This document shows, piece by piece, positions 1 through 64,000 of a DNA stretch of 64,000 nt. Position numbers and translations under genes: made by a program. Numbering within the stretch: the first letter of the stretch is position 1; every line of letters starts with the position of its first letter. The notes under the pieces were generated by a model, which saw nothing but the letters and a program-made list of their open reading frames with translations, made no database searches and was not told where the DNA came from. Source of the stretch: Candidatus Nomurabacteria bacterium (GTDB lineage Bacteria > Patescibacteriota > Minisyncoccia > Phycocordibacterales > UBA9973); assembly GCA_943348755.1 (NCBI GenBank), contig CALQYS010000001.1:69963-133962 (forward strand), in the 5' to 3' direction.

Positions 1-225
1 GGGAGGGGTCTAGGGAAAAAGCTAATGGAGAAAGCTTTTGAATGGTTTGGTCCGAATCTAGAGGTCAGGCTCAAGGTGGTCAAATACAACTCCAGAGCTA
101 TCGCTTTCTATAAAAAATTTGGATTTAAGGAAACCACAACAAAAGTTCTTTACCAAGGTACAACTCTCCCGAGCGGAAAAGAAATTCCCCGAATTGAAAT
201 GGTTAAACAAGCTACTTTAGCTTAG
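1..225 (+). CDS. GNAT-family N-acetyltransferase, C-terminal fragment (gene continues upstream of window)
   Basis: Frame is open from nt 1 (GRGLGKKLMEKAFEW...). 'GRGLGKKLM' matches the acetyl-CoA-binding R/Q-x-x-G-x-G/A motif and 'AIAFYKKFGFKE' is the typical GNAT C-terminal motif. Confidence 0.5.
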   Translation, partial: GRGLGKKLMEKAFEWFGPNLEVRLKVVKYNSRAIAFYKKFGFKETTTKVLYQGTTLPSGKEIPRIEMVKQATLA

Positions 226-247
226 TAAAGTGGGTATTTCTTGTGAT

Positions 248-937
248 TTATATCAATCTAAGTAGTTGGTTTGCAAAACGAATTAAATCAGCAACTTCAT
301 TTGGGTCTGTGTAAGAGACTACTCGGTGGCTGGTGGGATTTTTCAAAAGGCCAATAGCTCCAGAAAAAAGGTTATGTTTCGCTAGTTGCTCTGGGACAGG
401 AGAAGTTTTATCAGTTAGTAATCCCGTATTTGCTTTAAATGCTTTGCTCATCAAATCAATGCCTATGTCAGTTTCAGCTAAGTTTGCCTTGCGTCTAACC
501 CTAACTTCTACTTCACGAAAAGCTTGAAATATGGCTGTCTCGTAGTCACCTCTAATAAAAGTAGGTTTTACTTTTTCTATTAAAACTGGATCAAGCCCAG
601 ACGAAGGTAGTAATGAACCTTTTTGATAAACACTAAAATCTTTTTCTTGCAAGATTTTCTTACCTTTCCGGGTAACAAAACTCCATCCATCAGTTGTTCC
701 TGGTTGGGGAGCTAGGAACCCCTCTACTTCTAGCCACATCCAAGCTTCCATTAAAACTCTATAAACATCACCCGATTTTCTTTGAGCATAACTTTCAATT
801 TCTGCATTTGGAAGGCTGAAGTTGTAACGATTTAAGTTGGGCTGAGTTTCTAGGTATCTCAATACAATAGGAGCAATTTCTTCTGGTTGCATTGAGAGTA
901 AGTCTTCTATTGGAGGCAATAATTCTAAGAGTCTCAT
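248..937 (-). CDS. Hypothetical protein with C-terminal TIGR02391-like domain
   Basis: 229 aa. C-terminal half (GDYETAIFQAFREVEVRVRRKA...DLMSKAFKANTGLLTD...LFSGAIGLLKNPTSHR) matches, from memory, the conserved TIGR02391 'hypothetical/Abi-associated' domain signature (DLM..AF...LTD...LF.GA....RNP.sH). The ATG overlaps the pepN stop (ATGA). Confidence 0.55.
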   Translation of the reverse strand: MRLLELLPPIEDLLSMQPEEIAPIVLRYLETQPNLNRYNFSLPNAEIESYAQRKSGDVYRVLMEAWMWLEVEGFLAPQPGTTDGWSFVTRKGKKILQEKDFSVYQKGSLLPSSGLDPVLIEKVKPTFIRGDYETAIFQAFREVEVRVRRKANLAETDIGIDLMSKAFKANTGLLTDKTSPVPEQLAKHNLFSGAIGLLKNPTSHRVVSYTDPNEVADLIRFANQLLRLI

Positions 938-3591
938 AATTTATATTTTCTCTCCAAAAACCTTTCTATTTTCCTTCCGTCTCTTTTGAGCCAAGCGACG
1001 TTGCCTTCGAGCCGCTCGAGGACTTGCTGGATAGAGCGCTTGGCTCCTGGGGCATCGTGGGTGGTAAAGAATTTTTTAAAAGATTTGAGGTGTTTCTCTT
1101 CCGCGCTACTTGAAATAGCCTTCACGAGTCGGGCGAGGGTGTGTCCACCGTCCCCATAGCGGGCGACAAGCTGTACCCACTTCTTTTGTACAAAGTCGAG
1201 CCAGATGTCTCGACCGAGAGGGTTGGCGCCAACAGAGGAGAGGATGCCGATAGTGTCTTGTTTGCGGACATGTTCAGAGAAGGAAAATTCACAAGTTAGT
1301 TTTAATAGTTTGTCATCACAGAAATCACCCAAGGCGCTTCCGATTCTGTTTTTCTCTTCGTGTAATGTCTCTGCTTTGTATTTTTTGATAAAAGTGTCGT
1401 ATTCTTTCTGTCCGCCATGCTTCGCAATAATAGAATAAATAGCTCCGCGGAGGTCAGGATTTACATGTCCACCTGTCTGAAGGCTGGTGAACTTCTTTTT
1501 GGCTTCATCTATTACTTTTTGATCACCCGAACGTCCAGCGCGAGAGATGGCAAGGGAGCGTAGCAAGGCGTCAGTGTGTGCTTCACCTTGCTTCTTTTCC
1601 CAGCCTAATTTACGAGCAAGAGGGGAGAAAAGGGAGAGAGCAAGCTCGTCGAGTTTATTTTTTACTTTATCCTCTTTCGCCAATAAGGCCTCCAGCCTAC
1701 CTATACCCATGGCTAATTCGAGCCAGACGGTGTAATTATCTTCGTTTTTATATGCAGATAGGAACTCGAGAGCATCAGTCGTTGGCACTGTGCCTGCTTC
1801 TGCTAGAGCAAAGAGGTCTCTGATGATGCCGAGTCTGTCTCGCGCAGACAGGAGTTTCTTTTCTACCGGCATTTTTAGCTTTTCTAAAAGTTCTGTGGAA
1901 TATGCTGTTCTGAAAAATCCTGCCTCGCCAAAATTAACCTTTATCCAAAAATCTTGTAAATCAAACTTTTTGCCCCTCGTTGCAGGCACACTTTTTAAAA
2001 AGCCTTGCGCAGGCGGGTAGCCGAGCAGTTCGCTCCCAAAGCTTTGGGAGATAGATTGCTTTATAAAAAGTTGTGCCAAGAAAGAGGGGCTATGACCAAA
2101 AGAGACAGAAACGGGTACTTGCCATAGAGTCTTATCTTTTGTCTTTGCTTTTGACGCTGGACTTGCAAAGAATCTTTCTTGGGAAAGTTTTAATTTGTCA
2201 TTTTTCATCTCTGCTTTTATTACCGGATATCCGGGTTTGCCAGTCCAGTTTTTCATCATCTTTGCCACTGGCTTCTTGGAAACTTTTTCAAACGCTTCCC
2301 ACAAGTGAAAGGTCTCAGTATTTTTATAGCTATGCTTTTTGAGATAATGTCGCAGTCCATCGCGGAAATCTTTTTCACCGAGATAGTCTGCAAGCATGCG
2401 GATGACGGAAGCGCCTTTAGAATAGGACACTTCATCAAATATCTCGCCTATTTCATCAGGGTGATGCACGTGGATCTCGATCGGATGCGTGTGGAGCAGG
2501 GCGTCGAGGCGGAGCGCAGTGCCGAGCTCGTTGGTGGAGAATTGGGTCCAGATGTCCCAATGAGGGAAAAGTTTATCGATCGCGAGGTATTCTATGTATG
2601 AAGCAAAGCCTTCATTTAGCCATAGGTGCGTCCACCATTCCATGGTTACCAAGTTGCCAAACCATTGATGCGCTATTTCATGAGCTATAACGAGAGCCAC
2701 CCATTGCTTGTTGCCGATAGAGGAATGGTTTTCATCTACCAAAAGGGCTGATTCACGATATGTGATGGCACCCCAGTTTTCCATGGCTCCGGAAGTAAAG
2801 TCGGGGATGGCAATCATGTCGAGGACTGGCAGGGGATATGCGATGTCAAAATATTCTTCGTAAAATTCAAGGGTCTTCACGGCGCAGTCGAGGGCGAACT
2901 TCGCTTGGTGTTTTTTCCCTGGGGTGGTAAATACTCGCACCTGTACGTTATTTTTTGTTTTGGATTCTATATATTCAAAGTCTCCAATGATAAACGCTAA
3001 AAGGTAGGTAGACATTTTTGGCGTCGGAGAAAATTTAATTATTTCGTAGCCGGCTTCGTGTTCGGAAACAGAAACTGGCAAAGTGTTTGATATAGCAGTT
3101 TTACCTTTTGGAATGATGAGCGAGACATGGAAAACTGCTTTCTGGGCTGGTTCGTCAAAGCAGGGGAAGGCTCGACGGGCATCTGTGGCTTCAAACTGCG
3201 TCGTAGCCATGTGATGTTCTTTATCACCAATAGTATACTTGCTTCGATAGAAGCCCCGCATCTTGTCATTGAGGATACCTTTAAATACGATAGTTAATTT
3301 TATTTTTCCTTTGTTCTCTTTAGGAATATTTTTAGGGAAAGTGAAAGTGGCTGTCTCAGACTTTTCATCATAAGAAATTTTCGCGAAATCATCTTTAATT
3401 CGGGCTGTCTCTATCTCTATCTCTTTGCAGTGTAGCGTGAGTGTCTTTGTCGGTTTCAAAATAGAGAGAGTAATAGTCTCAATTCCCTCAAAAGTAAAAT
3501 TGTTTAGATCAGGCCGTAATTGAATATCGTACTCTATCGGAACGACGTTTTTAGATAAGCGTACGCTCTTTGCAGTTTGCTTCTTTTGCAT
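934..3591 (-). CDS. pepN: Aminopeptidase N (M1 family zinc metallopeptidase)
   Basis: GAMEN exopeptidase motif, HEIAHQWFGNLVT (HExxH) and the downstream LWLNEGFASY glutamate. ERAP1-like C-terminal domain present. Start moved to the internal Met (MQKKQTAKSV...) because the first 23 codons of the listed ORF are Cys-rich junk. Confidence 0.9.
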   Translation of the reverse strand: MQKKQTAKSVRLSKNVVPIEYDIQLRPDLNNFTFEGIETITLSILKPTKTLTLHCKEIEIETARIKDDFAKISYDEKSETATFTFPKNIPKENKGKIKLTIVFKGILNDKMRGFYRSKYTIGDKEHHMATTQFEATDARRAFPCFDEPAQKAVFHVSLIIPKGKTAISNTLPVSVSEHEAGYEIIKFSPTPKMSTYLLAFIIGDFEYIESKTKNNVQVRVFTTPGKKHQAKFALDCAVKTLEFYEEYFDIAYPLPVLDMIAIPDFTSGAMENWGAITYRESALLVDENHSSIGNKQWVALVIAHEIAHQWFGNLVTMEWWTHLWLNEGFASYIEYLAIDKLFPHWDIWTQFSTNELGTALRLDALLHTHPIEIHVHHPDEIGEIFDEVSYSKGASVIRMLADYLGEKDFRDGLRHYLKKHSYKNTETFHLWEAFEKVSKKPVAKMMKNWTGKPGYPVIKAEMKNDKLKLSQERFFASPASKAKTKDKTLWQVPVSVSFGHSPSFLAQLFIKQSISQSFGSELLGYPPAQGFLKSVPATRGKKFDLQDFWIKVNFGEAGFFRTAYSTELLEKLKMPVEKKLLSARDRLGIIRDLFALAEAGTVPTTDALEFLSAYKNEDNYTVWLELAMGIGRLEALLAKEDKVKNKLDELALSLFSPLARKLGWEKKQGEAHTDALLRSLAISRAGRSGDQKVIDEAKKKFTSLQTGGHVNPDLRGAIYSIIAKHGGQKEYDTFIKKYKAETLHEEKNRIGSALGDFCDDKLLKLTCEFSFSEHVRKQDTIGILSSVGANPLGRDIWLDFVQKKWVQLVARYGDGGHTLARLVKAISSSAEEKHLKSFKKFFTTHDAPGAKRSIQQVLERLEGNVAWLKRDGRKIERFLERKYKL

Positions 3592-3621
3592 GATTTTCAG
3601 TATATCTTTTTTTACGAAAAA

Positions 3622-3630
3622 TGCTAATAT
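3622..3630 (+). promoter_or_regulatory. Extended -10 element (TGcTAATAT) 6 nt upstream of the scpA ATG, implying a leaderless mRNA
   Basis: tgcTAATATacaaggATG; no usable leader or SD. Confidence 0.3.
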
Positions 3631-3636
3631 ACAAGG

Positions 3637-4398
3637 ATGAATACAGGTATCCCGACACAAACATTTCAGATAAAAACGACTGGTTTTGAAGGTCCGTTTG
3701 GGTTGCTTTTGGAGCTAGTAGAAAAGCGGAAACTTCATATTAATGATGTATCTTTGGCATCGGTTACAGAAGACTATTTGAACTATATAAATAAAATGGG
3801 GAATCTACATCCAGCCGAAGTGGCGAGTTTTGTGTTGGTGGCTTCTACTCTCATTTTAATAAAATCAAAATCCCTTTTGCCGAACCTGAGTCTGACCGGT
3901 GAAGAAGAAGGGGATATAAAGAATCTAGAAGAAAGGCTGCGCTTGTTTGAAATTTTCACAAAACTGGGTGTAAATGTGAAAAATATGTTTGGAGAGAAAA
4001 TAATCTTTGCTCCGCTCGAAAGGAAAAACGATGTCTTAGTATTTTTGCCAGATGAGCAGATTACAAAAGAAAGCATGATGGGTTTTGCCAAGGGCGCTCT
4101 TGGAAGTATGCCCAAAAAGGTATCTATGCCAGAAGTGGAGGTGCGAAAAGTCATCAGCATCGAAGAAATGATCAACAATCTGACGGAAAGAATCCAGAAT
4201 TCGGTGAAGATGAGCTTCAAAGATTTTGCAGGTAAGGCTAAAACGAAAGAAGAAAAGGTGTTTGTAATTGTGGGGTTTTTGGCGATGCTGGAATTGGTCA
4301 GAAGTGGTATATTAAACGTTGTGCAAGAGAGCGGTTTCGCGGATATTATTATTGAGAAGCAAGAAGGTCCGATTCAGTTGATGCAAGAAAATTTATAG
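3637..4398 (+). CDS. scpA: Segregation and condensation protein A
   Basis: LLELVEKRKLHINDVSLASVTEDYLNYI is a typical ScpA N-terminus; 253 aa; followed by scpB. Confidence 0.85.
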   Translation: MNTGIPTQTFQIKTTGFEGPFGLLLELVEKRKLHINDVSLASVTEDYLNYINKMGNLHPAEVASFVLVASTLILIKSKSLLPNLSLTGEEEGDIKNLEERLRLFEIFTKLGVNVKNMFGEKIIFAPLERKNDVLVFLPDEQITKESMMGFAKGALGSMPKKVSMPEVEVRKVISIEEMINNLTERIQNSVKMSFKDFAGKAKTKEEKVFVIVGFLAMLELVRSGILNVVQESGFADIIIEKQEGPIQLMQENL

Positions 4399-4476
4399 AA
4401 ATAAACTTTGCCAGAGCCTTATCCTTATGGCCTAACGCAGGAAAGTTTGATTTTTATAAATTTTCTCAGAATTAAA

Positions 4477-5043
4477 ATGATGAATTTAGAATCAAAAATA
4501 GAAGCTATACTTTTCTGGAAAGGGGAACCAATGTCACGCAAAAAGCTGGCAGAAGTTTTGAAAGTTGGTGAGCTTGAAATAAACGAAGGGATAGAAAAAC
4601 TGAAAGAAAATTTAAAACAGAGGGGGATAGTATTAATAGAAAAGGAAAATGAAATCGCTCTCGGCACAGCGCCGGAACTTTCAGATTTGATTGAAAATTT
4701 ACAAAAAGAAGAATTAAATAAAGATCTTTCAAAAGCAAGCCTGGAAACCTTATCAATAGTTTTATATAAAAATGGCGTCAGTCGAGCGGAAATAGACTAT
4801 ATCAGAGGAGTAAACTCTGGTTTTACTTTGCGCGCTTTATCTATCCGCGGATTAGTAGAAAGAATTACCGATCCTAAAGACAACAGGCGTTTCATCTATA
4901 AGCCAAGTTTTGAACTCTTGTCCTACATGGGCGTACAATCAGTGACGGAACTTCCTGACTATGCGGAAGTCCTGGGTTCTATCGATATCGCCGCGAAAAG
5001 TTTAGAAGAGGAATCTAATAATGAAGAAACAGGTACAAACTAA
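4477..5043 (+). CDS. scpB: Segregation and condensation protein B
   Basis: MMNLESKIEAILFWKGEPMSRKKLAEVL... is a ScpB winged-helix N-terminus. Start placed at the internal Met pair rather than the upstream ORF start. Confidence 0.8.
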   Translation: MMNLESKIEAILFWKGEPMSRKKLAEVLKVGELEINEGIEKLKENLKQRGIVLIEKENEIALGTAPELSDLIENLQKEELNKDLSKASLETLSIVLYKNGVSRAEIDYIRGVNSGFTLRALSIRGLVERITDPKDNRRFIYKPSFELLSYMGVQSVTELPDYAEVLGSIDIAAKSLEEESNNEETGTN

Positions 5044-6754
5044 AAATTGTCAAAACTGTAAAAATGACTTCGTAATAGAGCCGGATGATTTTGGTTTTTA
5101 TGAAAAAATAAAAGTTCCACCACCGACATTTTGTCCAGAATGTCGAAATCAGCGACGGCACTCCTGGAGAAATGACACTTCTTTATATAGTAGAACGTGT
5201 GATTTATGTAAAAAATCTGTAGTGACAATTTATTCTAAAGAATCAAGTGTGACTGTCTACTGTAATAAATGTTGGTGGGGAGACGGATGGGATCCCCTAA
5301 AGTATGCTCAAGATTATGACTTTTCTCGACCTTTTTTTGAACAGTTCAAAGAGCTCTCGTTAAAGGTTCCACATCTAGCTTTAGTGAATGATGATGGCAT
5401 CGCGAGCATGAATTGTGAATATACACAAGATTTTTCGTTTGCAAAAAATTGTTACATGGTTTTTATTGGATGGAAAGTTGAAAATGTTATGTATAGCTAT
5501 TACACTTCTGCTGGTAAAGACATGGTGGACTGCTTAGATATAAAATCAAAAAATGATTTTTTATACGAATGCATGCGATGTGCTACTTCGTATAGATTAA
5601 AATACTCTCAACAGTCAAAAAATTGTATAGATTCTCAATTTCTTTTTAATTGTATGAATTGTACGGATTGTTTTATGTGTACAATGCTTGTTGGTAAGAA
5701 ATATTTTTTTAAAAACAAACAATATTCTAAAGAAGAATATGAAAAAATATTAGAGAGTTATAAACTAGATACATTTAGTGGGGTAAAAAGAGCTCAGAAG
5801 GAGTACGATGAGTTCATCTTAAAATATCCTAAACGATACGTTTATGTTTTTAACAGTAAGGGTTGTATAGGAGATGCCATCTCGTATTCGAAAAATTCAC
5901 AATTTTGTTTTAACGTTAAAAAATCAGAAAATTGTAAGTGGGTAGATAATTCTGATTCCCCAAAAGATTCATATGATATGTCGACTGGGGGTGAACTCAG
6001 CGAATGCTACGAAGATATAACCTGTGATCATTCAAGCCGTAATTTATTTGGAATTTTTTCCTGGAAAAGTCAGGACATGGAATATACTCAGCATTGCCAT
6101 TCTTCCAAATCACTTTTTGGCTGTGTAGGTTTAAGAAATAAAAAATATTGCATTTTTAATAAACAATATTCCAAAGAGCAGTATGAAATACTGGTAGAAA
6201 AAATTAGAAAACAAATGGCAGAATTGCCGTATAAAGATGCTAATGGAATTGTATATAAATATGGAGAATTTTATCCTGCAGAACTATCGTATTTTGGCTA
6301 TAACGAAACAATAGCAAGTGAACGTTTTCCTTTAAGGAAAAATGAAGCTATTTCCAGAAATTTAAACTGGCAAGATAAGGTCCAAAAAACCACTGGCAAG
6401 GAAACTCTTAGGCCAGAAAATATTCCCGATAGCATAAACGAGGTAGGAGAATCTATATTAGACGAGGTACTGGCATGTATTGATTGCACAAGAAATTATA
6501 AAATTGTACCGAACGAGTTTATTTTCTACAAAAAAATGAGTGTTCCGATACCCAGGAGGTGTTTTTATTGCCGGCACGACGCCAGACTCAAGCGTCGCAA
6601 TCCCTTTAAGCTTTGGCATCGAAAATGTATGTGCGACAAGAGGGGGCATGCTAATCATGAAGGAAAATGTGAAATAGAGTTTGAAACTACTTACGCTCCG
6701 GAGCGTCCAGAAATTGTTTATTGCGAAAAATGTTATCAAGCAGAAGTATACTAG
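5021..6754 (+). CDS. Cysteine-rich protein, paralog A (about 35 Cys; N- and C-terminal zinc-ribbon modules; family unknown)
   Basis: 577 aa. N-terminus CQNCKNDFVIEPDDFGFYEKIKVPPPTFCPECRNQRR plus three more CxxC pairs. Central periodic [DN]C..C repeats. C-terminal CIDC...RRCFYCRH...YCEKCYQAEVY. Paralogous to 35888-37555 and 37603-39264. Start overlaps the scpB 3' end by 23 nt. Confidence 0.75.
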   Translation: MKKQVQTKNCQNCKNDFVIEPDDFGFYEKIKVPPPTFCPECRNQRRHSWRNDTSLYSRTCDLCKKSVVTIYSKESSVTVYCNKCWWGDGWDPLKYAQDYDFSRPFFEQFKELSLKVPHLALVNDDGIASMNCEYTQDFSFAKNCYMVFIGWKVENVMYSYYTSAGKDMVDCLDIKSKNDFLYECMRCATSYRLKYSQQSKNCIDSQFLFNCMNCTDCFMCTMLVGKKYFFKNKQYSKEEYEKILESYKLDTFSGVKRAQKEYDEFILKYPKRYVYVFNSKGCIGDAISYSKNSQFCFNVKKSENCKWVDNSDSPKDSYDMSTGGELSECYEDITCDHSSRNLFGIFSWKSQDMEYTQHCHSSKSLFGCVGLRNKKYCIFNKQYSKEQYEILVEKIRKQMAELPYKDANGIVYKYGEFYPAELSYFGYNETIASERFPLRKNEAISRNLNWQDKVQKTTGKETLRPENIPDSINEVGESILDEVLACIDCTRNYKIVPNEFIFYKKMSVPIPRRCFYCRHDARLKRRNPFKLWHRKCMCDKRGHANHEGKCEIEFETTYAPERPEIVYCEKCYQAEVY

Positions 6755-7596
6755 AGACACTCCGGATTAATGCTAAGCACGTAATCATTTATCAAATCAA
6801 AAGAAGGCACATATTCATCTCCATCAAATCCATCGATGTCTTCGTTGGTTATTAGTCTTTTGTATTCTCGGGTAAAATCTCGAGAAAGTGGTAGGTATGA
6901 CCAATGCCACTTTTCTTCATTGTAACCAGTCAGTCTAAAATCATTTTTTTCATTATACGTCTCGCAAAAGCCAAAGAGGGGAGCGTTTTTGACTAGCCAT
7001 GTATATACCTTTTCGCCTTCTTCTGTTTCAAAGAATTTTGGGGTTACACTATTTATATCTATTTCTGTGCCCCAATGGTGTCTCGAAGTACCGGGCACAG
7101 CACTGTAGTTTAATATTTTTTCGAATCTTTCCTGACCATCTGGAATACTTTTGGATAGATCTTTTCCATCCACAAAAATAGTGCCTTTCCACTTGCCATT
7201 CCAAAGATCTTTTTGATAAGCAAAATTCCTAGTGGCCGAAGTTATATTTAATTCTATATCCTCCTTTTCAGCAGTCTCTGCCATCTTTTCAAAAGCATCT
7301 AAGGCTTCTTTTCTCAAGTACATATTGTATCCAGCGATGGCGTATTTCAAAGGTACAAGAGTGAAATCCTTCCTTTTTGATGGATCAAATTTGCCAGTCA
7401 AATAAATCTTTTTTTCGATATCCTCCTTTGCTTTTTTTATAGCTGCTTCTTCTCTTAGAATTTTCTGATAATTTTCTTCGTTTTCTTTTTCTTGTCTTAT
7501 GTCTAAAAAGTCGCTAGTGAAATAAGGTACAAGAACCAGAAGCACAAGAACCAGTAAAAAGAGAGATGAAGTGAGGTTTAGGATGTGTTTTTTCAC
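6751..7596 (-). CDS. D-alanyl-D-alanine carboxypeptidase-like peptidase (M15/VanY family), membrane anchored
   Basis: N-terminal TM helix; SRHHWGTEIDI matches the VanY SxHxxGxAxD motif; downstream EEKWH (ExxH). Convergent 4-nt CTAG stop overlap with paralog A. Confidence 0.7.
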   Translation of the reverse strand: MKKHILNLTSSLFLLVLVLLVLVPYFTSDFLDIRQEKENEENYQKILREEAAIKKAKEDIEKKIYLTGKFDPSKRKDFTLVPLKYAIAGYNMYLRKEALDAFEKMAETAEKEDIELNITSATRNFAYQKDLWNGKWKGTIFVDGKDLSKSIPDGQERFEKILNYSAVPGTSRHHWGTEIDINSVTPKFFETEEGEKVYTWLVKNAPLFGFCETYNEKNDFRLTGYNEEKWHWSYLPLSRDFTREYKRLITNEDIDGFDGDEYVPSFDLINDYVLSINPECL

Positions 7597-7652
7597 TTAG
7601 AGACAATAACATATTGGTGTACTTTAATCAAAAAAATGCTATATTTATTTAT

Positions 7653-8705
7653 ATGTATTTGAATTTAATCAAAATTTTCTTACCAACCTTGGTAGCTTTT
7701 TTCTTAGGACTTTTTTTTACGCCGATTGCCACTCACTTTTTTTATAAATACAAGATGTGGAAAAAATATGGTAGAAGCGTAACCACCACCTCAGACTTTT
7801 CGAAAATTCACAATGAAAAAGAGGAATTAAAGACCCCAAGAGTCGGTGGGATAATAATCTGGGTCTCTGTCCTCACGACTGTTCTAGTTTTTTATTTGTT
7901 TTCTGTTTTGTTTCCCTCAGAATATAGTTTCCAGATGAATTTTCTAAGTCGAAACCAAACTCTTATACCACTTTTCACACTTTTAGTTGGGTCACTGATT
8001 GGACTTTGGGATGATTTAATTCAAATATATGGAAATGGTGATTTCGCCCGTGATGATAAATCTTGGCGAAAATGGAAAGCCTCACTTATCGGAATTTTAT
8101 CTCTTTTAATTGGTATTTGGTTTTTTTATAAATTGGGGCTAACGTCTGTCCACATTCCCTTTAACGGAGAACTTCATTTGGGTATTCTTATCATCCCATT
8201 TTTTATAATTGTCGCTCTCGCCACTTTTTCTGGGGGAGTGATTGATGGAATAGATGGACTTTCCGGTGGAGTTCTGGCTTCTATTTTTGCTGCATACTCG
8301 GCAATAGCATATGCTCATAACCAAATGGACATTGCTGCTTTTTCGGGGGTTATTACTGGAGCTACATTGGCATTTCTTTGGTTTAACATTCCTCCTGCCA
8401 GGTTCTACATGGGGGAGACTGGTATTATGGGGCTTACCATCACCCTGGCGACGATCGCATTTTTAACCGATTCAGTCTTTATTCTTCCCGTTGTCGCATT
8501 ACCCCTTGTCATCACATCTCTTTCTGTTATTTTGCAAATGATTTCAAAAAGATTTCGGGGTGGAAAAAGATTATTCAAACTTGCTCCTATACATCATCAC
8601 TTTGAGGCAATTGGCTGGTCATCTTATAAAGTTACAATGCGTTTTTGGGTCATATCAGTTGTCTTTGCTGTCATCGGCGTAATTTTAGCAGTTATAAGTC
8701 GATAA
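7653..8705 (+). CDS. mraY: Phospho-N-acetylmuramoyl-pentapeptide transferase
   Basis: VIDGIDGLSGG and LAPIHHHFE signature motifs; about 10 TM helices. Start set at the ATG (MYLNLIK); the track ORF begins at an upstream TTG. Confidence 0.9.
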   Translation: MYLNLIKIFLPTLVAFFLGLFFTPIATHFFYKYKMWKKYGRSVTTTSDFSKIHNEKEELKTPRVGGIIIWVSVLTTVLVFYLFSVLFPSEYSFQMNFLSRNQTLIPLFTLLVGSLIGLWDDLIQIYGNGDFARDDKSWRKWKASLIGILSLLIGIWFFYKLGLTSVHIPFNGELHLGILIIPFFIIVALATFSGGVIDGIDGLSGGVLASIFAAYSAIAYAHNQMDIAAFSGVITGATLAFLWFNIPPARFYMGETGIMGLTITLATIAFLTDSVFILPVVALPLVITSLSVILQMISKRFRGGKRLFKLAPIHHHFEAIGWSSYKVTMRFWVISVVFAVIGVILAVISR

Positions 8706-8728
8706 AAAGTCATATTGATTTAATCAAA

Positions 8729-9838
8729 ATGAAAGAAAAAAGGGTAGACAGATTTTTCCTAACAATTCTCGGCCTTTTACTGACTGTTGGGCTTGCCATT
8801 TTTATTTCTGCATCTTTGGGAATTTGGGCTAAAAATTCGAAAACCTTTTTCTCAGTTCTGTTTAGTCAGTTGATCCTTGGTCTTGGCATGGGGCTGGTCG
8901 GTATGTATTTCTGTTACAAAATTAATTATAAATTTTGGAGAAAATATTCTTTTTTAATTTTTATTAGTTCGATATTGTTGACAGCGTGCGTGTTTGTCCC
9001 ACATTTTGGATGGAGTCATGGTGGAGCGCAACGCTGGATACAACTTGGGAGCTTTTCCTTCCAACCGGTCGAATTTCTGAAGTTTGGGTTTGTTATTTAT
9101 TTTGCGGCCTGGTTATCTTGGGCTAAAAACAAGGTACAAGATTTTAAGTTTGGAATTTTACCATTTTCTATAATGCTTACACTTATCGCTGTTATCCTAC
9201 TTAAACAACCCGATACCAAGAGTTTTATTTTGATTTCTATTACTGGGACAGGGATGCTCTTGATTTCTGGTGTTCCATTGAAATACATCTTAGGCATGGG
9301 TGTGGGCGGGGTACTTCTTTTAGGCACGCTTCTTTTCTTTAAACCATATCTTCAAGAACGAGTGAAAACTTTTATTGACCCAGCTTCTAATCCACAAGGA
9401 TCTTCTTATCAAATTCAACAATCCTTCATTGCTCTGGGTTCGGGTGGAATTTTCGGTAGAGGCTTTGGTCAAAGTATTCAAAAATTCAGTTATCTCCCAG
9501 AACCACAAGGGGATTCTATTTTTGCTGTTTTGGGAGAGGAGTTGGGTTTTGTCGGGGCACTATCAACAATATTACTTTATTTACTCTTTACCTTACGTGG
9601 ATTTCGTATTGCCAATAATTCGCCGGATCTCTTTGGTAGACTTTTAGTCTATGGAATTGTTATACTAATTACGGTGCAGTCATTTATGCACATTGCTTCT
9701 GTTACTGGAGTTTTTCCACTAACAGGGGTGCCGCTTCCTTTTATGAGTGGCGGAGGTACTTCGCTTATGGTGTATCTTTCGGCGATGGGCATCGTGCTTC
9801 AAATATCGAAGTTCTCTGGGAGGGGTAGATCAACATAA
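8729..9838 (+). CDS. ftsW: SEDS-family peptidoglycan glycosyltransferase FtsW/RodA
   Basis: Polytopic membrane protein; GDSIFAVLGEELGFVGA and PLPFMSGGGTSL motifs. Start at MKEKRVDRFF, 24 nt after the mraY stop. Confidence 0.85.
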   Translation: MKEKRVDRFFLTILGLLLTVGLAIFISASLGIWAKNSKTFFSVLFSQLILGLGMGLVGMYFCYKINYKFWRKYSFLIFISSILLTACVFVPHFGWSHGGAQRWIQLGSFSFQPVEFLKFGFVIYFAAWLSWAKNKVQDFKFGILPFSIMLTLIAVILLKQPDTKSFILISITGTGMLLISGVPLKYILGMGVGGVLLLGTLLFFKPYLQERVKTFIDPASNPQGSSYQIQQSFIALGSGGIFGRGFGQSIQKFSYLPEPQGDSIFAVLGEELGFVGALSTILLYLLFTLRGFRIANNSPDLFGRLLVYGIVILITVQSFMHIASVTGVFPLTGVPLPFMSGGGTSLMVYLSAMGIVLQISKFSGRGRST

Positions 9839-9869
9839 TACTGAAGAATAAGTAATAATATTAAATCAT

Positions 9870-11000
9870 ATGAAAATAGTTTTTACAGGTGGTGGAACGG
9901 GCGGACACTTTTATCCTATTATTGCCGTTGCGGAAAGACTCAATCAGATAATAGATCAAGAAAAAATACTAAAAGTTAAGCTCTTCTATATTTCTGATAA
10001 TCCCTACGACAAAGAGATGCTCTTTGAGAACAGTCTTTTGTATGAAGAAATAAGTACTGGCAAAATGCGTACTTATTTTTCCCTTAAAAATTTTTCTGAC
10101 ATCTTTAAAACTTTTTTTGGAGTTATAAATGGTATTTACAAACTATTTTCAATTTATCCCGATGTTGTTTTTGGTAAGGGGGGGTACGCTTCATTTCCGA
10201 CAGTTTTTGCTGCCAGAATTTTACATATCCCCGTGGTCATTCATGAGTCCGACTCTGCCCCTGGCCGAGTAAATAAATGGGCTGGGCACTTCGCTAAAAA
10301 AGTTGCTGTTTCTTTTTTAGAAGCAGGCTCTTATTTTCCTAAAAATAAAGTTGCTTGGACGGGCCATCCAGTAAGGACTGAAATAGAACATCCCGCGAGT
10401 CGCAAAGAAGCGCTTGAGTATTTTAAATTAGAATCTGATTTGCCAGTGATACTTGTTTTAGGTGGTTCCCAAGGTGCAGAACTTATAAATAATACTGTTC
10501 TCGATGCATTACCGCGACTCGTAAATAATTATCAAATTATCCATCAAACCGGGGTCAAAAATTTTAAAATGGTTAGTGATAGAGCTGATGTTGTACTTAC
10601 CGACAACAAATATAGATTGAGATATATTTCAATGCCTTTCTTAAACCCTCTAGCCCTTCGAATGGCAGGAGGAGCCGCGACTATTATTATTTCTAGAGCT
10701 GGTTCAATGTTGTTTGAGATAGCCGCCTGGGGTGTACCGTCTATCCTGATACCTATCACCAACACAAATATGGATCACCAGAGAAAGAATGCCTTTAACT
10801 ATGCGCGAGATGGGGCATGCAGCGTCGTCGAAGAGATGAACATGACTGCCAATATTTTAAGTTCTGAAATTGAAAGAATTATCGGAGACAAAGAAGTCTA
10901 TGATACCATGGCGCAAAGTGCTAAAGCTTTTAACAAGCCCGATGCGGCGATGAAAATCGCTCGCGCTCTCGTGGACATCGCTTTGAGTCATGAGAAATAA
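9870..11000 (+). CDS. murG: UDP-GlcNAc:MurNAc-pentapeptide-undecaprenol GlcNAc transferase
   Basis: MKIVFTGGGTGGHFYPIIAVAE N-terminus, GT28 fold; mraY-ftsW-murG order conserved. Confidence 0.9.
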   Translation: MKIVFTGGGTGGHFYPIIAVAERLNQIIDQEKILKVKLFYISDNPYDKEMLFENSLLYEEISTGKMRTYFSLKNFSDIFKTFFGVINGIYKLFSIYPDVVFGKGGYASFPTVFAARILHIPVVIHESDSAPGRVNKWAGHFAKKVAVSFLEAGSYFPKNKVAWTGHPVRTEIEHPASRKEALEYFKLESDLPVILVLGGSQGAELINNTVLDALPRLVNNYQIIHQTGVKNFKMVSDRADVVLTDNKYRLRYISMPFLNPLALRMAGGAATIIISRAGSMLFEIAAWGVPSILIPITNTNMDHQRKNAFNYARDGACSVVEEMNMTANILSSEIERIIGDKEVYDTMAQSAKAFNKPDAAMKIARALVDIALSHEK

Positions 11001-11052
11001 GATAATATAGGTTTATATTCTCTTATTTCCCCATAAATGCTAAAATGTCCCT

Positions 11053-12474
11053 ATGTACAATAAAGTTGTAACTAGATTTGCGCCGAGTCCGACTGGATTT
11101 ATGCATATAGGCGGCGTGCGCACCGCGCTTTTTGCTTGGCTCTGGGCGAGGAAAAATAATGGAGTTTTTATATTGCGAATTGAAGATACAGACAAGGAGA
11201 GGGAAGTGAAGGGTTCAATAGAACATATAATAAAATCTTTAAAATGGCTCGGGCTCAATTGGGATGAGGGTCCAGATGTTGGAGGACCGCACAAGCCTTA
11301 TTTACAATCAGAAAGATTAGATTCTTACAAAAAATACGCGCAAATTTTAATCGATAAAGGATTTGCATATCCTGACCCTTATACAAAAGAAGAACTTGAT
11401 GCATTTAGAAAGAAGGCGGATGAAGAAAGAAGGCCATTTTTATATAGAGATCATCGGCCCAAAGAATTTGGAGTTTGGGATGGCACCAAGGCATTACGTT
11501 TTAAAACTCCGGAAATAAAAATCTATCATTGGAATGATGCCGTGCGTGGAGCCCTATCAGCCGGCGTTGAGGCTCTGGATGACTTCATATTGATTAAAAG
11601 TGATGGATATCCTACATATAATTTTGCGCATATTGTCGATGACCAAGAAATGAAGGTCACCCATATTATCCGCGCTGATGAATTTATCTCTTCTACACCC
11701 AAATTCCTTTCTTTATATGAAGCGCTCGGCATCACTCCACCAGTATTCGTAACTTTGCCGCCGATATTGGCTGACGGTGGGAATAAAAAACTTTCCAAAC
11801 GTGATGGGGCAAAGGATATTTTAGAATATGGGGAAGAGGGGTATTTACCGGAAGCTGTAATGAATTTTCTGGCACTTTTGGGCTGGAATCCTGGTACCGA
11901 AAAAGAAATATTTACAGTTAAAGAATTACTAAAAGTTTTTGAAATAAATAGAATTCAGGTTTCGGGGGCTCAGGTCAATCTAGAGAAATTAGATTGGATG
12001 AATAAAGAACATATGAAGAAATTACCAGCCGAAGAGATGCAGAAAAATATCTTCTCCTATCTTCCCAAAGAATTTCAAAATGAAAAACTTGTGCCGATTA
12101 TCTTTGAAAGGATCTCAAAATGGAGCGATGTGAAAGTCATGTTAGAGGCAGGGGAGTTAGATTGCTTTTCTGTGGTCAAACAGCCTAAGTACGACAAAAT
12201 AAAACTAGTTTATAAAAATTCATCACCTGAAAGAATTACTAAAAATATAAAATTGGTGATCAAAGCCCTAGAGAAATTAAGCGAAAATGATTTTACTATG
12301 GAAAATGTAAAAAGTACCTTGATGCTAATTGCTGAAATGGAAGGCAATAGGGGAGAAGTATTGCACCCTGTGCGCTATGCTCTTTCAGGTCTTGATAAAT
12401 CTCCGGATCCATTTATTATAGCCTCAATTATAGGAAAAAATGAAACTTTATCTCGCTTACAAAAAGCTCTTTAG
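11053..12474 (+). CDS. gltX: Glutamyl-tRNA synthetase
   Basis: Class I HIGH-type motif (PSPTGFMHIGGVRTALF) and KLSKR (KMSKS) motif. Confidence 0.9.
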   Translation: MYNKVVTRFAPSPTGFMHIGGVRTALFAWLWARKNNGVFILRIEDTDKEREVKGSIEHIIKSLKWLGLNWDEGPDVGGPHKPYLQSERLDSYKKYAQILIDKGFAYPDPYTKEELDAFRKKADEERRPFLYRDHRPKEFGVWDGTKALRFKTPEIKIYHWNDAVRGALSAGVEALDDFILIKSDGYPTYNFAHIVDDQEMKVTHIIRADEFISSTPKFLSLYEALGITPPVFVTLPPILADGGNKKLSKRDGAKDILEYGEEGYLPEAVMNFLALLGWNPGTEKEIFTVKELLKVFEINRIQVSGAQVNLEKLDWMNKEHMKKLPAEEMQKNIFSYLPKEFQNEKLVPIIFERISKWSDVKVMLEAGELDCFSVVKQPKYDKIKLVYKNSSPERITKNIKLVIKALEKLSENDFTMENVKSTLMLIAEMEGNRGEVLHPVRYALSGLDKSPDPFIIASIIGKNETLSRLQKAL

Positions 12475-13762
12475 TATAATATTTTTTATTATACTAGTGG
12501 TGGTTCCGCTTACTTTTTCTCGGGCACAAACCGTGGCAGACCTTCAGAATCAAATAAACCAAAAAAACCTAGATATAACTAGCTTGGAGAAAGAGATAGA
12601 AGGTTATCAATCCCAGCTCGAGAGTTTGGGGAAAGAGAAAAATTCTTTAAATAAATCTTTACAAGAACTTGATTTAACTAGAAAGAAGTTGACCATTGAT
12701 ATTGCTGTAACTCAGAAAAAAATAGACAAAACCAATCTCATGATAGCGAGTCTAACTTCAGATATAAGCGACAAGCAAGATGCCATAACGACTGAAGTAG
12801 AGTCAGTTTCTTCGGGTATTAAAAATACAAATGAATTTGAGCAGGGCAACATCGTCGGTACACTTTTATCTGAAAATAATTTTACGGAAATGTGGAATGA
12901 CTTAGATAACATGGTTACAGTCCACGAGAGTCTCAGAAAAGACATAGTTAAATTAAAGCAATTAAAAGGCGGTCTAGAGAATACTAAAAAAATAACCGTT
13001 AATGCCAAGAATCAGCTTACCGCTTTAAAATCCAGGCTTGCCGACCAGCAAAAAATAGTTGTACAAAATACCAACGAGAAAAATAAGCTCTTAAAGCAAA
13101 CCAAAAATAACGAAGCCAACTACCAAAAGTTATTAAAAGAAAGAATCATACAACGTGATGCTTTTGAAAAAGAATTACGTGACTATGAAGCGCAGTTGCA
13201 ATTTATCCTCGATCCATCAAAGCTGCCTAGTGCCGGAGTTCTAAGCTGGCCGCTTGAAAGGGTGTTTGTGACCCAACTTTTTGGTAAAACTGTCGACTCT
13301 AAGCGTTTATATGCATCAGGAACCCACAACGGAGTAGACTTTCGAGCTTCCGTCGGTACTCCTTTGATGGCCATGGCAGATGGTACGGTTTTGGGAGTTG
13401 GTGATACTGATTTGACTTGCCAAGGAGCGTCCTTTGGAAAATTTGTTTTCATTCAATACAACAACGGACTTTCGAGTACTTTTGGGCATCTCTCACTTAT
13501 AAAAGCTTATGAAGGGGAACTCGTAAAAAGAGGTGAAGTAGTGGGCTATAGCGGTGCTACTGGCCATGTTACTGGACCCCACCTACACGTGTCTCTATAC
13601 GCATCACAGGCTGTTAAAATGGCTTCTAAGCCGTCTTCATCTTGTGGTGGGCGGACTTATAGGTTACCCGTGGCGCCAATAAATGCTTATTTGGATGCAC
13701 TTTATTATCTACCTTCTTATGTCATAAATACCTCTTTGTTAACAAATAGGGTGACCGAATAG
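12440..13762 (+). CDS. Secreted M23-family peptidase with N-terminal coiled-coil (EnvC/NlpD-like)
   Basis: Signal peptide, long Q/K/E-rich coiled coil, then GTHNGVDFRA...GHVTGPHLHVSLY M23/LytM zinc-site motifs. Confidence 0.8.
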   Translation: MKLYLAYKKLFSIIFFIILVVVPLTFSRAQTVADLQNQINQKNLDITSLEKEIEGYQSQLESLGKEKNSLNKSLQELDLTRKKLTIDIAVTQKKIDKTNLMIASLTSDISDKQDAITTEVESVSSGIKNTNEFEQGNIVGTLLSENNFTEMWNDLDNMVTVHESLRKDIVKLKQLKGGLENTKKITVNAKNQLTALKSRLADQQKIVVQNTNEKNKLLKQTKNNEANYQKLLKERIIQRDAFEKELRDYEAQLQFILDPSKLPSAGVLSWPLERVFVTQLFGKTVDSKRLYASGTHNGVDFRASVGTPLMAMADGTVLGVGDTDLTCQGASFGKFVFIQYNNGLSSTFGHLSLIKAYEGELVKRGEVVGYSGATGHVTGPHLHVSLYASQAVKMASKPSSSCGGRTYRLPVAPINAYLDALYYLPSYVINTSLLTNRVTE

Positions 13763-13785
13763 GGGATCTGGTTTGATTACTAGGT

Positions 13786-13989
13786 GTGTATTGTGGTAAA
13801 ATTAATATCATGATCAATAAAATGGAAAATAAAGAGGGTGGGTTTTTGAGATTAATCGTAGTAGTTGTTATCGCTCTTCTTGTTATGCGTTATTATCATC
13901 TAACGATATCCGGCATTCTAAATTATTTCCATCTTTCTTGGGATGGAATTCTGAATTGGTTTAAAGATTTGTTTAATAGCGTAAAGTAA
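13786..13989 (+). CDS. Hypothetical small membrane protein
   Basis: 67-aa ORF with one clear hydrophobic helix (LRLIVVVVIALLVM); no homology recognised. Confidence 0.3.
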   Translation: MYCGKINIMINKMENKEGGFLRLIVVVVIALLVMRYYHLTISGILNYFHLSWDGILNWFKDLFNSVK

Positions 13990-14103
13990 TATTACCCACC
14001 GCAATAAATTGTGCCAACATTTACATGTCGTACGATACGCGATGTTTCAGGTCATTTCATCACCCAACATATATTGTGCGACACGCATGTAAAATAAAGA
14101 GTT

Positions 14104-14496
14104 TTATCTACACGAGCTGGAAAGCTCATACCCTGCCCCTTCGGCTTCTTCTTTTGTCGTGAAGTAGACCCTGTTTTCTTGTTTAATAGTTCTACCGCCA
14201 GAACATCCTAAAGAATAATATTTTGTTCCCTTGCTTGAGGCGAAAAAATTTTTACCGATAGAATTTGTTGATGCAGAAACTTTTTTCACTGGAATCATGT
14301 TAGATAATGCATTTGCTTCTTGCATCAGGCTTTTGGCCGGATACTCTATTTTAATGCCCGAGGAGTCATTTTCTTTAGATAATCTACCCAGCTCAAATGA
14401 GCCCAAACCCACCAATATAACGACAATAACGATCAAAATGTTCTTTCCCTGCTCACTTTCAACCCAGTTGGTTATCTTTGACTTGATTTTTTCCAT
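14104..14496 (-). CDS. Hypothetical membrane-anchored protein with C-terminal Ada-like metal-binding-type domain
   Basis: Start set at MEKIKSK. TM anchor (ILIVIVVILVGL). C-terminus YYSLGCSGGRTIKQENRVYFTTKEEAEGAGYELSSSC resembles the Ada N-terminal fold signature (C....ENVxF....EAxxAGFRPC). Confidence 0.45.
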   Translation of the reverse strand: MEKIKSKITNWVESEQGKNILIVIVVILVGLGSFELGRLSKENDSSGIKIEYPAKSLMQEANALSNMIPVKKVSASTNSIGKNFFASSKGTKYYSLGCSGGRTIKQENRVYFTTKEEAEGAGYELSSSCR

Positions 14497-14543
14497 AGAA
14501 TTATATATACTTCTGTTGTTCTTAATTATATCATTAAACCCAT

Positions 14544-14816
14544 ATGGCACATAGAAAAGCCGGCGGTACCGCCAAAAATTTAAGAGATTCAAATCCACAA
14601 TATCTAGGTGTGAAGCTTTATGATGGTGAAAAGGCACAACGTGGCTCTATCATCATTCGTCAGCGTGGCACAGTCACTATGGCTGGCGCAAACGTTGGCA
14701 TGGGTAAGGATCATACCCTCTTCGCTCTAAAAGACGGCACAGTAAAGGTGGGCACTCGACGCAAGACTTCATTTGACGGAAAGAGTACAGTCAAGAAAGT
14801 AGTCAACGTCATATAA
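14544..14816 (+). CDS. rpmA: 50S ribosomal protein L27
   Basis: [24 protein letters not shown]... is a canonical L27. Confidence 0.95.
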
Positions 14817-14831
14817 ATAAACTTTAAACAT

Positions 14832-14860
14832 AAAAACCTCCACGATGGAGGTTTTTATGT
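14832..14860. terminator. Bidirectional intrinsic terminator between convergent rpmA and rplI
   Basis: aaaaaCCTCCAcgaTGGAGGttttt: perfect 6-bp GC-rich stem, 3-nt loop, A-run on one side and T-run on the other. Confidence 0.6.
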
Positions 14861-14863
14861 TTG

Positions 14864-15307
14864 TTATATTTTCTCCACAACAAGCTTAAATGAAGACTTT
14901 TTACCTTTGATGAAGATCGGGATCTCAAATTCCCCTACTTCTTTAATTGGTTTTTCGAGCACGATGAATTCTTCACCGACGTCTGCATGGTTTTGTGCTT
15001 TCATCGCCTCAATTATTTCTTTTTTGTGAACTTGAGCGAAGAGGTGCCCTTTTTCATCAGCTTTTGCTTTTAAGGTGACAGTTTTACCCTTTATCGCTTC
15101 TAAGTTCTTCAAAAGCAGGCTTTCTTGCACTTCCCTTTCGATCTCGATTTCTTTTTTACGGAGTTCCAGTTCAGCTACGGCTTTTGAGGTAGCGATTACG
15201 GCTAACTTTTTAGGTAGTAAGAAATTTGTAGCATACCCATCATTCACTTCTTTCACATCATGTTTTTTTCCTACTCTCGGGACATCGCTTAAGAATATTA
15301 CTTTCAT
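14864..15307 (-). CDS. rplI: 50S ribosomal protein L9
   Basis: [36 protein letters not shown] is a canonical L9 N-domain. Confidence 0.9.
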
Positions 15308-15316
15308 ATTATTTTG

Positions 15317-16528
15317 TTATTTTAATAATATTTCAACTGCTTTGTCTAACTGAGGATCCTTCTTATTATCTAGATCTTTTCGAGTAATCTCTACTGGGTA
15401 ATCTGGAGTTAATCCTTTTTCTGAAATCGAAGTCCCATTTGGCGTTAGCCATTTAGCTACTGTGATCTTCAAGAGAGTATCAGGAGTTATTTTTATTGCT
15501 TCTTGCACAGAACCCTTACCAAAGCTTTGGCTGCCCACTAGCTTTGCACGTCCATTGTCTTGCATGGCGCCAGCAACGATTTCGGAGGCAGAGGCAGACC
15601 CGCCGTTTATTAAAATGACGAATTTTAATTTATCATTGAATACATTATATCCCCTACTTCTGTATATTTCTGGAGCCTTGTCATTACCATAATCTTCGGT
15701 TACGATGACCTTCCCACTCCTCAAGAACCAGCTTGCTATATCAACAGCTGCATCTAGATATCCACCGGGATTCCCTCGTAAATCTAGCAACAATTTGTCA
15801 GCGCCTGATTCTGAAAATTTCTGAATTGCATTATGGAAAAGACTTGCTGAATTAGCCGAAAAGCTATAAAGCTTGATCACGAAAATTCCATCCGGGCGTA
15901 GCTCGGTATCGAGAGTCGGTATATTTATGACATCTCTTACTATTTTTACTTCAATCGGATCTTTGTTCTCTTCTCGGAAAATTGTGAGTGTCACTGTCGT
16001 TCCCTTTTCCCCTCTTATTAATTTAATTGCCTTTTCTATACTCAAACCAGAAGTGACGGTTTTATCAATCTTAAGGATTTTATCACCAGGCTTGATGTTT
16101 GCTCTATCAGCCGGAGTGTTTTTAAGCGGAGCGATAACTGTAAGCACTTTGTCTTTCATCCCCACCTCCATTCCGATTCCTGTAAAGTTTCCAGCTATTT
16201 CTTCTTCAAAAGATTTTGCTTCATCTGGACTGAAAAACACGCTATATGGATCATTCAATGAACCCATAAGGCCTGAAATAGCGCCATAAACCCTATCTTG
16301 GTCAGTTGTTTTACTAGCTGTGGGATATTTTTCATTAATTGTGTTCCATACTTTCCAGAAAGGAGAAAAGTCTGCCTTTGTCGTTACAGCTGTTTCTTTA
16401 CCAGAAACACCCATGACTTTATCTATCTCAGGACGATTATGATCACCGACATATACGCCCCAAGCAAAAGCTAAGGCCACAAGGAAAACGACAGTAATGA
16501 TGTGTCTTTTTTTAGAAAAGTTCTCCAT
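15317..16528 (-). CDS. ctpA: Carboxy-terminal processing protease (S41 family, PDZ-containing)
   Basis: N-terminal TM; PDZ segment; LLLDLRGNPGGYL S41 catalytic-region motif. Confidence 0.9.
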   Translation of the reverse strand: MENFSKKRHIITVVFLVALAFAWGVYVGDHNRPEIDKVMGVSGKETAVTTKADFSPFWKVWNTINEKYPTASKTTDQDRVYGAISGLMGSLNDPYSVFFSPDEAKSFEEEIAGNFTGIGMEVGMKDKVLTVIAPLKNTPADRANIKPGDKILKIDKTVTSGLSIEKAIKLIRGEKGTTVTLTIFREENKDPIEVKIVRDVINIPTLDTELRPDGIFVIKLYSFSANSASLFHNAIQKFSESGADKLLLDLRGNPGGYLDAAVDIASWFLRSGKVIVTEDYGNDKAPEIYRSRGYNVFNDKLKFVILINGGSASASEIVAGAMQDNGRAKLVGSQSFGKGSVQEAIKITPDTLLKITVAKWLTPNGTSISEKGLTPDYPVEITRKDLDNKKDPQLDKAVEILLK

Positions 16529-16534
16529 ATTTTT

Positions 16535-16759
16535 TTATAGTTCCCCTCCATTAAAAAACTTATTTTCTGAAAAATTATCAAAAGTTTTTTCTTCTTTTAC
16601 TTCTTTTATTTTGGATTCTTTATATAAAATGTAACTTATATAAATAAACCCAAATCCAGAAATAGTCTCCAAAGTGTCCTTCCAAGAATAAGGAAAGCCC
16701 AAATATGGCAATATCGCCACCCAAATACCCATCACTAAAATAATATAAGCTTTACGCAT
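16535..16759 (-). CDS. Hypothetical small membrane protein (2 TM)
   Basis: 74 aa, two hydrophobic helices; 6 nt downstream of ctpA in the same operon. Confidence 0.4.
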   Translation of the reverse strand: MRKAYIILVMGIWVAILPYLGFPYSWKDTLETISGFGFIYISYILYKESKIKEVKEEKTFDNFSENKFFNGGEL

Positions 16760-16815
16760 TAGTACATTCTATTTCATAAATACCTAAAATGCAAACGTAC
16801 ATTTAGTCTGTAAGC

Positions 16816-18543
16816 TTACTCAAAATACTCCGGAGTATTTGTAGACATCCAGTCGAGAAGTTCTCGCATTACAGTAGATGCGTTTGCACTATTGGTCGTG
16901 GGCCCCGCTTCCATCATTATCACAAAAGCATATTTTGGATTTTCAAATGGAAGAAAACCCATCACCCAAGAATTAACTTTATTTTTTACTCCGCCGAGCT
17001 GGGCTGTACCAGTTTTAACCGCAACGTGTACATATGGCACATTAAGCGTGGTTGCCGTACCACTTGTCACAGCTTGTCTCATTCCCCCTCGTACCACATC
17101 GAAATATTCTTTTGGTAAAGCTATGGTTTGGATCTGTTCTTCTTTTATTTTGTCGGACAATATAAAATGAGGGGTTAAAAGTTTTCCATCATTAGCAATA
17201 GCAGAAACAGCCCGTGTCATTTCCATCGGTGTAACTTGGAATCCGTATTGTCCAATGGCTGTGTGATAAGTATCTCCAATGCGCCATGGATCCCCCCTAA
17301 AGTTTTTAAGTTTCCATTCTGGACTTGGAATTATGCCTTCTGTTTCATCAGGAAGATCAACTCCCGTTTTATCTCCAAAACCGAAAAGTCTGGCGTATTT
17401 CTCGATGTTTGCTATGCCAAGTCCCTTTTGATCTTCAAAACCTCCGCCGATTTCATAAAAATAAACATCAGAAGAAACCGCCAGCGCCTCTCCCATATTT
17501 GTCCAACCATTTACTCTCCAGTCCTTAAAAACTGTTTTTTTATCTGGGAAATAAGGGTTTGGGATTGAGATGGAGCCAGTTGAGAGAATCTTTTTATATT
17601 GATCGATGACACCTTCTGCTAGAGCACCCAAAGCAAAGAATGGTTTTACAATTGAGCCAGGAGTATAAAGTCCAGAAACCGTCCTATCCAAAAAGGGTTT
17701 CTTTTTATCATTTAAATAAGTATCGATTTTTTTTGCGTCTTTTCCCAGAGACAAAATCTCCGAATCATATTCTGGAAAGCTTGTAGAAGTTATAATTTCT
17801 CCGCTTTGTGTATCCATAATTACGCCCGCGCCACCGAAGAAATTATTACTTTTAGAAAGGTTTTTAATTAGAGTAAATAATTCAGATTGAATCCTTGAGT
17901 CGATACTTGTTTTTAAGTCACTTCCTCTCTTTGGACTGTTTATAACATTTTCTGAATAAATGACACCTTTTGCATTTGTTTCTATTATTTTTGATCCGTT
18001 CTCTCCCTTTATCTGATTATTGTATTCTTTTTCTAATCCATCTTTGCCCACAAAGTCAGTTTGCCAGTAATTTCCCTTACTATCTTTTGTGGGGTAACTA
18101 ACATATCCCAGCACATGCGAGAATCCTGGCTTCATATAAGTACGAATATAGGATAGATCTTCCCCAGGAGATGAATTTACTACCAGGACCTCTGTGCCGC
18201 TATCTTCTTTTTTGTTCCAAGCAAGCTCCTTTCCATTCCTATCATAAATTATACCTCTTTCAGTAAAGATATTTATTTTTTCTAGAATGTTATTTTCACT
18301 TCTTTTTCGATATATTTCTCCATTTTTTATTTGCAAGTATGTCAATCGAACACCAAATACTAAAATCATCAAAATAAAAGCAATACCGATAAAGTTGATG
18401 GTTTTTTTGGGAATTGGTTTCTCTATTCGTCCTTCAAATTGCTGGCGATTAAAATTTTGTAAGTTTTTTGAATCCAGAAAAATCTCGTCCGGTTCGACAA
18501 AAGTATCCCTTACTTTTTTTCTTATAAATTTTCTAGAGACCAT
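16816..18543 (-). CDS. mrdA: Penicillin-binding protein 2 (class B transpeptidase)
   Basis: N-terminal TM. SIVKPF (SxxK), SSDVYF (SxN-like) and KTGTA (KTG) motifs in the transpeptidase domain. Confidence 0.85.
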   Translation of the reverse strand: MVSRKFIRKKVRDTFVEPDEIFLDSKNLQNFNRQQFEGRIEKPIPKKTINFIGIAFILMILVFGVRLTYLQIKNGEIYRKRSENNILEKINIFTERGIIYDRNGKELAWNKKEDSGTEVLVVNSSPGEDLSYIRTYMKPGFSHVLGYVSYPTKDSKGNYWQTDFVGKDGLEKEYNNQIKGENGSKIIETNAKGVIYSENVINSPKRGSDLKTSIDSRIQSELFTLIKNLSKSNNFFGGAGVIMDTQSGEIITSTSFPEYDSEILSLGKDAKKIDTYLNDKKKPFLDRTVSGLYTPGSIVKPFFALGALAEGVIDQYKKILSTGSISIPNPYFPDKKTVFKDWRVNGWTNMGEALAVSSDVYFYEIGGGFEDQKGLGIANIEKYARLFGFGDKTGVDLPDETEGIIPSPEWKLKNFRGDPWRIGDTYHTAIGQYGFQVTPMEMTRAVSAIANDGKLLTPHFILSDKIKEEQIQTIALPKEYFDVVRGGMRQAVTSGTATTLNVPYVHVAVKTGTAQLGGVKNKVNSWVMGFLPFENPKYAFVIMMEAGPTTNSANASTVMRELLDWMSTNTPEYFE

Positions 18544-18810
18544 TTATTTTGACCGAACCCTTAGTTGGTTTTTTAATATTTCTAAAATTATGAAAAATCC
18601 GATGCCTATTATAAAAGAAACTCCCAACAGATTAAAAAGTTTTGGTTCTTTAATCCCATAAAGTAAATCTGATAAAAATAATAACAAGACCGCTTCCCCA
18701 AAAAAGGAGAAATATGCCATTTCGGTCAATACCAATATGATAGTTACCCAAAATGGGGCAAAAAGGACCGATAGCAAAAGTAAAATAGAAGCCAAAATTC
18801 TTAAAACCAT
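18544..18810 (-). CDS. Small polytopic membrane protein, possibly a short MreD-like protein
   Basis: 88 aa, 3 predicted TM helices, directly upstream of and abutting mrdA (the position of mreD in many mre-mrd clusters). Assignment is positional only. Confidence 0.35.
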   Translation of the reverse strand: MVLRILASILLLLSVLFAPFWVTIILVLTEMAYFSFFGEAVLLLFLSDLLYGIKEPKLFNLLGVSFIIGIGFFIILEILKNQLRVRSK

Positions 18811-18819
18811 AACCCTATC

Positions 18820-20193
18820 TTACATCGAAGCGAGTTTAGACGCCAGACCTGTATAATTTTCTGGAGTTAATTTCAACAGCTCCTTTTTTATTTTCTCGGT
18901 TACTTCCAGTGTTTCGATAAATGCATGAATGTCAGAAAGTGTGATCTCTTTTCCCCGAGCTAATTCCTTTAATTTCTCATAAGGCATCTCTGCTCCTTCA
19001 CGGCGCAGGATGGTCTGGATGGCTTCAGTGATGACTTCCGGATGTACTACTAAATCTTCCTTAATTTTTTCTTCATTCACTTTTATTTTCCCCAAGCCCT
19101 TCATTAGCGACGTGTAAGCGAGGTATGAGTGCCCGAAAGCTGTGCCGAAGGCTCGCTCGACAGTAGAGTCTGACAAATCTCGCTGAAGGCGAGAAATTGG
19201 AAGCTTGCGAGCAAAGAATTCAAACAAAGCATTCGCCAGGCCCAGGTTCCCTTCACTATTTTCGAAATCAATCGGATTTATTTTGTGCGGCATAGTTGAT
19301 GAACCCGTCTCCCCCGCTTTCGGTATTTGCCCTACCCAACCATCAGAGATATATCTCCACATGTCTTGGTTTAAGTCTAGAAGGATGGTATTTATAGCCC
19401 TGATTATGTCGAAAATAGCCGCGTAGCTATCATGACATTCTATTTGAGTGGTGATTAAGTTAACTTCGAGTTTTTGCGAACGATCTTTATTAAAGCTTTC
19501 AATAAACTTTTCACTGAATTCTATCCAGTCAATACTTGGGTAAGCGGCTATATGGGCATTGTAGTTACCAGTAGCGCCATTTAATTTGGCTTGTATTTTT
19601 ATACTTTGTAATCCTGCGAGTCTTTTTTCGAGACGAGCCACAAATACCTTCATTTCCTTACCAAAAGTCGTCGGGCTGGCTGACTGACCATGTGTACGAG
19701 CGAGCATAGGTAGATCGGCATATTTTTTTGCGAGGTTATTTAATTCTTTGATTATTTTAGAAATTTCAGGGATTATTACTTTCTCCAAAGAATCAGAAAG
19801 TATAAGTGCATAAGAAATATTATTTGTGTCTTCAGAAGTAATAGCAAAATGCAACCATTCAGTGCAGTCTTTGAGGGATGTTTTGGCAAGTTTTTCCTTT
19901 AGAAAATATTCCACCGCTTTCATGTCATGGTTTGTGGTCTCCTCTAGTTTTTTTATTTCTTCGTAAGAAGCATCGTCAAACCTTTCGTAAAGTTCTCTGA
20001 CCATTTTTATCTCAGCTGCAGTGAATTTACGTAAAGCTGTCTTACCCGATGCAGACAGCGCAATCAAGTACTCCCCCTCCATCATCACTCGGTATTTCAT
20101 CAGTGCCTGCTCAGAGAAATACTCCGCAAGCGGGCGAGTTTTATTAAAATATCTTCCGTCCAAAGGACTTATGGGGTTGATTGAGTTTTTCAT
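18820..20193 (-). CDS. purB: Adenylosuccinate lyase
   Basis: SPLDGRY N-terminal motif; fumarase/lyase family signature region GSSTMPHKINP. Confidence 0.95.
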   Translation of the reverse strand: MKNSINPISPLDGRYFNKTRPLAEYFSEQALMKYRVMMEGEYLIALSASGKTALRKFTAAEIKMVRELYERFDDASYEEIKKLEETTNHDMKAVEYFLKEKLAKTSLKDCTEWLHFAITSEDTNNISYALILSDSLEKVIIPEISKIIKELNNLAKKYADLPMLARTHGQSASPTTFGKEMKVFVARLEKRLAGLQSIKIQAKLNGATGNYNAHIAAYPSIDWIEFSEKFIESFNKDRSQKLEVNLITTQIECHDSYAAIFDIIRAINTILLDLNQDMWRYISDGWVGQIPKAGETGSSTMPHKINPIDFENSEGNLGLANALFEFFARKLPISRLQRDLSDSTVERAFGTAFGHSYLAYTSLMKGLGKIKVNEEKIKEDLVVHPEVITEAIQTILRREGAEMPYEKLKELARGKEITLSDIHAFIETLEVTEKIKKELLKLTPENYTGLASKLASM

Positions 20194-21128
20194 TATATTT
20201 TATATTTCTTTAAATTATTCTCTATTCTTTTTAAAGTATCTTCTCCTTCGTTGATTTGGAACTTTTCTCCCGTTATCTGTTCATATATTTTAATGTATCG
20301 ACGAGAGAGCTCGATCACCATATCGGTTGGAGCTTTGGGTAGTTTCTCGTCTTTATATGGATCACAATTTTCTTTAAACCATAAACGCAAGAATTCTTTA
20401 TCGAAATTTTCCGGTTCTAGACCTTTCTCTATCCTTTCTTTGTATGTATTTGCCTGCCAGTAGCGGGAAGAGTCTGGAGTGTGGATCTCATCTATCAGCA
20501 TGACTTTACCATCAGGCGTGAGTCCGAATTCATATTTGGTGTCTACTAGTATTAGTCCCCTTGTTAAGGCAATTTCCTGTCCACGAGCGAAAAGTTTCAA
20601 AGATATATCGCAGACCTGTTTCCAAATTTCTGGTTTCATCATTTTTTCTTCTAAAATGATTTTACTTGTCAGCGGGCGGTCATGAGCTTCAAACTTGGTA
20701 GTTGGAGTGATAATTGGCACATCGAGCTTTTGATTTTTCTTTATGCCCTCTTTAAGGGTCATATCTCCAAAAACTCTTTCCCCCTTTTGATACAAGGTCC
20801 AGATAGATGTGCCCGTCACTCCGGTGATATATCCACGCACAACCATCTCGACTGGCAGCACGGTGCATTTCTTGCCGACGACGACGTTCGGATCAGGGAA
20901 ATCAATGGCGTGATTTTGCACTATGTCTTTGGTATTTTCGAACCAGAATTTACTGATCTGAGTCAATACTTGGCCTTTGTATGGCACTAGGGCTAAATTT
21001 CTATCAAAAGCAGAATACCTGTCAGTTGAAATCATAATAACCTTATCTTTTTGATTGTAGACGTCGCGTACTTTACCGACATATTTTTCCCCTAAGTTTT
21101 TAAAATCTGTTTTTTCTAGAATGTTCAT
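20193..21128 (-). CDS. purC: SAICAR synthetase (long form)
   Basis: YVGKVRDVY N-terminal motif; 311 aa. Confidence 0.9.
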   Translation of the reverse strand: MNILEKTDFKNLGEKYVGKVRDVYNQKDKVIMISTDRYSAFDRNLALVPYKGQVLTQISKFWFENTKDIVQNHAIDFPDPNVVVGKKCTVLPVEMVVRGYITGVTGTSIWTLYQKGERVFGDMTLKEGIKKNQKLDVPIITPTTKFEAHDRPLTSKIILEEKMMKPEIWKQVCDISLKLFARGQEIALTRGLILVDTKYEFGLTPDGKVMLIDEIHTPDSSRYWQANTYKERIEKGLEPENFDKEFLRLWFKENCDPYKDEKLPKAPTDMVIELSRRYIKIYEQITGEKFQINEGEDTLKRIENNLKKYKI

Positions 21129-21164
21129 AACGCAGAGTAATTTGATTTTTCTTTTATAATCATA

Positions 21165-22208
21165 TTAATTAAACCAATTTAATACTTCTTTTAAAATGAC
21201 CTGCTTATTCCCTTTCACTACTCTACCTATTTCGTAGCTCTCCACACCGCACTTTTTCAGGTGGCTCTGTATTGTATCTACAAAATCTTTCTTCACCACT
21301 GCCGTCATGCCTACTCCCATATTAAATGTCCTCATCATATCATTATCTTCCAGATCCCCAAATTTTTTCAATACCTTAAAAATGTTCAAAATTTTGATTT
21401 TACCGATATCAATCTCCGCATTTAAATTCTCAGGCAAGATTCTATTCAAATTTTCTTTTATTCCGCCTCCTGTGATGTGTGCGAGTCCTACCAATCCGTC
21501 GTTTCCAAACAAATCCTTCAAGCAGTTGTAGTAGCCAAAATGTGGAGTGAGGATACTTTCTATAAAATTCTTGCCATCAACTTTTTCTTTTAAAATTTCT
21601 GGACTCTTCTCCATTATTTTCTGCACAAGGGAGAAGCCATTTGTATGTATGCCTCTTGAAGCTAGACCCAAGACCACATCTCCTTCTTGTATTTTAGAGC
21701 CGTCGATTATTTTTTTCTTTTCTACCACGCCTACGATGCTAGCGGTCAAAATGTAAGTTCCTATGGCAAGTACACTCGGCTGTTCCGAGGTCTCGCCTCC
21801 AGTCAATACGCAGTCATTTTCTTTACATGCTTTAGAAAAAGCGGAAACCATTTTTAGGATTATTTCTTTGTCTATTTTCCCGCAGACGATGCAGTCTTGG
21901 ACAGATAGGGGTTTGGCTCCCATGACTATTGCATCATTAACTAGGTGATTTATTAAATCAAAACAAATGGTGTCTATACTTCTATGTTTTAAGGCCAACT
22001 TTTGCTTTGAGCCGGGCTCTTCTGTCTTAAACACTAGCACCGGTTCTTGATATTCAGGAAAAGATCCGTCGAACAAAGTAGCAAAAGCGCCTGCTTTGTT
22101 CAGCACGCGCGCATTTCCACTATTATTTAAACTTTTAGCCATTTCATTTTTCGTCGCATTGGCTTTGTCTATATCAACTCCTGAAGTTTTATACGACAAT
22201 TTCGGCAT
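21165..22208 (-). CDS. purM: AIR synthetase
   Basis: LSYKTSGVDIDKANAT N-terminus; start set at MPKLSYK, 1 nt after the purE stop. Confidence 0.9.
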   Translation of the reverse strand: MPKLSYKTSGVDIDKANATKNEMAKSLNNSGNARVLNKAGAFATLFDGSFPEYQEPVLVFKTEEPGSKQKLALKHRSIDTICFDLINHLVNDAIVMGAKPLSVQDCIVCGKIDKEIILKMVSAFSKACKENDCVLTGGETSEQPSVLAIGTYILTASIVGVVEKKKIIDGSKIQEGDVVLGLASRGIHTNGFSLVQKIMEKSPEILKEKVDGKNFIESILTPHFGYYNCLKDLFGNDGLVGLAHITGGGIKENLNRILPENLNAEIDIGKIKILNIFKVLKKFGDLEDNDMMRTFNMGVGMTAVVKKDFVDTIQSHLKKCGVESYEIGRVVKGNKQVILKEVLNWFN

Positions 22209-22209
22209 T

Positions 22210-22731
22210 TTATTTATTCTGAAGATATTGCTTGTATCCAACTTTTGAAAGCTTCTCCCCCTTCGTCTCTATCTCTTTGCTCATCTTTTCTTTGTAAGCG
22301 ATCAATTTTCTCTCTAAATCTTTATCAGACAAGGCGAGCATCTGTACAGCCAAAATACCAGCGTTTTTACCTCCATTTATCCCAACGGTGGCGACAGGCA
22401 CCCCGGGAGGCATCCCCACTGTAGAGAGGAGTGAATCAAGTCCGTCTAGACTTTTGGTTTTTATTGGAATTCCTATTACAGGTAGAGTAGTGAGTGAAGA
22501 TACTACACCAGCCAAATGAGCTGCTCCCCCTGCACCCGCAATAATTATTTTTAATCCACGATCTTTTACATTAGTTACATATTTATGCACGATCTCGGGA
22601 GAGCGATGCGCCGAAGCGACTGTGATCTCATAAGACACTCCGAACTCTTCCAGCACTTTCGCTGCCTCAGACATCACTTCTAGATCTGAATCCGAACCCA
22701 TGAGTATGGAAACCTTTGTGTCTTTTTTCAT
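22210..22731 (-). CDS. purE: PurE (N5-CAIR mutase / AIR carboxylase family)
   Basis: VSILMGSDSDLEVM...ASAHRSPE conserved PurE motifs; 173 aa. Confidence 0.9.
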   Translation of the reverse strand: MKKDTKVSILMGSDSDLEVMSEAAKVLEEFGVSYEITVASAHRSPEIVHKYVTNVKDRGLKIIIAGAGGAAHLAGVVSSLTTLPVIGIPIKTKSLDGLDSLLSTVGMPPGVPVATVGINGGKNAGILAVQMLALSDKDLERKLIAYKEKMSKEIETKGEKLSKVGYKQYLQNK

Positions 22732-22777
22732 TTGCTCTATCTTATCATTTTTTTAATTTAAAACAACCTAAAAACTA

Positions 22778-22826
22778 GCTTAAAACGAAAAGGACCCTGC
22801 ATCGCGCGATGCGCGCAATGCAGGGT
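22778..22826 (-). terminator. Intrinsic terminator (GC-rich hairpin plus U-tract) after the high-GC ORF
   Basis: Hairpin CCCTGCATCGCGCG-at-GCGCGCAATGCAGGG (14-bp stem, one mismatch) followed on the minus strand by UCCUUUUCGUUUUAAG. Confidence 0.5.
22781..22794. repeat. Direct repeat copy 1: TAAAACGAAAAGGA (identical 14-mer at 23765-23778)
   Basis: Exact 14/14 identity between the U-tract regions of the two terminators flanking the high-GC block. Confidence 0.7.
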
Positions 22827-22897
22827 ATCCTTGGTCGATCAGACGATTTCTCGTCCGGCCCAGAATCTACGTCTGAGCTCGGTGATGTGAGGCAGGC

Positions 22898-23566
22898 TTA
22901 CGCCGCCTGCAATGTGCCCTCACCACGGCTGGCCGGCTGGGGTTCGGTGGGCGCGTAGCCTTGTTCGGCGGTGCCGGGATCACCAGCAGGTCCAGCGGGC
23001 AGCTGATCGGCGTCACCAGGTTTGGCGGTCACAGTGGTGTTCTCAGCGCCGAGTTCTTCGCGGAGCTGCGGCGTAGCGGCCGGCTTCAAGAAATGCCTCG
23101 CCGCCAGTTCGTGGAACTTCGTCGCATCAATGAGCGGGTTGATGGCCGCCGCGTGAGTGATGCCGGTCAAGTTGAGGCTAAATTCTGCCTCGATGCCTGC
23201 GATCGTGGGGGCGTCGAATTCATAGCCTCCCGCGAATGCGTTCCATTTTCCGCGCTCAGTCACGTCGTCGAGTAAGTTGCCTTCTTGGCCCCGGATCCAC
23301 GCCAGGAACTCCGGAAACGACGGCAGGTGGTCGAGCGAGGTGATCCACTGGTTCAGGGCTTCACGCTTCACGTTCAAGCCCCGGGTCTTGTCCTGGTAGC
23401 CCTCGAGGATGAGCAGGTCGAACCCGTCACCGCGGCCCCATTCGTCAACCGTGGCCTTGATCATCTCGATCAGGATCTTCTGCCACAGGCGCAGGAGGTG
23501 GGCCCAACCAGTGAACACATCGGCAAAGCCAGACGGATGCAGCGGGAGTAGTTGTAGTGTTTTCAT
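22898..23566 (-). CDS. Hypothetical protein encoded in a high-GC (about 62%) block, with a Pro/Ala/Gly-rich C-terminal tail
   Basis: 222-aa ORF, the longest in an abrupt GC jump. It has its own promoter and terminator. No family recognised. Low-complexity tail (PGDADQLPAGPAGDPGTAEQGYAPTEPQPASRGEG) is typical of high-GC taxa. Confidence 0.5.
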   Translation of the reverse strand: MKTLQLLPLHPSGFADVFTGWAHLLRLWQKILIEMIKATVDEWGRGDGFDLLILEGYQDKTRGLNVKREALNQWITSLDHLPSFPEFLAWIRGQEGNLLDDVTERGKWNAFAGGYEFDAPTIAGIEAEFSLNLTGITHAAAINPLIDATKFHELAARHFLKPAATPQLREELGAENTTVTAKPGDADQLPAGPAGDPGTAEQGYAPTEPQPASRGEGTLQAA

Positions 23567-23723
23567 GCGTTTGTTTTTGTTGTATGTTTCTGATGACCAT
23601 CACGCGAACCTAAGTGGGTCCGTTTGTTGTGTGACAGTCAGCCAAATTACGATGTATTTACATGCATAATCTCGCCGACTGCCACAAATTTCACATCAAT
23701 TTTAAAGAACAAATAACTACGTT

Positions 23724-23751
23724 ATATTACATTTTTTTGCTATTTTGTCAA
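23724..23751 (-). promoter_or_regulatory. Sigma70-like promoter TTGACA-16-TAATAT oriented toward the high-GC ORF
   Basis: Minus strand reads TTGACAaaatagcaaaaaaatgTAATAT; ORF start about 150 nt downstream. Confidence 0.4.
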
Positions 23752-23764
23752 TATTGGATGGGTC

Positions 23765-23778
23765 TAAAACGAAAAGGA
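23765..23778. repeat. Direct repeat copy 2: TAAAACGAAAAGGA
   Basis: Identical to 22781-22794. Confidence 0.7.
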
Positions 23779-23807
23779 GCCGGCATACGATTAGAACGTA
23801 GTCCGGC
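23765..23807 (-). terminator. Intrinsic terminator after the small-peptide micro-operon
   Basis: Hairpin GCCGGcaTACG-attagaa-CGTAgtCCGGC followed on the minus strand by UCCUUUUCGUUUUAG. Confidence 0.45.
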
Positions 23808-23852
23808 TTCTCCTTGAGAGTTAATTAGTAACCCCCACAACTGTTTCTCGGT

Positions 23853-24026
23853 TCACGCCGAGTACATGTTCAGGAACAAGACGAGAATGCCCGTTCCTAG
23901 ATACACCAAACCTAAACCCATCCCAGTCACGAGGACTGGGAAGAGGATGGGGTGTTTCCTCCACCACAGGCGAAGCGCATACAAATGCAGCGTCTCGTCG
24001 ACCATCAACATTAGTTCTTCTTTCAT
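23853..24026 (-). CDS. Small hydrophobic peptide 3 (57 aa)
   Basis: Hand-translated: MKEELMLMVDETLHLYALRLWWRKHPILFPVLVTGMGLGLVYLGTGILVLFLNMYSA. One TM. Below the 60-aa ORF-track cutoff. Confidence 0.35.
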   Translation of the reverse strand: MKEELMLMVDETLHLYALRLWWRKHPILFPVLVTGMGLGLVYLGTGILVLFLNMYSA

Positions 24027-24038
24027 AGCTTTCGTGGG

Positions 24039-24143
24039 TTAATTTTTAATCACCTCCAACAATGCCAGGAATACGATTCCGGCAAATGCCAGCCCCAAGA
24101 GTAAGGGGCACCAAAACCCATATCGACGGATTATTTTTTCCAT
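24039..24143 (-). CDS. Small hydrophobic peptide 2 (34 aa)
   Basis: MEKIIRRYGFWCPLLLGLAFAGIVFLALLEVIKN; one TM; 12 nt upstream of peptide 3. Confidence 0.3.
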   Translation of the reverse strand: MEKIIRRYGFWCPLLLGLAFAGIVFLALLEVIKN

Positions 24144-24164
24144 ATTCTCCTTTTGGTTGTTGAG

Positions 24165-24263
24165 TTACCAGTGATTCTTAAGCCACACCGTTCCTGCTAT
24201 CAAGAGAACAAGCAGGACGAGACCAATTGTATGAGGAAGTGCAAACTCCTTGAATTGTTTCAT
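24165..24263 (-). CDS. Small hydrophobic peptide 1 (32 aa)
   Basis: MKQFKEFALPHTIGLVLLVLLIAGTVWLKNHW; one TM; first gene after the promoter at 24385-24413. Confidence 0.3.
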   Translation of the reverse strand: MKQFKEFALPHTIGLVLLVLLIAGTVWLKNHW

Positions 24264-24384
24264 TGTGAGTGCATTGTTTTGTTTTTTTAGTTTAGCTACG
24301 GAATACAAATTACAAAAAAATAAGCTGTATTCCACAGCCAAACACAACGTGAACCAAATTTTTAAAGAACCATCTTACCCTTGT

Positions 24385-24413
24385 ATTATATACTTTTTTA
24401 AGCCAAAAGTCAA
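24385..24413 (-). promoter_or_regulatory. Consensus-like sigma70 promoter TTGACT-17-TATAAT driving the small-peptide micro-operon
   Basis: Minus strand reads TTGACTtttggcttaaaaaagtaTATAAT, starting 15 nt downstream of the purH stop. The roughly 115-nt leader contains an 8-bp stem-loop (24300-24333). Confidence 0.45.
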
Positions 24414-24427
24414 TAGAACCTTAAATC

Positions 24428-25975
24428 TTAATGCTTAAAATGTCTAAATCCAGTAGCCACCATCGCCATATTGTAGGTATTCGCCATATCTATGGATGCT
24501 TGGTCGTTCTTTGAGCCTCCGGGCTGGATGACAGCCGTGACGCCCATCTTGCCTGCTAGCTCTACGCAGTCTGGAAATGGAAAGAACGCCTCAGAGGAAA
24601 GCACTGAGCCGTTGAGCGAGAACCCAAACTTCCCTGCTTTATCTATAGCTTGCTTGAGCGCATCAATTCGAGAAGTCTGTCCACAACCCATGGCAAGCAG
24701 TGTGCCGTCTTTGACGAGGGCGACAGAGTTCGACTTTAAATGTTTTGTAGCAATGGCTGCGATGAGTAAATCCTTTTTCTCGGACTCTGTCGGCGCGCGC
24801 TTGGTCGTTACTTTCAGGTCTCCTTCAGTCTCTACATGAGTGTCTCTATCTTGAATAAGTAATCCATTAAAACAAGTACGGACTTGTCTGTTCGGGAACA
24901 TAGGATTCTTCCCCGCCTGCACCAGCTGTGCTGAAGGCATTGCGGGCAGGCATTTTAGAATCCTGCAATCCTTTTTCTCCATTAATATATCGAGAGCACC
25001 TTTTTCAAAGTCTGGAGCAATGATGACTTCGATAAAAAGCTTTTGCTTTTTAATTAGTTTTGCTATATCTTCGGTTATTGTCCTGTTCCCTGCCAATATT
25101 CCACCGAAAGCCGACAATGGGTCTGCATTATAAGCTGCCTTGTATGCTTCAAAAAGTTTGCCTTCGGGTCGCACCGCCAGACCGCATGCATTCATGTGCT
25201 TGATAATGACGAAAGCTGGATCTGTAAAATCACTTACTGCAAGTATTGCTGCTTCTGTGTCTATTAAATTATTAAAAGAAAGTTCTTTGCCATGAAGCTG
25301 GGTGAAGCTCTCAGCGAGACTGCCGACGAATTCTGCTTTTTGGTGCGGGTTCTCTCCGTAGCGGAGCTCGGTGCCTTGGAAGTATCCGCGGATAGCGCTG
25401 TCGTAATGGCTTGTCACTTCAAATGCGTTACCAGCAAACTTCTTGCGCTCTTCTAGGGTTGTCTCATTTCCCTTTTTTAAAATGTCAGCTAGTTCTGCGT
25501 ATTGATTCTTGGAAGGTATAACCACTACGTCATTGAAATTCTTCGCGGCCGCACGAATTAGAGATATTCCGCCGATGTCTATCTTCTCTATTATCTCCTC
25601 TTCTGTTCCGCCCTGATTGTTTCTTTTGGCCAGAGTTTCTTCAAATGGATATAGGTCCACTATCACGAGGTCTATGTCTTCGATCTTGTGTTTAGCCTTT
25701 TCTTTTTGATCGTCTGTATTGTCTCGGCGATTTAAAATCCCACCAAAGATTTGTGGTTGAAGCGTCTTTACCCTTCCACCAAAAAGCGCTGGATAGTTAG
25801 TAATGGATTCGACTTCAGTGACAGACACACCTAATTTACGAATAAATTCTGCCGTCCCACCAGTCGAAATGATTTTGACGTCCTGTTTAGCGAGGAGCTT
25901 TACTATCTCGTCCAGCCCGTCTTTATTAAAAACCGAAATCAGCGCTGAGTTAATCTTCTTTTTCATTGAGGGCAT
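24428..25975 (-). CDS. purH: Bifunctional AICAR transformylase / IMP cyclohydrolase
   Basis: N-terminal MGS-like IMPCH domain (ALISVFNKDGL...ISTGGTA) and C-terminal AICARFT domain; 515 aa. Confidence 0.95.
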   Translation of the reverse strand: MPSMKKKINSALISVFNKDGLDEIVKLLAKQDVKIISTGGTAEFIRKLGVSVTEVESITNYPALFGGRVKTLQPQIFGGILNRRDNTDDQKEKAKHKIEDIDLVIVDLYPFEETLAKRNNQGGTEEEIIEKIDIGGISLIRAAAKNFNDVVVIPSKNQYAELADILKKGNETTLEERKKFAGNAFEVTSHYDSAIRGYFQGTELRYGENPHQKAEFVGSLAESFTQLHGKELSFNNLIDTEAAILAVSDFTDPAFVIIKHMNACGLAVRPEGKLFEAYKAAYNADPLSAFGGILAGNRTITEDIAKLIKKQKLFIEVIIAPDFEKGALDILMEKKDCRILKCLPAMPSAQLVQAGKNPMFPNRQVRTCFNGLLIQDRDTHVETEGDLKVTTKRAPTESEKKDLLIAAIATKHLKSNSVALVKDGTLLAMGCGQTSRIDALKQAIDKAGKFGFSLNGSVLSSEAFFPFPDCVELAGKMGVTAVIQPGGSKNDQASIDMANTYNMAMVATGFRHFKH

Positions 25976-25993
25976 TTTAGCACAATAGTATCA

Positions 25994-27535
25994 TTACTCA
26001 AATTCTGTCGTAGCGGGGGGTTTGGGGGTCATGTCGAAGAAGACGCGGACGATGTCTTTATGCTTGGTGAGAGCACTAGTGATCTCGTTTATAACGGCTT
26101 CTGGGAAGTAATAGCCTTTTGCAGTCATGAAGTCTACAGTCTGCACAGCGCGGACGGCTAGAGAGTGTCCATAGACGCGTTCATCCCCTTTTACTCCGAC
26201 GGAGTTTACACCTAGGAGGGCGACGATGAGCTGGGAGATTTCTTTATTCAAATTATGTTTCTTTAAAATATCGGCGACAGTCTCATCTGCTTCTCGTACA
26301 AGCTCGATGTTTTCTTTGGATACAGGTGTACCCACAACTCGCAGGAATAGTCCGGGGCCTGGAAAAGGATTCCTTTCATACACAGCTGGTGGGAGTTTCA
26401 ATACACGAGCGAGTTCGCGAACTTCGTATTTAAATAGATTTCTAAAAGGATGTAGGTCTTCCACTTCCCATGAAAGGCCGACGTTGTGGTGTGTCTTGAT
26501 CATGGCTGATTCTCCTGCTTTACCGCTCTCGATGATGTCTGTGGCGAGCGTTCCCTGTACGATGTAACCCGCTTGATGTTTCGCTATTTGTTCTTCAAAT
26601 TTTTGTTTGTATACTTCACGGAATTTTGCGCGTTTTTCTTCTCCATCTATCGTCGTGCCAATATTTTTTATAAATTCTTTCGCCGCGTCTATGATTACCA
26701 GATTTTTACTAGCGTTTTTACCTAAGGCACTCGTAGTGTTTGCCTTTAATTCTTCTACTTCGCCGGCTCGTAGCCCACCAGTGTCGATGGCGACGCATAT
26801 AAGTCTCTCATTTAAGACTGGCGCGAGCACTGCTGCGAGTGTCGTTGAGTCTACTCCGCCGGAAACGCCTAAGATTAAATTCTTTTTGTCTTTGCTCATG
26901 ATGTCCAAGACTTCTTTTTGTATTTCATGAATCAGATTTATCGGATCCCAGTCTTTTACACAACCAGAAAGGTCGAGGAAATTCTGGAGTATCTTTTTAC
27001 CTTCTTTGGTGTCTACCACTTCTGGGTGAAATTGTATGCCGAGCACTCGATTGTTTTTATCAGTCATGGCAGCCACTCCGCCGGATGTAGCGATAGAGGT
27101 AAAACTCTTTGGGAGTTTAGTAACTGTATCTCCATGACTTGCCCAGACTTCTGTCTTTTCTTTGATGCCTTTAAAAAGTGGATGCCCGGTGTCCGGAGTC
27201 ACTGTGGCTGGTCCGTATTCGCGGTGCGCGAGTGGACGCTCGACAGTGCCGCCGAGCTTGTGTGCGAGAAGCTGCATGCCATAGCACACGCCGAGGACAA
27301 AATATTTTTGGCCGGTAGTGTCGAGAGATTTTGGTAGTTCAGGTGTACCTTCACTATGCACGCTCCAGTGGCTGCCGGAGAGGATGACTGATTTTAGAGT
27401 ATTTTTCTTGAGCCAATCATCAGCCTTTATCGGAGGGAGTATGAGGCTGCGTACTCCGAGCTCGCGCAGAGTCCGCCCGATGACCAGCGTATATTGCGAG
27501 CCGTAATCCACGATCAGTATTTGTATACTATTCAT
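25994..27535 (-). CDS. guaA: GMP synthase (glutamine-hydrolysing)
   Basis: Class I GATase N-domain (GVCYGMQ), ATP-PPase SGGVDS motif, C-terminal dimerisation domain. Confidence 0.95.
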   Translation of the reverse strand: MNSIQILIVDYGSQYTLVIGRTLRELGVRSLILPPIKADDWLKKNTLKSVILSGSHWSVHSEGTPELPKSLDTTGQKYFVLGVCYGMQLLAHKLGGTVERPLAHREYGPATVTPDTGHPLFKGIKEKTEVWASHGDTVTKLPKSFTSIATSGGVAAMTDKNNRVLGIQFHPEVVDTKEGKKILQNFLDLSGCVKDWDPINLIHEIQKEVLDIMSKDKKNLILGVSGGVDSTTLAAVLAPVLNERLICVAIDTGGLRAGEVEELKANTTSALGKNASKNLVIIDAAKEFIKNIGTTIDGEEKRAKFREVYKQKFEEQIAKHQAGYIVQGTLATDIIESGKAGESAMIKTHHNVGLSWEVEDLHPFRNLFKYEVRELARVLKLPPAVYERNPFPGPGLFLRVVGTPVSKENIELVREADETVADILKKHNLNKEISQLIVALLGVNSVGVKGDERVYGHSLAVRAVQTVDFMTAKGYYFPEAVINEITSALTKHKDIVRVFFDMTPKPPATTEFE

Positions 27536-29059
<1,524 letters not shown>

Positions 29060-29060
<1 letters not shown>

Positions 29061-30397
29061 TGAAAGCTAAGAATAAAGTTAAATCAGGCTTCATCGACGT
29101 AGTGGTGGGTCTGCAGTGGGGCGATGAGGGTAAAGGTAAAAATATAGATGAGCTTCTCTCTCACGGAGCTTATACTGGAGTCGCACGTTTTCATGGCGGA
29201 GCAAATGCCGGTCATACTATTAAATTAGGAGATAAAACTTTTGTGGGGCACATCGTGCCTTCTGGTTGTTTTCATAAGAATATTGAATTGTATATCGGTA
29301 ATGGTGTTGTAGTCGATGCAGTTTCGTTAATCAAAGAGAAAAACGAAATTAAAAATTTAGGTTTTGATATCACAAAACGTCTTTATGTTTCGAATCGCGC
29401 AAAGTTAGTTTCGCACCTTCATCCTTTTTTAGACCAGGCTGATGAATATCGCCGAAATAAATTGGGGACAAAAGTAGGCACCACTTCGAGAGGCATTGGC
29501 CCAGCTTATAGTGATGTCCGAGCCAGGAGGGCTCTTCTCGTTGGAGATGTGTTATCACCGGATTTTGCCGAAAAAGAAGTTACCCTTTCTGAATTTCATA
29601 TGAATCTTTTGAATATGTATCAGGATAAATATGGTTTTGAAATTAATTTGGGAAAAATAAAAGAAGCGAAAGAAAAATGGGACGATGCCATAAAAGAACT
29701 CCGAAAGTTACAAATTTGTGACTTATCCTTACTTATACAAAGTAGACTTTCTAAAGGGAAAAATATCCTAGCTGAAGGCGCGCAAGCAATTATGCTCGAC
29801 ATAGACTTTGGTGATTATCCAAACGTCACCAGCAGCAATACCCTGCCAGCCAATGTTTGCCTCGGCCTCGGCGTACCCCATACGATGCTACGAGACGTCT
29901 ACGGCGTTATTAAGGCATATACAACAAAAGTAGGAGGTGGAAACTTTCCATCCAGAATGAAAGATCAAACTCTAGAAAAAGCCTTTCAGGACGCAGGGCA
30001 TGAATTTGGAGCTACCACCGGCCGGCCTCGGATGTGCGGCTGGCTTGACCTTTTCGCCCTTCGCCATGCCATCGTTCTCTCTGGCGCAAATAAAATTTTT
30101 ATCAATAAAGCGGATATTTGCTTGAGCGATAAAATAAAAGTGGTTACTGGATATAAAAGTAAGGGAAAAATTGTAAAAGAATTTCCACTTTATCTAAGCG
30201 ACGTCGCAGATGTCATAACCGAAGAAATGCCGGGTTGGGGTGATGCTAATTACGGGATCAATAAAAAACAAAAAACTTCTAAAGAACTTTCTTCATATTT
30301 AAAATACATAAAAGGTAAACTTTCCGATCTAAACGTCAAAATAATCTCCGTCGGCACCGGCCCAGACCGAGACCATTTCTTCAATTGGGAGAAGTAG
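29060..30397 (+). CDS. purA: Adenylosuccinate synthetase
   Basis: GLQWGDEGKGK P-loop-like N-terminus; GATTGRPRMCGWLD motif; 1-nt overlap with the guaB stop. Confidence 0.95.
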
Positions 30398-30490
30398 ATC
30401 TAACTTGTAATTTATCTATAATATTGCATAATATTCTCAAACGAGGTCTTATACCTCAAAACAAACCGCAGTTCAGTAACGAAAACCTCT

Positions 30491-30820
30491 ATGAAAACGT
30501 TCTTTGTAAACCTTAATGCGTCGATTGACGTAAAAGCCGACAACTTCGTGGCAGGCTACCACAACCGTCCGATCATCCTTTTAGCAATGCTGCTTGTTGG
30601 AATAATGACCTTCCTTGGGGCCATTATGAACACGCTGTGTTTCTTTGGGATTATTCCGCCATTGCGGAATGACGAGTGGGCTGTATGGCATTACAGCTTT
30701 ACCACTCTCTCATTCCTTTGTCTGCCTTTGGTCGCTATGTGGTGGGTTCACATTTGCAGGAATGCTTCTTGGCATCTCTACCATTGCATGGATAAAACAC
30801 TTGGAGACTTTGTGGACTGA
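30491..30820 (+). CDS. Hypothetical small membrane protein in an orphan GC-elevated region
   Basis: 109-aa ORF with 2-3 hydrophobic helices, preceded by TTGTAA-16-CATAAT. Region GC is about 45-50% versus about 38% for flanking genes. No homology recognised. Confidence 0.3.
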   Translation: MKTFFVNLNASIDVKADNFVAGYHNRPIILLAMLLVGIMTFLGAIMNTLCFFGIIPPLRNDEWAVWHYSFTTLSFLCLPLVAMWWVHICRNASWHLYHCMDKTLGDFVD

Positions 30821-30937
30821 GTCCCATGCTGAATCATTAATCGCCCAAACGATGAGGAATCGTCCGAGGGCGATTTTTCATTTCTGCTTAGCTTCCCTAG
30901 ATTATCATATATGATATGTTAAGGAATTATTAGTGCG

Positions 30938-32221
30938 TTAGTTCTTGCCTAACGCAGACTTGCCTATATCTTTTCTATACTGCATCCCTTCAAATGATAT
31001 TTTTTCGATAGCTTTGTAAGCTTTATCAAGTGCTTCCTTCATAGAGCTTCCAGTCGCTGAGACTCCAAGTACTCGTCCGCCGTTAGTTGTGAGGTCTTGC
31101 CTAACAATTTTAGTGCCCGCATGAAAGATAATGACGTCTGGCTGCATACCTGCTTCCATTATTCCAGAAATTACTTTGCCTTTTTCGTAACTCCCTGGAT
31201 ATCCACCTGAAGCAATAGCAATATTACATGCATATAGCTCTTTCCACTTTATTTTTAAGTCAGTAATTTTCCCATCGATACTGGCGTCGACGATATCGAG
31301 CAAGTCAGTATCAAGCAGTCGCATATATGTCTGAGTCTCAGGGTCGCCAAAACGCGCATTGAATTCAAAAACCTTTGGGCCTTCGGGGGTTAGCATTATT
31401 CCCGGATACAAAATGCCCACAAATGGTCTGCCCTCCCTTGCCATGCCTTCGATTGTTGGTTTGATGATTTCTTTCTCAATCCTTTTCATCATAGCGCTGT
31501 CTATGAATGGTAGTGGCGCGATGACTCCCATGCCACCAGTGTTCGGACCGACGTTGCCGTCAAAGATACGCTTGTGGTCTTGAGAACAAGGAAACATCTT
31601 AAAAGACTTTCCGTCAGAAATGGCGTGGGCTGAGATCTCTATTCCAGATAAGTATTCTTCGATAACTACTTCATTCCCCGCGTTACCGAAAACTTTTTTT
31701 ACGAGTACATCTTCGAGAGACCTCAAGGCTTCTTCCTTAGTTTGAGCCACAGTCACCCCTTTGCCGAGCGCGAGTCCGCTTGCTTTGATGACCACAGGTA
31801 CTGCCCCCTTTTCAACATACTTTTTTGCCTTCTCAAAATCATTAAATACTTCGTATTTTGCAGTGGGGACACCATGCCTCTTCATGAAGTCCTTCGCATA
31901 CGCTTTGGACCATTCGAGCTCGCTCGCAGCCTTTGTGGGGCCCCAGATGCGCAAACCTTCAGCCCTAAATGCATCGACTATACCTAGCGAGAGAGGATCA
32001 TCAGGCAAAGCCAGTGTTAGATCTATCTTTTCTCTCTTAGCGAATTCTACTAGTTTTGGGATATCTGTGGCAGAAATGGTAACGTTTGTCCCTAATTCAA
32101 GGGTGCCGGCATTACCTGGAGCAAAGTATAAACTTCCGGCTCGTTCAGACTGAGACACTTTCCACCCCACGGCATGTTCTCTACCTCCCCCGCCAATTAT
32201 TAAAATTTTCTGTTTTTGCAT
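30938..32221 (-). CDS. purD: Phosphoribosylamine-glycine ligase
   Basis: MQKQKILIIGGGGREHA N-terminus; ATP-grasp core; 427 aa. Confidence 0.95.
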   Translation of the reverse strand: MQKQKILIIGGGGREHAVGWKVSQSERAGSLYFAPGNAGTLELGTNVTISATDIPKLVEFAKREKIDLTLALPDDPLSLGIVDAFRAEGLRIWGPTKAASELEWSKAYAKDFMKRHGVPTAKYEVFNDFEKAKKYVEKGAVPVVIKASGLALGKGVTVAQTKEEALRSLEDVLVKKVFGNAGNEVVIEEYLSGIEISAHAISDGKSFKMFPCSQDHKRIFDGNVGPNTGGMGVIAPLPFIDSAMMKRIEKEIIKPTIEGMAREGRPFVGILYPGIMLTPEGPKVFEFNARFGDPETQTYMRLLDTDLLDIVDASIDGKITDLKIKWKELYACNIAIASGGYPGSYEKGKVISGIMEAGMQPDVIIFHAGTKIVRQDLTTNGGRVLGVSATGSSMKEALDKAYKAIEKISFEGMQYRKDIGKSALGKN

Positions 32222-32234
32222 CAGATTATATAAA

Positions 32235-32972
32235 TTAATATGCCAATGCTGTATCGTTATTTACACTTCTGACAGCTTGATTATAATAATATTTAACTCT
32301 ATCTAAAAAATGTGATAAAGAATTAGGATCCACATTTTCATAGCCAAATTCATATAGTGTATTATTTAATCTTTCCAAATTTCTAATTTCTACATGTTCT
32401 ATGGGTACTGCCTTGATTAAATTATCCATATCCCCGAAAACGAAATCTATCTCTGTTGGCTCATCTTTAGTTAAAATAAAGAAAGGTACATCATCTTTAT
32501 AAATTTCAATTCCCTCATGCGCTGCTTTTAAGCCTTCAGTAAAAAATTCTTCCAGAAATCTATCTAAATTAGAAAATTCTTTTATTTTTGGTCTACCAAA
32601 GCTTTCTACCGTGACCCTTCTGTGATTTTTGCTTCCAATACATATTTGATTATCTTTAAAACCCGTTGTCATCAATATACTCTCATTATCTTCACCTATT
32701 CTAAATGTTAGGAACACCCTTAAACCAGCCTTTTTTGCTCGAGAATAATTTTCAAATGCAAAGCTAGCCCTTTGAGTCGCACTACGCCACTCATTTGCTA
32801 AATATTTTTTTATTATAAATCTTTTTTTATGACCACCGATTTCAACCACTGCGTCAAAAATATTTCCGAAATTTCCTCCGTTAATTTTCTTTTCACTAAT
32901 TATTTCTACTTCAGTTTTCCCCCCAGTATCTTTTCTGAAAGAAAACCCAGTTGGTTCAAATTCGTTACTCAT
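32235..32972 (-). CDS. Hypothetical protein with protein-kinase-like motifs, embedded in the pur operon
   Basis: 245 aa. NGGNFGNIFDAVV resembles a GxGxFGxV glycine loop, followed by KRFIIKK (VAIK-like lysine) and a later IDFVFGD (DFG-like). This is reading of motifs only, not a confirmed fold. Confidence 0.55.
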   Translation of the reverse strand: MSNEFEPTGFSFRKDTGGKTEVEIISEKKINGGNFGNIFDAVVEIGGHKKRFIIKKYLANEWRSATQRASFAFENYSRAKKAGLRVFLTFRIGEDNESILMTTGFKDNQICIGSKNHRRVTVESFGRPKIKEFSNLDRFLEEFFTEGLKAAHEGIEIYKDDVPFFILTKDEPTEIDFVFGDMDNLIKAVPIEHVEIRNLERLNNTLYEFGYENVDPNSLSHFLDRVKYYYNQAVRSVNNDTALAY

Positions 32973-32984
32973 TTTTTTATTATC

Positions 32985-33596
32985 CTATAATTTTCCCAAA
33001 ACGTCCACATATAATTTATTTTCTTTTTTCTTAAGCCTTGAGTATAAAGATTCCACATTATCATTTTCTTCTACTTTTTCAAAAACTCTGCCTAAAACTG
33101 GCCCGAAATCAAAGTTTAAGGTCAAAAAGTGGATAGAGGAGCCGGCGAAGGTAGATTTTTGGTCTAAAAAGTTCTGGATAGCCTTAGTGGCGAGCATCCC
33201 TTTATTCCAAAGTGCCTTTGTGCCGTCTGGATTCTGTATTTCACCATTCGTAGTGTCTGGGATAAGCCCTGGGTGCAAATTCAAGATTTTATTTGGAAAA
33301 GCGGTGATGACTTCATTTAGAATTATTTTTTTCCAGCCAGCAAGGCACATGTAGTCGGGATTTATTTTTTGTAAAAGTGGAAGTAAAGTTTCCTTCTTCG
33401 AACATATTTCTATTTTCAGATTATGCTTTCTGGCTCGCTCCAACCCTGGAGTATTTTCCTTATCAGAGATCACAGCCGAGATTTCGGCATTAATTTTTCC
33501 AGATTCAACTCCGTCAATTATTGCTTGCAGGTTTGTGCCAGTGCCGGCATCAGAAATAAGAATGACAAGTTTCTTTTTAGTCTTTTGGGACATCAT
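32985..33596 (-). CDS. purN: GAR formyltransferase
   Basis: KLVILISDAGTGTNLQAIID N-terminus; formyltransferase fold; overlaps purF by 20 nt. Confidence 0.9.
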   Translation of the reverse strand: MMSQKTKKKLVILISDAGTGTNLQAIIDGVESGKINAEISAVISDKENTPGLERARKHNLKIEICSKKETLLPLLQKINPDYMCLAGWKKIILNEVITAFPNKILNLHPGLIPDTTNGEIQNPDGTKALWNKGMLATKAIQNFLDQKSTFAGSSIHFLTLNFDFGPVLGRVFEKVEENDNVESLYSRLKKKENKLYVDVLGKL

Positions 33597-35025
33597 AATT
33601 TATCTCTTTTTCTCTTTCGTGTATTGGTATCGGATAAACTCCATCAAAGGACGCAAGAGAAAATCTAGATTTTGGCAGTCCGGTAGCCGCTATCATGCCC
33701 TCGATAGAGAGATATGAGACGGATGTTGCCCCCAAGAAATCCTTTATTTCTTTCATTGTCTTGTGCGAGGCGATAAGCTCTGATTGATTTGGGGTGTCAA
33801 TCCCATAAAAGTCTGGGAATTTTATCGGGGCAGAGCTGACCAAGAAGTGCACTTCTTTAGCACCAGCATCGAAAAGCATTTTTACGATTTGTTTACTTGT
33901 GGTTCCACGAACTATAGAATCATCCATCACGGCGATTTTTTCCCCTTCAATCACTTTTCGAAGTGGGCTTAGCTTCATCCTCACTTTTTCTGCGCGTAAT
34001 TCTTGAGTGGGCTCGATGAAGGTGCGGTTGATGTAGCGGTTTTTAGAAATGGCCATTTCAAATGGGATGCCTGACTCTTCTGCATAGCCTATAGCAGCTG
34101 AAATAGCTGATTCCGGCACTGGGATGATCATATCAACCTCATTTATACCGTGTCTGTAGTGCTTTTTGGTCTCTCGGGCCAGCATGCGGCCGAGGTTTTT
34201 CCTTACTTCATATACTGGTCTGTCTAACATCACACTGTCGTAGCGGGCAAAATAAACAAACTCAAAAATATCAAATTTAGGCTTAGCCTTTGCCACTTTT
34301 TTGCTTTTGACCACGATTTTACCCTTGCTTCTTTGGACGATTACCATTTCTCCTGGTTCTATTTCTCTGACAAATTTTGCTCCAAGCGTGTCTAGCGCAC
34401 ATGTCTCAGAACAAATTATTATCTCTTCGCCCTTTTTACCTAGGACCAAGGGACGAATCCCGCAAGGATCACGGAATCCGACCAAGATGTCCAAACCAAG
34501 TGCTACACAAGAAAATGCCCCAGTGAAAAGCGGATACGTCCTTGCGATAGCATCCGGGAGAGATTGGCCCTTTTTCATATACACGGCGATGGCCTGCGTC
34601 ATGAGCTGGGAGTCAGACATGTCTTTCGTCAGTTCGTTGTTCTTTTTTAAGAATTTAACCAATTTTTCGATACTAGGCAGATTGCCATTGTGCCCCAAAG
34701 CGAAAAGATTATCAAAAAGAAAGGGCTGAGCATATTCGACGTGGTTGCCGTTTGAAGTGGAGTAGCGGTTGTGTCCGATCGCAGCAAAACCTGGGAGCTT
34801 TTTTAAAATTTCTTCGGTGTAAATTTGGCTCACTAATCCTTCATTTTTATGTAAGCGAAGCTTGTTGCCATCAGTTGTGGCAATGCCAGAGTGTTCTTGT
34901 CCACGATGTTGAAGAGAAAATAGTCCGAAGTAAGTCTCTCTAGTTATTCTATTTTCCTTTTCCAGCGCTGGAGAATCAATATTTCCAAAAATTCCAAAAA
35001 CCGCGCACTTTTCGTTAAGATCCAT
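33577..35025 (-). CDS. purF: Amidophosphoribosyltransferase
   Basis: CAVFGIFG Ntn-amidotransferase catalytic Cys after a short propeptide; PRTase domain with VMDDSIVRGTT. Confidence 0.95.
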   Translation of the reverse strand: MDLNEKCAVFGIFGNIDSPALEKENRITRETYFGLFSLQHRGQEHSGIATTDGNKLRLHKNEGLVSQIYTEEILKKLPGFAAIGHNRYSTSNGNHVEYAQPFLFDNLFALGHNGNLPSIEKLVKFLKKNNELTKDMSDSQLMTQAIAVYMKKGQSLPDAIARTYPLFTGAFSCVALGLDILVGFRDPCGIRPLVLGKKGEEIIICSETCALDTLGAKFVREIEPGEMVIVQRSKGKIVVKSKKVAKAKPKFDIFEFVYFARYDSVMLDRPVYEVRKNLGRMLARETKKHYRHGINEVDMIIPVPESAISAAIGYAEESGIPFEMAISKNRYINRTFIEPTQELRAEKVRMKLSPLRKVIEGEKIAVMDDSIVRGTTSKQIVKMLFDAGAKEVHFLVSSAPIKFPDFYGIDTPNQSELIASHKTMKEIKDFLGATSVSYLSIEGMIAATGLPKSRFSLASFDGVYPIPIHEREKEINYDVPKD

Positions 35026-35029
35026 TTTA

Positions 35030-35857
35030 TTATTTAAAATATTTAACTGCGTTTTTAAAAATCTGCAATCCTGCTCCTTCTTTTTTCACCCCGCCATGGA
35101 GGGGCAAGCCTTCCTTATTTATCTGCCACAGTGGACTTTGATGTGAAAACATTGCTCTCTCAGGATGTGGCATCATCCCTAAAACCCTCCCATTATATGC
35201 TAAAACTCCCGCAATGTCATGGTCCGAGCCGTTTGGGTTATGTTCTAGATTTTGAAACTTGGCTATCTCTCCTTTTGTATAAGTAAAGGCGATCTGCCCG
35301 CCTTTTTTCATCTTTCGGTATTCTTTTTCAGAAATGACGTAGCGACCCTCGCCGTGCGCTATCGGTAACGATATTTTCTTGATGCCTGCGAGCCATGGGC
35401 TACTCACCCCGCCATGGCGGGGTGAACCCGTAACTTTTAGATCTACCCAACGATCCATATAGCGTCCGTTTTTGTTGTAGGTTAGAGCCCCTGGTAATAT
35501 TCCCAAGTTGGTAATTATCTGAAAACCATTACAAATGCCGATGACGAGGGTGTCCCGAGATAGAAATTCCTCGAGTTCTTTTGATAAATGATTTTTAAAC
35601 TTATTCGCGAAAGCTTTTCCACTGCCTGTATCGTCCCCATAGGAAAATCCTCCAGGGAAAGCCAAAATTTGATACTGAGAAAGCATTTGGGGCTTGGCGA
35701 TTAAGTCGTTTATATGCACGATGTCCGCCAGCCCTCCCGCACTCTCAAAAGCGAACTTCGTTTCTTCTTCGCAATTGAGTCCATATCCGGATAAAATTAT
35801 AATTTTTGGTTTTTTCATGTGATTTAATTCCCTCACCCCTTGCTTTCCCCTCTCCAT
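35030..35857 (-). CDS. purQ: FGAM synthase glutaminase subunit
   Basis: KIIILSGYGLNCEEET...CNGFQ class I GATase signature; 275 aa. Confidence 0.9.
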   Translation of the reverse strand: MERGKQGVRELNHMKKPKIIILSGYGLNCEEETKFAFESAGGLADIVHINDLIAKPQMLSQYQILAFPGGFSYGDDTGSGKAFANKFKNHLSKELEEFLSRDTLVIGICNGFQIITNLGILPGALTYNKNGRYMDRWVDLKVTGSPRHGGVSSPWLAGIKKISLPIAHGEGRYVISEKEYRKMKKGGQIAFTYTKGEIAKFQNLEHNPNGSDHDIAGVLAYNGRVLGMMPHPERAMFSHQSPLWQINKEGLPLHGGVKKEGAGLQIFKNAVKYFK

Positions 35858-35887
35858 TTAAGTAAATGGAGAGGGGCTGGGGAGAGG

Positions 35888-37555
35888 TCAATACACCTCT
35901 TGCTGGTAACATTTCTCGCAGTAAATTTGGTATATTTTCTGATCCTCGGGTCTATAAGATGTTTGTATCAGATTACCACATTTAGCACAATTTCCACTCC
36001 ATAAGTCACGCGGGTTTCTTTTACTCATTCTGGCTTCATGTCGGCAGTTAAAGCACTTAGCTGGCAGGGCTAATCTATTCTTTTTATAAAAATTCACCTC
36101 TCTATTTATTAATCTGTAATTTTTCTCGCAATTTTTACAAGTTAGAATTTCATTAACTAATGCATCGCTGTATTCTTCAGGATTTTTAGGTAAATTTTCG
36201 TATTCTATTGTCCCCTGTCCAGTTGTGCTTGGTATATTATCTTTCCATTTAAAACCTTGCCTCGTAGCTTCCTCTTTTGTAATTGGCATGTACTCATTTA
36301 CTATCGCTTCATTATAAGCAAATGGGCTAATAAATGCTGGAAAGAATTTACCCCAGTCTCCACTTTCTTTCATCTGCGCGATTATTTTTTCTTTTAGCGT
36401 AAAGTATTCTTCCTTTGAATATTGTTTATTTAAAATACAGTAAGATTTCTTGCGTAGACCATAACATCCAAAAACTTCATTACAGTTGTGACAATTATTT
36501 GAGTAATAAATATTATGGCAATCTACTATCATCTCAGAGGCTATGGCTATGTTGCTGTTGCTTATAGTCATAGCCTGATAACATTCAGATAGATCGCTGG
36601 TGAAAGAAATATCATACGAATCTATGGCTTCTCTAACTGTAAAGCAATGCCTAGAGTTTTCACCGCTTTTTATATCAAAGGAATCATGTACATTGTGTGC
36701 ATTATATATATGGTTACCAGAAACATCATTATTGTGAGAGCCAAAGAAAGAGCGCTGAGGAGTTATTTTACGTAAACTCTCCATCTCTTTTAAAATATAT
36801 TCGATAGAAGACTTTTCATTTAGGGGGTGTTCTAATAAGAATTTTTTGTATTCTTCTTTTGTAACTTGTTTATTGAAAATATGATAGGACTTGTTTACTT
36901 GCCCCACGCATCCGATGCAATTCAAACAGTTTCGACAATCAAAAAGTCCAATGGAGTCTACACAAGCTTCACATTCTTGTGAATAGAAAAGTTTCGCTGA
37001 GCCTAGGCAATCAACACAGTCGTAACAAGATTCTGATTTAAATAAATATAAATTATCAATAGAATCTCGGCAATTCCAAACTATGTGTCCATAATCGCAG
37101 TCTTCGTTCTCAAGAGCACCAAAAAGTAAATAGCAATTTTTACAGTCAATTATTTGATTAGTGTAATCGCAATTAACACTTCTAACGGCATTACGAGCCG
37201 GATGTGGTACAGCGTTAAAAAGAAGAGCGAGTTGCTTAAAAAATGACTTACTTAGATCAACATCTACAGCATAATCCATGGGTTCCCAGCTATCCCCCCA
37301 CCAGATCTCATTATCATAAACTGGGAATTTTGTATCTTCGTTGTACATCGAGATGATCATTTTACCGGATTTACTGCAGGGTCTTTTGTATAAAGTCTTA
37401 AAATTCCTAAAGGATGCACGAAGTTGCTGACGACATTGTGGGCACTGTTCCGGGGCAGGTATTCCCATCTTTTCATAAAAGCCAAAATCATCCGGCTCGA
37501 TGACGAAATCTTCGTTGCACTTTTTACATATTCGATTTTCGCTCTTGTGTTCCAT
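35888..37555 (-). CDS. Cysteine-rich protein, paralog B
   Basis: 555 aa. N-terminus CKKCNEDFVIEPDDFGFYEKMGIPAPEQCPQCRQQLR; C-terminus ...CFNCRHEARMSKRNP...YCEKCYQQEVY. Same architecture as paralogs A and C; third N-terminal zinc ribbon is degenerate. Confidence 0.75.
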   Translation of the reverse strand: MEHKSENRICKKCNEDFVIEPDDFGFYEKMGIPAPEQCPQCRQQLRASFRNFKTLYKRPCSKSGKMIISMYNEDTKFPVYDNEIWWGDSWEPMDYAVDVDLSKSFFKQLALLFNAVPHPARNAVRSVNCDYTNQIIDCKNCYLLFGALENEDCDYGHIVWNCRDSIDNLYLFKSESCYDCVDCLGSAKLFYSQECEACVDSIGLFDCRNCLNCIGCVGQVNKSYHIFNKQVTKEEYKKFLLEHPLNEKSSIEYILKEMESLRKITPQRSFFGSHNNDVSGNHIYNAHNVHDSFDIKSGENSRHCFTVREAIDSYDISFTSDLSECYQAMTISNSNIAIASEMIVDCHNIYYSNNCHNCNEVFGCYGLRKKSYCILNKQYSKEEYFTLKEKIIAQMKESGDWGKFFPAFISPFAYNEAIVNEYMPITKEEATRQGFKWKDNIPSTTGQGTIEYENLPKNPEEYSDALVNEILTCKNCEKNYRLINREVNFYKKNRLALPAKCFNCRHEARMSKRNPRDLWSGNCAKCGNLIQTSYRPEDQKIYQIYCEKCYQQEVY

Positions 37556-37602
37556 TTCTATTTTACTTTATTTAAATAAATTACTTTACTAAACTAAAGT
37601 AG

Positions 37603-39264
37603 CTAGTATATCTCCTGTTGATAACATTTCTCACAGTATACTATTTCTGGACGATCTGGCGAATAGCTTGTTTCGAATTCATTCATACAGTCTTGATTCA
37701 TGCATTTTTGATGCCAAAGCTTTCTTTCACCAGCAAGTTTTATTCTCTTTTCATGTCTACAATTTGGACATTTTCGTGGTATAGGCAAGCCCATCTTTCG
37801 GTAAAGATTGAGCTCGTAAGGCACTATTTTGTAATTTTTTCCACATTCACAAACCAAAACCTCTTTCATTATTTCGTCTTTTACATCATCTATGTTGTCT
37901 GGCAAAAGATCCATATCTACGGTTTCCTGCTTGTATGTGTTTGTATTTTTTTCCCACCAAGGTAGAGAAAGTTTTTCACAATCCTCCTTTGTTAATGGAA
38001 AATATTCTTGAGCTACTGTCTCATTATATCCAAAATTACTTATACCGATCGGGAAAAATTCTCCCCATTCGCCAGTTTTTTTCATATGTTCTATTATTTT
38101 ATTTTTAAGGATGAGATATTCTTCTTTGGAATATTGTTTGTTTAAAATACAATATTTCTTTTTTGACATGCCTATACAACCGAATAAATCAGAAGAATTG
38201 TTGCATTTATCGCAATACCAAATGTCATTCGAGTAATGTGAGGCATTGCAGAAGCCGGAGCTGCCTAAATTCAAAGTGCTTATTAGTTCGATATTAAAAG
38301 ATGGTTTATATAAGGAAAAATCTAGGTCATAACATTCTTTCGCGTCCAATACATCGCATAGATATTTTCCATTTTCAGCATTACTGACATCGAAACTCTC
38401 TTTTACATTCTTACAATTAAAAAGATCATCTCCTGTGCAGTTCGTACTATTTATTAGATTAGCGAACTTCGTAATCGCTTTTTTGGAATACTTCCCGAAT
38501 TCTTTTTTCAGATTTTCTAAAGCAGAAAAAGATTTTTTATTAAAGCCCGAAACAATTTTATTGTATTCTTCCCTGCTGTATGGTTTATTAAAAATATGGT
38601 ATGACTTATTTCTCAAGTTCCAGCACCCAAAACAATCGGTACAACTCCTACAATCATACATAAAATGACAATTGCTGCAGTCCGTGCACTTATTTAGAAA
38701 AGATGAGCCGTAGATTTTATGGCAATTCACGCATTCGTAATTTAATTCAGAATTGTAAACAAAAGAGCAATCTATGCAGTCCTTGGAGTATTTAATAAAT
38801 TTACAAAAGTAGCAATATTCGTTTTTCTCTCCAGCTATATCAAAGTAACAATAATTATCATCTCCGCAATAGCTTACATAATCGCTATTTTTACAATTTA
38901 CGATGTCCAGTGAAAGTGTCGGGACTTTTTTATAAAGATCTTTAAATTGTTCAAAAAATGGCTTGGAAAAATTAAAATCTTTCCCATACGAAAGCGGGTT
39001 AGACTTATCGCTCCACCAGCAGGATGGACACCAGACGGCTTGCTCCTTATCTCCATGATAATATGAAATTATTTTTTGATTACATGAATTACAATTACGC
39101 CAGTAAAAAACCCTTTCGTTTCTGATGGCGAGTCTGCGCTGATGCCGGCATTCTGGGCAAAATGTCGGTGGTGGGACTTTTATTTTTTCATAAAATCCAA
39201 AATCATCCGGTTCGATCACGAATTCCTTTTTACAATTCTGGCAAATTTTATTTTCCGCTTTCAT
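37603..39264 (-). CDS. Cysteine-rich protein, paralog C
   Basis: 553 aa. N-terminus CQNCKKEFVIEPDDFGFYEKIKVPPPTFCPECRHQRR is near-identical to paralog A. Start codon overlaps the purL stop (TAATG). Confidence 0.75.
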   Translation of the reverse strand: MKAENKICQNCKKEFVIEPDDFGFYEKIKVPPPTFCPECRHQRRLAIRNERVFYWRNCNSCNQKIISYYHGDKEQAVWCPSCWWSDKSNPLSYGKDFNFSKPFFEQFKDLYKKVPTLSLDIVNCKNSDYVSYCGDDNYCYFDIAGEKNEYCYFCKFIKYSKDCIDCSFVYNSELNYECVNCHKIYGSSFLNKCTDCSNCHFMYDCRSCTDCFGCWNLRNKSYHIFNKPYSREEYNKIVSGFNKKSFSALENLKKEFGKYSKKAITKFANLINSTNCTGDDLFNCKNVKESFDVSNAENGKYLCDVLDAKECYDLDFSLYKPSFNIELISTLNLGSSGFCNASHYSNDIWYCDKCNNSSDLFGCIGMSKKKYCILNKQYSKEEYLILKNKIIEHMKKTGEWGEFFPIGISNFGYNETVAQEYFPLTKEDCEKLSLPWWEKNTNTYKQETVDMDLLPDNIDDVKDEIMKEVLVCECGKNYKIVPYELNLYRKMGLPIPRKCPNCRHEKRIKLAGERKLWHQKCMNQDCMNEFETSYSPDRPEIVYCEKCYQQEIY

Positions 39265-42188
39265 TATTGTGAATTAGAAAATTTATGATAAATGGTATTT
39301 AATTTTTTAACATTTGTTTCAACTATTTTGTTTTTGCCATTCACTATAGTTATTTTCCCACCCTTCTCTACTTTGCCGAGTTTTGTGTAGGAGATTCCTA
39401 CAAGCACTTTTTCAAATTCTTTTGTGTTTTTAGGAGAAACAGAAACAAGAATCCTTCCTTGGCTTTCAGAGAAAAGTTTAGCATCTATTGTTGATGCGCT
39501 TCCAGCCAGATCTTTGAGGTTCACCCCACACCCCACATTTCCTCCGACACAGGCTTTAGCGAGTGCTATGCCCAAGCCTCCAGATGTCACAGAAAGAGAA
39601 GAGGCCACTAATTCTTTTTCGATACATTTTTCTAAAGCAAGATAAACTTTTAGATTTTTCTCTAAATTAACTTTCGGAACATTATTCCCAACTCCACCCA
39701 ACATTTTAAAATATTCACCACCTCCAAGCTCGTCTTTCGTTTCTCCAAGTAGATAAATTACATCACCACCGTTTTTGAATTCAGGCGAAACGGTCTTGTA
39801 CAAGTCAGGCATCACGCTGATAGCCGAGATGAGTAGCGTCGGCGGTATAGATATAGCCACCGGATTACCTTTTTCATCATAACCTTTAAAGTCGTTGAAC
39901 ATGCTGTCCTTGCCGGAAATAAAGGGCGTGCCGTAGCCCACAGCATAGTCGTAGCAGGCTTTGACGGATTCTACGAGCTGGTAAAGCCTTTTTGGATCAT
40001 TTGATGAGCACCAGCAGAAGTTGTCGAGTATGGCTAGGTGCTTGAGTGCACCACCGGCTGCCACGATGTTTCTGACAGCAGTATCGAGCGCGCAGGCTGC
40101 CATGTGATAAGTGCTGATGTCTCCATATGAAGGATAGGTGCTGGATGAAAGGACGACTGCTTTATTTGAGCTCAAAACAGGGCGGAAAACTTGAGCATCA
40201 GTGTTGATGCGTCCAGCACCTGAAAGTGGTTTCAAGACGGATGATGCCTGCACTTCATGGTCGTATTGTTGTGAAATAAAAGAAAATCCACCAATGTTTT
40301 TTTCTCCAAGTAAATTTTCTAAAACTTTTGTTCGAGACATACCCTTTGGCATTTCTGGCTCAGGATTTTTTTGCTCTACTTTGGTCGTAGTCAGATGGTG
40401 TTTCGGCAGTCCATTGTGCAGAAATTCCATTTCCATGTCCATGATTTTTTTACCATGCCATTCAATTATTACTTTTCCAGAATCTGTAAATTCACCTATT
40501 ACTGTTGATTCTACTCCCCTACTTTCCATTAATTTTTGGAACGCAGGCCATTTGTCTTTTGGGACAGATAGAGTCATGCGTTCTTGTGATTCGGATATCC
40601 AAATCTCCCATGGTGTAAGTCCTGGGTATTTCAAAGGTACTTTTTCTAGGAAAACTTTTACTCCGCCACACTCCCTTGCCATCTCTGCCACCGAAGAGGA
40701 AAGTCCTCCTGCCCCATTATCTGTGATGCTATTATATAGACCCATATCACGAGCTTCCTTTACTATTGCATCGCTTAATTTTTTTTGAGTTATCGGGTCA
40801 CCGATTTGCACAGCAGTAGCTGGTGAAGTTGAATCTATTTTAACTGACGAAAAGGTGGCTCCATGAATACCATCTAGCCCCACTTTCCCACCAACCATTA
40901 CCACATAGTCACCATTTTTCGCGCCTTTTTCGTGTGAAAATTTATTTTGTACTTTTTTTGGAATCAAGCCCACAGTACCAGCAAAGACTAAGGGCTTACC
41001 TCTAAATCTGTCGTCGTATTTTATAAATCCAGATAAGGTTGGAATTCCAGAACAATTTCCTCCGACATTGATACCTTTTATTACGCCATCCATAATCCTC
41101 TTCCCGGATAGCATCGGCTGGGTAAGGTTTTTATCTCGGAAAAATTTTCTTTCGTCTTCTGGATATCCAAAACAAAATCCATATGTATTAACTACGGGTT
41201 TAGCGCCTAAGCCAAATCCTATAGCATCACGATTAACTCCTCCTATGCCAGTAACTGCTCCGCCAAATGGATCGAGCGCCGAAGGGCTGTTGTGTGTCTC
41301 CACCTTGTGCGTCACTAGATAATTTTCATCAAAAACTATGCCGCCAGCATTATCAGAAAATACAGAAACACAAAAATCATCTTTTCCTTTTTGTTTGCGT
41401 ATTAAATTTGTAGCACCCTTGATGTATGTTTTATATAGGCCATCTTTAACCTGTAGCCCTTCTGCATCTATCGAGTTAGCAAAAATAGTATGCTTGCAGT
41501 GTTCAGACCACGTCTGCGCCAGAGACTCTAGTTCTATATCTGTCGGGTCCCTTTTTAATGTTTCAAAATATGCTTTGATAGCTTTCATGGAAGCTAGATC
41601 AAGCGCGAGTGGGCCACGGCGTGTGCCTGATTCATCCATTATTCCTTCTCCACCTATTTTTATAAGCTCGTCGTCGGGTGCTGATAGAGGAACGGTAACC
41701 ACGGGGGTTCTTTTATTTAAAATTACCTCCGGAACTTTATTTAGAAAATTTATTTTCCTGTTTTTAACTTCTACGATCGTCGCTTTCTCTATCAGCGGAT
41801 TATACATAGCGTTCGCAATTTCTTTCACCTCTTCCGCTTTGCCAGAAACAAGGAAAATCTTTGAGGTATAAAAGTTAAGAGGTTTGTCTGCTTTTAGTTT
41901 AAATAAATCCGTCGCTATTTCTTTGACCGTATGAGCCACATTGTCAGTCACTCCAGGTAGCAAGCTTATTTCAATGGCAAAATTAAATTTCTCTATTTTC
42001 GGAGATTCATCTATAAAAGACTCCTCTAAAATAGGGTTCGTGAGTGCTCGAGCCAGTGTTTCAAGTTCTTTTTTTGAAAATTCAGAATCGATCAGATAGG
42101 AGTCAATCTGTTTTGCCCCGTTTTTTAGCCCGCCTGCAACGTTGTGCGTAGCACTTCGGGCAGGCATCACATATATGCGCGAAATCAT
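39264..42188 (-). CDS. purL: FGAM synthase II with N-terminal PurS-like domain(s) fused (PurS-PurL)
   Basis: 974 aa. Small-PurL core starts near LSAPDDELIKIGGEG...WSEHCKHTIF. The preceding roughly 165 aa contain a PurS-like unit (GKAEEVKEIANAMYNPLIEKATIVEV) and a second degenerate one. Confidence 0.9.
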   Translation of the reverse strand: MISRIYVMPARSATHNVAGGLKNGAKQIDSYLIDSEFSKKELETLARALTNPILEESFIDESPKIEKFNFAIEISLLPGVTDNVAHTVKEIATDLFKLKADKPLNFYTSKIFLVSGKAEEVKEIANAMYNPLIEKATIVEVKNRKINFLNKVPEVILNKRTPVVTVPLSAPDDELIKIGGEGIMDESGTRRGPLALDLASMKAIKAYFETLKRDPTDIELESLAQTWSEHCKHTIFANSIDAEGLQVKDGLYKTYIKGATNLIRKQKGKDDFCVSVFSDNAGGIVFDENYLVTHKVETHNSPSALDPFGGAVTGIGGVNRDAIGFGLGAKPVVNTYGFCFGYPEDERKFFRDKNLTQPMLSGKRIMDGVIKGINVGGNCSGIPTLSGFIKYDDRFRGKPLVFAGTVGLIPKKVQNKFSHEKGAKNGDYVVMVGGKVGLDGIHGATFSSVKIDSTSPATAVQIGDPITQKKLSDAIVKEARDMGLYNSITDNGAGGLSSSVAEMARECGGVKVFLEKVPLKYPGLTPWEIWISESQERMTLSVPKDKWPAFQKLMESRGVESTVIGEFTDSGKVIIEWHGKKIMDMEMEFLHNGLPKHHLTTTKVEQKNPEPEMPKGMSRTKVLENLLGEKNIGGFSFISQQYDHEVQASSVLKPLSGAGRINTDAQVFRPVLSSNKAVVLSSSTYPSYGDISTYHMAACALDTAVRNIVAAGGALKHLAILDNFCWCSSNDPKRLYQLVESVKACYDYAVGYGTPFISGKDSMFNDFKGYDEKGNPVAISIPPTLLISAISVMPDLYKTVSPEFKNGGDVIYLLGETKDELGGGEYFKMLGGVGNNVPKVNLEKNLKVYLALEKCIEKELVASSLSVTSGGLGIALAKACVGGNVGCGVNLKDLAGSASTIDAKLFSESQGRILVSVSPKNTKEFEKVLVGISYTKLGKVEKGGKITIVNGKNKIVETNVKKLNTIYHKFSNSQ

Positions 42189-42200
42189 GTTATAGCTATC

Positions 42201-43424
42201 TTATATGATTTTCATTTCTTTGCCAACTTCACCAAGTATTTTCAGGGCTTTATCAATATGTGTCTTAGTATGAGCGGCGGAAATTTGAAAACGCAGTCGG
42301 GCGGTATTTTCTGGCACAACTGGGAACCAAAGGCCTACCACATAGAGTCCCTTTTCTAGAAGTTTTTTACTCATTTCTTGAGTCTTGCCCGCTTCACCTA
42401 GCATCACTGGTACTATAGGATGCTCGCCTTCTAAAACATTGAAACCGAGTTTTTTCGCGCCATTCCTGAAATATTCGGAGTTTTCTCTTACTGTGGTGAG
42501 GAGCTCTGGATGTTCTTTAAGCAAATCAAGCGCTTTGATCGAAGCGATGACGACAGATGGAGGCACAGAGTTAGAGAAAAGATAGGTTCGAGATTTTTGT
42601 CGAAGAAGCTCGATGATTTGTTTTTTACCTGCGACGTATCCACCCACGGCTCCGCCGAGAGCTTTACCGAAAGTTCCAGAGAGGACGTCTATCTTTCCAT
42701 GCAGGCCGAAGTGTTCTGGCGTGCCCGCACCAGTCTTACCGAGGACACCTATCGAATGAGCGTCGTCCACAAAGAGTAATGCCTCGTATTTTTTTGCTAA
42801 TTTTAAAATTTTTGGCAGATCCGCCAGATATCCTTCCATCGAAAAGACCCCATCAGTCACGATCATTTTGAAACGATAACCCTTGTCCTTGTCTTCCTCA
42901 AGCATTTTTTCAAGCATTGCGAGGTCACCATGAGTATAGATTCTTTTCACTAAATTTTCTTTTTTACAGAGCTTGAAAGCGTCGATAATGCTCGCGTGGT
43001 TGAGCTCATCGCTATATATGGCGTCGATGTGTTCGGTGCTACCCAAGGCTTCATTCACAATGGTTGCGAAAAATCCTAGATTTGACATGAAGTTTGTAGA
43101 ATAAAGTATGCTATCTTCTACTCCCAAGAATTCGGCTAATTTTTTTTCTAGAATTTTATGTATTGTCTCTGTGCCAGAAATGAATCGAACAGAAGAAAGC
43201 CCAAAGCCGTATTCTTTTATTGCTTTTTCAGCTGATTTAGTAATTTCAGGATGATTTGCTAATCCCAGATAGTTATTTGAAGCAAACATCAGCACTTTTT
43301 TCCCAGCAATAGAAACTTCCGGTCCTTGCGCACCCATGAGTTCTCTTTCAACTTTAAATTTACCTGCTTGCTTCAAGTTCTCGAGTTCTTTTTCTACATC
43401 TTGTATGAGTTTTTGGGAATACAT
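42201..43424 (-). CDS. kbl: 2-amino-3-ketobutyrate CoA ligase (glycine C-acetyltransferase)
   Basis: Class II aminotransferase/AONS family (SNNYLGL, PLP-lysine region SGTFGKALGG); paired with tdh two genes upstream. Confidence 0.8.
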   Translation of the reverse strand: MYSQKLIQDVEKELENLKQAGKFKVERELMGAQGPEVSIAGKKVLMFASNNYLGLANHPEITKSAEKAIKEYGFGLSSVRFISGTETIHKILEKKLAEFLGVEDSILYSTNFMSNLGFFATIVNEALGSTEHIDAIYSDELNHASIIDAFKLCKKENLVKRIYTHGDLAMLEKMLEEDKDKGYRFKMIVTDGVFSMEGYLADLPKILKLAKKYEALLFVDDAHSIGVLGKTGAGTPEHFGLHGKIDVLSGTFGKALGGAVGGYVAGKKQIIELLRQKSRTYLFSNSVPPSVVIASIKALDLLKEHPELLTTVRENSEYFRNGAKKLGFNVLEGEHPIVPVMLGEAGKTQEMSKKLLEKGLYVVGLWFPVVPENTARLRFQISAAHTKTHIDKALKILGEVGKEMKII

Positions 43425-43426
43425 AT

Positions 43427-43765
43427 TTATTTATTGAAATCTATTCTAAATTCTTTGCCGTGATCTTTAAATCCAAGCTTTTCATACCACACATGAGCTT
43501 CAAAATTTTTATAACGACTAGTACAAATTAATTTGTAGCAATTTTTTTCTTTGGCCTCAGCTATCGCCGCTTCGACTAATTTTGTGCCTGTGCCCTTTCC
43601 ACGATTCCCTTCTTTTACAAAAACGTTCTCCAGAAAACCGAAAGGCTCTTCATGCAAGTCGTTATACATAATGTACAAATAAGCCGAACCTAGCATGGCG
43701 CCATTTTCTTCGGCTTTAATTTTTATAGCATAGCTTTTATTTTCCTTGCTTAATTTGATGTCCAT
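43427..43765 (-). CDS. GNAT-family N-acetyltransferase
   Basis: 112 aa; NRGKGTGTKLVEAAI acetyl-CoA-binding motif. Confidence 0.7.
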   Translation of the reverse strand: MDIKLSKENKSYAIKIKAEENGAMLGSAYLYIMYNDLHEEPFGFLENVFVKEGNRGKGTGTKLVEAAIAEAKEKNCYKLICTSRYKNFEAHVWYEKLGFKDHGKEFRIDFNK

Positions 43766-43766
43766 G

Positions 43767-44975
43767 TTATCCGTTGATCTTAAATATAATCTTTGGATTT
43801 TCGTTCATTGCTTTTTCGAAGCTCTCTGGTGTGAAATCTTTAAATTCCAATATCGTGCCCTTACCTTTTTTGAGAATGACATTCCAGATTGCGTCGGCTA
43901 TGCCGTTGGTTTTATCATTTAAGATACGTTGAGCTGTCTGCCATGTTTTAAATATCTCGCGTCCGATGATGTTGTGAATGGTGAGTCCACGAGTGACAAG
44001 GCGAGAGAATTTCGGAATAGTTAAATCTCCGTCTTTGATACCGAAGAAGATGACATGTCCGCCTCTTCTGGTACTATCTATCGAATTATTTACCGAAGAA
44101 AAGGCTCCAGCCATCTCCATAGATACGTCTACACCTTTGCCATAAGTGAGTTTCATGATTTGATCAACGACAGATTGATCTGCTTCCCAACCATGCTCTT
44201 TTTTGGTTTTCGGGATCAAAATAGTCTCGTGGGCTCCAAGCTCTTTTGCCATCTTTAGATTTTCTGGCAGGACGTCTACGGCGATTATTTTCGCCGCTCC
44301 GAAATTCCGCGCGAGCAAAATAGAGAAGAGTCCAATCGGTCCGCAGCCGAATATTGCCACTCGCTGTCCTCGGAAGTCAGTCACGGTGGTGGCATGGACG
44401 GCATTGCCAAAAGGATCATAGATAGCAGCCAGCTCTGGGCGCAGACGTGTCTCATCTACTGCCCACAGATTTTTAGCTGGGATCTTCACATATTCGGCGA
44501 AAATGCCATCAATTGAAATACCGAGGATAGATTCATTTAAGCACACATGTGCTTCACCCACTCTACATTGGTAGCACTTGCCGCACGTCACATGAGAGTC
44601 TCCGGAAACCAGACTGCCCACTTCTATCTTTGCTTTGTTGTTTGGGTCGGGGTCGTAATACAAACTTTTCACCATTGAGCCGGCTTCCACAATTTCACCG
44701 ACGAACTCATGTCCAGTGATGCGCATATCTTTCTTTTCTTTCGCAAGCGAACCATGCACAAGGTCTTTGAAAGCAGCTCTGTGCCAAAGTCCTCTGTCTG
44801 ATCCGCACACTCCCGCATAGCGTATTTTCAAAATTACTGAAGTTGCATCCGCAGGATTTTTCTTTTCATCCAAGACCGGCATCGGAACGTCCCGCATCAC
44901 AAAACCGCGAGTGCCCTCCCAGCCATCCCTTTTCAAATCTATTGTTAAAGCTTTTACAAGTTTTTTCGTAGCCAT
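43767..44975 (-). CDS. tdh: L-threonine 3-dehydrogenase-like zinc alcohol dehydrogenase
   Basis: GHEFVGEIVEAG and structural-zinc CGKCYQCRVGEAHVC motifs; Rossmann GCGPIGL. Confidence 0.8.
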   Translation of the reverse strand: MATKKLVKALTIDLKRDGWEGTRGFVMRDVPMPVLDEKKNPADATSVILKIRYAGVCGSDRGLWHRAAFKDLVHGSLAKEKKDMRITGHEFVGEIVEAGSMVKSLYYDPDPNNKAKIEVGSLVSGDSHVTCGKCYQCRVGEAHVCLNESILGISIDGIFAEYVKIPAKNLWAVDETRLRPELAAIYDPFGNAVHATTVTDFRGQRVAIFGCGPIGLFSILLARNFGAAKIIAVDVLPENLKMAKELGAHETILIPKTKKEHGWEADQSVVDQIMKLTYGKGVDVSMEMAGAFSSVNNSIDSTRRGGHVIFFGIKDGDLTIPKFSRLVTRGLTIHNIIGREIFKTWQTAQRILNDKTNGIADAIWNVILKKGKGTILEFKDFTPESFEKAMNENPKIIFKING

Positions 44976-44991
44976 ATCTTATTATTATATC

Positions 44992-46842
44992 TTACTCTAC
45001 TGTCACACTTTTTGCCAAATTTCTGGGTTTGTCTACGTCGTTGCCTCGCTCTACTGATATATAGTAGGCCAAAAGCTGCATCGGTATGAAAGCGAGGATT
45101 GGGGTAAGCATTTCTAAAGTTTTCGGGATATAAATCACATCATCAGCGATTTCTTTCATCTCAGGGTTACCGCTCGAGACTAGGGCGATGACTTTACCTC
45201 CGCGCGCCTTGATCTCCTCGATATGAGTTTTATTTTTTTCATACATGCTGTCCGCTGGAGCGATGACAAGCGTTGGGAAATTTTTATCAATTAGAGAAAT
45301 GGGACCATGTTTTAATTCGGCGGCGTTGCATCCTTCCGCATGGATATAAGAACACTCTTTCAGCTTGAGCGCGCCTTCCATGGCAGCGCCTGCGCAGTAC
45401 TTACGTCCGAGAAAAAAGAAATTAGGTGATTTTTTGTATTTTTCTGCGATTTTTTGTATAGATTTAGCGTTTTTAAGCACTTCTTCGACTAATTCCGGAA
45501 GTTTCTGGATCTCTTTTAGTATTTCTTCTCCACTTTTCTTGGAAAGTCCGCGCATCCTGCCTAGATAGACAGCAAGCATGACAAGCAGGACTGCTTGCGA
45601 AGTGGATGCTTTGGTCGAAGCCACGGCTGTTTCTGGACCAACGTGATTGTAAATCCCAGCATCGACGATTCGAGCGATGCTGGAACCGATGACATTCACG
45701 ATGCCCAAAGTTAGCATTTTATCTTGCTTTGCTTTTTTGATCGCGTTTAACGTGTCCGCCGTTTCTCCTGACTGGGAAATAGCAATCAGCCCAGTGTGCT
45801 GTGCGTCCGCGCTTTTTCTGTAAGTAAATTCTGAGCCATATTCGACTTTAGTTGGTATTCCAGATAATTCTTCAAAGGCGTATTCACCGATCAGTCCAGT
45901 AAAACGGGCCGTACCCATGCCTGTGATCACTAGATGTTTCAGATTTTGTAATTCCTTAGAAAATTTCTCCAGTCCGCCGAATTTTACATTACCTTTTTCT
46001 AAAATAATTCTGCCACGGATGGTGTTGCGTAAAGATTCTGGCTGCTCAAATATTTCTTTCAGCATAAAATGTGGAAAGCCACCTTTTTCTAGCTCCTCCA
46101 TCTTTGTTTTCAATGTCTGGATATAAGGGCTTTTGGTTTTCTTACTCAATATTGTTTTTATTTTTAAAGTAAGTTTGTCTTTTTTTGTTTCGATAGTAGC
46201 CATTTCGCCGTCTTCTAGATAAACCACTTTTTTGGTATGTTCTACGATCGGGGTAGCGTCAGAGGCGATAAAAAACTCATTTTTCCCCACCCCAATGACC
46301 GCAGGACTGCCCACCTTAGCCACTACCATCGTTCCAGGCTCGTCTTTTGATAACACCAAAATGGCATAAGCTCCTGTCACTTCTGCTAGCGCCAAACGCA
46401 CGGCTTCCTCCACAGAGACTTTCGTATTTTTCTTTATATCTTCGATTAAATTTGCCAAAACTTCTGTGTCAGTATCACTTTTAAATTTATATCCCTTGTT
46501 GATTAATATTTTTTTTATCGCTAGATAATTTTCGATGATGCCGTTGTGCACGATGACAATGTCTCCGCTGTTTGATACATGCGGATGCGCGTTTCTATCT
46601 GACGGGACGCCATGCGTCGCCCAGCGAGTATGAGCGATGCCCACCCCACCTGAGAGTTTATTATTTTTTACAAATTTTGAAAGCTCCGCGACTCTGCCCT
46701 TCTTTTTATAGACAGAAAAAGCTCCACTTTCCATAAGAGCAATACCCGCAGAGTCATAACCGCGATACTCTAGCCTTTCTAATCCTTTAATTAAAATTGG
46801 CCAAGCCTCTCTTTTTCCGATGTATCCGACGATGCCACACAT
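44992..46842 (-). CDS. glmS: Glutamine-fructose-6-phosphate aminotransferase
   Basis: MCGIVGYIG Ntn-Cys; two SIS domains; 616 aa. Confidence 0.95.
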   Translation of the reverse strand: MCGIVGYIGKREAWPILIKGLERLEYRGYDSAGIALMESGAFSVYKKKGRVAELSKFVKNNKLSGGVGIAHTRWATHGVPSDRNAHPHVSNSGDIVIVHNGIIENYLAIKKILINKGYKFKSDTDTEVLANLIEDIKKNTKVSVEEAVRLALAEVTGAYAILVLSKDEPGTMVVAKVGSPAVIGVGKNEFFIASDATPIVEHTKKVVYLEDGEMATIETKKDKLTLKIKTILSKKTKSPYIQTLKTKMEELEKGGFPHFMLKEIFEQPESLRNTIRGRIILEKGNVKFGGLEKFSKELQNLKHLVITGMGTARFTGLIGEYAFEELSGIPTKVEYGSEFTYRKSADAQHTGLIAISQSGETADTLNAIKKAKQDKMLTLGIVNVIGSSIARIVDAGIYNHVGPETAVASTKASTSQAVLLVMLAVYLGRMRGLSKKSGEEILKEIQKLPELVEEVLKNAKSIQKIAEKYKKSPNFFFLGRKYCAGAAMEGALKLKECSYIHAEGCNAAELKHGPISLIDKNFPTLVIAPADSMYEKNKTHIEEIKARGGKVIALVSSGNPEMKEIADDVIYIPKTLEMLTPILAFIPMQLLAYYISVERGNDVDKPRNLAKSVTVE

Positions 46843-46888
46843 GGAGAGAAATATAGCAAAATTTGGTAATTTAGGCTAATATTTACGG

Positions 46889-47878
46889 ATGCAAGACAAG
46901 GTCAAAAATATTGTTACCGTGGGGGGCGGGACAGGCAGTTATACTGTTTTATCTGGGTTGAAGAATCTTCCGGATGTTTCTCTGACTGCGCTTGTCACTA
47001 TGGCTGATGATGGCGGTTCGACTGGGGTACTACGCGATGAGCTCGGAGTCTTGCCAGCTGGCGATGTGAGACAATGCTTAGTCGCTCTTTCGGAGCACAG
47101 CGAAGTTGTCCGTGCGCTCATGAATTACAGGTTTGAAAATGGGGGTTTGGCGGGACACAACTTTGGAAATATTTTTTTAGCAGCACTCGAAAAAGTCACT
47201 GGCGACTTCTCTAAAGGTGTGGAGACAGCTTCAGAAATTTTGAAAGTAAAAGGTACAGTTGTTCCTGTCACAAAAAATAAAGCGCAACTATCTATCTCGC
47301 TTTCTAATGGCAAATTATTTGAGGGCGAAAACAACATTCAAAATGCAAACTTACAAGAAGACAGTATTAAGAATATTTCTTACAAAAATAAGGTTTTATT
47401 AAATGAACATGCTAAAAACGCCCTACTAAAAGCGGATTACATCGTTTTAGGTCCTGGCAATTATTATTGCTCCGTGGTTCCCAATCTTTTAGTGGATGGT
47501 TTTAAAGAAACTGTCGCAGAAAGTAAGGCTAAAATAATTTTTCCAGTCAATCTTACGAATAAGCAAGAGCATACGGGAAAATGGAAAGTAAGTGATTACG
47601 TTCAGGACATCGAAAAATACTTGGGTAAAAAAGTAGACTTTATTTTAGTAAACAATGAAGCTCCCTCGAAACAGCAAGTCGAGCGATATAAACTAGAAGA
47701 AGGAGCGGGTGTGCTCGTGGAAGATGATCTTCAAGACAAACGAGTCGTTCGGGCTTCCCTTCTTTCCCCTATCGTTTTTGATAAATCCAAAGAAGATGTC
47801 ATTCCAAGCACTAAAGGCTTCATCCGCCATGATTCGGAAAAATTAGCGGAGTGTATAGAAAAGATAATGAAGAAATAA
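46889..47878 (+). CDS. YvcK/CofD-like gluconeogenesis-factor family protein (UPF0052)
   Basis: IVTVGGGTGSYTVLSGLK...MADDGGSTG family motifs. Confidence 0.8.
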   Translation: MQDKVKNIVTVGGGTGSYTVLSGLKNLPDVSLTALVTMADDGGSTGVLRDELGVLPAGDVRQCLVALSEHSEVVRALMNYRFENGGLAGHNFGNIFLAALEKVTGDFSKGVETASEILKVKGTVVPVTKNKAQLSISLSNGKLFEGENNIQNANLQEDSIKNISYKNKVLLNEHAKNALLKADYIVLGPGNYYCSVVPNLLVDGFKETVAESKAKIIFPVNLTNKQEHTGKWKVSDYVQDIEKYLGKKVDFILVNNEAPSKQQVERYKLEEGAGVLVEDDLQDKRVVRASLLSPIVFDKSKEDVIPSTKGFIRHDSEKLAECIEKIMKK

Positions 47879-47882
47879 ATAT

Positions 47883-48449
47883 ATGAAATTTATTTTTGAT
47901 TTTGATGATGTGTTGTTTAATACAAAAAAGTTTAAAGAGAAAATATATTTGTCTGTAGAAAAAGTCGGTATTTCACGCGATGTTGAAGAAACATATTACA
48001 AAGAGTTCAGAAAATACGCCTTTTCTCTAAAAATTTTCCTGACAAATCTTTTTGCTAGAGAGAAGAAAAGGAGTGTGTCAGTGGATGCTATCTATGAAGA
48101 GATAATGTCTGATTGCGAAAGGCTTTTGAATAAAGACTTGCTTGAAATTGTGCAAAAGTTGAGTGCCAGTGACTGCTTTATTTTAACTAGCGGGGATGAA
48201 GAATTCCAAAAGGATAAAATTAGAAGGTCTGGCATCGAGAAACTTTTTTCTGAAATTACCGTCGTGCCGGACAGTAAAAGAGAAGCCATGAATAAAATAT
48301 GCGCTCAATATAAAGACGAAAAAGTAATCTTTATCGACGATAAACAAAAATTTTTGGATGATCTGGATTTAGCTAAATGTCCAAATCTAAAGACGATTCT
48401 TTGTGATGAACAGGGTTTAGAAAAATTGAAGGCAGAAATTATAAAATAG
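47883..48449 (+). CDS. HAD-superfamily hydrolase
   Basis: Motif I FDFDDVLFNT (DxDxV/T) at the N-terminus. Confidence 0.65.
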   Translation: MKFIFDFDDVLFNTKKFKEKIYLSVEKVGISRDVEETYYKEFRKYAFSLKIFLTNLFAREKKRSVSVDAIYEEIMSDCERLLNKDLLEIVQKLSASDCFILTSGDEEFQKDKIRRSGIEKLFSEITVVPDSKREAMNKICAQYKDEKVIFIDDKQKFLDDLDLAKCPNLKTILCDEQGLEKLKAEIIK

Positions 48450-48456
48450 GATATAT

Positions 48457-48900
48457 TTACTTCAACTTCACTGACTCTGATGTTAGTATGATTTTACCCT
48501 CAGGTGTTTTCCAGTCTGTAAATCTCCACCAGTTGGGAGTAAATTTAAAAAAGACGAATTTCGGGTCTATCGACTTTTCTTTTTTCTCCGGAAACTTCCC
48601 AAGGTACACCAAGTTAAAAATTTCTTTTTCCTCCGGCTTTATGAGCTCGACTACCCCGTCCATTTGTAGAGTTTTCATATTACTTTCATCGCAACCTATG
48701 ACAAAAGAAGCCCTAGAAACTTCCCTGCCATATAAAGCTTCGGCTTTTCGGTAATCTCTATATGTCTCAAAATAAAAAACTAAAGGACTCTCGGTATGAG
48801 CAAAATGTACCGTAGCGGCATGCGGAGAACCATCGAGCATCTCTACTGCTAGCACACCCACTCTTTGTTTTTTTATATATTCTAAAGTTTCCTGTTGCAT
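48457..48900 (-). CDS. Pyridoxamine 5'-phosphate oxidase-like FMN-binding protein
   Basis: LEYIKKQRVGVLAV...PHAATVHFA split-barrel PNPOx-like N-terminus. Confidence 0.65.
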   Translation of the reverse strand: MQQETLEYIKKQRVGVLAVEMLDGSPHAATVHFAHTESPLVFYFETYRDYRKAEALYGREVSRASFVIGCDESNMKTLQMDGVVELIKPEEKEIFNLVYLGKFPEKKEKSIDPKFVFFKFTPNWWRFTDWKTPEGKIILTSESVKLK

Positions 48901-48902
48901 AA

Positions 48903-49277
48903 TTAGATTTTTTTAAATTCTATAACAACTAAGCCAAGCTCGGTTGCATATTTTTTGTCAAATAGTCGTTGGCAATCCAGAACAGCTTGGTCTTTAGAAA
49001 TTCCGGGCGCTATTTTACTTAGATCTTCTTTTTCTAGCATGGATTCAAAGGTTTTATATTTTCTTGATCCAACCACTCTAGCCCTCAAACTTTTTTTATT
49101 AGCAGCTTTAAACTCTAAGATTTGGCCAGGTTTTATACGTAGAAAACTATCATATGCCAGTCTCAGCTCGCATGTTTTCTGTCCAGATTCTATTTGTGAA
49201 AAGATTTCATCTTTCACAAACATATTACGTGCTTTATTTTGTTCTGACAAGTTTGGTTTTATTCCTTCTGTTCGCAT
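48903..49277 (-). CDS. ASCH (PUA-like) domain protein
   Basis: ESGQKTCELRL...IKPGQILEF pattern typical of ASCH. Confidence 0.5.
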   Translation of the reverse strand: MRTEGIKPNLSEQNKARNMFVKDEIFSQIESGQKTCELRLAYDSFLRIKPGQILEFKAANKKSLRARVVGSRKYKTFESMLEKEDLSKIAPGISKDQAVLDCQRLFDKKYATELGLVVIEFKKI

Positions 49278-49279
49278 AA

Positions 49280-49576
49280 TTATTTATTAGAGAAGAAAAG
49301 TATAAGTACAAACGCTATTACAAAACAGGTAAAGAAACCCACTGTTTGAGTAAATAGTTTCAGGGCTTCTTTCTGGCGCTTCTCTATTAAGAGCTGTACA
49401 GGCTCATAGAAAAACAAGAAAGCCATCACGGCTACTGACAAGACTAAAAGACCTAACATTACTATCGGAATAATTATATGATTTTCAGGTAAAAATGAGC
49501 TAAAAGTATTTATAGATAAAACGATAAACACTATATATACGGCGGCGACTAATGCTAATAAAAATGGTTTTTTCAT
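49280..49576 (-). CDS. Hypothetical membrane protein (3 TM)
   Basis: 98 aa, three hydrophobic helices. Confidence 0.4.
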   Translation of the reverse strand: MKKPFLLALVAAVYIVFIVLSINTFSSFLPENHIIIPIVMLGLLVLSVAVMAFLFFYEPVQLLIEKRQKEALKLFTQTVGFFTCFVIAFVLILFFSNK

Positions 49577-49597
49577 GGTTTTATTATGGCAAATAAC

Positions 49598-49849
49598 TTA
49601 CCGATGAATACATCCCGCCCAGCAGCACGGTCGGCGCATGCCGCCTTTTAGCTTGGAGATCGCTTTCTCGATTCTAATACTTCTCGTCTCCGCTTTTTTA
49701 CCAGACGTAACCCAGCATATCCATTCATTCCGCGCGAGCGGAGTGACATGCTCCCATGTAGCTAGCGCTCCCGAATTTGAGGCGATAGCCTTTCGTAAAT
49801 CCGAGGGCATTTTGTGCATTGTACCAATAGCGATTTTTGTTTTAGTCAT
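49598..49849 (-). CDS. YdeI/OmpD-associated family protein
   Basis: MPSDLRKAIASNSGALATWEHVTPLARNEWICWVTSGKKAETRSIRIEKAISKL matches the YdeI-family pattern (PxDLxxAL...F..L.P..R.E...WI..AKK.ETR..RI). Confidence 0.55.
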   Translation of the reverse strand: MTKTKIAIGTMHKMPSDLRKAIASNSGALATWEHVTPLARNEWICWVTSGKKAETRSIRIEKAISKLKGGMRRPCCWAGCIHR

Positions 49850-49857
49850 TTAGAATA

Positions 49858-50160
49858 CTACTCTCTCGGATCTTTGTTGATAATTTGGCATTCAGGAAAC
49901 TTTTCTTTCAGGATTTGCCGGACTTCTTTAAAAGGAATTTCTCCATAGGCGGTACTTTTACCCCAAACATAGATTATACCCTGTTCCATTTTAAGTTTTC
50001 CTCCTCCCCTGACATTTAGTATGGAAATTCCAGAACCTCGCATCTTTTCTACTATGTCTTTATGATATTCCATATTAGGATCACCCCATACAAATATACC
50101 ATCTTCGCTTTCCACGACCACGAATTTCTGAATTTTATTTGGTTGGATTTGTATGTTCAT
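49858..50160 (-). CDS. Hypothetical protein
   Basis: 100-aa ORF, no homology recognised; coding-like composition. Confidence 0.4.
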   Translation of the reverse strand: MNIQIQPNKIQKFVVVESEDGIFVWGDPNMEYHKDIVEKMRGSGISILNVRGGGKLKMEQGIIYVWGKSTAYGEIPFKEVRQILKEKFPECQIINKDPRE

Positions 50161-50223
50161 AGCTTCTTGATTGTATCAAATTTATGGTTTTTTGCTTGAA
50201 TTTGTGTTATAAATTAAAGTGTT

Positions 50224-50294
50224 TTTTAAACATTGGGGTATCGTCTAATGGTAGGACAGAGGCCTTTGAAGCCTTTAATCGTGGTTCGAATCCA
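50224..50294 (+). tRNA. tRNA-Gln (anticodon UUG), CCA not encoded
   Basis: Acceptor stem TGGGGTA/TACCCCA (U1:A72, a hallmark of bacterial tRNA-Gln). Anticodon arm GAGGC-cuUUGaa-GCCTT. T-arm CGTGG-TTCGAAT-CCATG. Confidence 0.8.
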
Positions 50295-50313
50295 TGTACC
50301 CCAGCAAATAGAT

Positions 50314-51351
50314 TTATTCTCCCCCTAAAATCTTCACAAGTGCTAATTCGAGCGGAAGCTCGGCGATGAAGGCATTGTCTATGTTTTGATATGCCTCAAG
50401 CAATATAGCAAGAGCCGGAGAACGGAGCATGCCTTCTTTGTCTGCTTTTACTAGGCCTCCCAGGAATTCAATATCAGCTTCCGATAAATCCCCCACCATC
50501 TCATCTTTGAGTTTCGGCGCATAGCGCAAGATTATCGCTATGCGGAATTTGGTGACGATGAGTTTCAAGTACAATTTCATATCTAAATTCTCTTCTGCGG
50601 CAGTTTGTACAGCTTTGATGCCTTTTTCGATATTTTTTTCAGCGATAGCGGAAATAAAATCATTTACTAAAATTGTTTTCGGCGCACCAGTGATGGCTTC
50701 CACGTCTTCCCTTTTTACTTTCTTGCCCTTAGTAAAGTTTAGAATCTTTTGCAGTTCCCCTAGTCCATCACGGAATGATCCGTCAGCTAAAATTGCGAGA
50801 AGCTCCGCACTACCAGCATCGAGCTCGAAGCCCTCCTTTTTCGCTACATCTATCATCATTTTCCTGCATACTGCATCCGAAGCTTTTTTGAAAGTGAAAA
50901 CTTGGCAACGGGAAATAATCGTCTCTGGGACTTTATGCAATTCTGTCGTCGCTAAAATAAAAATGACATGCTTTGGAGGCTCTTCGAGGGTCTTGAGTAA
51001 TGCACCCCACGCATCCTTCGAGAGCATGTGCACTTCATCTATGATGTAAACTTTGTATTTAGAATCAAAAGGCAGCACTCGTACACCATCACGAAGTTCC
51101 TTTATGTCCTCGATGCCTCTGTTTGAAGCGGCATCTATCTCATACATATCATTTGCCGAGACTCCTATGCTAGTGGCAAATATTCGAGCGACGGAAGTCT
51201 TGCCAGTACCACGCGAACCGACAAAAAGGTACGCATGAGAAACTTTCTCAGTATCTACTGATTTCTTTAAAACATCTACAATATGATCCTGCCCGAGGAC
51301 TTCCTTGAAGCTTTTGGGTCTATATTTTCGATACAGTGCCGTGTGTTCCAT
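50314..51351 (-). CDS. dnaX: DNA polymerase III subunit gamma/tau (short form)
   Basis: YRKYRPKSFKEVLGQ..., Walker A GSRGTGKTS, SRC clamp-loader motif; 345 aa. Confidence 0.9.
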   Translation of the reverse strand: MEHTALYRKYRPKSFKEVLGQDHIVDVLKKSVDTEKVSHAYLFVGSRGTGKTSVARIFATSIGVSANDMYEIDAASNRGIEDIKELRDGVRVLPFDSKYKVYIIDEVHMLSKDAWGALLKTLEEPPKHVIFILATTELHKVPETIISRCQVFTFKKASDAVCRKMMIDVAKKEGFELDAGSAELLAILADGSFRDGLGELQKILNFTKGKKVKREDVEAITGAPKTILVNDFISAIAEKNIEKGIKAVQTAAEENLDMKLYLKLIVTKFRIAIILRYAPKLKDEMVGDLSEADIEFLGGLVKADKEGMLRSPALAILLEAYQNIDNAFIAELPLELALVKILGGE

Positions 51352-51368
51352 AAATTCAGGTTATTGTA

Positions 51369-52406
51369 TCAAATTTTACTCAAAAATTCATTAACCAATG
51401 TTTCCACTTGTGATGCATTTTCTGTTTCCATCAACTTCATGCGGAGTTCTTTGGTACCATCGAAGCCATTACAGTACGCCTTATAGTGCTTTTTCATGAT
51501 GGCGAAGTTTTTATGTTTACCGAGCTTTTCTTCAAAAAGTTTCGTGTGTTCTACCATCACTCGTAGTTTTTCTGAAATTGAGGGCACGAAGATACTTCCA
51601 ATTTTTCGGCCCTGCGCCCTTCCCCCGAGTACGGGGGTGGGACCCTCGGGCAGCTCAAAATTGGAAGTATCTTCTTTGCTGAATAGCCATGGATTCCCAA
51701 ATATCGCTCTTCCGAGCATCACACCGTCACAACCAGTCTCTTTTATTTTTTGCTTTGCATCTTCTAAATTCAAAGCATCACCATTTCCCAGTATCAAAGT
51801 ATCTTTTCTTAGTTCATCACGAATCTCTACTACCCTTTTCATCAAATCCCAATGCGCAGGCACGTCAGACATTTCTTTACGTGTACGTAGGTGTATTATA
51901 AGGGCAGCGATATTTTCTTTTAGAAGCTCCGGTATCCAAGTCTCAATTTCATTTTTATTGTAGCCAATACGAGTCTTCACAGAGACAGGTAGTCCGCCCC
52001 CACCTTCGATCGCAGCACGGATACATTCCCGAGCGAGCGCTGGATTTTTCATCATGGCGGCCCCGGAACATTGCTTTTCGATGGATTTATCCGGACAGCC
52101 CATATTTATGTCTATGCCGTCAAAGCCCAGCTCTTTGCAAAGCTCCGAAGCCTTTTTAATGTTTTCCGGCTTGGAGCCAAATATTTGTGCCACGATCGGA
52201 TGTTCGTTTTCTCCATAGATAAAATCAATCAAGAGTTTTTCTCTAGCAACGGGATGCGCAAGACCATCCGCAGAGACAAACTCGGTCCAAAAGACATCTG
52301 GCTTACCGTACTTAGCGATAATTTGCCTAAAAACACAGTCTGTGACATCTGCCATCGGCGCTAAGGCGAAAATAGGTTTCTTAAGTTTTGTCCAAAAATT
52401 CTGCAT
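51369..52406 (-). CDS. dus: tRNA-dihydrouridine synthase
   Basis: FALAPMADVTDCVFR and INMGCP motifs of the Dus TIM barrel. Confidence 0.9.
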   Translation of the reverse strand: MQNFWTKLKKPIFALAPMADVTDCVFRQIIAKYGKPDVFWTEFVSADGLAHPVAREKLLIDFIYGENEHPIVAQIFGSKPENIKKASELCKELGFDGIDINMGCPDKSIEKQCSGAAMMKNPALARECIRAAIEGGGGLPVSVKTRIGYNKNEIETWIPELLKENIAALIIHLRTRKEMSDVPAHWDLMKRVVEIRDELRKDTLILGNGDALNLEDAKQKIKETGCDGVMLGRAIFGNPWLFSKEDTSNFELPEGPTPVLGGRAQGRKIGSIFVPSISEKLRVMVEHTKLFEEKLGKHKNFAIMKKHYKAYCNGFDGTKELRMKLMETENASQVETLVNEFLSKI

Positions 52407-52483
52407 ATTTTAGTGACAGAAAGTATCTTTTATAAAGCAATCTATCTAGCAAAGCTTTGCTAGCGAACTTCTCGTCGCTCAAG

Positions 52484-52526
52484 AAAATAATAAATGGCAA
52501 AAGTCTACAATGCCATTTTTATTTTC
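52484..52526. terminator. Bidirectional intrinsic terminator (AATGGCA-loop-TGCCATT flanked by A/T runs)
   Basis: aaaataataAATGGCAaaagtctacaaTGCCATTtttattttc; terminates the serS-ftsQ unit ahead of dus. Confidence 0.45.
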
Positions 52527-52568
52527 TAAGCTCCTGCGAAAGGCTTTCTAAAAGAAACTTTCTGTCAC

Positions 52569-53441
52569 TTATCTGAACTTGTAATATACCTTATTACCAA
52601 AGCGCAAATCAATGTATTCCAAAGAAGAATATTTGTTTTTAAAGTTTGATAAAAGTGGCTCAGTGCTCAGAGCTGCTTGCAAGTTTTCTGCTACAGTCTC
52701 TAGGCTAGCATCCAATTTGAAAATTATCTCTGGACCTGTCGATGCCTTATTAGAAAGAATAATTCTTACATCTCCATCTTCTTCAATATATAAAGTTATT
52801 GATTTTAATCCCATGCTTTCTAGAATATTTTTAAAGGAAACCAATTTAGAAAAGTTTTGCGGAGCGAAATAAATCCCGAGTGGGGCTTTGTCGCCAGAAT
52901 TAATCGAGCCATAAAATTTGAAATAAACTTCTCCGGAAAAATAGGGAGCTTCATCGAAAAGATAGCCAGAATCATCTAAGAAATAGCATACCTCTTTTTC
53001 TTTGCTGTCTGGCTGGGGTGGAGTATTTCCGCACCATGTGTAGAGAGCAGTCCGCTCAGTAACAGAGACTTCTAGCTTATTATTCCCCTTGATAGCAAAA
53101 TTTATCTTATTAATTCTTTTAAATTGGTCACTTATCCCTTTCTCTATTTCCTTTTTAGGGTAAATTAGAATATTCGTTCTTGGGAAAAAAAATAAATAAT
53201 TTCCGGTGATTTTTTCTCCAATGATTGACTTGATGGTTTCAGTGCTGACTACTTTATTGCCAGTTACCTCCACCCCGCTGATATTTAATTCTTTTAAACC
53301 AGAAATATAAGCTGATAAAGCAAAAAGGGCCACGAGTACAAATATGCAAAACAGGATCTTTACTAAAAAGACATTACGTCTATGCTTTTTTAATTCCAAA
53401 AGTTTTGGCGAATTTAAGATATTTCGTTTTAACATCGTCAT
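52569..53441 (-). CDS. ftsQ: Cell-division protein FtsQ/DivIB-like (POTRA domain)
   Basis: N-terminal TM then ISGVEVTGNKVVSTETIKSIIGEK...LEVSVTERTALYTW POTRA-like pattern. Start overlaps the serS stop by 1 nt. Confidence 0.6.
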   Translation of the reverse strand: MTMLKRNILNSPKLLELKKHRRNVFLVKILFCIFVLVALFALSAYISGLKELNISGVEVTGNKVVSTETIKSIIGEKITGNYLFFFPRTNILIYPKKEIEKGISDQFKRINKINFAIKGNNKLEVSVTERTALYTWCGNTPPQPDSKEKEVCYFLDDSGYLFDEAPYFSGEVYFKFYGSINSGDKAPLGIYFAPQNFSKLVSFKNILESMGLKSITLYIEEDGDVRIILSNKASTGPEIIFKLDASLETVAENLQAALSTEPLLSNFKNKYSSLEYIDLRFGNKVYYKFR

Positions 53442-54706
53442 TATTTAATGGACTCCTTTCCTCCCATGTATTTTCGGAGAACTTCTGGGATTTTCACCGA
53501 GCCGTCGGCTTGCTGATAGTTTTCAATCAAGGAAACGAGAATTCTGGGTGTAGCAATCGCTGTCTGGTTTAAAGAATGAGCATAGTTCATCTTTCCAGAT
53601 TCATTTTTGTAACGAATGCCGAAGCGACGACATTGGAAATCGTGAAAATATGAAGCGGAGGCAATTTCTCGGTATTTATTTTCTTTCGGCACCCAAAGTT
53701 CGATGTCGTATTTCTTGACCTGTCCGAGGCCAAGATCGGCTCCACAGTTCACAACTCGATGGTAAGGAATACCTAAAGATTCTATAAAATCTTCCGTGTT
53801 TTTAGTTAGTTCCTCGTGAAATTGCACTGAAGTTTCGTGGTTAGCTTCACACAGAATCACTTGTTCTAGTTTATAAAACTCATGCACTCGAATGAGACCC
53901 TTCACATCTTTACCGTGACTTCCCGCCTCGCGCCGATAGCAAGGAGAAAATCCTAAGTATTTTATTGGAAATATCTTTTGATCTAAAACTTCATTGGCGT
54001 GCATACCCATGACTGGCACTTCGGCTGTGCCGGCCAAATAGTCTCCATCCTGTGTTTTATATAAATCCTCTTCACTTTGCGGTAAAAATCCAGTGCCGAT
54101 AAAATTTTCCTTACGGGCTAGTATTGGTGGAATAACTGGAATAAAGCCACGCGCGGAATAAAATTCTAAGGCATAGTTCCAAATCGCAAAAGATAATCGC
54201 ACGCCTTCATTTGTTAAAAAATATCCGCGGAAGCCGTGTACCTTTGTTCCCCTTTCAAAATCCACCATCTTTAGTTTGGTCATTATCTCGACATGATCTT
54301 TTGGTTCAAAATTGAAAGTGGGTTTATCACCCCAGACTTTTACTTCCTGATTTTCTGCGTCACTTGCACCATCTGGCACAGACATATCTGGCACGTTTGG
54401 CACTTGTAACATTATCAATTGCCATTCCTCCATTATTTTCTTCAACTTTTCTTCTTTTGATTTTATTTCTTCTTTGACTGAACGCATTTCTTCGATCAAC
54501 TGAATTTTGAGCGCAGAATCTTGATCGCGAGCTATGTCGTTAGAAACTCTGTTTACTTCCGCTCGCAAATCTTCTATAGCTTTTAGTTCTTTCAAGCGCT
54601 CATCGTCGAGATTTATAAGTTTTATGATATCAACATCAACTTGCTTTTTCTGCGCGGCTGACTGAACGATATCCCTGTTTTCACGAATAAATTTTATGTC
54701 CAACAT
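53441..54706 (-). CDS. serS: Seryl-tRNA synthetase
   Basis: N-terminal coiled-coil arm; class II motifs (FRREAGSHGKDVKGLIRVHEF, ...GLGQ...). Confidence 0.95.
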   Translation of the reverse strand: MLDIKFIRENRDIVQSAAQKKQVDVDIIKLINLDDERLKELKAIEDLRAEVNRVSNDIARDQDSALKIQLIEEMRSVKEEIKSKEEKLKKIMEEWQLIMLQVPNVPDMSVPDGASDAENQEVKVWGDKPTFNFEPKDHVEIMTKLKMVDFERGTKVHGFRGYFLTNEGVRLSFAIWNYALEFYSARGFIPVIPPILARKENFIGTGFLPQSEEDLYKTQDGDYLAGTAEVPVMGMHANEVLDQKIFPIKYLGFSPCYRREAGSHGKDVKGLIRVHEFYKLEQVILCEANHETSVQFHEELTKNTEDFIESLGIPYHRVVNCGADLGLGQVKKYDIELWVPKENKYREIASASYFHDFQCRRFGIRYKNESGKMNYAHSLNQTAIATPRILVSLIENYQQADGSVKIPEVLRKYMGGKESIK

Positions 54707-54730
54707 ATTTTATATTGTATACTATATTTC

Positions 54731-55591
54731 ATGGAAATCAAAAAACTTCCGAAAAATAAATTTCCCAAAGCGCTGCTCGAAATACCGCAACCGCCTGAGG
54801 ACCTTTGGATTATTGGTGAACTACCATCAGAAGATTTGATACACTTATGTGTAGTGGGATCGAGAAAATTCACTTCTTACGGGAAAGAAGTCTGTGAGAA
54901 GATAATTGCTGGGCTAAAAGGCTACCCAATAGTCATAGTTTCTGGATTCGCTATGGGTATAGACACCATTGCCCACAAAAAAGCGATGCAGGCGGGACTG
55001 AGAACAATAGTTTTCCCTGGTTCTGGACTATCTCTCGAAGCGATACATCCAAAAACAAACATAAAATTAATAAATGAAGTAGTCGAAAGTGGTGGATGCC
55101 TGATATCGGAATTCGAACCAGACTTTAAGGCGACGCAGTGGAGCTTCCCCATGCGCAATAGGCTGATGGCTGGGATTTCCAAAGCTGTCCTTATCATAGA
55201 AGCCGAAGAAAAGTCTGGTACCCTCATTACTGCCCGGCTTACGACAGAATACAATAGAGACTTGTTAGTAGTACCCGGGTCAGTCTTTTCTTCAAATTCA
55301 AAAGGCACAAATAGATTACTACACCAAGGTGCCACACCTGTCACTTGCTCCGAAGATGTCTTAGAAGCGCTTGGTTTTGAGGTAGCTAAATCAGAAGAAA
55401 AACAGAAAAAACTTTTTGCGGATTTATCGCCGGAAGAAAAAAGGGTCGTAGATTTATTGCGCGAGCCAATGTCCAAAGACGATGTAATTCGAGCGATGAA
55501 AATGTCAACACCAGTGGCTAATGCCCTACTTTCTATTATGGAAATAAAAGAATTGATAAAAGAAGAGTTGGGTGAAGTTCGATTGGCTTAA
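54731..55591 (+). CDS. dprA: DNA-processing protein DprA
   Basis: VVGSRKFTSYGKEV...IVSGFAMGIDTIAHKKA Rossmann-like DprA core. Confidence 0.85.
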   Translation: MEIKKLPKNKFPKALLEIPQPPEDLWIIGELPSEDLIHLCVVGSRKFTSYGKEVCEKIIAGLKGYPIVIVSGFAMGIDTIAHKKAMQAGLRTIVFPGSGLSLEAIHPKTNIKLINEVVESGGCLISEFEPDFKATQWSFPMRNRLMAGISKAVLIIEAEEKSGTLITARLTTEYNRDLLVVPGSVFSSNSKGTNRLLHQGATPVTCSEDVLEALGFEVAKSEEKQKKLFADLSPEEKRVVDLLREPMSKDDVIRAMKMSTPVANALLSIMEIKELIKEELGEVRLA

Positions 55592-55592
55592 T

Positions 55593-55620
55593 TTGCATTG
55601 AAAAATATCTTTGCTACAAT
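55593..55620 (+). promoter_or_regulatory. Sigma70-like promoter TTGCAT-16-TACAAT for glnA (about 2-nt leader)
   Basis: -10 ends 9 nt before the ATG at 55630. Confidence 0.4.
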
Positions 55621-55629
55621 TTGGGCATC

Positions 55630-56649
55630 ATGAAAAATATTAAATCAAAGTTAGAATATGTATGGTTAGATGGTAGTAAACCAACTCAGGGTCTACGTTC
55701 GAAAACTAAAATTGTCGAAAATTTCAACGGAACATTAAAAGGCTGTCCGGTTTGGTCTTTCGATGGCTCTTCCACAAGCCAAGCTCCCGGCGGTTCATCA
55801 GACAGGGTTTTAAAACCTGTCTTTATGTGTCCTGATCCTGCCCGCCAAAATGGTTTCCTGGTAATGTGTGAAGTTTTCACGGCTGATGGGAAACCGCACG
55901 AGAGCAATGGCCGAGCCACGATTGAAGATGACGACGATGATTTTTGGTTTGGTTTTGAGCAAGAATATTTTCTTTGGGATACGAAGATCAACAAACCTTT
56001 AGGCTTTCCAGCTCAGGGCTTTCCTGCTCCGCAAGGACAATATTATTGTTCAGTGGGAGCAAATAATGCCTTTGGTAGAAATATTATTGAAGAACACTTA
56101 GATGTTTGTTTAGATGCAGGATTAAATATTGAAGGCATAAATGCCGAAGTCGCGACAGGTCAGTGGGAATTTCAAGTTTTTGCCAAGGGTGCCAAAAATG
56201 CGGGTGATCAAACTTGGATGGCAAGGTATCTTTTAGAACGTGTGGGTGAAAAGTATGGTGTAGCTATAAATTGGCATTGTAAACCGCTTGGCAATACAGA
56301 CTGGAATGGTTCCGGCATGCATGCTAATTTTTCAAACGGATTGATGCGTAAAACAGGTAAGAAGGAAACATTCGATAAAATTTGCAAAGCCTTTGCTCCA
56401 GTCGTTAAAGAACATATCGCTGTCTATGGTGCTGATAATCATTTAAGACTGACAGGTAAACACGAAACACAATCCATCGATCAGTTCTCTTATGGAGTTT
56501 CAGATCGAGGCGCATCCATCCGAATCCCAATTTCGACAGTGGAAAATGGCTGGAAAGGAAGACTTGAAGATCGCCGACCAAACTCTGCTGCTGATCCATA
56601 TAAAGTAGCTGCTAGAATCATCAAAACTGTAAAAAAGATAAAGGCGTAA
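55630..56649 (+). CDS. glnA: Glutamine synthetase, type II (eukaryote-like GSII)
   Basis: LEYVWLDGSKPTQGLRSKTK...WSFDGSSTSQAPGGSSD...CEV matches the GSII N-terminus; about 340 aa. Start set at the ATG (MKNIKSK), not the upstream TTG. Confidence 0.8.
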   Translation: MKNIKSKLEYVWLDGSKPTQGLRSKTKIVENFNGTLKGCPVWSFDGSSTSQAPGGSSDRVLKPVFMCPDPARQNGFLVMCEVFTADGKPHESNGRATIEDDDDDFWFGFEQEYFLWDTKINKPLGFPAQGFPAPQGQYYCSVGANNAFGRNIIEEHLDVCLDAGLNIEGINAEVATGQWEFQVFAKGAKNAGDQTWMARYLLERVGEKYGVAINWHCKPLGNTDWNGSGMHANFSNGLMRKTGKKETFDKICKAFAPVVKEHIAVYGADNHLRLTGKHETQSIDQFSYGVSDRGASIRIPISTVENGWKGRLEDRRPNSAADPYKVAARIIKTVKKIKA

Positions 56650-56663
56650 AATTACCGCCAGAT

Positions 56664-56692
56664 TTGCTTTGAAATTAAACTTCGTGTAATAC
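56664..56692 (+). promoter_or_regulatory. Sigma70-like promoter TTGCTT-17-TAATAC for topA (leaderless)
   Basis: -10 ends 8 nt before the topA ATG. Confidence 0.35.
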
Positions 56693-56700
56693 TGTGTGGA

Positions 56701-58917
56701 ATGAAATTATTAATTGTTGAGTCGCCATCAAAAGCAAAAACCATTGAGAAGTATCTCGAAGGCGCTTTTACTGTACGTGCCTCAGTCGGTCATGTGCGTG
56801 ATTTACCGAAATCAAATAAAAAAGCAATAGACATCGAGGGCGGTTTTATTCCTCACTACGAAATCTCTAAAGGTAAAGAAAAAGTTGTTAGCGAACTTCA
56901 AAAATTAGCCGAAAAATCAAGCGAAATAATACTAGCGACTGATCCCGACCGCGAAGGAGAAGCGATCGCATGGCACATAGAGACTCTTTTAAAGGAAGAC
57001 AAGAAAGTAAAAGCCCCGATAGAAAGAGTGACTTTTAATGAGATAACGAAAAAAGCGGTAGAAGAAGCGCTACAGCATCCTCGCAACATAGATACACACC
57101 TAAGAGAAGCCCAAGAAGCACGCAGAGTTTTAGACCGTCTGGTCGGATACGACTTATCAGGGCTTATTTGGAAAAAAGTAAGATATGGCCTTTCAGCTGG
57201 TCGTGTTCAATCCCCCGCGCTTCGTATCATCATGGAACGAGAACGTGAAATTCGCGCTTTCATCCCAGAAAAGTTTTGGAAAATTTCTGGTCTCTTTGAA
57301 ACAGAAAAAAAAGAGAAGGTTATTCTAACTTGTTCAGAGGAACCAAGAGATGAAAAATTAGTTAAAGAAATAATGGCATCTGGTCAAAGTGGGACTTGGT
57401 TAGTCAATGAAGTAAAAGAATCCGAACAGAAACGTTCTCCTAGAGCGCCCTTTACCACTTCTACCTTACAGCAAACAGCAAGTTCGCGTTTAGGCTATTC
57501 CCCTTCACGTACAATGCAAATAGCGCAAAAACTATATGAAGCTGGACACATAACATATATGCGAACAGATAGTACGAATTTATCTGTCGATGCTCAAACA
57601 CAGATTGTTAAATTTATAAAAAATAAATATGGTGAAGAATATGCTGAATCCAGAATTTATAAAACCAAATCTAAAAATGCTCAAGAAGCTCATGAAGCAA
57701 TACGGCCCACTCATATAGAAAATATGATTGCTGGTAGTGATGACCAAGATAGACTCTATAGATTGATCTGGGAACGTGCCGTATCATCTCAGATGACTGA
57801 CGCGAAACTATTAAAGACGAAAATCTCCGCTGTCATCAAGGGACGAGAAGATCTACCCGACTTTGTCGCTAACGGTTCCCGTCTGCTTTTTCCTGGATGG
57901 CTAAAAGTAGACAGTGACGCACGTGGTGATGATGTCGAACTACCAAAAGCTAGTGCGGGAGAGAAACTAAATCTTTTAAACCTTGTTAATGAAGAAAAGT
58001 TTACCGAACCACCAGGTAGATATAGTGAAGCAGGCCTCGTCAAAGAACTTGAGAGCCGAGGCATCGGTCGTCCATCTACGTATGCTTCTATCATGAAAAC
58101 AATTGAAGAGCGTGGTTATGTGAATAAAGAAGGTAAAACACTTTTCCCTACTGACGTCGGAGAAGTTGTATCCGACTTTTTAGAAAAACATTTCGCTAGT
58201 TATATTTCTGATACTTTTACTGCTGAGATGGAAGATGAGTTAGATGAAATTTCTCGTGGTGAACGTCAATATGAAAAGACTTTAAGGGATTTCTACGGAC
58301 CATTTTTGAAGGATGTTAAATCAAAAGAAAAATTAGAGAAAGCTACAAACTTGGGTGAAGCGCCAGAAAATATGAAATGTCCAAAATGTGGCTCTTCCAT
58401 GATCGTTAAGCTTTCTCGCGCTGGTAAATTTTATTCTTGTTCAAAATATCCAGATTGCGACGGAGCTTTAATGCTCGACGGTACTGAATTAAAGGGTCCA
58501 GAAGAGACTGGAGAGATGTGTCCAGAATGTGGTGATAAAAAAGGAAAATCAGGCGGTGGGAAACTTGTCGTGAAGGAACGACGTGACGGCACCGGCAGTT
58601 TCATTTCTTGTTCTCGTTATCCAAAATGTAAATTTATTAAAAAGAACGAAGTAGAAGAAGCCAAGAAACGCACTGGAGTCATATGCCCTACTTGTAGAAA
58701 GGGAGACATGTCAGAGCGACGTGGCAGGTTCGGCATCTTTTATTCCTGTTCTAACTATCCTGATTGTAAGTTTGCTATCAAAGCGAAGCCTACTGGTAAA
58801 ATATGTGCGAAATGCGATAGCTTAATGATGGAGGGAACAAAAACTATTCCCGAACGTTGCTCTAACAAAGCTTGTGTTATGCACAATCCACACAAGATAC
58901 CAAAAATTGACGCCTAA
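56701..58917 (+). CDS. topA: DNA topoisomerase I with four C-terminal zinc ribbons
   Basis: TOPRIM (MKLLIVESPSKAKTIEKYL), catalytic Tyr region (ITYMRTDS), four CxxC...CxxC ribbons at the C-terminus. Confidence 0.95.
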   Translation: MKLLIVESPSKAKTIEKYLEGAFTVRASVGHVRDLPKSNKKAIDIEGGFIPHYEISKGKEKVVSELQKLAEKSSEIILATDPDREGEAIAWHIETLLKEDKKVKAPIERVTFNEITKKAVEEALQHPRNIDTHLREAQEARRVLDRLVGYDLSGLIWKKVRYGLSAGRVQSPALRIIMEREREIRAFIPEKFWKISGLFETEKKEKVILTCSEEPRDEKLVKEIMASGQSGTWLVNEVKESEQKRSPRAPFTTSTLQQTASSRLGYSPSRTMQIAQKLYEAGHITYMRTDSTNLSVDAQTQIVKFIKNKYGEEYAESRIYKTKSKNAQEAHEAIRPTHIENMIAGSDDQDRLYRLIWERAVSSQMTDAKLLKTKISAVIKGREDLPDFVANGSRLLFPGWLKVDSDARGDDVELPKASAGEKLNLLNLVNEEKFTEPPGRYSEAGLVKELESRGIGRPSTYASIMKTIEERGYVNKEGKTLFPTDVGEVVSDFLEKHFASYISDTFTAEMEDELDEISRGERQYEKTLRDFYGPFLKDVKSKEKLEKATNLGEAPENMKCPKCGSSMIVKLSRAGKFYSCSKYPDCDGALMLDGTELKGPEETGEMCPECGDKKGKSGGGKLVVKERRDGTGSFISCSRYPKCKFIKKNEVEEAKKRTGVICPTCRKGDMSERRGRFGIFYSCSNYPDCKFAIKAKPTGKICAKCDSLMMEGTKTIPERCSNKACVMHNPHKIPKIDA

Positions 58918-58934
58918 ACTATACGGAGTATACT
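58907..58934 (+). promoter_or_regulatory. Sigma70-like promoter TTGACG-16-TATACT for the RSH gene (about 7-nt leader)
   Basis: Lies in the last codons of topA; -10 ends 14 nt before the ATG. Confidence 0.4.
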
Positions 58935-58948
58935 GAAGGACAGCCACT

Positions 58949-60412
58949 ATGTCTATACCAAATGTCGATATTTTAACCCAGGGAGCTACCAGGAAAGACA
59001 AAGAGCTTATAGAAAAAGCTTATAATTTTGCTGAACGTGCGCATGAAGGGCAAAAAAGAGAGAGTGGTGATCCACATTTTTATCACGTTTTCGAAACAGC
59101 AAAGATACTAACTTCACTTAAAATGGATGCTAAGACTGTCGCTGGCGGTCTTCTACACGATGTTTTAGAGGATACTTCAATAACTGAAAAGGAGCTTGAA
59201 AAAGAATTTGGCCCCGAAGTGCTTTTCTTAGTAAACGGGGTGACTAATTTGGGAACTTTAAAATACATAGGACACCAGAGACATGTAGAGAGTTTAAGAA
59301 AATTCTTTGTCGCGATGTCTAATGACCTACGTGTGGTCATAATTAAATTTGCCGATCGATTACACAATCTGCAAACACTGCAGTTTTTACGAGAAGATAA
59401 AAGGAAAAGGATCGCGATAGAATCCATCGAGGTTTATGCACCGCTTGCCAACAGGCTTGGTATGTGGAAACTAAAAAGCGAGATAGAAGAGGCTGCCTTT
59501 CCTTTTGCTTTTCCAAAAGAGTGTGCACAAATGGAAGAGATAGTGAAAGAAAAAAAGGATTCATATGAGAAAAACCTCTCCAAAGTAAAAAGGGAACTTG
59601 AAAAAGAATTTGCAAAAAATAAGAATAAAGTAATAGAAATAAACTATCGAGTAAAAAATAATTACAGTTTATGGAGAAAACTCGTTAAACGTGAAATGGA
59701 TATTGAAAAAGTGTACGACGTGGTGGCGTTGCGTATTATTGTAGAAAATGTTGAGGAATGTTATAGAGTTCTGGGCCTTATTCATTCTCTATGGAAACCT
59801 TTGCCCGGTAGAATTAAAGATTATATTGCAATCCCGAAACCCAATGGATATCGTTCCATTCACACTACCATCTTTACTGGTGGCGGGGGAATTGCAGAAA
59901 TTCAAATAAAAACCAGGGAAATGCACGCAGAATCGCTAAATGGTATAGCGGCTCATTTTGCTTATAAAGAGCAAAGCGGTAAAAGGAATTACGATGAAAA
60001 ATTAAAATTCAAATGGCTAGAAGAGTTAAAAGGTTTGAATTATAGTTCTAATGAATCAAGAAAATTTTTAGAAAATCTAAAAATGGACTTTTTTAATGAT
60101 CGCATTTTTATTTTTACCCCAGAGGGAGATATCGTAGATTTACCAGAAGATTCGACTCCAATAGATTTTGCCTACGCTATTCACTCAGACGTTGGAGATC
60201 ACATATTTGGCGTAAAAATAAACGGTAAAATGTCTAAAATTTTCTCAAAACTGAAAAATAGAGACATTGTGGAAATAATAAAAAAGCCTGATGCCCACCC
60301 GTCTTCGAAGTGGTTAGACTATGCGAAAACGACCATTGCCAGAAAGAATATAAGGTCATATTTGGAACAAAATAGTCTATATGGAAAGCTGAGGTCTTTT
60401 GGTAAATCCTAA
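58949..60412 (+). CDS. RelA/SpoT-homolog (HD hydrolase + synthetase + TGS; C-terminal regulatory domains absent)
   Basis: HD motif (HDVLEDT), synthetase motif (RIKDYIAIPKPNGYRSIHTTI), TGS-like segment; 487 aa versus about 730 for long RSHs. Confidence 0.85.
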   Translation: MSIPNVDILTQGATRKDKELIEKAYNFAERAHEGQKRESGDPHFYHVFETAKILTSLKMDAKTVAGGLLHDVLEDTSITEKELEKEFGPEVLFLVNGVTNLGTLKYIGHQRHVESLRKFFVAMSNDLRVVIIKFADRLHNLQTLQFLREDKRKRIAIESIEVYAPLANRLGMWKLKSEIEEAAFPFAFPKECAQMEEIVKEKKDSYEKNLSKVKRELEKEFAKNKNKVIEINYRVKNNYSLWRKLVKREMDIEKVYDVVALRIIVENVEECYRVLGLIHSLWKPLPGRIKDYIAIPKPNGYRSIHTTIFTGGGGIAEIQIKTREMHAESLNGIAAHFAYKEQSGKRNYDEKLKFKWLEELKGLNYSSNESRKFLENLKMDFFNDRIFIFTPEGDIVDLPEDSTPIDFAYAIHSDVGDHIFGVKINGKMSKIFSKLKNRDIVEIIKKPDAHPSSKWLDYAKTTIARKNIRSYLEQNSLYGKLRSFGKS

Positions 60413-60418
60413 TAGGAT

Positions 60419-61420
60419 TTATACACTAAAATTAGAAATATTGTACAGATCGCTGTCGTCTTTTTGAATTTCGTCTTTAGTTCTGTCGTCTAGTGGAGTC
60501 ACCCCAGAAATATCCTCCGTTTGAACAGACATATTGGCAATATGGTTCTCTAGCATTTCTGCTTGCGCGGGTAAACCGTTTGATTTTTTATCCATGTCTG
60601 ATTTTTGTATAGAATTTAAAATAGTTCTTAAATCCTCTGTAGAGAAATAGTCTATTTTAATTTGTCCTCCTAATTCTTTCCTGTCTATGTGTACCCGGGT
60701 GCCAAGTTTCTCCTGGAATTCTTCTTCCAGTTCGGTTATTTCTGGATCTGGCATAAATTCTTTCTTGCGTACACGGTCATAAGCTATTTTTCTGGCAAGC
60801 CGTTCTGCCTCGCGTACCGTTATTTTTTTGTAAACTATTTCCTTAAATAACACTAATTGTTCTTCTGGATGATCAGCTAGCATTAATATGGGTCTTGTAT
60901 GTCCTTCTGTGATCTTGCCTTCAGATAGACCATTTAAGATTTCTTCTGGAAGAGTTAGAATACGCAAAGAATTAGAAACGTATTCCCTACTACGACCCAT
61001 TTTCTTAGCAATTTCACTATGAGTGAATTTAAATTCATTTGCCAACCGAAAAAAGGCTCGAGCGCGATCAACTGCATTTAAATCCTCTCGTTGTAAGTTT
61101 TCTATAATAGCTAACTCAAGCTTCATAATGGCGGTATCGCCGGTGCGAATAATTACGGGTACTTGCGAAACATGCGCCATGATGGCAGCACGCAACCTAC
61201 GTTCACCAGCGATAAGCTCATATTCGGTAACCAGTCCACCACCCTCTTTTTCTACTTCTAAACGAGAAACTGTTAATGGTTGAAGTACTCCGTATTGTTT
61301 TATCGAATCTGCGAGATCTTGAAGACGCGACATCTCAAAGTCCCTCCTCGGTTGATAAGGATTTGGTTTTATTTTATTTGTGTCAACCCAGAAAATTGAA
61401 TTTGAATATATATTAGACAT
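60419..61420 (-). CDS. parB: ParB/Spo0J-family partition protein
   Basis: IKPNPYQPRRDF, GVLQPLTV and LIAGERRLRAA ParB box motifs. Confidence 0.85.
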   Translation of the reverse strand: MSNIYSNSIFWVDTNKIKPNPYQPRRDFEMSRLQDLADSIKQYGVLQPLTVSRLEVEKEGGGLVTEYELIAGERRLRAAIMAHVSQVPVIIRTGDTAIMKLELAIIENLQREDLNAVDRARAFFRLANEFKFTHSEIAKKMGRSREYVSNSLRILTLPEEILNGLSEGKITEGHTRPILMLADHPEEQLVLFKEIVYKKITVREAERLARKIAYDRVRKKEFMPDPEITELEEEFQEKLGTRVHIDRKELGGQIKIDYFSTEDLRTILNSIQKSDMDKKSNGLPAQAEMLENHIANMSVQTEDISGVTPLDDRTKDEIQKDDSDLYNISNFSV

Positions 61421-61454
61421 GCTTTATTTTAGCATATTTTAATTTTTTAAAAAA

Positions 61455-61483
61455 TTGATTCCATAGACTTTTTAGTGTAAAAT
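61455..61483 (+). promoter_or_regulatory. Sigma70-like promoter TTGATT-17-TAAAAT for tRNA-Leu
   Basis: About 34-nt leader before the mature tRNA 5' end. Confidence 0.4.
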
Positions 61484-61523
61484 CTGTGGATTGCTGTTAA
61501 CGCAATGCAAAGCAGTTTGTTTT

Positions 61524-61610
61524 GCCCAGGTGGCGGAATTGGTAGACGCGATAGACTCAAAATCTATTGATGGCAACATCATGAGAGTTCGATTCTCTCC
61601 CTGGGCACCA
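61524..61610 (+). tRNA. tRNA-Leu (anticodon CAA), CCA encoded
   Basis: 87 nt; acceptor GCCCAGG/CCTGGGC; long variable arm; anticodon loop cuCAAaa; T-arm GGTTCGATTCTCTCC... then ACCA. Confidence 0.9.
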
Positions 61611-61641
61611 GGATCAGCAAGTTAAAAAGTAATTTATTCTT

Positions 61642-62904
61642 ATGAAAAAAAAGAAAATTATTACTCTATCGGATTATTTCCCACAAGGCACAGAATATTT
61701 CTATTCATATCCCGTAGGAGATAGCATCTATCATTTTTTCAAACCAGAGGATCCCGTTGCTGAAGAGATGATTTCAGCCAGACTTTTGACTTGTGCAGGA
61801 GAAGGTATGAAGGTCATAGTATATAAAAGTATATTAAGATATAAATCCTTAGAACTCTTACGGAAAAATTCCGATATCCCTTTTATACCAAAGAAACAGA
61901 TAATAGTTTTACCGCCGACTATCAATGAAAAAACCTTAGATTCTAAAAAGAATAAGCTTGTCACAGATGCTCTACTTAAACAAACTTCCCACCGTAACTT
62001 AGTTGTGGCTCAGCCCATAATGGACGAACGCCTTTTGGATGAATATCAGATTGACCCAAAATTGAGCATTTGGCTTAATGATAAGATATACCTTGATCAA
62101 TACGTTGACTCTGAATTTTTACCACAAAGATATGCCCAATTTAGGAACGGACAAGACTTTTTCCACTCAACTGAGAAAATACCTGTTCCTTGCGTGGTAA
62201 AGGTGTCTGCTTCCAGTTCTGGTCAGGGTACAAGAATATGCTTGAACTCAATTGACCTCAAGAAAGCGAAAAAAGATTTCAAAAAGAGAGTAGGAACTTT
62301 GTTTATCGAAGAATACATTTCTTATATTCATAATTTTGGTTTTCAGTTTGGCATACCTTTCGACAAGAAAAAAGCTCCTCATATTATTGGTTATAACCAC
62401 CAAGTCACTGCTGCAGATGGGGAATTCCTCGGTGGGTTTATTTTTAAGAAAGAAAAACACAAAGAAACAAAGACCATAAAAAAGTTTATCACCAAAGAAA
62501 TTTTACCAAAAATTCAGAAAATGGGTTGGCATGGGGTGGGTGGCTTTGATGTATTGCTCAAATCTAATGGAAAATTCTATATTATAGATAGCAACTTCCG
62601 TACTACTGGTATGACCGCATATATTTTTCTTTCCAGAAATAAACTAATTTCAAAATCACTTGTTAGTTTTACCGCGACATTTCGTGGCACTCGGGAAGAA
62701 TTTGTAGAGAAAGTGCTATCTCTGAATAAGGGCGAAGACAAGATACTTACCATAGTATCTCTGTCTAAAAAAGGAAATGAGTACCGTTTTAATGGCGCTC
62801 TTTTGTTTGATAAAAAGGAAGAAACACCTCAATTAGCCTCTATACTTATAGGAAGAGGTATCAAATCAGAAGTTTTACAAATGCTAAGATTCTGGGAGTG
62901 TTAG
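61642..62904 (+). CDS. ATP-grasp domain protein (orphan ligase)
   Basis: VVKVSASSSGQGTRIC and GVGGFDVLLKSNGKFYIIDSNFRTTGMT fit ATP-grasp B-loop and C-terminal (E/D-x-N) motifs. N-terminus is unlike PurK, Ddl or RimK. Confidence 0.6.
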   Translation: MKKKKIITLSDYFPQGTEYFYSYPVGDSIYHFFKPEDPVAEEMISARLLTCAGEGMKVIVYKSILRYKSLELLRKNSDIPFIPKKQIIVLPPTINEKTLDSKKNKLVTDALLKQTSHRNLVVAQPIMDERLLDEYQIDPKLSIWLNDKIYLDQYVDSEFLPQRYAQFRNGQDFFHSTEKIPVPCVVKVSASSSGQGTRICLNSIDLKKAKKDFKKRVGTLFIEEYISYIHNFGFQFGIPFDKKKAPHIIGYNHQVTAADGEFLGGFIFKKEKHKETKTIKKFITKEILPKIQKMGWHGVGGFDVLLKSNGKFYIIDSNFRTTGMTAYIFLSRNKLISKSLVSFTATFRGTREEFVEKVLSLNKGEDKILTIVSLSKKGNEYRFNGALLFDKKEETPQLASILIGRGIKSEVLQMLRFWEC

Positions 62905-62967
62905 ACTATTTTTTACCATAAGTTATCCACACTTGCAATATATCATATATGAGATATACTTGTCAGT

Positions 62968-64000
62968 ATGAAAGAATCAGATCAAAGTGAGCAGGGGAAA
63001 ATAGGATATTTTATCAAAGAACTTCGAGAGCATCGTGGCATGACCCAGGAAGAGTTCGCTCAGGCACTCAATACTTCTCAAAGTTCAATTCCCCGTATAG
63101 AAAAGGGCGAACAAAACTTAACCACAGAGCTCTTGTCTAAAATTGGTAAGGTTTTGAACCATAAAATAGTTTCTATAAATGATTCGATTGATTTTGAAGT
63201 AAATGGGGGTAAGAAATTAAGTGGAACCATCAAGACTAATTTCTCCAAAAATGGTTCAGTGGGTCTTCTTTGTGCTTCCCTCTTAAACAGCGGTACGACT
63301 ACTCTCCACGGCATAGCGCGGATCGAAGAAGTAAATAGAGTGATCGAAATCCTAGAAAGTATTGGTGTGACAGTCAAATGGATCGATCAAAATTCTGTTA
63401 AAATTACACCACCGAAAGAATTTGATTTAAGTAAGATAAATGTAGAATCAGCGATAAAAACCCGTTCAATCGTAATGCTCATCGGGCCCCTTATACATAA
63501 GTTGTCACATTTTTCTATTCCTCATGCATATGGATGCAATTTAGGCAAAAGGACTATTTCTGCTCATTTATATTCTCTCGAAGAACTTGGTATAAAGATA
63601 AAAACAACCAGCAGGAGTTATGATGTAAGCGCTAAGAAATTAAAGGGTGGGAAAGATATCATAATGTATGAAACTGGCGAAACAGCTTGTGAGAATATTC
63701 TATTTGCTGCAGCCCTAATCAAAGGACCCACTACCGTAAGTTTCATGAGTAATAACTACATGGTTCAAGAAATTTGTTTCTTTTTAGAAAAACTAGGGGT
63801 AAGGATTGACGGTATCGGAACTTCGACTCTTACTATTCATGGGGTGGATAAAATAAATACGAATATTGAATATTCAAATAGTGAAGATCCAATAGAATCA
63901 ATGATGTTCATATCTGCTGGAGTAGTTACTGACTCAAATATTACCATCACTCGCTCACCAATCGACTTTCTTTCTCTCGAGCTTGAAAAAATGAAAAGGA
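62968..64000 (+). CDS. murA: XRE-family HTH domain fused to UDP-GlcNAc 1-carboxyvinyltransferase (MurA), 3'-partial
   Basis: N-terminal about 60 aa IKELREHRGMTQEEFAQALNTSQSSIPRIEKGEQNLTTELLSKIG (HTH_3). Continues in frame with no stop or ATG into KLSGTIKTNFSKNGSVGLLCASLL... (MurA N-terminus). Open to the window end. Confidence 0.7.
   Translation, partial: MKESDQSEQGKIGYFIKELREHRGMTQEEFAQALNTSQSSIPRIEKGEQNLTTELLSKIGKVLNHKIVSINDSIDFEVNGGKKLSGTIKTNFSKNGSVGLLCASLLNSGTTTLHGIARIEEVNRVIEILESIGVTVKWIDQNSVKITPPKEFDLSKINVESAIKTRSIVMLIGPLIHKLSHFSIPHAYGCNLGKRTISAHLYSLEELGIKIKTTSRSYDVSAKKLKGGKDIIMYETGETACENILFAAALIKGPTTVSFMSNNYMVQEICFFLEKLGVRIDGIGTSTLTIHGVDKINTNIEYSNSEDPIESMMFISAGVVTDSNITITRSPIDFLSLELEKMKR

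What the first reader, a model, noticed from the sequence alone, without database searches (positions are those of the whole stretch)
5021..6754. Third paralog of the Cys-rich family is translationally coupled to scpA-scpB
Paralog A (577 aa) starts 23 nt inside the 3' end of scpB and is followed by a convergent gene. It therefore belongs to the scpAB transcription unit. Its N-terminal 45 residues are near-identical to paralog C at the purine locus (VPPPTFCPECR). One family is thus wired into both a chromosome-condensation operon and a nucleotide-biosynthesis operon. That argues for an abundant general factor (for example Zn-dependent nucleic-acid or protein binding) rather than a pathway-specific enzyme.
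Basis: partly seen in the sequence, partly recalled or inferred. Interest (0 to 1): 0.6.

Follow-up and report, generated by a model that had tools for sequence, protein, structure and literature searches.

The report
Multi-zinc solenoid protein lodged behind scpAB
The gene is real and does overlap the end of scpB, but it is one copy of a very large, unnamed family of zinc-rich repeat proteins from tiny uncultured (Patescibacteria) bacteria that settles into many different operons, so its position behind scpAB says little about what it does.

Summary
Observation confirmed. ORF 5021-6754 (+, 577 aa) starts 23 nt inside scpB, has a GAGG 9 nt upstream, and its stop overlaps the stop of a convergent VanY-type peptidase gene. 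Two paralogs (38-42% identical) sit between purL and purQ.

Interpretation only partly supported. The family is a huge Patescibacteria (mainly Parcubacteria) expansion, not a single general factor:
- at least 3,717 clusters at 50% identity;
- 177 copies in 79 related loci, often in same-strand arrays of 2-7.

Only 1 of 13 orthologs of this copy sits directly behind scpB. Others are cut off by a convergent gene or lie in other contexts. The purine position is equally labile. The commonest neighbours elsewhere are VirD4/HerA-like ATPases and grpE/dnaK/dnaJ, none of which is in this window.

A confident AlphaFold2 model (pLDDT 92) shows two internally duplicated halves. A pair of zinc fingers at each end (zf_Tbcl plus CxxC-x17-CxxC) flanks two homologous 12-residue-repeat beta-solenoids that carry a cysteine ladder. 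No solved structure matches the whole protein, and no Pfam or NCBIfam model covers the core.

Best reading, with function inferred: a cytoplasmic, non-enzymatic multi-zinc binding scaffold with constant basic zinc-finger ends and paralog-specific solenoid surfaces. Here it is expressed by read-through from scpAB.

The parts
3637..4398 (+). scpA (kleisin), first gene of the unit
   Evidence: Pfam SMC_ScpA 5.7e-18
4408..5043 (+). scpB; stop TAA at 5041-5043
   Evidence: Pfam SMC_ScpB 7.7e-38; sequence
5007..5012 (+). Shine-Dalgarno-like AGAGGA inside scpB, 9 nt before the ATG
   Evidence: sequence read directly
5021..6754 (+). Paralog A (FamA), 577 aa, cytoplasmic, 35 Cys; overlaps scpB by 23 nt
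5048..5158 (+). Zn finger 1 (residues 10-46): C10,C13,C38,C41, zf_Tbcl-type, followed by a basic Arg-rich helix
   Evidence: Pfam zf_Tbcl 16.3 bits, below the cut-off of 24; these Cys are 97-99% conserved; segment 1-50 has pI 9.1
5198..5272 (+). Zn finger 2 (residues 60-84): C60-x2-C63-x17-C81-x2-C84
   Evidence: spacing read from the sequence; these Cys are 62-85% conserved; aligns to the zf_Tbcl_2 finger of the neighbour ATPase, E 0.079, not significant
5405..5725 (+). beta-solenoid I (residues ~129-235): 12-residue repeats; Cys at every third residue over 178-220
5726..5824 (+). helical hairpin (residues 236-268), the most paralog-specific segment
5825..6169 (+). beta-solenoid II (residues ~269-383), homologous to solenoid I
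   Evidence: 31% identity, E 9e-10; DNA repeat at a 444-nt spacing
6170..6466 (+). capping helix plus conserved linker with the motif YGEFFP..SPF.YNET.A.EYFPL (residues 384-482)
6467..6604 (+). Zn finger 3 (residues 483-528): C486,C489,C514,C517, zf_Tbcl-type, net charge +8
   Evidence: N-terminal and C-terminal finger pairs are 30% identical, E 2e-14
6605..6751 (+). Zn finger 4 (residues 529-577): C536,C550-x17-C568,C571
   Evidence: paralog B matches zf_Tbcl_2 and TIGR04272 here, below the cut-offs
6751..7596 (-). convergent VanY-type D-Ala-D-Ala carboxypeptidase gene; its stop overlaps the FamA stop by 4 nt
   Evidence: Pfam VanY 4.8e-33
37603..39264 (-). Paralog C, 553 aa; its ATG overlaps the purL stop by 1 nt
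35888..37555 (-). Paralog B, 555 aa, between paralog C and purQ
39264..42188 (-). purL (FGAM synthase), upstream neighbour of paralog C
   Evidence: Pfam AIRS, AIRS_C and FGAR-AT_linker
35030..35857 (-). purQ, downstream neighbour of paralog B
   Evidence: Pfam GATase_5 1.5e-71

Best explanation
Paralog A is one member of a very large, uncharacterised, Patescibacteria-specific family of ~570-aa cytoplasmic multi-zinc proteins.

Architecture. The protein is an internal duplication. A zinc-finger pair (zf_Tbcl type plus CxxC-x17-CxxC type) sits at each end. Between them are two homologous narrow beta-solenoids built of 12-residue coils, with a ladder of cysteines spaced three residues apart. Each solenoid is capped by a 'NKQYSKEEY' helix.

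Expression in this genome. The gene has no room for signals of its own. It is most likely made by read-through from the scpA promoter, with ribosomes re-initiating at an SD-like site inside scpB.

Meaning of the linkage. It is incidental. Family members habitually lodge, co-oriented and tightly packed, inside whatever operon they land in: scpAB, pur, grpE/dnaK/dnaJ, mraY/ftsW, tRNA-synthetase genes. Copy number and position turn over between close relatives.

Proposed mode of action (inferred, not shown). It is a non-catalytic binding scaffold. The family-wide conserved, basic, Arg-rich zinc-finger pairs dock to a common partner, most likely nucleic acid or possibly a shared protein machine. 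The first halves of the solenoids and the inter-solenoid hairpin diverge between paralogs but are conserved within each orthogroup, and would give each paralog its own target.
For: Shown:
- Gene, start, overlap and SD-like site.
- Paralogy.
- Family size: at least 7,957 clusters at 90% identity (the scoring cap) and 3,717 clusters at 50% identity, almost all 540-600 aa.
- 177 copies in 79 genome loci. 97 of 98 neighbouring family pairs are on the same strand, and 64 of 98 gaps are under 300 nt.
- Same-strand, short-gap embedding next to unrelated genes: 74 of 99 upstream non-family neighbours.
- Labile scpB and pur contexts, and a decayed copy in L004.
- No transmembrane segment or signal peptide in 171 members; median Cys content 5.9%.
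- AF2 model with pLDDT 91.9 and pTM 0.91.
- Internal duplications at E 9e-10 and 2e-14, with a 444-nt DNA repeat spacing in all three paralogs.
- Conserved Cys quartets and the 12-residue register.
- Zinc-finger segments 1 and 3 are basic (pI 9.1 and 10.0; net +4 and +8), and R42, R46, R518 and R522 are nearly invariant.
- Zinc-finger modules are the most conserved family-wide (0.51-0.53). Solenoid first halves and the hairpin are the least conserved (0.28-0.30), yet conserved within the orthogroup (0.56-0.74).
Against: - No direct evidence of expression, metal content or any ligand.
- Metal binding in the solenoid ladder is read from Cys spacing only. Model coordinates could not be inspected, and paralog A has lost two ladder Cys (L181, S190).
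- The zinc fingers score below Pfam and NCBIfam cut-offs in the three window paralogs.
- An enzyme with an unrecognised active site cannot be excluded: N380 and R518 are invariant, and the conserved YGEFFP..YNET motif has no assigned role.
- The recurrent ATPase and Hsp70 neighbourhood could mean a specific system rather than generic lodging.
- An internal promoter inside scpB cannot be excluded. A 9/12 sigma-70-like match lies at 4910-4939.
Confidence: 0.5

Rival explanations
1. One reading: the family is a single abundant general factor whose placement in the scpAB and purine operons reflects co-regulated function with chromosome condensation and nucleotide supply.
For: - 23-nt overlap with scpB and 1-nt overlap of paralog C with purL.
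- The same ScpB-Fam arrangement occurs in L004, and another paralog overlaps scpB in L008.
- PurL-Fam-PurQ recurs in L025, L032 and L163.
Against: - Only 1 of 13 orthologs of A directly follows scpB. In 3 loci a convergent gene intervenes, and 5 loci have no scpAB within 8 kb.
- A 75%-identical ortholog of C lies between argS and ileS, and a 60% relative lies outside an uninterrupted purL-purQ pair.
- The family has dozens of orthogroups and arrays of up to 7 copies.
- Upstream neighbours are highly diverse.
Confidence: 0.08
2. The family is the diversified client, adaptor or substrate set of a clade-specific machine. That machine would be built from the neighbouring soluble VirD4/TraG/HerA-like P-loop ATPases (the long form carries a zf_Tbcl_2 finger and a disordered tail) and the Hsp70 system. 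The dispersed copies in this window would be outliers of that system.
For: - ATPase genes occur in 25 of 79 family-centred loci (37 genes). 24 are directly adjacent to a family gene on the same strand.
- A recurrent super-locus: S9>GrpE>Fam(n)>PaaX<DnaK>ATPase>Fam(n)>ATPase>DnaJ>(Fam).
- The long ATPase form has a strong zf_Tbcl_2 match, 1e-12 to 1e-14. This is the same finger type as family fingers 2 and 4.
- L008 joins ScpB>Fam>Fam(A ortholog)>ATPase>DnaJ.
Against: - In the ATPase-centred scan only 10 of 80 loci have a family gene. All 10 are among the 22 closest ATPase matches.
- The DnaK-ATPase-ATPase-DnaJ backbone exists without the family (L085).
- None of these genes is in the 64-kb window.
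- The association could be inherited synteny of one clade.
- Finger similarity between the family and the ATPase is not significant pairwise (E 0.079).
Confidence: 0.2
3. The proteins act as zinc or thiol-redox buffers, or as redox-switched holdases (Hsp33-like logic). Copy number would serve dosage, and the Hsp70 neighbourhood would reflect stress function.
For: - About 6% Cys and at least four conserved Cys4 sites plus a Cys ladder.
- Frequent position next to grpE, dnaK and dnaJ.
Against: - Paralogs are only ~40% identical but each orthogroup is conserved, which argues for specificity rather than dosage.
- Many conserved non-Cys motifs.
- Ladder Cys are only 30-60% conserved in part of the ladder and are lost in paralog A.
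- No similarity to Hsp33 or metallothioneins in any search.
Confidence: 0.07
4. The family is an enzyme with an unrecognised active site, for example one acting on a polymer bound along the solenoid.
For: - Invariant N380 and R518, and nearly invariant D88, W90, D100, E154, D170, D319, Y427-N428-E429 and W450.
- High conservation within orthogroups, 60-80%.
Against: - No Pfam, NCBIfam or PDB homology outside the fingers.
- No nucleotide- or cofactor-binding motif was found.
- Most conserved residues are aromatic or structural.
Confidence: 0.1
5. The gene is a selfish or mobile element that inserts between operon genes.
For: Insertion between conserved neighbours (purL|purQ, scpB|mraY, grpE|dnaK) with variable copy number.
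Against: - Copies are 38-42% identical, so they are ancient paralogs.
- Gene ends overlap the neighbours, leaving no room for terminal repeats. No flanking inverted or direct repeats were found.
- No transposase, integrase or nuclease domain.
- Absent from viral contigs.
Confidence: 0.03

Closest known systems
Pfam PF13451 zf_Tbcl ('probable treble clef domain') and PF23477 zf_Tbcl_2 / TIGR04272 CxxC-x17-CxxC small zinc-ribbon proteins
   Same: Fingers 1 and 3 carry the C-x2-C ... F-x-I-x(4)-F-Y-x-K ... P-x-P-x2-C-x2-C-R pattern. Fingers 2 and 4 have the exact CxxC-x17-CxxC spacing. Some family members pass the Pfam thresholds (precomputed column).
   Different: Those families are short stand-alone or accessory modules with no assigned function. 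Here two finger pairs flank a ~390-aa double solenoid, and the window paralogs score below the curated cut-offs.
[not shown]
   Same: Very narrow solenoid with short coils (about 12 residues) and regularly spaced Cys lining the core.
   Different: Antifreeze proteins are small, secreted and disulfide-stapled, with Thr-rich ice-binding faces. This family is cytoplasmic, has zinc fingers at both ends, and its Cys spacing (i, i+3, i+6, i+9) suggests metal sites rather than disulfides (inference).
Curli subunit CsgA and left-handed beta-helix (hexapeptide-repeat) proteins
   Different: 3-10% identity. Foldseek finds nothing significant (best E 9.5e-3, TM below 0.1). No Hexapep Pfam hit, no signal peptide, and a different coil length.
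Lineage-specific expansions of solenoid or repeat binding proteins, for example pentapeptide-repeat proteins in cyanobacteria (own knowledge)
   Same: Many paralogs per genome, a conserved scaffold with variable surface, and no catalytic motif.
   Different: Unrelated sequence. Here the scaffold is flanked by four zinc fingers, and copies form co-oriented tandem arrays inside housekeeping operons of very small genomes.
LIM-type double zinc-finger adaptor domains
   Same: The C-terminal W..C...C..fe.T......YC..CY segment aligns to the second finger of CRP LIM domains.
   Different: E 0.6-1.6, not significant. This is a resemblance, not evidence of membership.

Membership tests
SMC-ScpAB condensin operon or complex (as a functional partner) | Conserved co-occurrence and gene adjacency with scpA-scpB across relatives | tested here: not met
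   1 of 13 orthologs directly follows scpB. In 3 loci a convergent VanY gene lies between, and 5 loci have no scpAB within 8 kb.
SMC-ScpAB condensin operon or complex (as a functional partner) | Sequence or fold relation to kleisin (ScpA) or winged-helix ScpB | tested here: not met
   [not shown]
Pfam PF13451 zf_Tbcl | HMM score at or above the gathering cut-off of 24 bits | tested here: not met
   Paralog A 16.3 bits, paralog B 21.8 bits, paralog C no hit. Several other family members carry PF13451 in the precomputed annotation.
Pfam PF13451 zf_Tbcl | Two CxxC knuckles about 24 residues apart with the F-Y-x-K / P-x-P-x2-C-x2-C-R signature | tested here: met
   C10,C13...C38,C41 and C486,C489...C514,C517. 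These Cys are 90-99% conserved across 139 sequences.
Pfam PF23477 zf_Tbcl_2 / NCBIfam TIGR04272 CxxC-x17-CxxC | CxxC-x17-CxxC spacing | tested here: met
   C60-x2-C63-x17-C81-x2-C84 and C550-x17-C568-x2-C571, read from the sequence.
Pfam PF23477 zf_Tbcl_2 / NCBIfam TIGR04272 CxxC-x17-CxxC | HMM score at or above the cut-off (27 bits / 36 bits) | tested here: not met
   Paralog B scores 21.6 and 17.7 bits. Paralogs A and C have no hit.
Hexapeptide-repeat left-handed beta-helix transferases and gamma-carbonic anhydrases | Hexapeptide repeat ([LIV]-G-x4), 18-residue coils, Pfam Hexapep match | tested here: not met
   [not shown]
Curli CsgA amyloid subunits | Sec signal peptide, secreted, Q/N-rich ~20-residue repeats | tested here: not met
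   [not shown]
Known anti-phage defence proteins or phage proteins | Match to PADLOC or PHROG models; presence on viral contigs | tested here: not met
   PADLOC gives no hit. The only PHROG hit is weak: phrog_15341, 2.5e-6, over 57 residues of paralog B, function unknown. No relatives on IMG/VR contigs.
DnaJ-type zinc-finger co-chaperones | J domain and CXXCXGXG repeats | tested here: not met
   No DnaJ, DnaJ_CXXCXGXG or DnaJ_C hit in the three paralogs. True DnaJ genes are separate neighbours in other loci.
Zinc-binding protein (general) | Stoichiometric zinc bound by the Cys quartets | not testable with these tools
   Needs metal analysis of purified protein. Only the Cys patterns and their conservation are shown.

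The most novel reading that the evidence does not exclude
The family would be a previously undescribed protein class: a double beta-solenoid whose narrow 12-residue coils are stapled from inside by metal-binding cysteine quartets, bracketed by two treble-clef finger pairs. Together with the zf_Tbcl_2-bearing VirD4/HerA-like ATPases embedded in the grpE-dnaK-dnaJ locus, it would form a Patescibacteria-specific machine. In that machine a battery of diversified paralogs serves as target-specific adaptors or cargo, for nucleic-acid handling, proteostasis or host interaction. The scpAB- and pur-linked copies would be dispersed members of that battery.
Probability: 0.15. Interest if true: 0.75.

Novelty: new variant of a known kind. 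Interest (0 to 1): 0.45.

Why it matters
Patescibacteria have genomes of well under 1 Mb (my own knowledge, not measured here), yet many carry arrays of two to seven ~1.7-kb copies of this gene. Two MAGs show at least 8-9 copies in the few loci retrieved. A family that occupies a visible fraction of such a streamlined genome, is conserved at 60-80% within orthogroups, and has no name, no Pfam model for its core and no structural relative is a clear gap in the annotation of this large bacterial radiation.

For this particular finding the practical lesson is negative. Operon position cannot be used for guilt-by-association here, because the family lodges in many unrelated operons and moves between close relatives.

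The predicted fold, with cysteines every third residue in a 12-residue coil, would be a new way to stabilise a solenoid if confirmed.

Tried and rejected
- Family libraries. Pfam, NCBIfam, PADLOC and PHROGs gave nothing beyond sub-threshold finger hits.
- Solved structures by sequence. Single-sequence and 139-sequence-profile searches of the PDB gave only non-significant Rpo10 and LIM matches.
- Foldseek against the PDB: nothing significant.
- The AlphaFold-database library was unavailable, so annotated structural relatives outside the PDB were not checked.
- Viral contigs: no relatives.
- Literature: five searches returned nothing on this family or on PF13451, PF23477 or TIGR04272.
- Promoter and terminator scan of 3300-7800: counts no higher than in shuffles, so uninformative.
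- Gene conversion between A and C at the N-terminus: rejected (85% nucleotide identity, 59% third-position identity).
- Mobile-element idea: rejected (no flanking repeats, ancient divergence).
- Obligate ATPase partnership: weakened by the ATPase-centred scan, in which 10 of 80 loci have a family gene.
- ATPase, DnaK, DnaJ and GrpE were searched for in the window and are absent.
Full report
**1. The observation**

The window holds an ATG-initiated ORF at 5021..6754 (+) of 577 aa. The upstream genes are scpA (3637..4398, Pfam SMC_ScpA 5.7e-18) and scpB (4408..5043, SMC_ScpB 7.7e-38).

- The scpB stop codon is TAA at 5041-5043, so the new ORF starts 23 nt inside scpB. AGAGGA at 5007-5012 lies 9 nt before the ATG.
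- 5021 is the first start codon after the upstream in-frame stop. It is also the only one that keeps the invariant Cys10 and Cys13.
- Orthologs begin at equivalent positions. An independent gene call on the 86-kb source contig (Logan ERR5863124_8612) gives the same gene.
- The downstream gene (6751..7596, -) is a VanY-type peptidase (4.8e-33). It is convergent, and the two stop codons overlap by 4 nt.
- A consensus scan finds no more promoter- or terminator-like sites in 3300-7800 than in shuffled sequence.

Co-transcription with scpAB, followed by re-initiation at the overlap, is therefore the simplest reading for this genome. It is inferred, not shown.

**2. The paralogs**

BLASTP and tblastn find two further copies in tandem on the minus strand: 37603..39264 (553 aa, 42% identical, E 2e-149) and 35888..37555 (555 aa, 38%, E 2e-142).

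- They sit between purL (39264..42188) and purQ (35030..35857). The ATG of paralog C overlaps the purL stop by one base.
- The N-terminal similarity of A and C is real: 34 of 37 residues over C10-R46. Nucleotide identity is 85% and third-position identity only 59%.
- That module is the most conserved part of the whole family. The similarity therefore reflects selection, not a special A-C relationship.

**3. Size and spread of the family**

The best 120 are all full-length and 61-78% identical.
- The exhaustive search of 50%-identity representatives finds 3,717 clusters at E<=1e-3 and 1,460 at E<=1e-30, nearly all 520-600 aa.
- Named sources are Parcubacteria-group MAGs: Nomurabacteria, Azambacteria, Giovannonibacteria, Staskawiczbacteria, Paceibacterota and Minisyncoccia. 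The paralog C search adds a few MAGs labelled Peregrinibacteria and Uhrbacteria.
- All are annotated 'hypothetical' or 'zinc-ribbon domain-containing'.
- No relative is found on IMG/VR viral contigs.

**4. Genomic behaviour**

A genome scan returned 79 loci holding 177 family copies.

- Array sizes: 28 loci have 2 copies, 12 have 3, 7 have 4, 1 has 5, 3 have 6 and 1 has 7.
- 97 of 98 neighbouring family pairs are on the same strand, and 64 of 98 gaps are under 300 nt.
- Next to non-family genes the copies are also co-oriented and tightly packed. 74 of 99 upstream neighbours are on the same strand with a gap under 150 nt, and 16 overlap. Longest-ORF starts were used, so overlaps may be somewhat over-counted.
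- Upstream neighbours are diverse: ATPase 15, GrpE 5, DnaJ 4, ScpB 3, and many singletons.

**5. Is the scpAB link conserved?**

Clustering the loci-derived proteins defines the orthogroup of paralog A: 13 members at 51-70% identity. Their contexts are:

| Locus | Arrangement |
|---|---|
| L004 | Repeats the window (ScpB-Fam-VanY<) and carries a decayed second copy between VanY and MraY |
| L005, L010, L012 | Convergent VanY lies between ScpB and the ortholog, which then precedes mraY |
| L007 | A different peptidase gene lies between |
| L008 | A different paralog (42%) overlaps scpB by 14 nt, followed by the A ortholog, an ATPase and dnaJ |
| L013 | Another copy lies in front of the ortholog |
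| L002, L003, L006, L009, L011 | No scpAB within 8 kb |

A 67%-identical relative on an 840-kb contig lies in an array with ATPases and a nucleotidyltransferase. The coupling to scpB is therefore a local accident of a turnover-prone spot between scpB and mraY.

**6. Is the purine link conserved?**

- PurL-Fam-PurQ recurs in L025, L032 and L163, with one copy rather than two.
- A 75%-identical ortholog of C lies in an array between argS and ileS.
- A 60% relative lies outside an uninterrupted purL-purQ-purF run.

**7. Recurrent neighbours elsewhere**

Clustering all 1,017 ORFs of the 79 loci gives one dominant partner: a soluble P-loop ATPase matching TrwB_AAD_bind, DUF87 and TraG-D_C.

- There are 37 such genes in 25 loci, and 24 are directly adjacent to a family gene on the same strand.
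- The long form (690-866 aa) carries a strong zf_Tbcl_2 finger (1e-12 to 1e-14) and a long K/E/P-rich tail. The short form (~490 aa) does not.
- Many loci share a super-locus: S9>GrpE>Fam(n)>PaaX-like<DnaK>ATPase>Fam(n)>ATPase>DnaJ>(Fam)>Arginase/CysS.
- Seen from the ATPase side, the link is clade-limited. Only 10 of 80 ATPase-centred metagenome loci hold a family gene. All 10 are among the 22 closest ATPase matches, and DnaK-ATPase-ATPase-DnaJ exists without the family.
- None of these genes is in the window.

This is suggestive of a system but is equally compatible with inherited synteny.

**8. Structure**

The three window paralogs give only sub-threshold finger hits in Pfam and NCBIfam: zf_Tbcl, zf_Tbcl_2 and TIGR04272. 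PADLOC gives none and PHROGs nothing meaningful. PDB sequence and profile searches give nothing significant.

With a 139-sequence diverse alignment, AlphaFold2 gives pLDDT 91.9 and pTM 0.91. The layout is:

| Residues | Element |
|---|---|
| 10-46 | Finger 1 |
| 60-84 | Finger 2, exact CxxC-x17-CxxC spacing |
| 105-115 | Helix |
| ~129-235 | Solenoid I |
| 237-266 | Helical hairpin |
| ~269-383 | Solenoid II |
| 385-401 | Helix |
| 414-438 (within a 403-482 linker) | Conserved motif YGEFFP..SPF.YNET.A.EYFPL |
| 486-517 | Finger 3 |
| 536-571 | Finger 4 |

- The two finger pairs are homologous (30% identity, E 2e-14) and so are the two solenoids (31%, E 9e-10). The duplication is visible as a 444-nt DNA repeat spacing in all three paralogs.
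- The repeat period is 12 residues. Over residues 178-220 the family has Cys at every third position.
- Conserved Cys quartets: 10/13/38/41 and 486/489/514/517 at 90-99%; 536/550/568/571 at 98-99%; 60/63/81/84 at 62-85%; 202/211/214/217/220 at 77-95%.
- No member has a transmembrane segment or signal peptide, and median Cys content is 5.9%.
- That the ladder binds metal is my inference from the spacing and the cytoplasmic location.

**9. Mechanism**

Finger segments 1 and 3 are basic (net +4 and +8). The nearly invariant residues after the second knuckle are arginines: R42, R46, R518 and R522.

Family-wide conservation is highest in the fingers and the end of solenoid II (0.51-0.53). It is lowest in the first halves of both solenoids and the hairpin (0.28-0.30). 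Those segments are nonetheless conserved within the A orthogroup (0.56-0.74) and hold most orthogroup-specific positions.

I therefore favour a non-catalytic binding scaffold with constant docking ends, most likely for nucleic acid, and paralog-specific solenoid surfaces. This is inference. Rivals are an adaptor or cargo set for the ATPase/Hsp70 locus, a redox or zinc buffer, or an unrecognised enzyme.

**10. Verdict**

The gene is a new, unannotated member of a large uncharacterised family with a distinctive predicted architecture. The specific scpAB coupling is ordinary compact-genome gene packing.

Five literature searches found no description of the family or of its finger domains.

Noticed in passing
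window 18820-42188: Nearly complete de novo purine pathway plus the guaA/guaB/purA branches, clustered in a Patescibacteria-type genome. Order: purB, purC, purM, purE, purH, guaA, guaB, purA, purD, orf245, purN, purF, purQ, FamB, FamC, purL. From my own knowledge this group usually lacks the pathway. The pur genes have GC 0.38-0.47; the lodged family genes have 0.34-0.36 and orf245 has 0.31.
   Followed up: partly
window 22800-23600 (orf222 at 22898-23566, -): An island of about 750 bp with GC 0.55-0.65 in a window averaging 0.40 GC, between purE and purH. It holds a 222-aa ORF with GC3 0.74 and no Pfam hit. It may be foreign DNA or an assembly chimera.
   Followed up: partly
window 32235-32972 (-): A 245-aa ORF with no Pfam hit and very low GC (0.31) sits between purN and purD. 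In L025 a family copy occupies the same slot.
   Followed up: no
L004 5676-5967: Decayed family copy between VanY and MraY: a 48-aa N-terminal finger ORF plus a 32-aa C-terminal finger ORF. It lies exactly where L005, L010 and L012 keep the intact ortholog, which is direct evidence of gene death at this spot.
   Followed up: yes
L085 903-7493; also L018-L021, L057, L087, L088: Two soluble VirD4/TraG/HerA-like P-loop ATPases are embedded between dnaK and dnaJ. One carries a zf_Tbcl_2 finger and a long disordered K/E/P-rich tail. The arrangement occurs even where the Cys-rich family is absent, which is an unusual make-up for an Hsp70 operon.
   Followed up: partly
L020, L022, L031, L033, L041, L068, L087, L088: A PaaX-like HTH/Cas2-like-domain gene lies on the opposite strand just upstream of dnaK. 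From my own knowledge this is where hrcA is normally found, so it is a candidate replacement heat-shock regulator.
   Followed up: no
window 35085-35104 and 35404-35426 (inside purQ): Two copies, 318 nt apart, of a GC-rich 20-nt palindromic sequence (TTCACCCCGCCATGGAGGGG / CCCCGCCATGGCGGGGTGAA) lie within the purQ coding region.
   Followed up: no
window 7597-7613 and 3589-3660: Divergent gene pairs VanY/MraY and PepN/ScpA are separated by only ~17-50 nt once likely true starts are used, so promoters must lie inside coding sequence. FamA and VanY are convergent with overlapping stop codons and no terminator.
   Followed up: no
L047 and L053 (record titles): Two family-bearing contigs are binned as 'Gammaproteobacteria' (2.2 kb) and 'Burkholderiales' (268 kb). 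Many others are auto-labelled 'uncultured Candidatus Saccharibacteria'. These are probably mis-binned or mislabelled Parcubacteria contigs.
   Followed up: no

What the first reader, a model, noticed from the sequence alone, without database searches (positions are those of the whole stretch)
22795..23570. Abrupt roughly 62%-GC gene cassette inserted between purH and purE
GC jumps from about 38% to about 62% exactly at 22795 and falls back near 23570. The block encodes one 222-aa protein (minus strand) of no recognisable family, with a disordered Pro/Ala/Gly-rich tail typical of high-GC lineages. It has its own near-consensus promoter (TTGACA-16-TAATAT, about 150-nt leader) and its own GC-rich terminator. 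It therefore interrupts what would otherwise be a contiguous purH to purE-purM-purC-purB transcription unit. Interpretation: either horizontal acquisition from a high-GC donor or an assembly chimera.
Basis: seen in the sequence. Interest (0 to 1): 0.7.

Follow-up and report, generated by a model that had tools for sequence, protein, structure and literature searches.

The report
Foreign high-GC gene beside purE
A low-GC ultra-small (CPR, Nomurabacteria-like) bacterium carries one self-contained, horizontally acquired high-GC gene of unknown function at a variable spot between two purine-synthesis genes; this is a real but fairly ordinary case of gene transfer, not an assembly error.

Summary
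Window 22795-23570 is 61.6% GC against 39.5% (sd 4.8%) elsewhere, and it is the only such island in 64 kb. The 222-aa minus-strand ORF has GC3 0.74; the other 40 long ORFs have 0.21-0.46.

The protein is not family-less. It is a divergent relative of DUF5069 (PF16798; hhalign 99.4%, E 2e-21), an all-helical domain of unknown function found in 54-65% GC bacteria, followed by a disordered tail.

The host is a Nomurabacteria-like CPR bacterium. Related genomes have purH-purE spacers of 35, 109, 415, 1041, 1158 and 1388 bp, holding unrelated ORFs or none. The site is therefore a variable hotspot, and none of these relatives has the block.

The unit is about 984 bp: an AT-rich promoter and structured leader, the GC-rich ORF, and a strong terminator. 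It is bracketed by a 20/22-nt direct repeat that forms the T-tract of two terminators. purE keeps its own conserved promoter.

A chimera is very unlikely, though no reads were inspected. The ORF is intact with natural ends, the flanks return to the same genome, a second assembly is identical, and the repeat is shorter than any usual assembly k-mer.

The closest homolog (31% identity) shows the same GC-rich-ORF-in-AT-rich-context mosaic on another contig.

Verdict: a moron-like, single-gene horizontal acquisition. Function, donor and insertion mechanism are unknown.

The parts
22898..23566 (-). orf222: CDS of a 222-aa protein. Residues about 18-165 form a divergent DUF5069-like all-helical domain; residues about 177-222 form a disordered Pro/Ala/Gly-rich tail.
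22794..22826 (-). T2: intrinsic terminator hairpin of orf222, a perfect 15-bp GC-rich stem with a 3-nt loop, followed by the T-tract.
   Evidence: Terminator scan; dG -33.5 kcal/mol, z -6.15.
22827..22897 (-). GC-rich 3' UTR of orf222. The foreign-composition DNA extends about 100 nt past the stop codon.
   Evidence: Sequence; GC profile.
22781..22802 (-). DR2: the purE-side copy of the 22-nt direct repeat (ATGCAGGGTCCTTTTCGTTTTA on the minus strand), comprising the 3' stem base and T-tract of T2.
   Evidence: the repeat finder D3, 20/22 identical, spacing 984 bp. The exact 14-mer occurs only at these two sites in 64 kb. An exact repeat of 14 nt or more appeared in 3 of 500 dinucleotide shuffles.
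23765..23786 (-). DR1: the purH-side copy of the direct repeat (ATGCCGGCTCCTTTTCGTTTTA on the minus strand), comprising the 3' stem base and T-tract of T1.
23779..23814 (-). T1: terminator hairpin of moderate GC that closes the upstream small-ORF unit. It shares the outer frame CAAGGA...TCCTTTTCGTTTTA with T2.
   Evidence: Fold dG -18.4, z -3.0; alignment of T1 and T2.
23724..23751 (-). P2: sigma-70-like promoter TTGACA-16-TAATAT lying in AT-rich DNA.
   Evidence: Consensus scan, 10/12 matches. This is a prediction only.
23567..23723 (-). AT-rich (about 36% GC) 5' leader of about 150 nt, with a near-perfect hairpin of about 26 bp (23631-23686) and an A/C-rich tract without a Shine-Dalgarno motif before the ATG.
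   Evidence: RNA fold -51.9 kcal/mol, z -5.39. No Rfam family at E<=1. No other copy in the window or in IMG/VR.
22738..22766 (-). Conserved purE-proximal promoter-like element (TTGTTTTAAATTAAAAAAATGATAAGATA). This is host backbone lying immediately downstream of the insert.
   Evidence: It is the only part of the spacer conserved in relatives: L088 28/29, L170 26/29, L002 26/30.
23853..24413 (-). Upstream neighbour unit in the same spacer: promoter-like site TTGACT-17-TATAAT (24385-24413) and three small hydrophobic ORFs in one frame (within 24165-24347, 24039-24143 and 23853-24026). The last of these has GC3 0.69.
   Evidence: No homolog in the relatives' spacers.

Best explanation
The block is a genuine, horizontally acquired single-gene transcription unit. 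It sits in the purH-purE intergenic region of a low-GC, Nomurabacteria-like CPR bacterium, and related genomes show that this site is a variable hotspot.

The coding part and its 3' UTR and terminator stem (22795-23570) keep the composition of a high-GC lineage. The gene encodes a divergent member of the DUF5069 family, which is otherwise native to 54-65% GC bacteria.

How it works (inferred): a sigma-70-like promoter in AT-rich DNA drives an mRNA with a structured leader of about 150 nt. The 222-aa protein, a helical DUF5069-like domain plus a disordered tail, is translated from an A/C-rich start region with no Shine-Dalgarno motif. The strong terminator T2 then stops transcription just before the conserved purE promoter. 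The insert is therefore insulated and does not need to disturb purE-purM-purC-purB expression. In this respect it behaves like a phage 'moron', but on a chromosome.

The unit of about 984 bp is bracketed by a 20/22-nt direct repeat that forms the T-tract of two terminators. This suggests that insertion took place in, or duplicated, the resident terminator; the mechanism itself is not shown.

The biochemical function is unknown. Canonical DUF5069 genes lie in, or are fused to, small-molecule catabolic genes (Amidohydro_2 fusions, GFO/IDH/MocA and PQQ dehydrogenases, ABC transporters). My best guess, at low confidence, is a non-enzymatic helical binding or accessory protein.
For: Composition: the block is 61.6% GC against 39.5 +/- 4.8%, it is the only island in 64 kb, and GC3 is 0.74 against 0.21-0.46 for the other long ORFs.

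Absence in relatives: purH-purE spacers are 35 bp (L171), 109 bp (L169, the nearest purE at 84%), 415 bp (L002), 1041 bp (L088), 1158 bp (L170) and 1388 bp (L168), against 1696 bp here. Their cargo ORFs are unrelated to each other, and none has orf222. Only the purE-proximal promoter element is conserved.

Family: exhaustive phmmer over 1.84 billion representatives gave 19 hits; the best non-self hit had E 6e-11 at 32% identity. 12 of 17 aligned relatives hit PF16798. Profile-profile comparison gave 99.4%, E 2e-21. Named members come from Verrucomicrobiae, Chloroflexi, Armatimonadetes, Gemmatimonadetes, Eremiobacterota, Sulfobacillus and Thermaerobacter. Their loci are 54-65% GC, with gene GC3 of 0.57-0.79.

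Reality of the assembly: the Logan assembly of ERR5863124 is identical to the window over 20,669 bp, block included. The ORF is intact, and its N-terminus aligns with that of the family.

Expression signals: promoter and terminator and structured leader.

Direct repeat.

Precedent: hundreds of genomic islands and individually transferred genes are reported in Patescibacteria (PMC12455944). Morons are defined as units with their own promoter and terminator and deviant GC (PMC3594210).
Against: No donor is known. The closest protein among about 15 billion is only 31-32% identical, so 'recent transfer from a high-GC donor' rests on composition and family distribution alone.

The promoter and leader inside the repeat-bounded unit are AT-rich (35.6% GC). 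The unit is therefore a mosaic, and a single-step transfer from a high-GC genome does not explain it.

The closest homolog (L172) shows the same mosaic in another AT-rich context although the two proteins are only 31% identical. That is awkward for two independent recent transfers and could mean the high GC is maintained.

There is no integrase, transposase or tRNA nearby, so the insertion mechanism is unexplained. Promoter activity is only a consensus match. No reads were inspected.
Confidence: 0.8

Rival explanations
1. Assembly chimera: a fragment of a co-occurring high-GC genome was spliced into the CPR contig by the assembler.
For: This is a metagenome-derived contig and the compositional switch is abrupt. 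A short repeat sits at both ends of the unit. All three records that carry the gene appear to come from one sample, so independent read sets are lacking.
Against: The foreign segment is an intact ORF with a natural N-terminus and its own terminator. After it, the contig returns to the same genome at exactly the syntenic position, directly upstream of the conserved purE promoter, which would require two matching mis-joins. A different assembly (Logan) gives a base-identical sequence over 20.7 kb. The shared exact sequence is 14 nt, below the k used by metagenome assemblers (my knowledge: 21 or more). The repeat-bounded unit also includes 194 bp of AT-rich DNA, so the supposed contaminant would itself be a mosaic. 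The closest homolog shows the same mosaic on an unrelated contig from another run.
Confidence: 0.03
2. A mobile cassette that recombines at terminator-like hairpins. The two terminators share a conserved outer frame (CAAGGA...TCCTTTTCGTTTTA) around variable inner stems. On this view they are recombination sites, analogous to integron attC sites or to the att sites of cis-mobilisable elements, and promoter-ORF-terminator cassettes accumulate at the purH-purE hotspot through a recombinase acting in trans.
For: A 20/22-nt direct repeat brackets a 984-bp unit. The exact 14-mer is unique to the two sites in 64 kb and was reached in only 3 of 500 shuffles. The spacer holds two successive promoter-ORF-terminator units that end in the same frame. 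The same site carries different cargo in relatives.
Against: There are no integron core sites (RYYYAAC/GTTRRRY) in the hairpins (read directly from the sequence). No recombinase gene lies within +/-10 kb. No comparable repeats flank the cargo in L088, L168, L170 or L002. The frame occurs nowhere else in the window. The AAGGA/TCCTT part is simply the base of the terminator stem, and a similar T-tract precedes the purE promoter in relatives. The repeat may therefore be a duplicated or shared resident terminator.
Confidence: 0.08
3. A long-resident gene of AT-rich ultra-small bacteria, or of their mobile gene pool, whose high GC is actively maintained rather than being a mark of recent transfer.
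For: The closest homolog, P0003 on L172, is also a GC-rich ORF (56% GC, GC3 0.68) between AT-rich flanks (34% and 23% GC), with its own TTGACA promoter, long leader and terminator. The two proteins are nevertheless only 31% identical. In both cases the compositional switch coincides with the start codon.
Against: The gene is absent from all the related genomes examined at this locus. Both proteins are singletons among 15 billion sequences. I know of no mechanism that would hold GC3 at 0.7 in a genome whose GC3 is 0.4. The family is otherwise native to high-GC genomes with matching composition. The host of L172 is unknown because the contig is only 1 kb.
Confidence: 0.07

Closest known systems
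Phage 'moron' elements (independent transcription units added between conserved genes; PMC3594210)
   Same: A single ORF with its own promoter-like site and its own intrinsic terminator. Its GC content differs sharply from its neighbours. It lies between genes that are adjacent in related genomes, and it is insulated from the flanking operon.
   Different: It is not in a phage or prophage: no phage genes lie within +/-10 kb, and there were no hits in phage records, IMG/VR or BFVD. It sits in a chromosomal purine-biosynthesis cluster of a CPR bacterium.
Horizontally transferred genes and small genomic islands in Patescibacteria (PMC12455944)
   Same: A compositionally deviant accessory gene in a streamlined CPR genome, at a strain- or species-variable locus, with an unsampled donor.
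   Different: It is a single gene of about 1 kb with no integrase or tRNA. The apparent donor is a high-GC non-CPR lineage, whereas most transfers reported there are between Patescibacteria.
DUF5069 (Pfam PF16798) proteins; structural neighbour PDB 3omd (Leptospirillum rubarum, unknown function)
   Different: The protein does not reach the Pfam threshold on its own (no hit at E<=1). It has substitutions at family-invariant positions (P22 to L, E77 to L), an insertion of about 8 residues after the GFD motif that it shares only with P0003, and a 45-residue disordered tail. It also stands alone rather than inside a catabolic operon.
Integron gene cassettes and attC sites
   Same: A short single-ORF unit ending in an imperfect or perfect hairpin. 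The two hairpins share conserved outer sequences and have variable inner stems. Two such units lie in tandem.
   Different: There are no R''/R' core sites, no IntI or attI, and the cassette has its own promoter. The hairpins are ordinary Rho-independent terminators with T-tracts.

Membership tests
DUF5069 (PF16798) | Scores above Pfam's gathering threshold against the PF16798 HMM | tested here: not met
   hmmscan of orf222 against Pfam-A found no family at E<=1, whereas 12 of its 17 aligned relatives do hit PF16798.
DUF5069 (PF16798) | Homology to canonical members over the whole domain | tested here: met
   hhalign of orf222+P0003 against 21 canonical members gave probability 99.4%, E 2.1e-21 over 148 columns. 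phmmer hits against the whole library ranged from E 6e-11 to 1e-3. Conserved residues are R26, K30, G46, G48, D50, P82, F87 and W90.
DUF5069 (PF16798) | The same fold as a solved or predicted family member | tested here: inconclusive
Phage moron | Inserted between genes that are adjacent in related genomes | tested here: met
   The purH-purE spacer is 35 bp in L171 and 109 bp in L169.
Phage moron | Own promoter and own factor-independent terminator | tested here: inconclusive
   The terminator prediction is strong (dG -33.5). The promoter is only a 10/12 consensus match in a region not enriched for such matches. There are no expression data.
Phage moron | Nucleotide composition differs from neighbouring genes | tested here: met
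   61.6% against 39.5% GC, and GC3 0.74 against about 0.40.
Phage moron | Resides in a phage or prophage genome | tested here: not met
   The neighbours are purN, purD, purA, guaB, guaA, purH, purE, purM, purC, purB, a PBP, a Ctp protease and L9/L27. There were no phage, IMG/VR or BFVD matches.
Classical genomic island | Integrase or transposase gene and/or a tRNA insertion site | tested here: not met
   No such Pfam domain was found in the genes within +/-10 kb, and there is no tRNA in 15000-32000.
Classical genomic island | Flanking direct repeats | tested here: met
   A 20/22-nt direct repeat at 22781-22802 and 23765-23786. Its exact 14-nt core was matched in length in 3 of 500 shuffles.
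Integron cassette | attC hairpin with R'' (RYYYAAC) and R' (GTTRRRY) core sites, and an IntI integrase nearby | tested here: not met
   Neither core motif is in or beside T1 or T2 (sequence). No integrase domain was found within +/-10 kb.
Assembly chimera | Junctions unsupported by spanning reads, or a coverage discontinuity | not testable with these tools
   Reads are not available here. The indirect evidence is against a chimera: an identical independent assembly, an intact gene and terminator, a return to the syntenic site, and a repeat of only 14 exact nt.

The most novel reading that the evidence does not exclude
orf222 and its only close relative (P0003 on L172) define a DUF5069 subfamily that AT-rich ultra-small bacteria have captured repeatedly from GC-rich bacteria, possibly their physical hosts. 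Alternatively, the subfamily travels among them as a promoter-ORF-terminator cassette that enters at terminator hairpins. In that case the gene would mark symbiont-host contact, and the terminator-frame repeat would be the footprint of an undescribed, recombinase-independent or trans-acting way of capturing cassettes in CPR genomes.
Probability: 0.1. Interest if true: 0.65.

Novelty: new member of a known kind. Interest (0 to 1): 0.3.

Why it matters
The finding is a clean, well-bounded example of a foreign gene entering a streamlined CPR genome. It shows that the purH-purE junction is a recurrent site of gene gain in this lineage. It also adds a divergent branch to the uncharacterised DUF5069 family.

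If the donor could be found, the gene might point to the organism this episymbiont-type bacterium lives with. For annotation and binning, it shows that an extreme GC island inside a MAG contig need not be contamination.

It does not reveal a new kind of system, and the protein's function remains unknown.

Tried and rejected
- **Family libraries:** Pfam, NCBIfam, PHROGs and PADLOC scans of orf222 gave no hit.
- **RNA in the leader:** an Rfam E-value scan of 20000-27000 gave only a chance GadY match at E 0.63, so there is no riboswitch, group II intron or known leader RNA.
- **Phage or plasmid origin:** tblastn against phage and plasmid records found nothing. An IMG/VR scan with the family alignment and another with the leader hairpin found nothing. 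BFVD Foldseek found nothing below E 2.5.
- **Promoter duplication:** I tested whether the orf222 promoter and leader duplicate the upstream promoter P1 (weak repeats D1 and D2). The local alignment score of 25 was reached by 16 of 201 AT-rich control windows, so this was rejected.
- **Leader homology:** the leaders of orf222 and L172 align at 68% in AT-rich sequence, which is not convincing.
- **Multicopy terminator frame or hairpin:** the other two near-matches to the terminator frame lie inside coding sequence, and the leader hairpin is unique.
- **Repeats around relatives' cargo:** none were found.
- **Homology among hotspot cargo ORFs:** there is none. Only one of them has a Pfam domain, a weak STAS match in L168.
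- **Function from DUF5069 gene neighbourhoods:** there is no single conserved partner. Contexts include an Amidohydro_2 fusion next to an ABC transporter, GFO/IDH/MocA and polysaccharide-degradation genes, and a PQQ dehydrogenase with cytochrome c.
- **Literature:** searches for DUF5069 and for the run accession returned nothing.
- **Structure library:** the afdb50 fold library was unavailable.

Full report
**1. Observation**

The composition profile shows 200-nt windows at 0.41-0.44 GC up to 22700-22899. They jump to 0.65-0.68 at 22800-23099, stay at 0.55-0.62 to 23599, and return to 0.38-0.46 after 23500-23700. A cumulative GC walk puts the boundaries at 22791 and 23546.

The block 22795-23570 is 61.6% GC. 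Outside it, 300-nt windows average 39.5% (sd 4.8%, maximum 54.7%), and no other window in the 64 kb exceeds 55%.

The block holds one long minus-strand ORF, 22898..23566, of 222 aa. Its GC3 is 0.74. The flanking pur and gua genes have 0.39-0.46, and all 40 other ORFs of at least 200 aa in the window have 0.21-0.46.

The terminator folds at -33.5 kcal/mol with z -6.2.

**2. Host and locus**

The genes around the block are purN, purD, purA, guaB, guaA and purH on one side, and purE, purM, purC and purB on the other.

The closest purE proteins in 5.8 billion clusters are 79-84% identical. Where named, they come from Candidatus Nomurabacteria or Paceibacterota. The host is therefore a low-GC CPR bacterium whose own species is represented only by this contig.

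**3. Relatives: the site is a variable hotspot and the block is absent**

Six related genomes keep the purH-purE order. Their spacers compare with the window as follows.

| Locus | purH-purE spacer |
|---|---|
| L171 | 35 bp |
| L169 (nearest purE, 84%) | 109 bp |
| L002 | 415 bp |
| L088 | 1041 bp |
| L170 | 1158 bp |
| L168 | 1388 bp |
| Window | 1696 bp |

The ORFs in these spacers are unrelated to one another and to orf222. Almost all lack any Pfam or PADLOC family. The L088 cargo is also GC-enriched, reaching 58% in 200 nt, with a 178-aa ORF at GC3 0.60.

Only one element of the window's spacer is conserved in relatives. It is the 29-nt purE-proximal promoter-like sequence at 22738-22766, matching L088 at 28/29, L170 at 26/29 and L002 at 26/30. 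The block therefore lies immediately upstream of the host's own purE promoter.

Some relatives do have purH next to purE without the insert. In others, and in this genome even without the block, the two genes are already separated by other cargo, a terminator and a purE promoter. The block does not break a simple operon.

**4. Anatomy of the unit**

Reading the minus strand from purH, the spacer contains the following.

- A promoter-like site, TTGACT-17-TATAAT (24413..24385).
- Three small hydrophobic ORFs in one frame. The last of them has GC3 0.69.
- Terminator T1, folding at -18.4 kcal/mol.
- Promoter P2.
- A leader of about 150 nt at 35.6% GC. It folds far better than shuffles (-51.9 kcal/mol, z -5.4), mainly through a hairpin of about 26 bp at 23631-23686.
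- orf222.
- A GC-rich 3' UTR of 70 nt.
- Terminator T2.
- The purE promoter.

T1 and T2 share an identical outer frame, CAAGGA...ATGC.GG.TCCTTTTCGTTTTA. Their inner stems are only about 50% alike.

The resulting direct repeat, 22781-22802 and 23765-23786, is 20/22 identical with a spacing of 984 bp. Its exact 14-nt core occurs only at these two sites in 64 kb. An exact repeat that long appeared in 3 of 500 dinucleotide shuffles of the region.

The repeat-bounded unit is thus a mosaic: 194 bp of AT-rich promoter and leader, then about 776 bp of GC-rich ORF, 3' UTR and terminator stem. There is no integrase, transposase or tRNA nearby. No comparable repeats flank the cargo in relatives.

I take the repeat to mean that insertion occurred in, or duplicated, the resident terminator. 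The mechanism is not established.

**5. The protein**

Direct scans against the family libraries found nothing. The word-indexed search found only the protein itself and one weak hit carrying PF16798.

An exhaustive phmmer search with residues 1-170 against 1.84 billion representatives gave 19 hits at E<=1e-3. The best non-self hit was P0003, at E 6e-11 and 32% identity.

The hits align over a clear core, HLPRLWxK...GxGFD...PTYPxFEAWI...LN..DW..FH, and 12 of the 17 aligned proteins hit Pfam DUF5069. A profile of orf222 plus P0003 matches a profile of 21 canonical DUF5069 proteins with probability 99.4% and E 2e-21 over 148 columns.

orf222 is therefore a divergent DUF5069 relative, not a family-less protein. 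It does fall below Pfam's own threshold, and it carries substitutions at two family-invariant positions.

No paper in the library mentions DUF5069.

Named family members come from Verrucomicrobiae, Chloroflexi, Armatimonadetes, Gemmatimonadetes, Handelsmanbacteria, Eremiobacterota, Sulfobacillus and Thermaerobacter. The loci I fetched are 54-65% GC, and the genes there have GC3 of 0.57-0.79. This is the same composition as orf222.

Gene neighbourhoods are catabolic but not consistent. They include:

- fusions to Amidohydro_2, next to an ABC transporter and a second DUF5069 gene;
- GFO/IDH/MocA, SDR and glycoside-hydrolase genes;
- a PQQ dehydrogenase with cytochrome c.

Function therefore stays unknown. 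A helical accessory or binding protein is my low-confidence guess.

**6. The closest homolog repeats the pattern**

P0003 lies on a 1022-bp contig from another run (L172). Its ORF (229-768) is 55.9% GC with GC3 0.68. The upstream 228 bp are 33.8% GC, and the downstream convergent gene is 23% GC.

It too has a TTGACA-17-TAAAGT site about 125 nt upstream, an A/C-rich pre-ATG tract and its own terminator. The two proteins are only 31% identical, and both are singletons in the 15-billion-protein collection.

So this subfamily has been seen twice, each time as a GC-rich ORF inside AT-rich DNA with its own signals. Three readings are possible: two independent captures from GC-rich donors, a cassette that circulates among AT-rich hosts, or (least likely) GC content that is maintained. 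I cannot tell these apart here. The leaders are not convincingly homologous.

**7. Chimera?**

I could not inspect reads. The indirect evidence is strongly against a chimera.

- The Logan assembly of the run, an 86-kb contig from a different assembly pipeline than the 185-kb record, is identical to the window over 20,669 bp, block included.
- The foreign segment is a complete gene whose N-terminus matches the family N-terminus, and it has its own terminator.
- The contig resumes at the exact syntenic point.
- The only sequence shared by the two junctions is 14 exact nucleotides. To my knowledge that is shorter than the k-mers used by metagenome assemblers.
- The repeat-bounded unit is itself part AT-rich.

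**8. Comparison with known kinds, and verdict**

Functionally the unit looks like a phage moron: its own promoter and terminator, deviant GC, and a position between genes that are adjacent in relatives (PMC3594210). It is not in a phage, though.

It is one more case of the horizontal gene gain already documented in Patescibacteria, where hundreds of islands and individually transferred genes have been reported (PMC12455944). It fails the defining tests for an integron cassette and for a classical integrase or tRNA island.

The finding is real and well bounded, but it is of a known kind. The mildly unusual points are the GC-rich rather than AT-rich direction of the anomaly, the mosaic AT-rich expression signals, the terminator-frame repeat, and the recurrence of the mosaic in the only close homolog.

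Confidence that this is a genuine horizontally derived insertion: about 0.8. Interest: 0.3.

Noticed in passing
window 23853-24413 (minus strand): Between purH and terminator T1 there is a near-consensus promoter-like site (TTGACT-17-TATAAT, 11/12 matches). It is followed by three small hydrophobic ORFs (about 32, 34 and 57 aa) in one reading frame, separated by single stop codons. The last one (23853..24026) has GC 51% and GC3 0.69, which is also atypical for the host. No homologs were found in the relatives' spacers.
   Followed up: partly
window 23631-23686 (minus strand, in the orf222 leader): A near-perfect hairpin of about 26 bp (GUGGCAGUCGGCGAGAUUAUGCAUGUA / UACAUCGUAAUUUGGCUGACUGUCAC) dominates a leader that folds with z -5.4. 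It matches no Rfam family and has no other copy in the window or in IMG/VR. Its role (regulatory structure, processing site or recombination site) is unknown.
   Followed up: partly
L172:1-1022 (Logan contig from SRR22388031): The closest homolog of orf222 (P0003, 31% identity) is also a GC-rich ORF (56% GC, GC3 0.68) embedded in AT-rich DNA (34% and 23% GC), with its own TTGACA promoter, long leader and terminator. This is the same mosaic seen independently.
   Followed up: partly
L088:2957-3997, L168:3113-4500, L170:3343-4500, L002:4583-4997, L169:61-169, L171:3115-3149: The purH-purE junction is hypervariable among Nomurabacteria-like genomes, with spacers from 35 to 1388 bp that carry unrelated orphan ORFs. 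The L088 cargo is also GC-enriched (up to 58%). One L168 ORF has a weak STAS-domain match.
   Followed up: yes
L002:5537-6475 and L090:3883-4857, compared with window 21165-22241: The purM gene downstream of purE is only 37-39% identical to the window's purM in L002 and L090, but 68-75% identical in L088, L089, L091 and L092, although purE is 74-82% identical in all of them. This suggests that purM was replaced by a distant homolog in some lineages.
   Followed up: no
whole window (ORFs of at least 200 aa): Only 8 of 41 long ORFs have a Shine-Dalgarno-like 4-mer upstream. Many have a -10-like box (for example GCTAATAT, GCTAAAAT, TATACT) within about 10 nt of the ATG, which suggests frequent leaderless or very short-leader mRNAs in this organism. 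The 150-nt leader of orf222 is atypical by comparison.
   Followed up: no
window about 12900-33500 (L001): This CPR-type genome has a large cluster of purine genes (purN, purD, purA, guaB, guaA, purH, purE, purM, purC, purB). To my knowledge that is uncommon among streamlined CPR bacteria, most of which lack de novo nucleotide synthesis.
   Followed up: no
P0067, P0070, P0071 (455 aa) and L173:5361-7368: Some DUF5069 domains are fused to an Amidohydro_2 (PF04909) domain. In L173 the fusion gene sits beside a stand-alone DUF5069 gene and an NMT1-type ABC transporter. This may be a lead to the family's function.
   Followed up: partly

What the first reader, a model, noticed from the sequence alone, without database searches (positions are those of the whole stretch)
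22778..23807. Two different terminator hairpins share an identical 14-nt tail (TAAAACGAAAAGGA), bracketing the high-GC cassette
The terminator after the high-GC ORF and the terminator after the small-peptide operon have unrelated stems (CCCTGCATCGCGCG... versus GCCGGCATACG...). Both are followed by exactly the same 14-nt sequence, forming 984-bp-spaced direct repeats that flank the cassette. This looks like a target-site duplication or recombination footprint: the cassette appears to have landed in the U-tract of a pre-existing terminator.
Basis: seen in the sequence. Interest (0 to 1): 0.5.

Follow-up and report, generated by a model that had tools for sequence, protein, structure and literature searches.

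The report
Short repeat flanking an acquired gene cassette
A foreign, self-contained gene sits between two purine-synthesis genes of an ultra-small (Nomurabacteria) bacterium and is bracketed by an identical 14-base terminator tail, most likely a scar of its insertion; it is a tidy but fairly ordinary case of horizontal gene transfer.

Summary
TAAAACGAAAAGGA occurs exactly twice in the window (22781-22794 and 23765-23778). Each copy is the U-tract tail, read on the minus strand, of a different intrinsic-terminator hairpin.

The two copies bracket a 970-bp unit:
- a sigma70-like promoter
- a strongly folded 155-nt leader
- a 222-aa ORF with GC3 of 0.74, a distant DUF5069 relative
- a 15-bp GC hairpin

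The host is a 39%-GC Nomurabacteria (CPR) chromosome carrying a purine operon. In relatives, purH abuts purE directly in three loci. In three others the gap holds unrelated orphan genes. The site is therefore an insertion hot spot.

The tail is not a common motif: no other copy lies next to a hairpin in 83 kb. Among about 63,000 pairs of T-rich tails, in-register matches of 14 or more were otherwise seen only in homologous DNA.

The stems are not wholly unrelated. The repeat runs 20/22 into the hairpin arm. Both hairpins carry a CAAGGA box, and both tails lie 26 nt upstream of a similar -10 region.

I found no transposase, no integrase and no real terminal inverted repeats, and the other occupied loci have no such repeats.

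Best reading: an insertion or crossover footprint at a resident terminator (confidence about 0.45). The main rival is a duplicated terminator module. Interest is modest.

The parts
22781..22794 (-). Repeat copy 1. It is the U-tract tail TCCTTTTCGTTTTA of terminator T1, which follows the high-GC ORF. The purE promoter lies immediately downstream.
   Evidence: Exact match; terminator scan; fold.
23765..23778 (-). Repeat copy 2. It is the identical tail of terminator T2, which follows the small-peptide operon. The cassette promoter lies immediately downstream.
   Evidence: Exact match; fold. The junction is identical in two other assemblies.
22794..22826 (-). Hairpin 1: a 15-bp GC-rich stem (one G-T pair) with a 3-nt loop. 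It is preceded by a CAAGGA box at 22828-22833 that can pair with TCCTT of the tail.
   Evidence: (I2).
23779..23811 (-). Hairpin 2: an 11-bp stem with a 2x2 internal loop and a 7-nt loop. It is preceded by a CAAGGA box at 23811-23816. Its tail-proximal arm is 8/10 identical (one indel, aligned by eye) to that of hairpin 1.
   Evidence: (D1, I8).
22898..23566 (-). Cargo ORF of 222 aa, GC 62%, GC3 0.74. It is a distant DUF5069-like all-alpha protein with a disordered Pro/Ala/Gly-rich C-terminal tail. No Shine-Dalgarno sequence is visible upstream.
23724..23751 (-). Predicted cassette promoter, TTGACA-16-TAATAT, with the A7-TG motif also seen at the purE promoter.
   Evidence: Consensus scan; collinear similarity to the purE -10 region (D5, 64). 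No expression data.
23630..23686 (-). Long, near-perfect stem-loop in the cassette's 5' leader (23567-23723). The whole leader folds at -51.9 kcal/mol, z = -5.5. Several G-U pairs exist only on the sense strand.
   Evidence: No Rfam family matched.
22739..22766 (-). purE promoter, TTGTTT-16-TAAGAT with an A7-TG motif. It is conserved in all purH-purE relatives and marks the right-hand limit of ancestral DNA.
23853..24263 (-). Three small hydrophobic peptide genes (32, 34 and 57 aa) upstream of T2. They are also absent from relatives. The 57-aa gene has GC3 of 0.69 and is an orphan.
24428..25975 (-). purH, the conserved left flank of the variable gap.
22210..22731 (-). purE, the conserved right flank of the variable gap.

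Best explanation
The repeat is a footprint of the event that placed a foreign, self-contained transcription unit into a recurrent insertion hot spot between purH and purE of a Nomurabacteria chromosome.

Before the event (inferred), the small-peptide operon ended in hairpin 2 plus the tail TCCTTTTCGTTTTA, which ran straight into the purE promoter. The incoming 970-bp unit carried a promoter, a structured leader, a DUF5069-like ORF and hairpin 1. It was joined at that tail, and the tail ended up on both sides of the insert.

Two routes could do this:
- A single crossover at a short stretch shared by the resident terminator and a related terminator on the incoming DNA. I favour this because the similarity leaks into the stem and the CAAGGA box.
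- Repair of a staggered break, giving a true target-site duplication.

The outcome is that both the peptide operon and the new gene have a working hairpin-plus-U-tract terminator, and purE keeps its own promoter.

Shown: the repeat, the two hairpins, the foreign composition, and the empty and variable state of the site in relatives. Inferred: the order of events, the joining mechanism and the enzyme.
For: - Exact 14/14 repeat in the same register after two hairpins; the only two copies in the window.
- Absent from a further 19 kb or so of the same genome.
- Empirical null: in-register matches of 14 or more between T-rich tails were otherwise seen only in homologous DNA.
- The bracketed unit is foreign. 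GC is 0.62 and GC3 0.74 against 0.39-0.46 for host genes. Database relatives are 36% identical or less.
- Identity drops to random (5/26) immediately on the promoter side of both copies.
- purH abuts purE in L084, L167 and L168. L082, L083 and L170 carry other orphan units with their own promoters and terminators in the same gap.
- The left junction is identical in two other assemblies, and the locus is also present in a Logan assembly.
- The closest cargo homologue (L177) is likewise a GC-richer ORF in AT-rich flanks, with a TTGACA promoter and a hairpin plus T-tail. This suggests the gene family travels as a ready-made unit.
Against: - No transposase, integrase or recombinase in the 64-kb window or its extensions.
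- Terminal inverted repeats are limited to GACCC/GGGTC, and only if the repeat is read as 12 nt.
- 14 bp is an unusual TSD length.
- Other occupied gaps show no flanking repeats.
- No empty-site allele of this exact arrangement is available.
- Similarity outside the 14-mer is not predicted by a TSD of unrelated DNA: 20/22 into the stem, CAAGGA boxes, and -10 regions at the same 26-nt distance.
- Only 83 kb of the genome could be searched.
Confidence: 0.45

Rival explanations
1. T1 and T2 are paralogous copies of one terminator(-promoter) module of about 55-65 nt: a CAAGGA box, a hairpin, the tail, then a promoter 26 nt later. The duplication happened in this lineage or in the donor, independently of the ORF's arrival. 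The stems then drifted with compensatory changes while the tail was kept intact.
For: - The repeat extends 20/22 into the proximal arm. Both differences are compensated in the distal arms (read).
- CAAGGA lies 32-33 nt upstream of both tails, and the box-plus-tail pattern matches only at these two sites in the window.
- The -10 regions are collinear at spacing 985 (D5; p about 0.02).
- The 57-aa peptide gene also has high GC3 (0.69), so both units might share a source.
Against: - The 26 nt between the tail and the A7-TG box are unrelated (5/26). The loops and stem lengths also differ, yet the tail is 14/14. Neutral drift that changed about 30% of the stem would rarely leave 14/14 intact.
- Several separate steps are needed while the ORF remains un-ameliorated.
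- Local alignment of the hairpin sides alone is not significant (p about 0.4).
Confidence: 0.25
2. The 14-mer is a sequence-specific functional element kept identical by selection. It lies at about -62 to -49 of both downstream promoters, so it could be a UP-element-like or protein-binding site, or an optimal termination tract. On this reading it is not a scar of any rearrangement.
For: - Both copies lie 13-14 nt upstream of a -35 hexamer and 26 nt upstream of an A7-TG extended -10.
- T-runs interrupted by C/G are common in terminator tails of relatives: TTTTTCGTTTTT in L082 and TTTTCTGTTTTA in L083.
Against: - No other promoter or terminator in 83 kb carries it, including the other pur and gua promoters.
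- The purE promoters of L084, L167 and L168 lack it, so purE does not need it.
- Independent origin of 14 identical bases is very unlikely.
Confidence: 0.12
3. Coincidence: two unrelated U-tracts happen to match.
For: - Exact 14-mers are frequent in this AT-rich window, with about 35 repeated pairs.
- Terminator tails are low-complexity.
Against: The empirical rate of in-register matches of 14 or more between non-homologous T-rich tails is about 1e-4 per pair or lower. The extra similarities described above add to this.
Confidence: 0.05
4. Assembly chimera: high-GC DNA from another organism was joined in at a short repeat.
For: There is an abrupt GC change.
Against: - The left junction is 100% identical in two other ENA assemblies, L165 and L166.
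- The whole locus is present in Logan, ENA and NCBI contigs of 86-186 kb.
- From general knowledge, a 14-nt repeat cannot bridge a k=141 assembly graph.
Confidence: 0.02

Closest known systems
Phage 'morons' (autonomous promoter-ORF-terminator units inserted between two genes; concept of Hendrix and Juhala, cited from my own knowledge)
   Same: A single ORF with its own predicted promoter and a strong factor-independent terminator. Its base composition differs from its neighbours. It lies between two genes that are adjacent in relatives.
   Different: It sits on a bacterial chromosome, inside a purine operon, not in a phage. Morons are not defined by flanking direct repeats.
Flexible genomic islets or insertion hot spots between conserved core genes; horizontal transfer in Patescibacteria (PMC12455944)
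   Same: Conserved flanks (purH and purE) with content that differs between relatives. The cargo genes are orphans. Horizontal transfer is reported as widespread in Patescibacteria, with up to 13% of genome length attributed to it.
   Different: That paper describes islands and single-gene transfers in general, not this locus and not terminator-tail repeats.
Target-site duplications of IS elements, MITEs and mobile insertion cassettes
   Same: A short exact direct repeat flanks a discrete insert.
   Different: There are no terminal inverted repeats beyond 5 bp, no transposase, no other copies, and 14 bp is atypical.
Integron gene cassettes and attC sites (including integrase-less CALIN clusters)
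   Same: The unit is about 1 kb and ends in an imperfect hairpin. The outer boxes (AAGGA/TCCTT) are conserved and pair with each other, while the inner stem varies. Two such sites lie in the same orientation.
   Different: There are no RYYYAAC/GTTRRRY core sites and no intI in the window. The cassette carries its own promoter. Only two sites exist. The hairpins look like ordinary terminators.
Campbell-type integration at a short shared core (att sites), or recombination at short homology
   Same: It produces direct repeats of the shared segment on both sides of the insert.
   Different: No integrase is present, and the target is neither a tRNA nor dif. The circular intermediate is hypothetical.
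Casposons
   Same: TSD length of 14-15 bp.
   Different: There is no Cas1, no polymerase and no TIRs, and the insert is only 970 bp.

Membership tests
Intrinsic (factor-independent) terminator | GC-rich stem-loop directly followed by a U-rich tract, downstream of a stop codon | tested here: met
   T1 has a 15-bp stem (about -24 kcal/mol for the hairpin; -34.9 kcal/mol for the 71-nt region) with z = -5.8. T2 has an 11-bp stem with an internal loop and z = -2.6. Both are followed by UCCUUUUCGUUUUA. Function itself was not measured.
Transposable element with TSD (IS, MITE or mobile insertion cassette) | Terminal inverted repeats at the insert ends | tested here: not met
   Only GACCC...GGGTC (5 bp), and only if the repeat is read as 12 nt. 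The inverted-repeat scan found nothing at the ends.
Transposable element with TSD (IS, MITE or mobile insertion cassette) | A transposase in the element, or further copies of the element or its ends in the genome | tested here: not met
   No transposase or integrase domains among the genes of the window and its extensions. The insert ends and the promoter/leader have no other copy in the window or related loci. Only 83 kb of the genome was searched.
Transposable element with TSD (IS, MITE or mobile insertion cassette) | Short direct repeat of target DNA flanking the insert | tested here: met
   14/14 exact repeat at 22781-22794 and 23765-23778.
Integron cassette / attC | R'' (RYYYAAC) and R' (GTTRRRY) core sites at the ends of the hairpin | tested here: not met
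   Read. The tails contain GTTTTAA and GTTTTAG, with pyrimidines at positions 4-5. No RYYYAAC lies 5' of hairpin 1.
Integron cassette / attC | An integron integrase (intI) and attI, or an array of several attC sites | tested here: not met
   No recombinase in the window. Only two box-hairpin-box sites in the window, and none in the other Nomurabacteria loci except one unexamined match in L169.
Moron-like autonomous transcription unit | Own promoter and own terminator around a single ORF | tested here: inconclusive
   A 10/12 sigma70 consensus match (TTGACA-16-TAATAT) and a strong terminator hairpin are present. There are no transcript data.
Moron-like autonomous transcription unit | Composition unlike the flanking genes, and flanking genes that are adjacent in relatives | tested here: met
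   GC3 is 0.74 against 0.39-0.46. purH and purE are adjacent in L084, L167 and L168.
Moron-like autonomous transcription unit | Resides in a phage genome | tested here: not met
   The context is chromosomal: pur/gua genes, penicillin-binding proteins, ribosomal proteins L9 and L27. No PHROG hit. No relative in viral contigs.
Site-specific integration (att core repeats) | An integrase adjacent to the element, and a tRNA, tmRNA or dif target | tested here: not met
   No integrase was found. The nearest tRNAs are at 50.2 and 61.5 kb.
DUF5069 (PF16798), for the cargo protein | Match to the Pfam model at its gathering score | tested here: not met
   No Pfam hit at E of 1 or less for the ORF. It is linked only through relatives that do hit DUF5069: P0002, P0124 and P0132 at 27-28 bits (cut-off 27), and P0126 below cut-off at 22 bits. 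The LxRLWQK, GxGFD and PxxPEFxxWI motifs are shared. I treat it as a distant relative, not a member.
Casposon | Cas1 casposase, a family B polymerase and TIRs, with a 14-15 bp TSD | tested here: not met
   Only the repeat length fits. The insert encodes a single DUF5069-like ORF.

The most novel reading that the evidence does not exclude
The hairpin plus conserved tail, with its AAGGA/TCCTT outer boxes, is the recombination site of a cassette-capture system in CPR bacteria whose enzyme acts in trans. Promoter-bearing gene cassettes would be inserted at the tail of resident terminators with a 12-14-bp duplication. The logic resembles attC sites but is built on intrinsic terminators. This would explain the recurrent filling of the purH-purE gap.
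Probability: 0.06. Interest if true: 0.7.

Novelty: new member of a known kind. Interest (0 to 1): 0.3.

Why it matters
If the reading is right, this is a cleanly delimited recent gene acquisition in a streamlined, uncultured CPR bacterium. The insert boundaries are defined to the base, the site is empty in relatives, and the same gap is filled with different orphan units in sister lineages.

That makes purH-purE a convenient natural locus for studying how Patescibacteria take up and domesticate foreign genes. Two questions stand out: how new genes get promoters and terminators, and whether terminator tails are preferred joining sites.

It does not by itself reveal a new mechanism. The cargo (DUF5069-like, with a very stable leader hairpin) remains of unknown function.

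Tried and rejected
- **Common terminator tail.** Rejected for the 83 kb available. No further copy with up to 1 mismatch lies next to a hairpin. The near-match at 59398 is inside a RelA/SpoT gene.
- **Empty-site allele.** The 57-aa peptide is an orphan. The only other contigs (L165, L166) carry the same filled junction.
- **Closer relatives.** The genome-contig scan with purH and the metagenome scan with purE gave nothing closer than 84% purE identity. Intergenic DNA is not alignable at that distance, apart from the purE promoter.
- **Flanking repeats in other occupied gaps.** None is meaningful.
- **Terminator family with the same outer boxes.** Only T1 and T2 match in the window. Among the other loci the matches were not followed up; L169 has one unexamined match.
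- **Viral origin.** Four pattern hits in IMG/VR lack hairpins and are chance matches. There is no viral relative of the ORF and no PHROG hit.
- **Integron/attC, dif/IMEX, IS200/IS605-like ends, casposon.** Defining features are absent (see the membership table).
- **PurR-box or regulon motif.** The motif is not found at other pur or gua promoters.
- **Rfam.** Nothing matched for the leader or the terminators.
- **Cargo function.** No hits in Pfam, NCBIfam, PHROGs, PDB sequences or Foldseek against PDB. No paper mentions DUF5069.
- **DNA homology of cassette flanks with L177.** Not significant.
- **blastn-short of the promoter/leader** against all local loci returned only noise.

Full report
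**Observation.** The 14-mer TAAAACGAAAAGGA occurs exactly twice in the 64-kb window, at 22781-22794 and 23765-23778, 984 bp apart. The genes of this region are on the minus strand, where the repeat reads TCCTTTTCGTTTTA. It directly follows two stem-loops.
- Hairpin 1 (22826-22794) has a 15-bp GC-rich stem and a 3-nt loop. The 71-nt region around it folds at -34.9 kcal/mol with z = -5.8.
- Hairpin 2 (23811-23779) has an 11-bp stem with a 2x2 internal loop and z = -2.6.

The description and coordinates in the finding are therefore correct.

**Is it more than chance?** An exact 14-mer repeat alone is not. The window holds about 35 independent repeated 14-mers, and nine pairs lie within 1.3 kb of each other. 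The informative feature is the identical register next to two terminator hairpins.
- I built an empirical null from 355 hairpin-plus-T-rich-tail sites in 14 Nomurabacteria loci, giving about 62,800 pairs. In-register exact runs of 14 or more occurred eight times. Apart from the T1/T2 pair itself, those I checked were orthologous or paralogous coding DNA. The two tails therefore share descent rather than merely both being U-tracts.
- The motif is not a common tail. With up to 3 mismatches, no other copy lies next to a hairpin in the window or in about 19 kb of additional sequence from the same genome (L175, L176). The 1-mismatch hit at 59398 lies inside a RelA/SpoT gene.

**Anatomy.** Read on the minus strand, the locus runs as follows:
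- purH (25975-24428).
- A promoter and a leader carrying a small hairpin plus T-run.
- Three small hydrophobic peptide genes of 32, 34 and 57 aa.
- Hairpin 2 and its tail.
- A sigma70-like promoter, TTGACA-16-TAATAT (23751-23724).
- A leader of about 155 nt.
- A 222-aa ORF (23566-22898).
- A 3' UTR of about 70 nt, then hairpin 1 and its tail.
- The purE promoter and purE (22731-22210).

GC is about 0.60-0.72 across the ORF and 0.55-0.57 over the 3' UTR and hairpin 1. It drops sharply at the start codon and at the tail. ORF GC3 is 0.74, against 0.39-0.46 for purB, purC, purM, purE, purH and guaA. The leader folds very stably at -51.9 kcal/mol (z = -5.5), dominated by a long stem-loop at 23630-23686 whose G-U pairs exist only on the sense strand. 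No Rfam family matches it.

**The cargo.** The ORF has no hit in Pfam, NCBIfam, PHROGs or PDB sequences.
- In 5.8 billion proteins it finds only itself and one 31%-identical protein carrying DUF5069.
- An exhaustive HMMER search finds 15 further relatives at 32-43% identity over their matched stretches. Several score at or near the DUF5069 threshold, and some of these are named as Chloroflexota proteins.
- The motifs LxRLWQK, GxGFD and PxxPEFxxWI are shared.
- An AlphaFold model is all-alpha (pLDDT 70, disordered C-terminal tail) with no fold match in the PDB.

It is a real gene of unknown function and a recent arrival.

The closest homologue is P0123 at 32% identity. It lies on a 1-kb contig (L177) as a 56%-GC ORF in flanks of 32-34% GC. 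It has a TTGACA promoter upstream and a hairpin with a TTTTTCTTTTTACC tail downstream. The gene family may therefore travel in AT-rich genomes as a ready-made unit. DNA homology of the flanks was not significant.

**Host and comparative context.** purH and purE place the window in Nomurabacteria/Paceibacterota, part of the CPR. Neighbouring genes are chromosomal: pur/gua genes, penicillin-binding proteins, and ribosomal proteins L9 and L27.

Among relatives with 81-84% purE identity, the purH-purE gap takes two states.
- It is empty in L084 (110 nt), L167 (35 nt) and L168 (61 nt).
- It is occupied by unrelated ORFs without Pfam matches, each with its own promoter-like and hairpin/T-tail signals. 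L082 carries ORFs of 95, 97 and 74 aa. L083 carries a GC-richer operon of 54, 56 and 149 aa. L170 carries ORFs of 175 and 116 aa.

The purE core promoter, TTGTTTTAwATTAAAAAAATGATAAGATA, is largely conserved across the purH-purE relatives, most fully in L083. The gap is therefore a recurrent insertion hot spot, and the roughly 1.7 kb between purH and purE in the window is additional DNA.

The junction running from the peptide operon through hairpin 2, tail, promoter and leader to the ORF start is 100% identical in two other assemblies, L165 and L166. The whole locus appears in Logan, ENA and NCBI contigs. A chimera is excluded.

**What the repeat is.** Several features fit an insertion footprint:
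- The two copies bracket exactly the self-contained foreign unit (22795-23764, 970 bp).
- They are identical, as expected for a recent event.
- Similarity falls to random (5/26) immediately on the promoter side.

On this model the pre-insertion sequence was hairpin 2, the tail, then AGCTAG... and the purE promoter. That is the same layout seen in L083 and L170, where a terminator tail runs into the purE promoter.

A plain transposase-type TSD is not supported, for these reasons:
- There is no transposase, integrase or other recombinase in the window or its extensions.
- The only terminal inverted repeat is GACCC/GGGTC, and only if the repeat is read as 12 nt (read; one search lists no inverted repeat at the ends).
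- The other occupied gaps have no flanking repeats.
- No further copies of the ends exist in the window or the related loci, and the box-hairpin-tail pattern matches only T1 and T2 in the window.

- The repeat extends to 22 nt at 20/22 identity. By eye, with one indel, it reaches 22/25 through the whole proximal arm of hairpin 2. Both differences are compensated in the distal arms.
- Both hairpins are preceded, 32-33 nt upstream of the tail, by CAAGGA, which pairs with TCCTT of the tail.
- Both tails lie 26 nt upstream of AAAAAAATG(A)TAA(G/T)ATA (p about 0.02 before counting the equal spacing).

**Preferred explanation.** I favour a crossover or joining event at a short stretch shared by the resident terminator and a related terminator on the incoming DNA. 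That would duplicate the shared tail. Staggered-break repair is the less likely variant. Overall confidence is about 0.45.

**Rivals.**
- A duplicated terminator(-promoter) module that predates or is independent of the ORF (0.25). It explains the extended similarity. It fits poorly with the unrelated 26-nt block, the differing loops, and a perfect tail beside a diverged stem.
- A sequence-specific functional element kept identical by selection (0.12). It is weakened because the motif is absent from every other promoter and terminator examined, including the purE promoters of the empty-site relatives.
- Coincidence (0.05).
- Assembly artefact (0.02).

**Comparison with known systems.** Functionally the unit behaves like a phage moron: an autonomous promoter-ORF-terminator unit of odd composition between genes that are adjacent in relatives. 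Here it sits in a chromosome. The locus behaves like a flexible genomic islet. Horizontal transfer into Patescibacteria genomes is documented as frequent (PMC12455944).

The variable hairpin with paired outer boxes recalls integron attC sites. The core-site consensus and the integrase are both absent, so I do not file it there. Casposons share only the 14-15-bp repeat length.

**Verdict.** This is a confirmed, non-random feature that most likely marks a recent gene insertion at a terminator in a hot spot. It is a neat example of a known kind of event. The mechanism is unproven, and there is a small chance that it reflects an unrecognised terminator-based cassette system.

Noticed in passing
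window 18820-47000 (also L001, L175): A Nomurabacteria (CPR) chromosome carries a near-complete de novo purine pathway in one neighbourhood: purF, purQ, purL, purD, purN, purA, guaB, guaA, purH, purE, purM, purC, purB. Outside Nomurabacteria, the nearest purH relatives are Bacteroidota at 50-57% identity, which suggests an old transfer of the pathway.
   Followed up: partly
window 35888-39264 (-), with a related ~577-aa gene at about window 4.8-6.5 kb: Two tandem paralogous ORFs of 555 and 553 aa with no Pfam match sit between purQ and purL. Repeat families link them to another copy near 5-6 kb. This is a second lineage-specific insertion inside the purine cluster.
   Followed up: no
window 23567-23723 (-), long stem-loop at 23630-23686: The 5' leader of the cargo ORF folds very stably (-51.9 kcal/mol, z = -5.5), with G-U pairs that exist only on the sense strand. 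No Rfam match and no Shine-Dalgarno sequence before the ATG. It may be a regulatory RNA element of unknown type.
   Followed up: partly
window 24264-24427 (-): Directly after purH there is a strong promoter match, TTGACT-17-TATAAT (24413-24385). A small hairpin with a T-run follows (24339-24323), upstream of the first small-peptide gene. The layout looks like an attenuator or leader.
   Followed up: no
window 23853-24263 (-): Three tandem genes encode 32-, 34- and 57-aa hydrophobic peptides, each apparently with a single transmembrane helix. The 57-aa peptide has no relative in 5.8 billion proteins other than itself and has GC3 of 0.69, so this operon is probably also acquired.
   Followed up: partly
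L082 3612-5000; L083 3959-5000; L170 2842-4000: In sister Nomurabacteria the same purH-purE gap holds different orphan genes, each with promoter-like and terminator-like signals. In L083 the inserted operon is also GC-richer than its host (0.54 against 0.38). This indicates recurrent gain of foreign units at one site.
   Followed up: partly
L177 1-1022: The closest homologue of the cargo (32% identity) is a 56%-GC ORF in flanks of 32-34% GC. It has a TTGACA promoter, a structured leader containing ACAACAAAACAAAC (as in the window's leader) and a hairpin plus T-tail. The host is unknown.
   Followed up: partly
window 22793-22797 and 23760-23764: If the direct repeat is read as 12 nt, the insert begins with GACCC and ends with GGGTC, a perfect 5-bp terminal inverted repeat. 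It is too short to be convincing, but it would form a symmetric junction in a hypothetical excised circle.
   Followed up: partly
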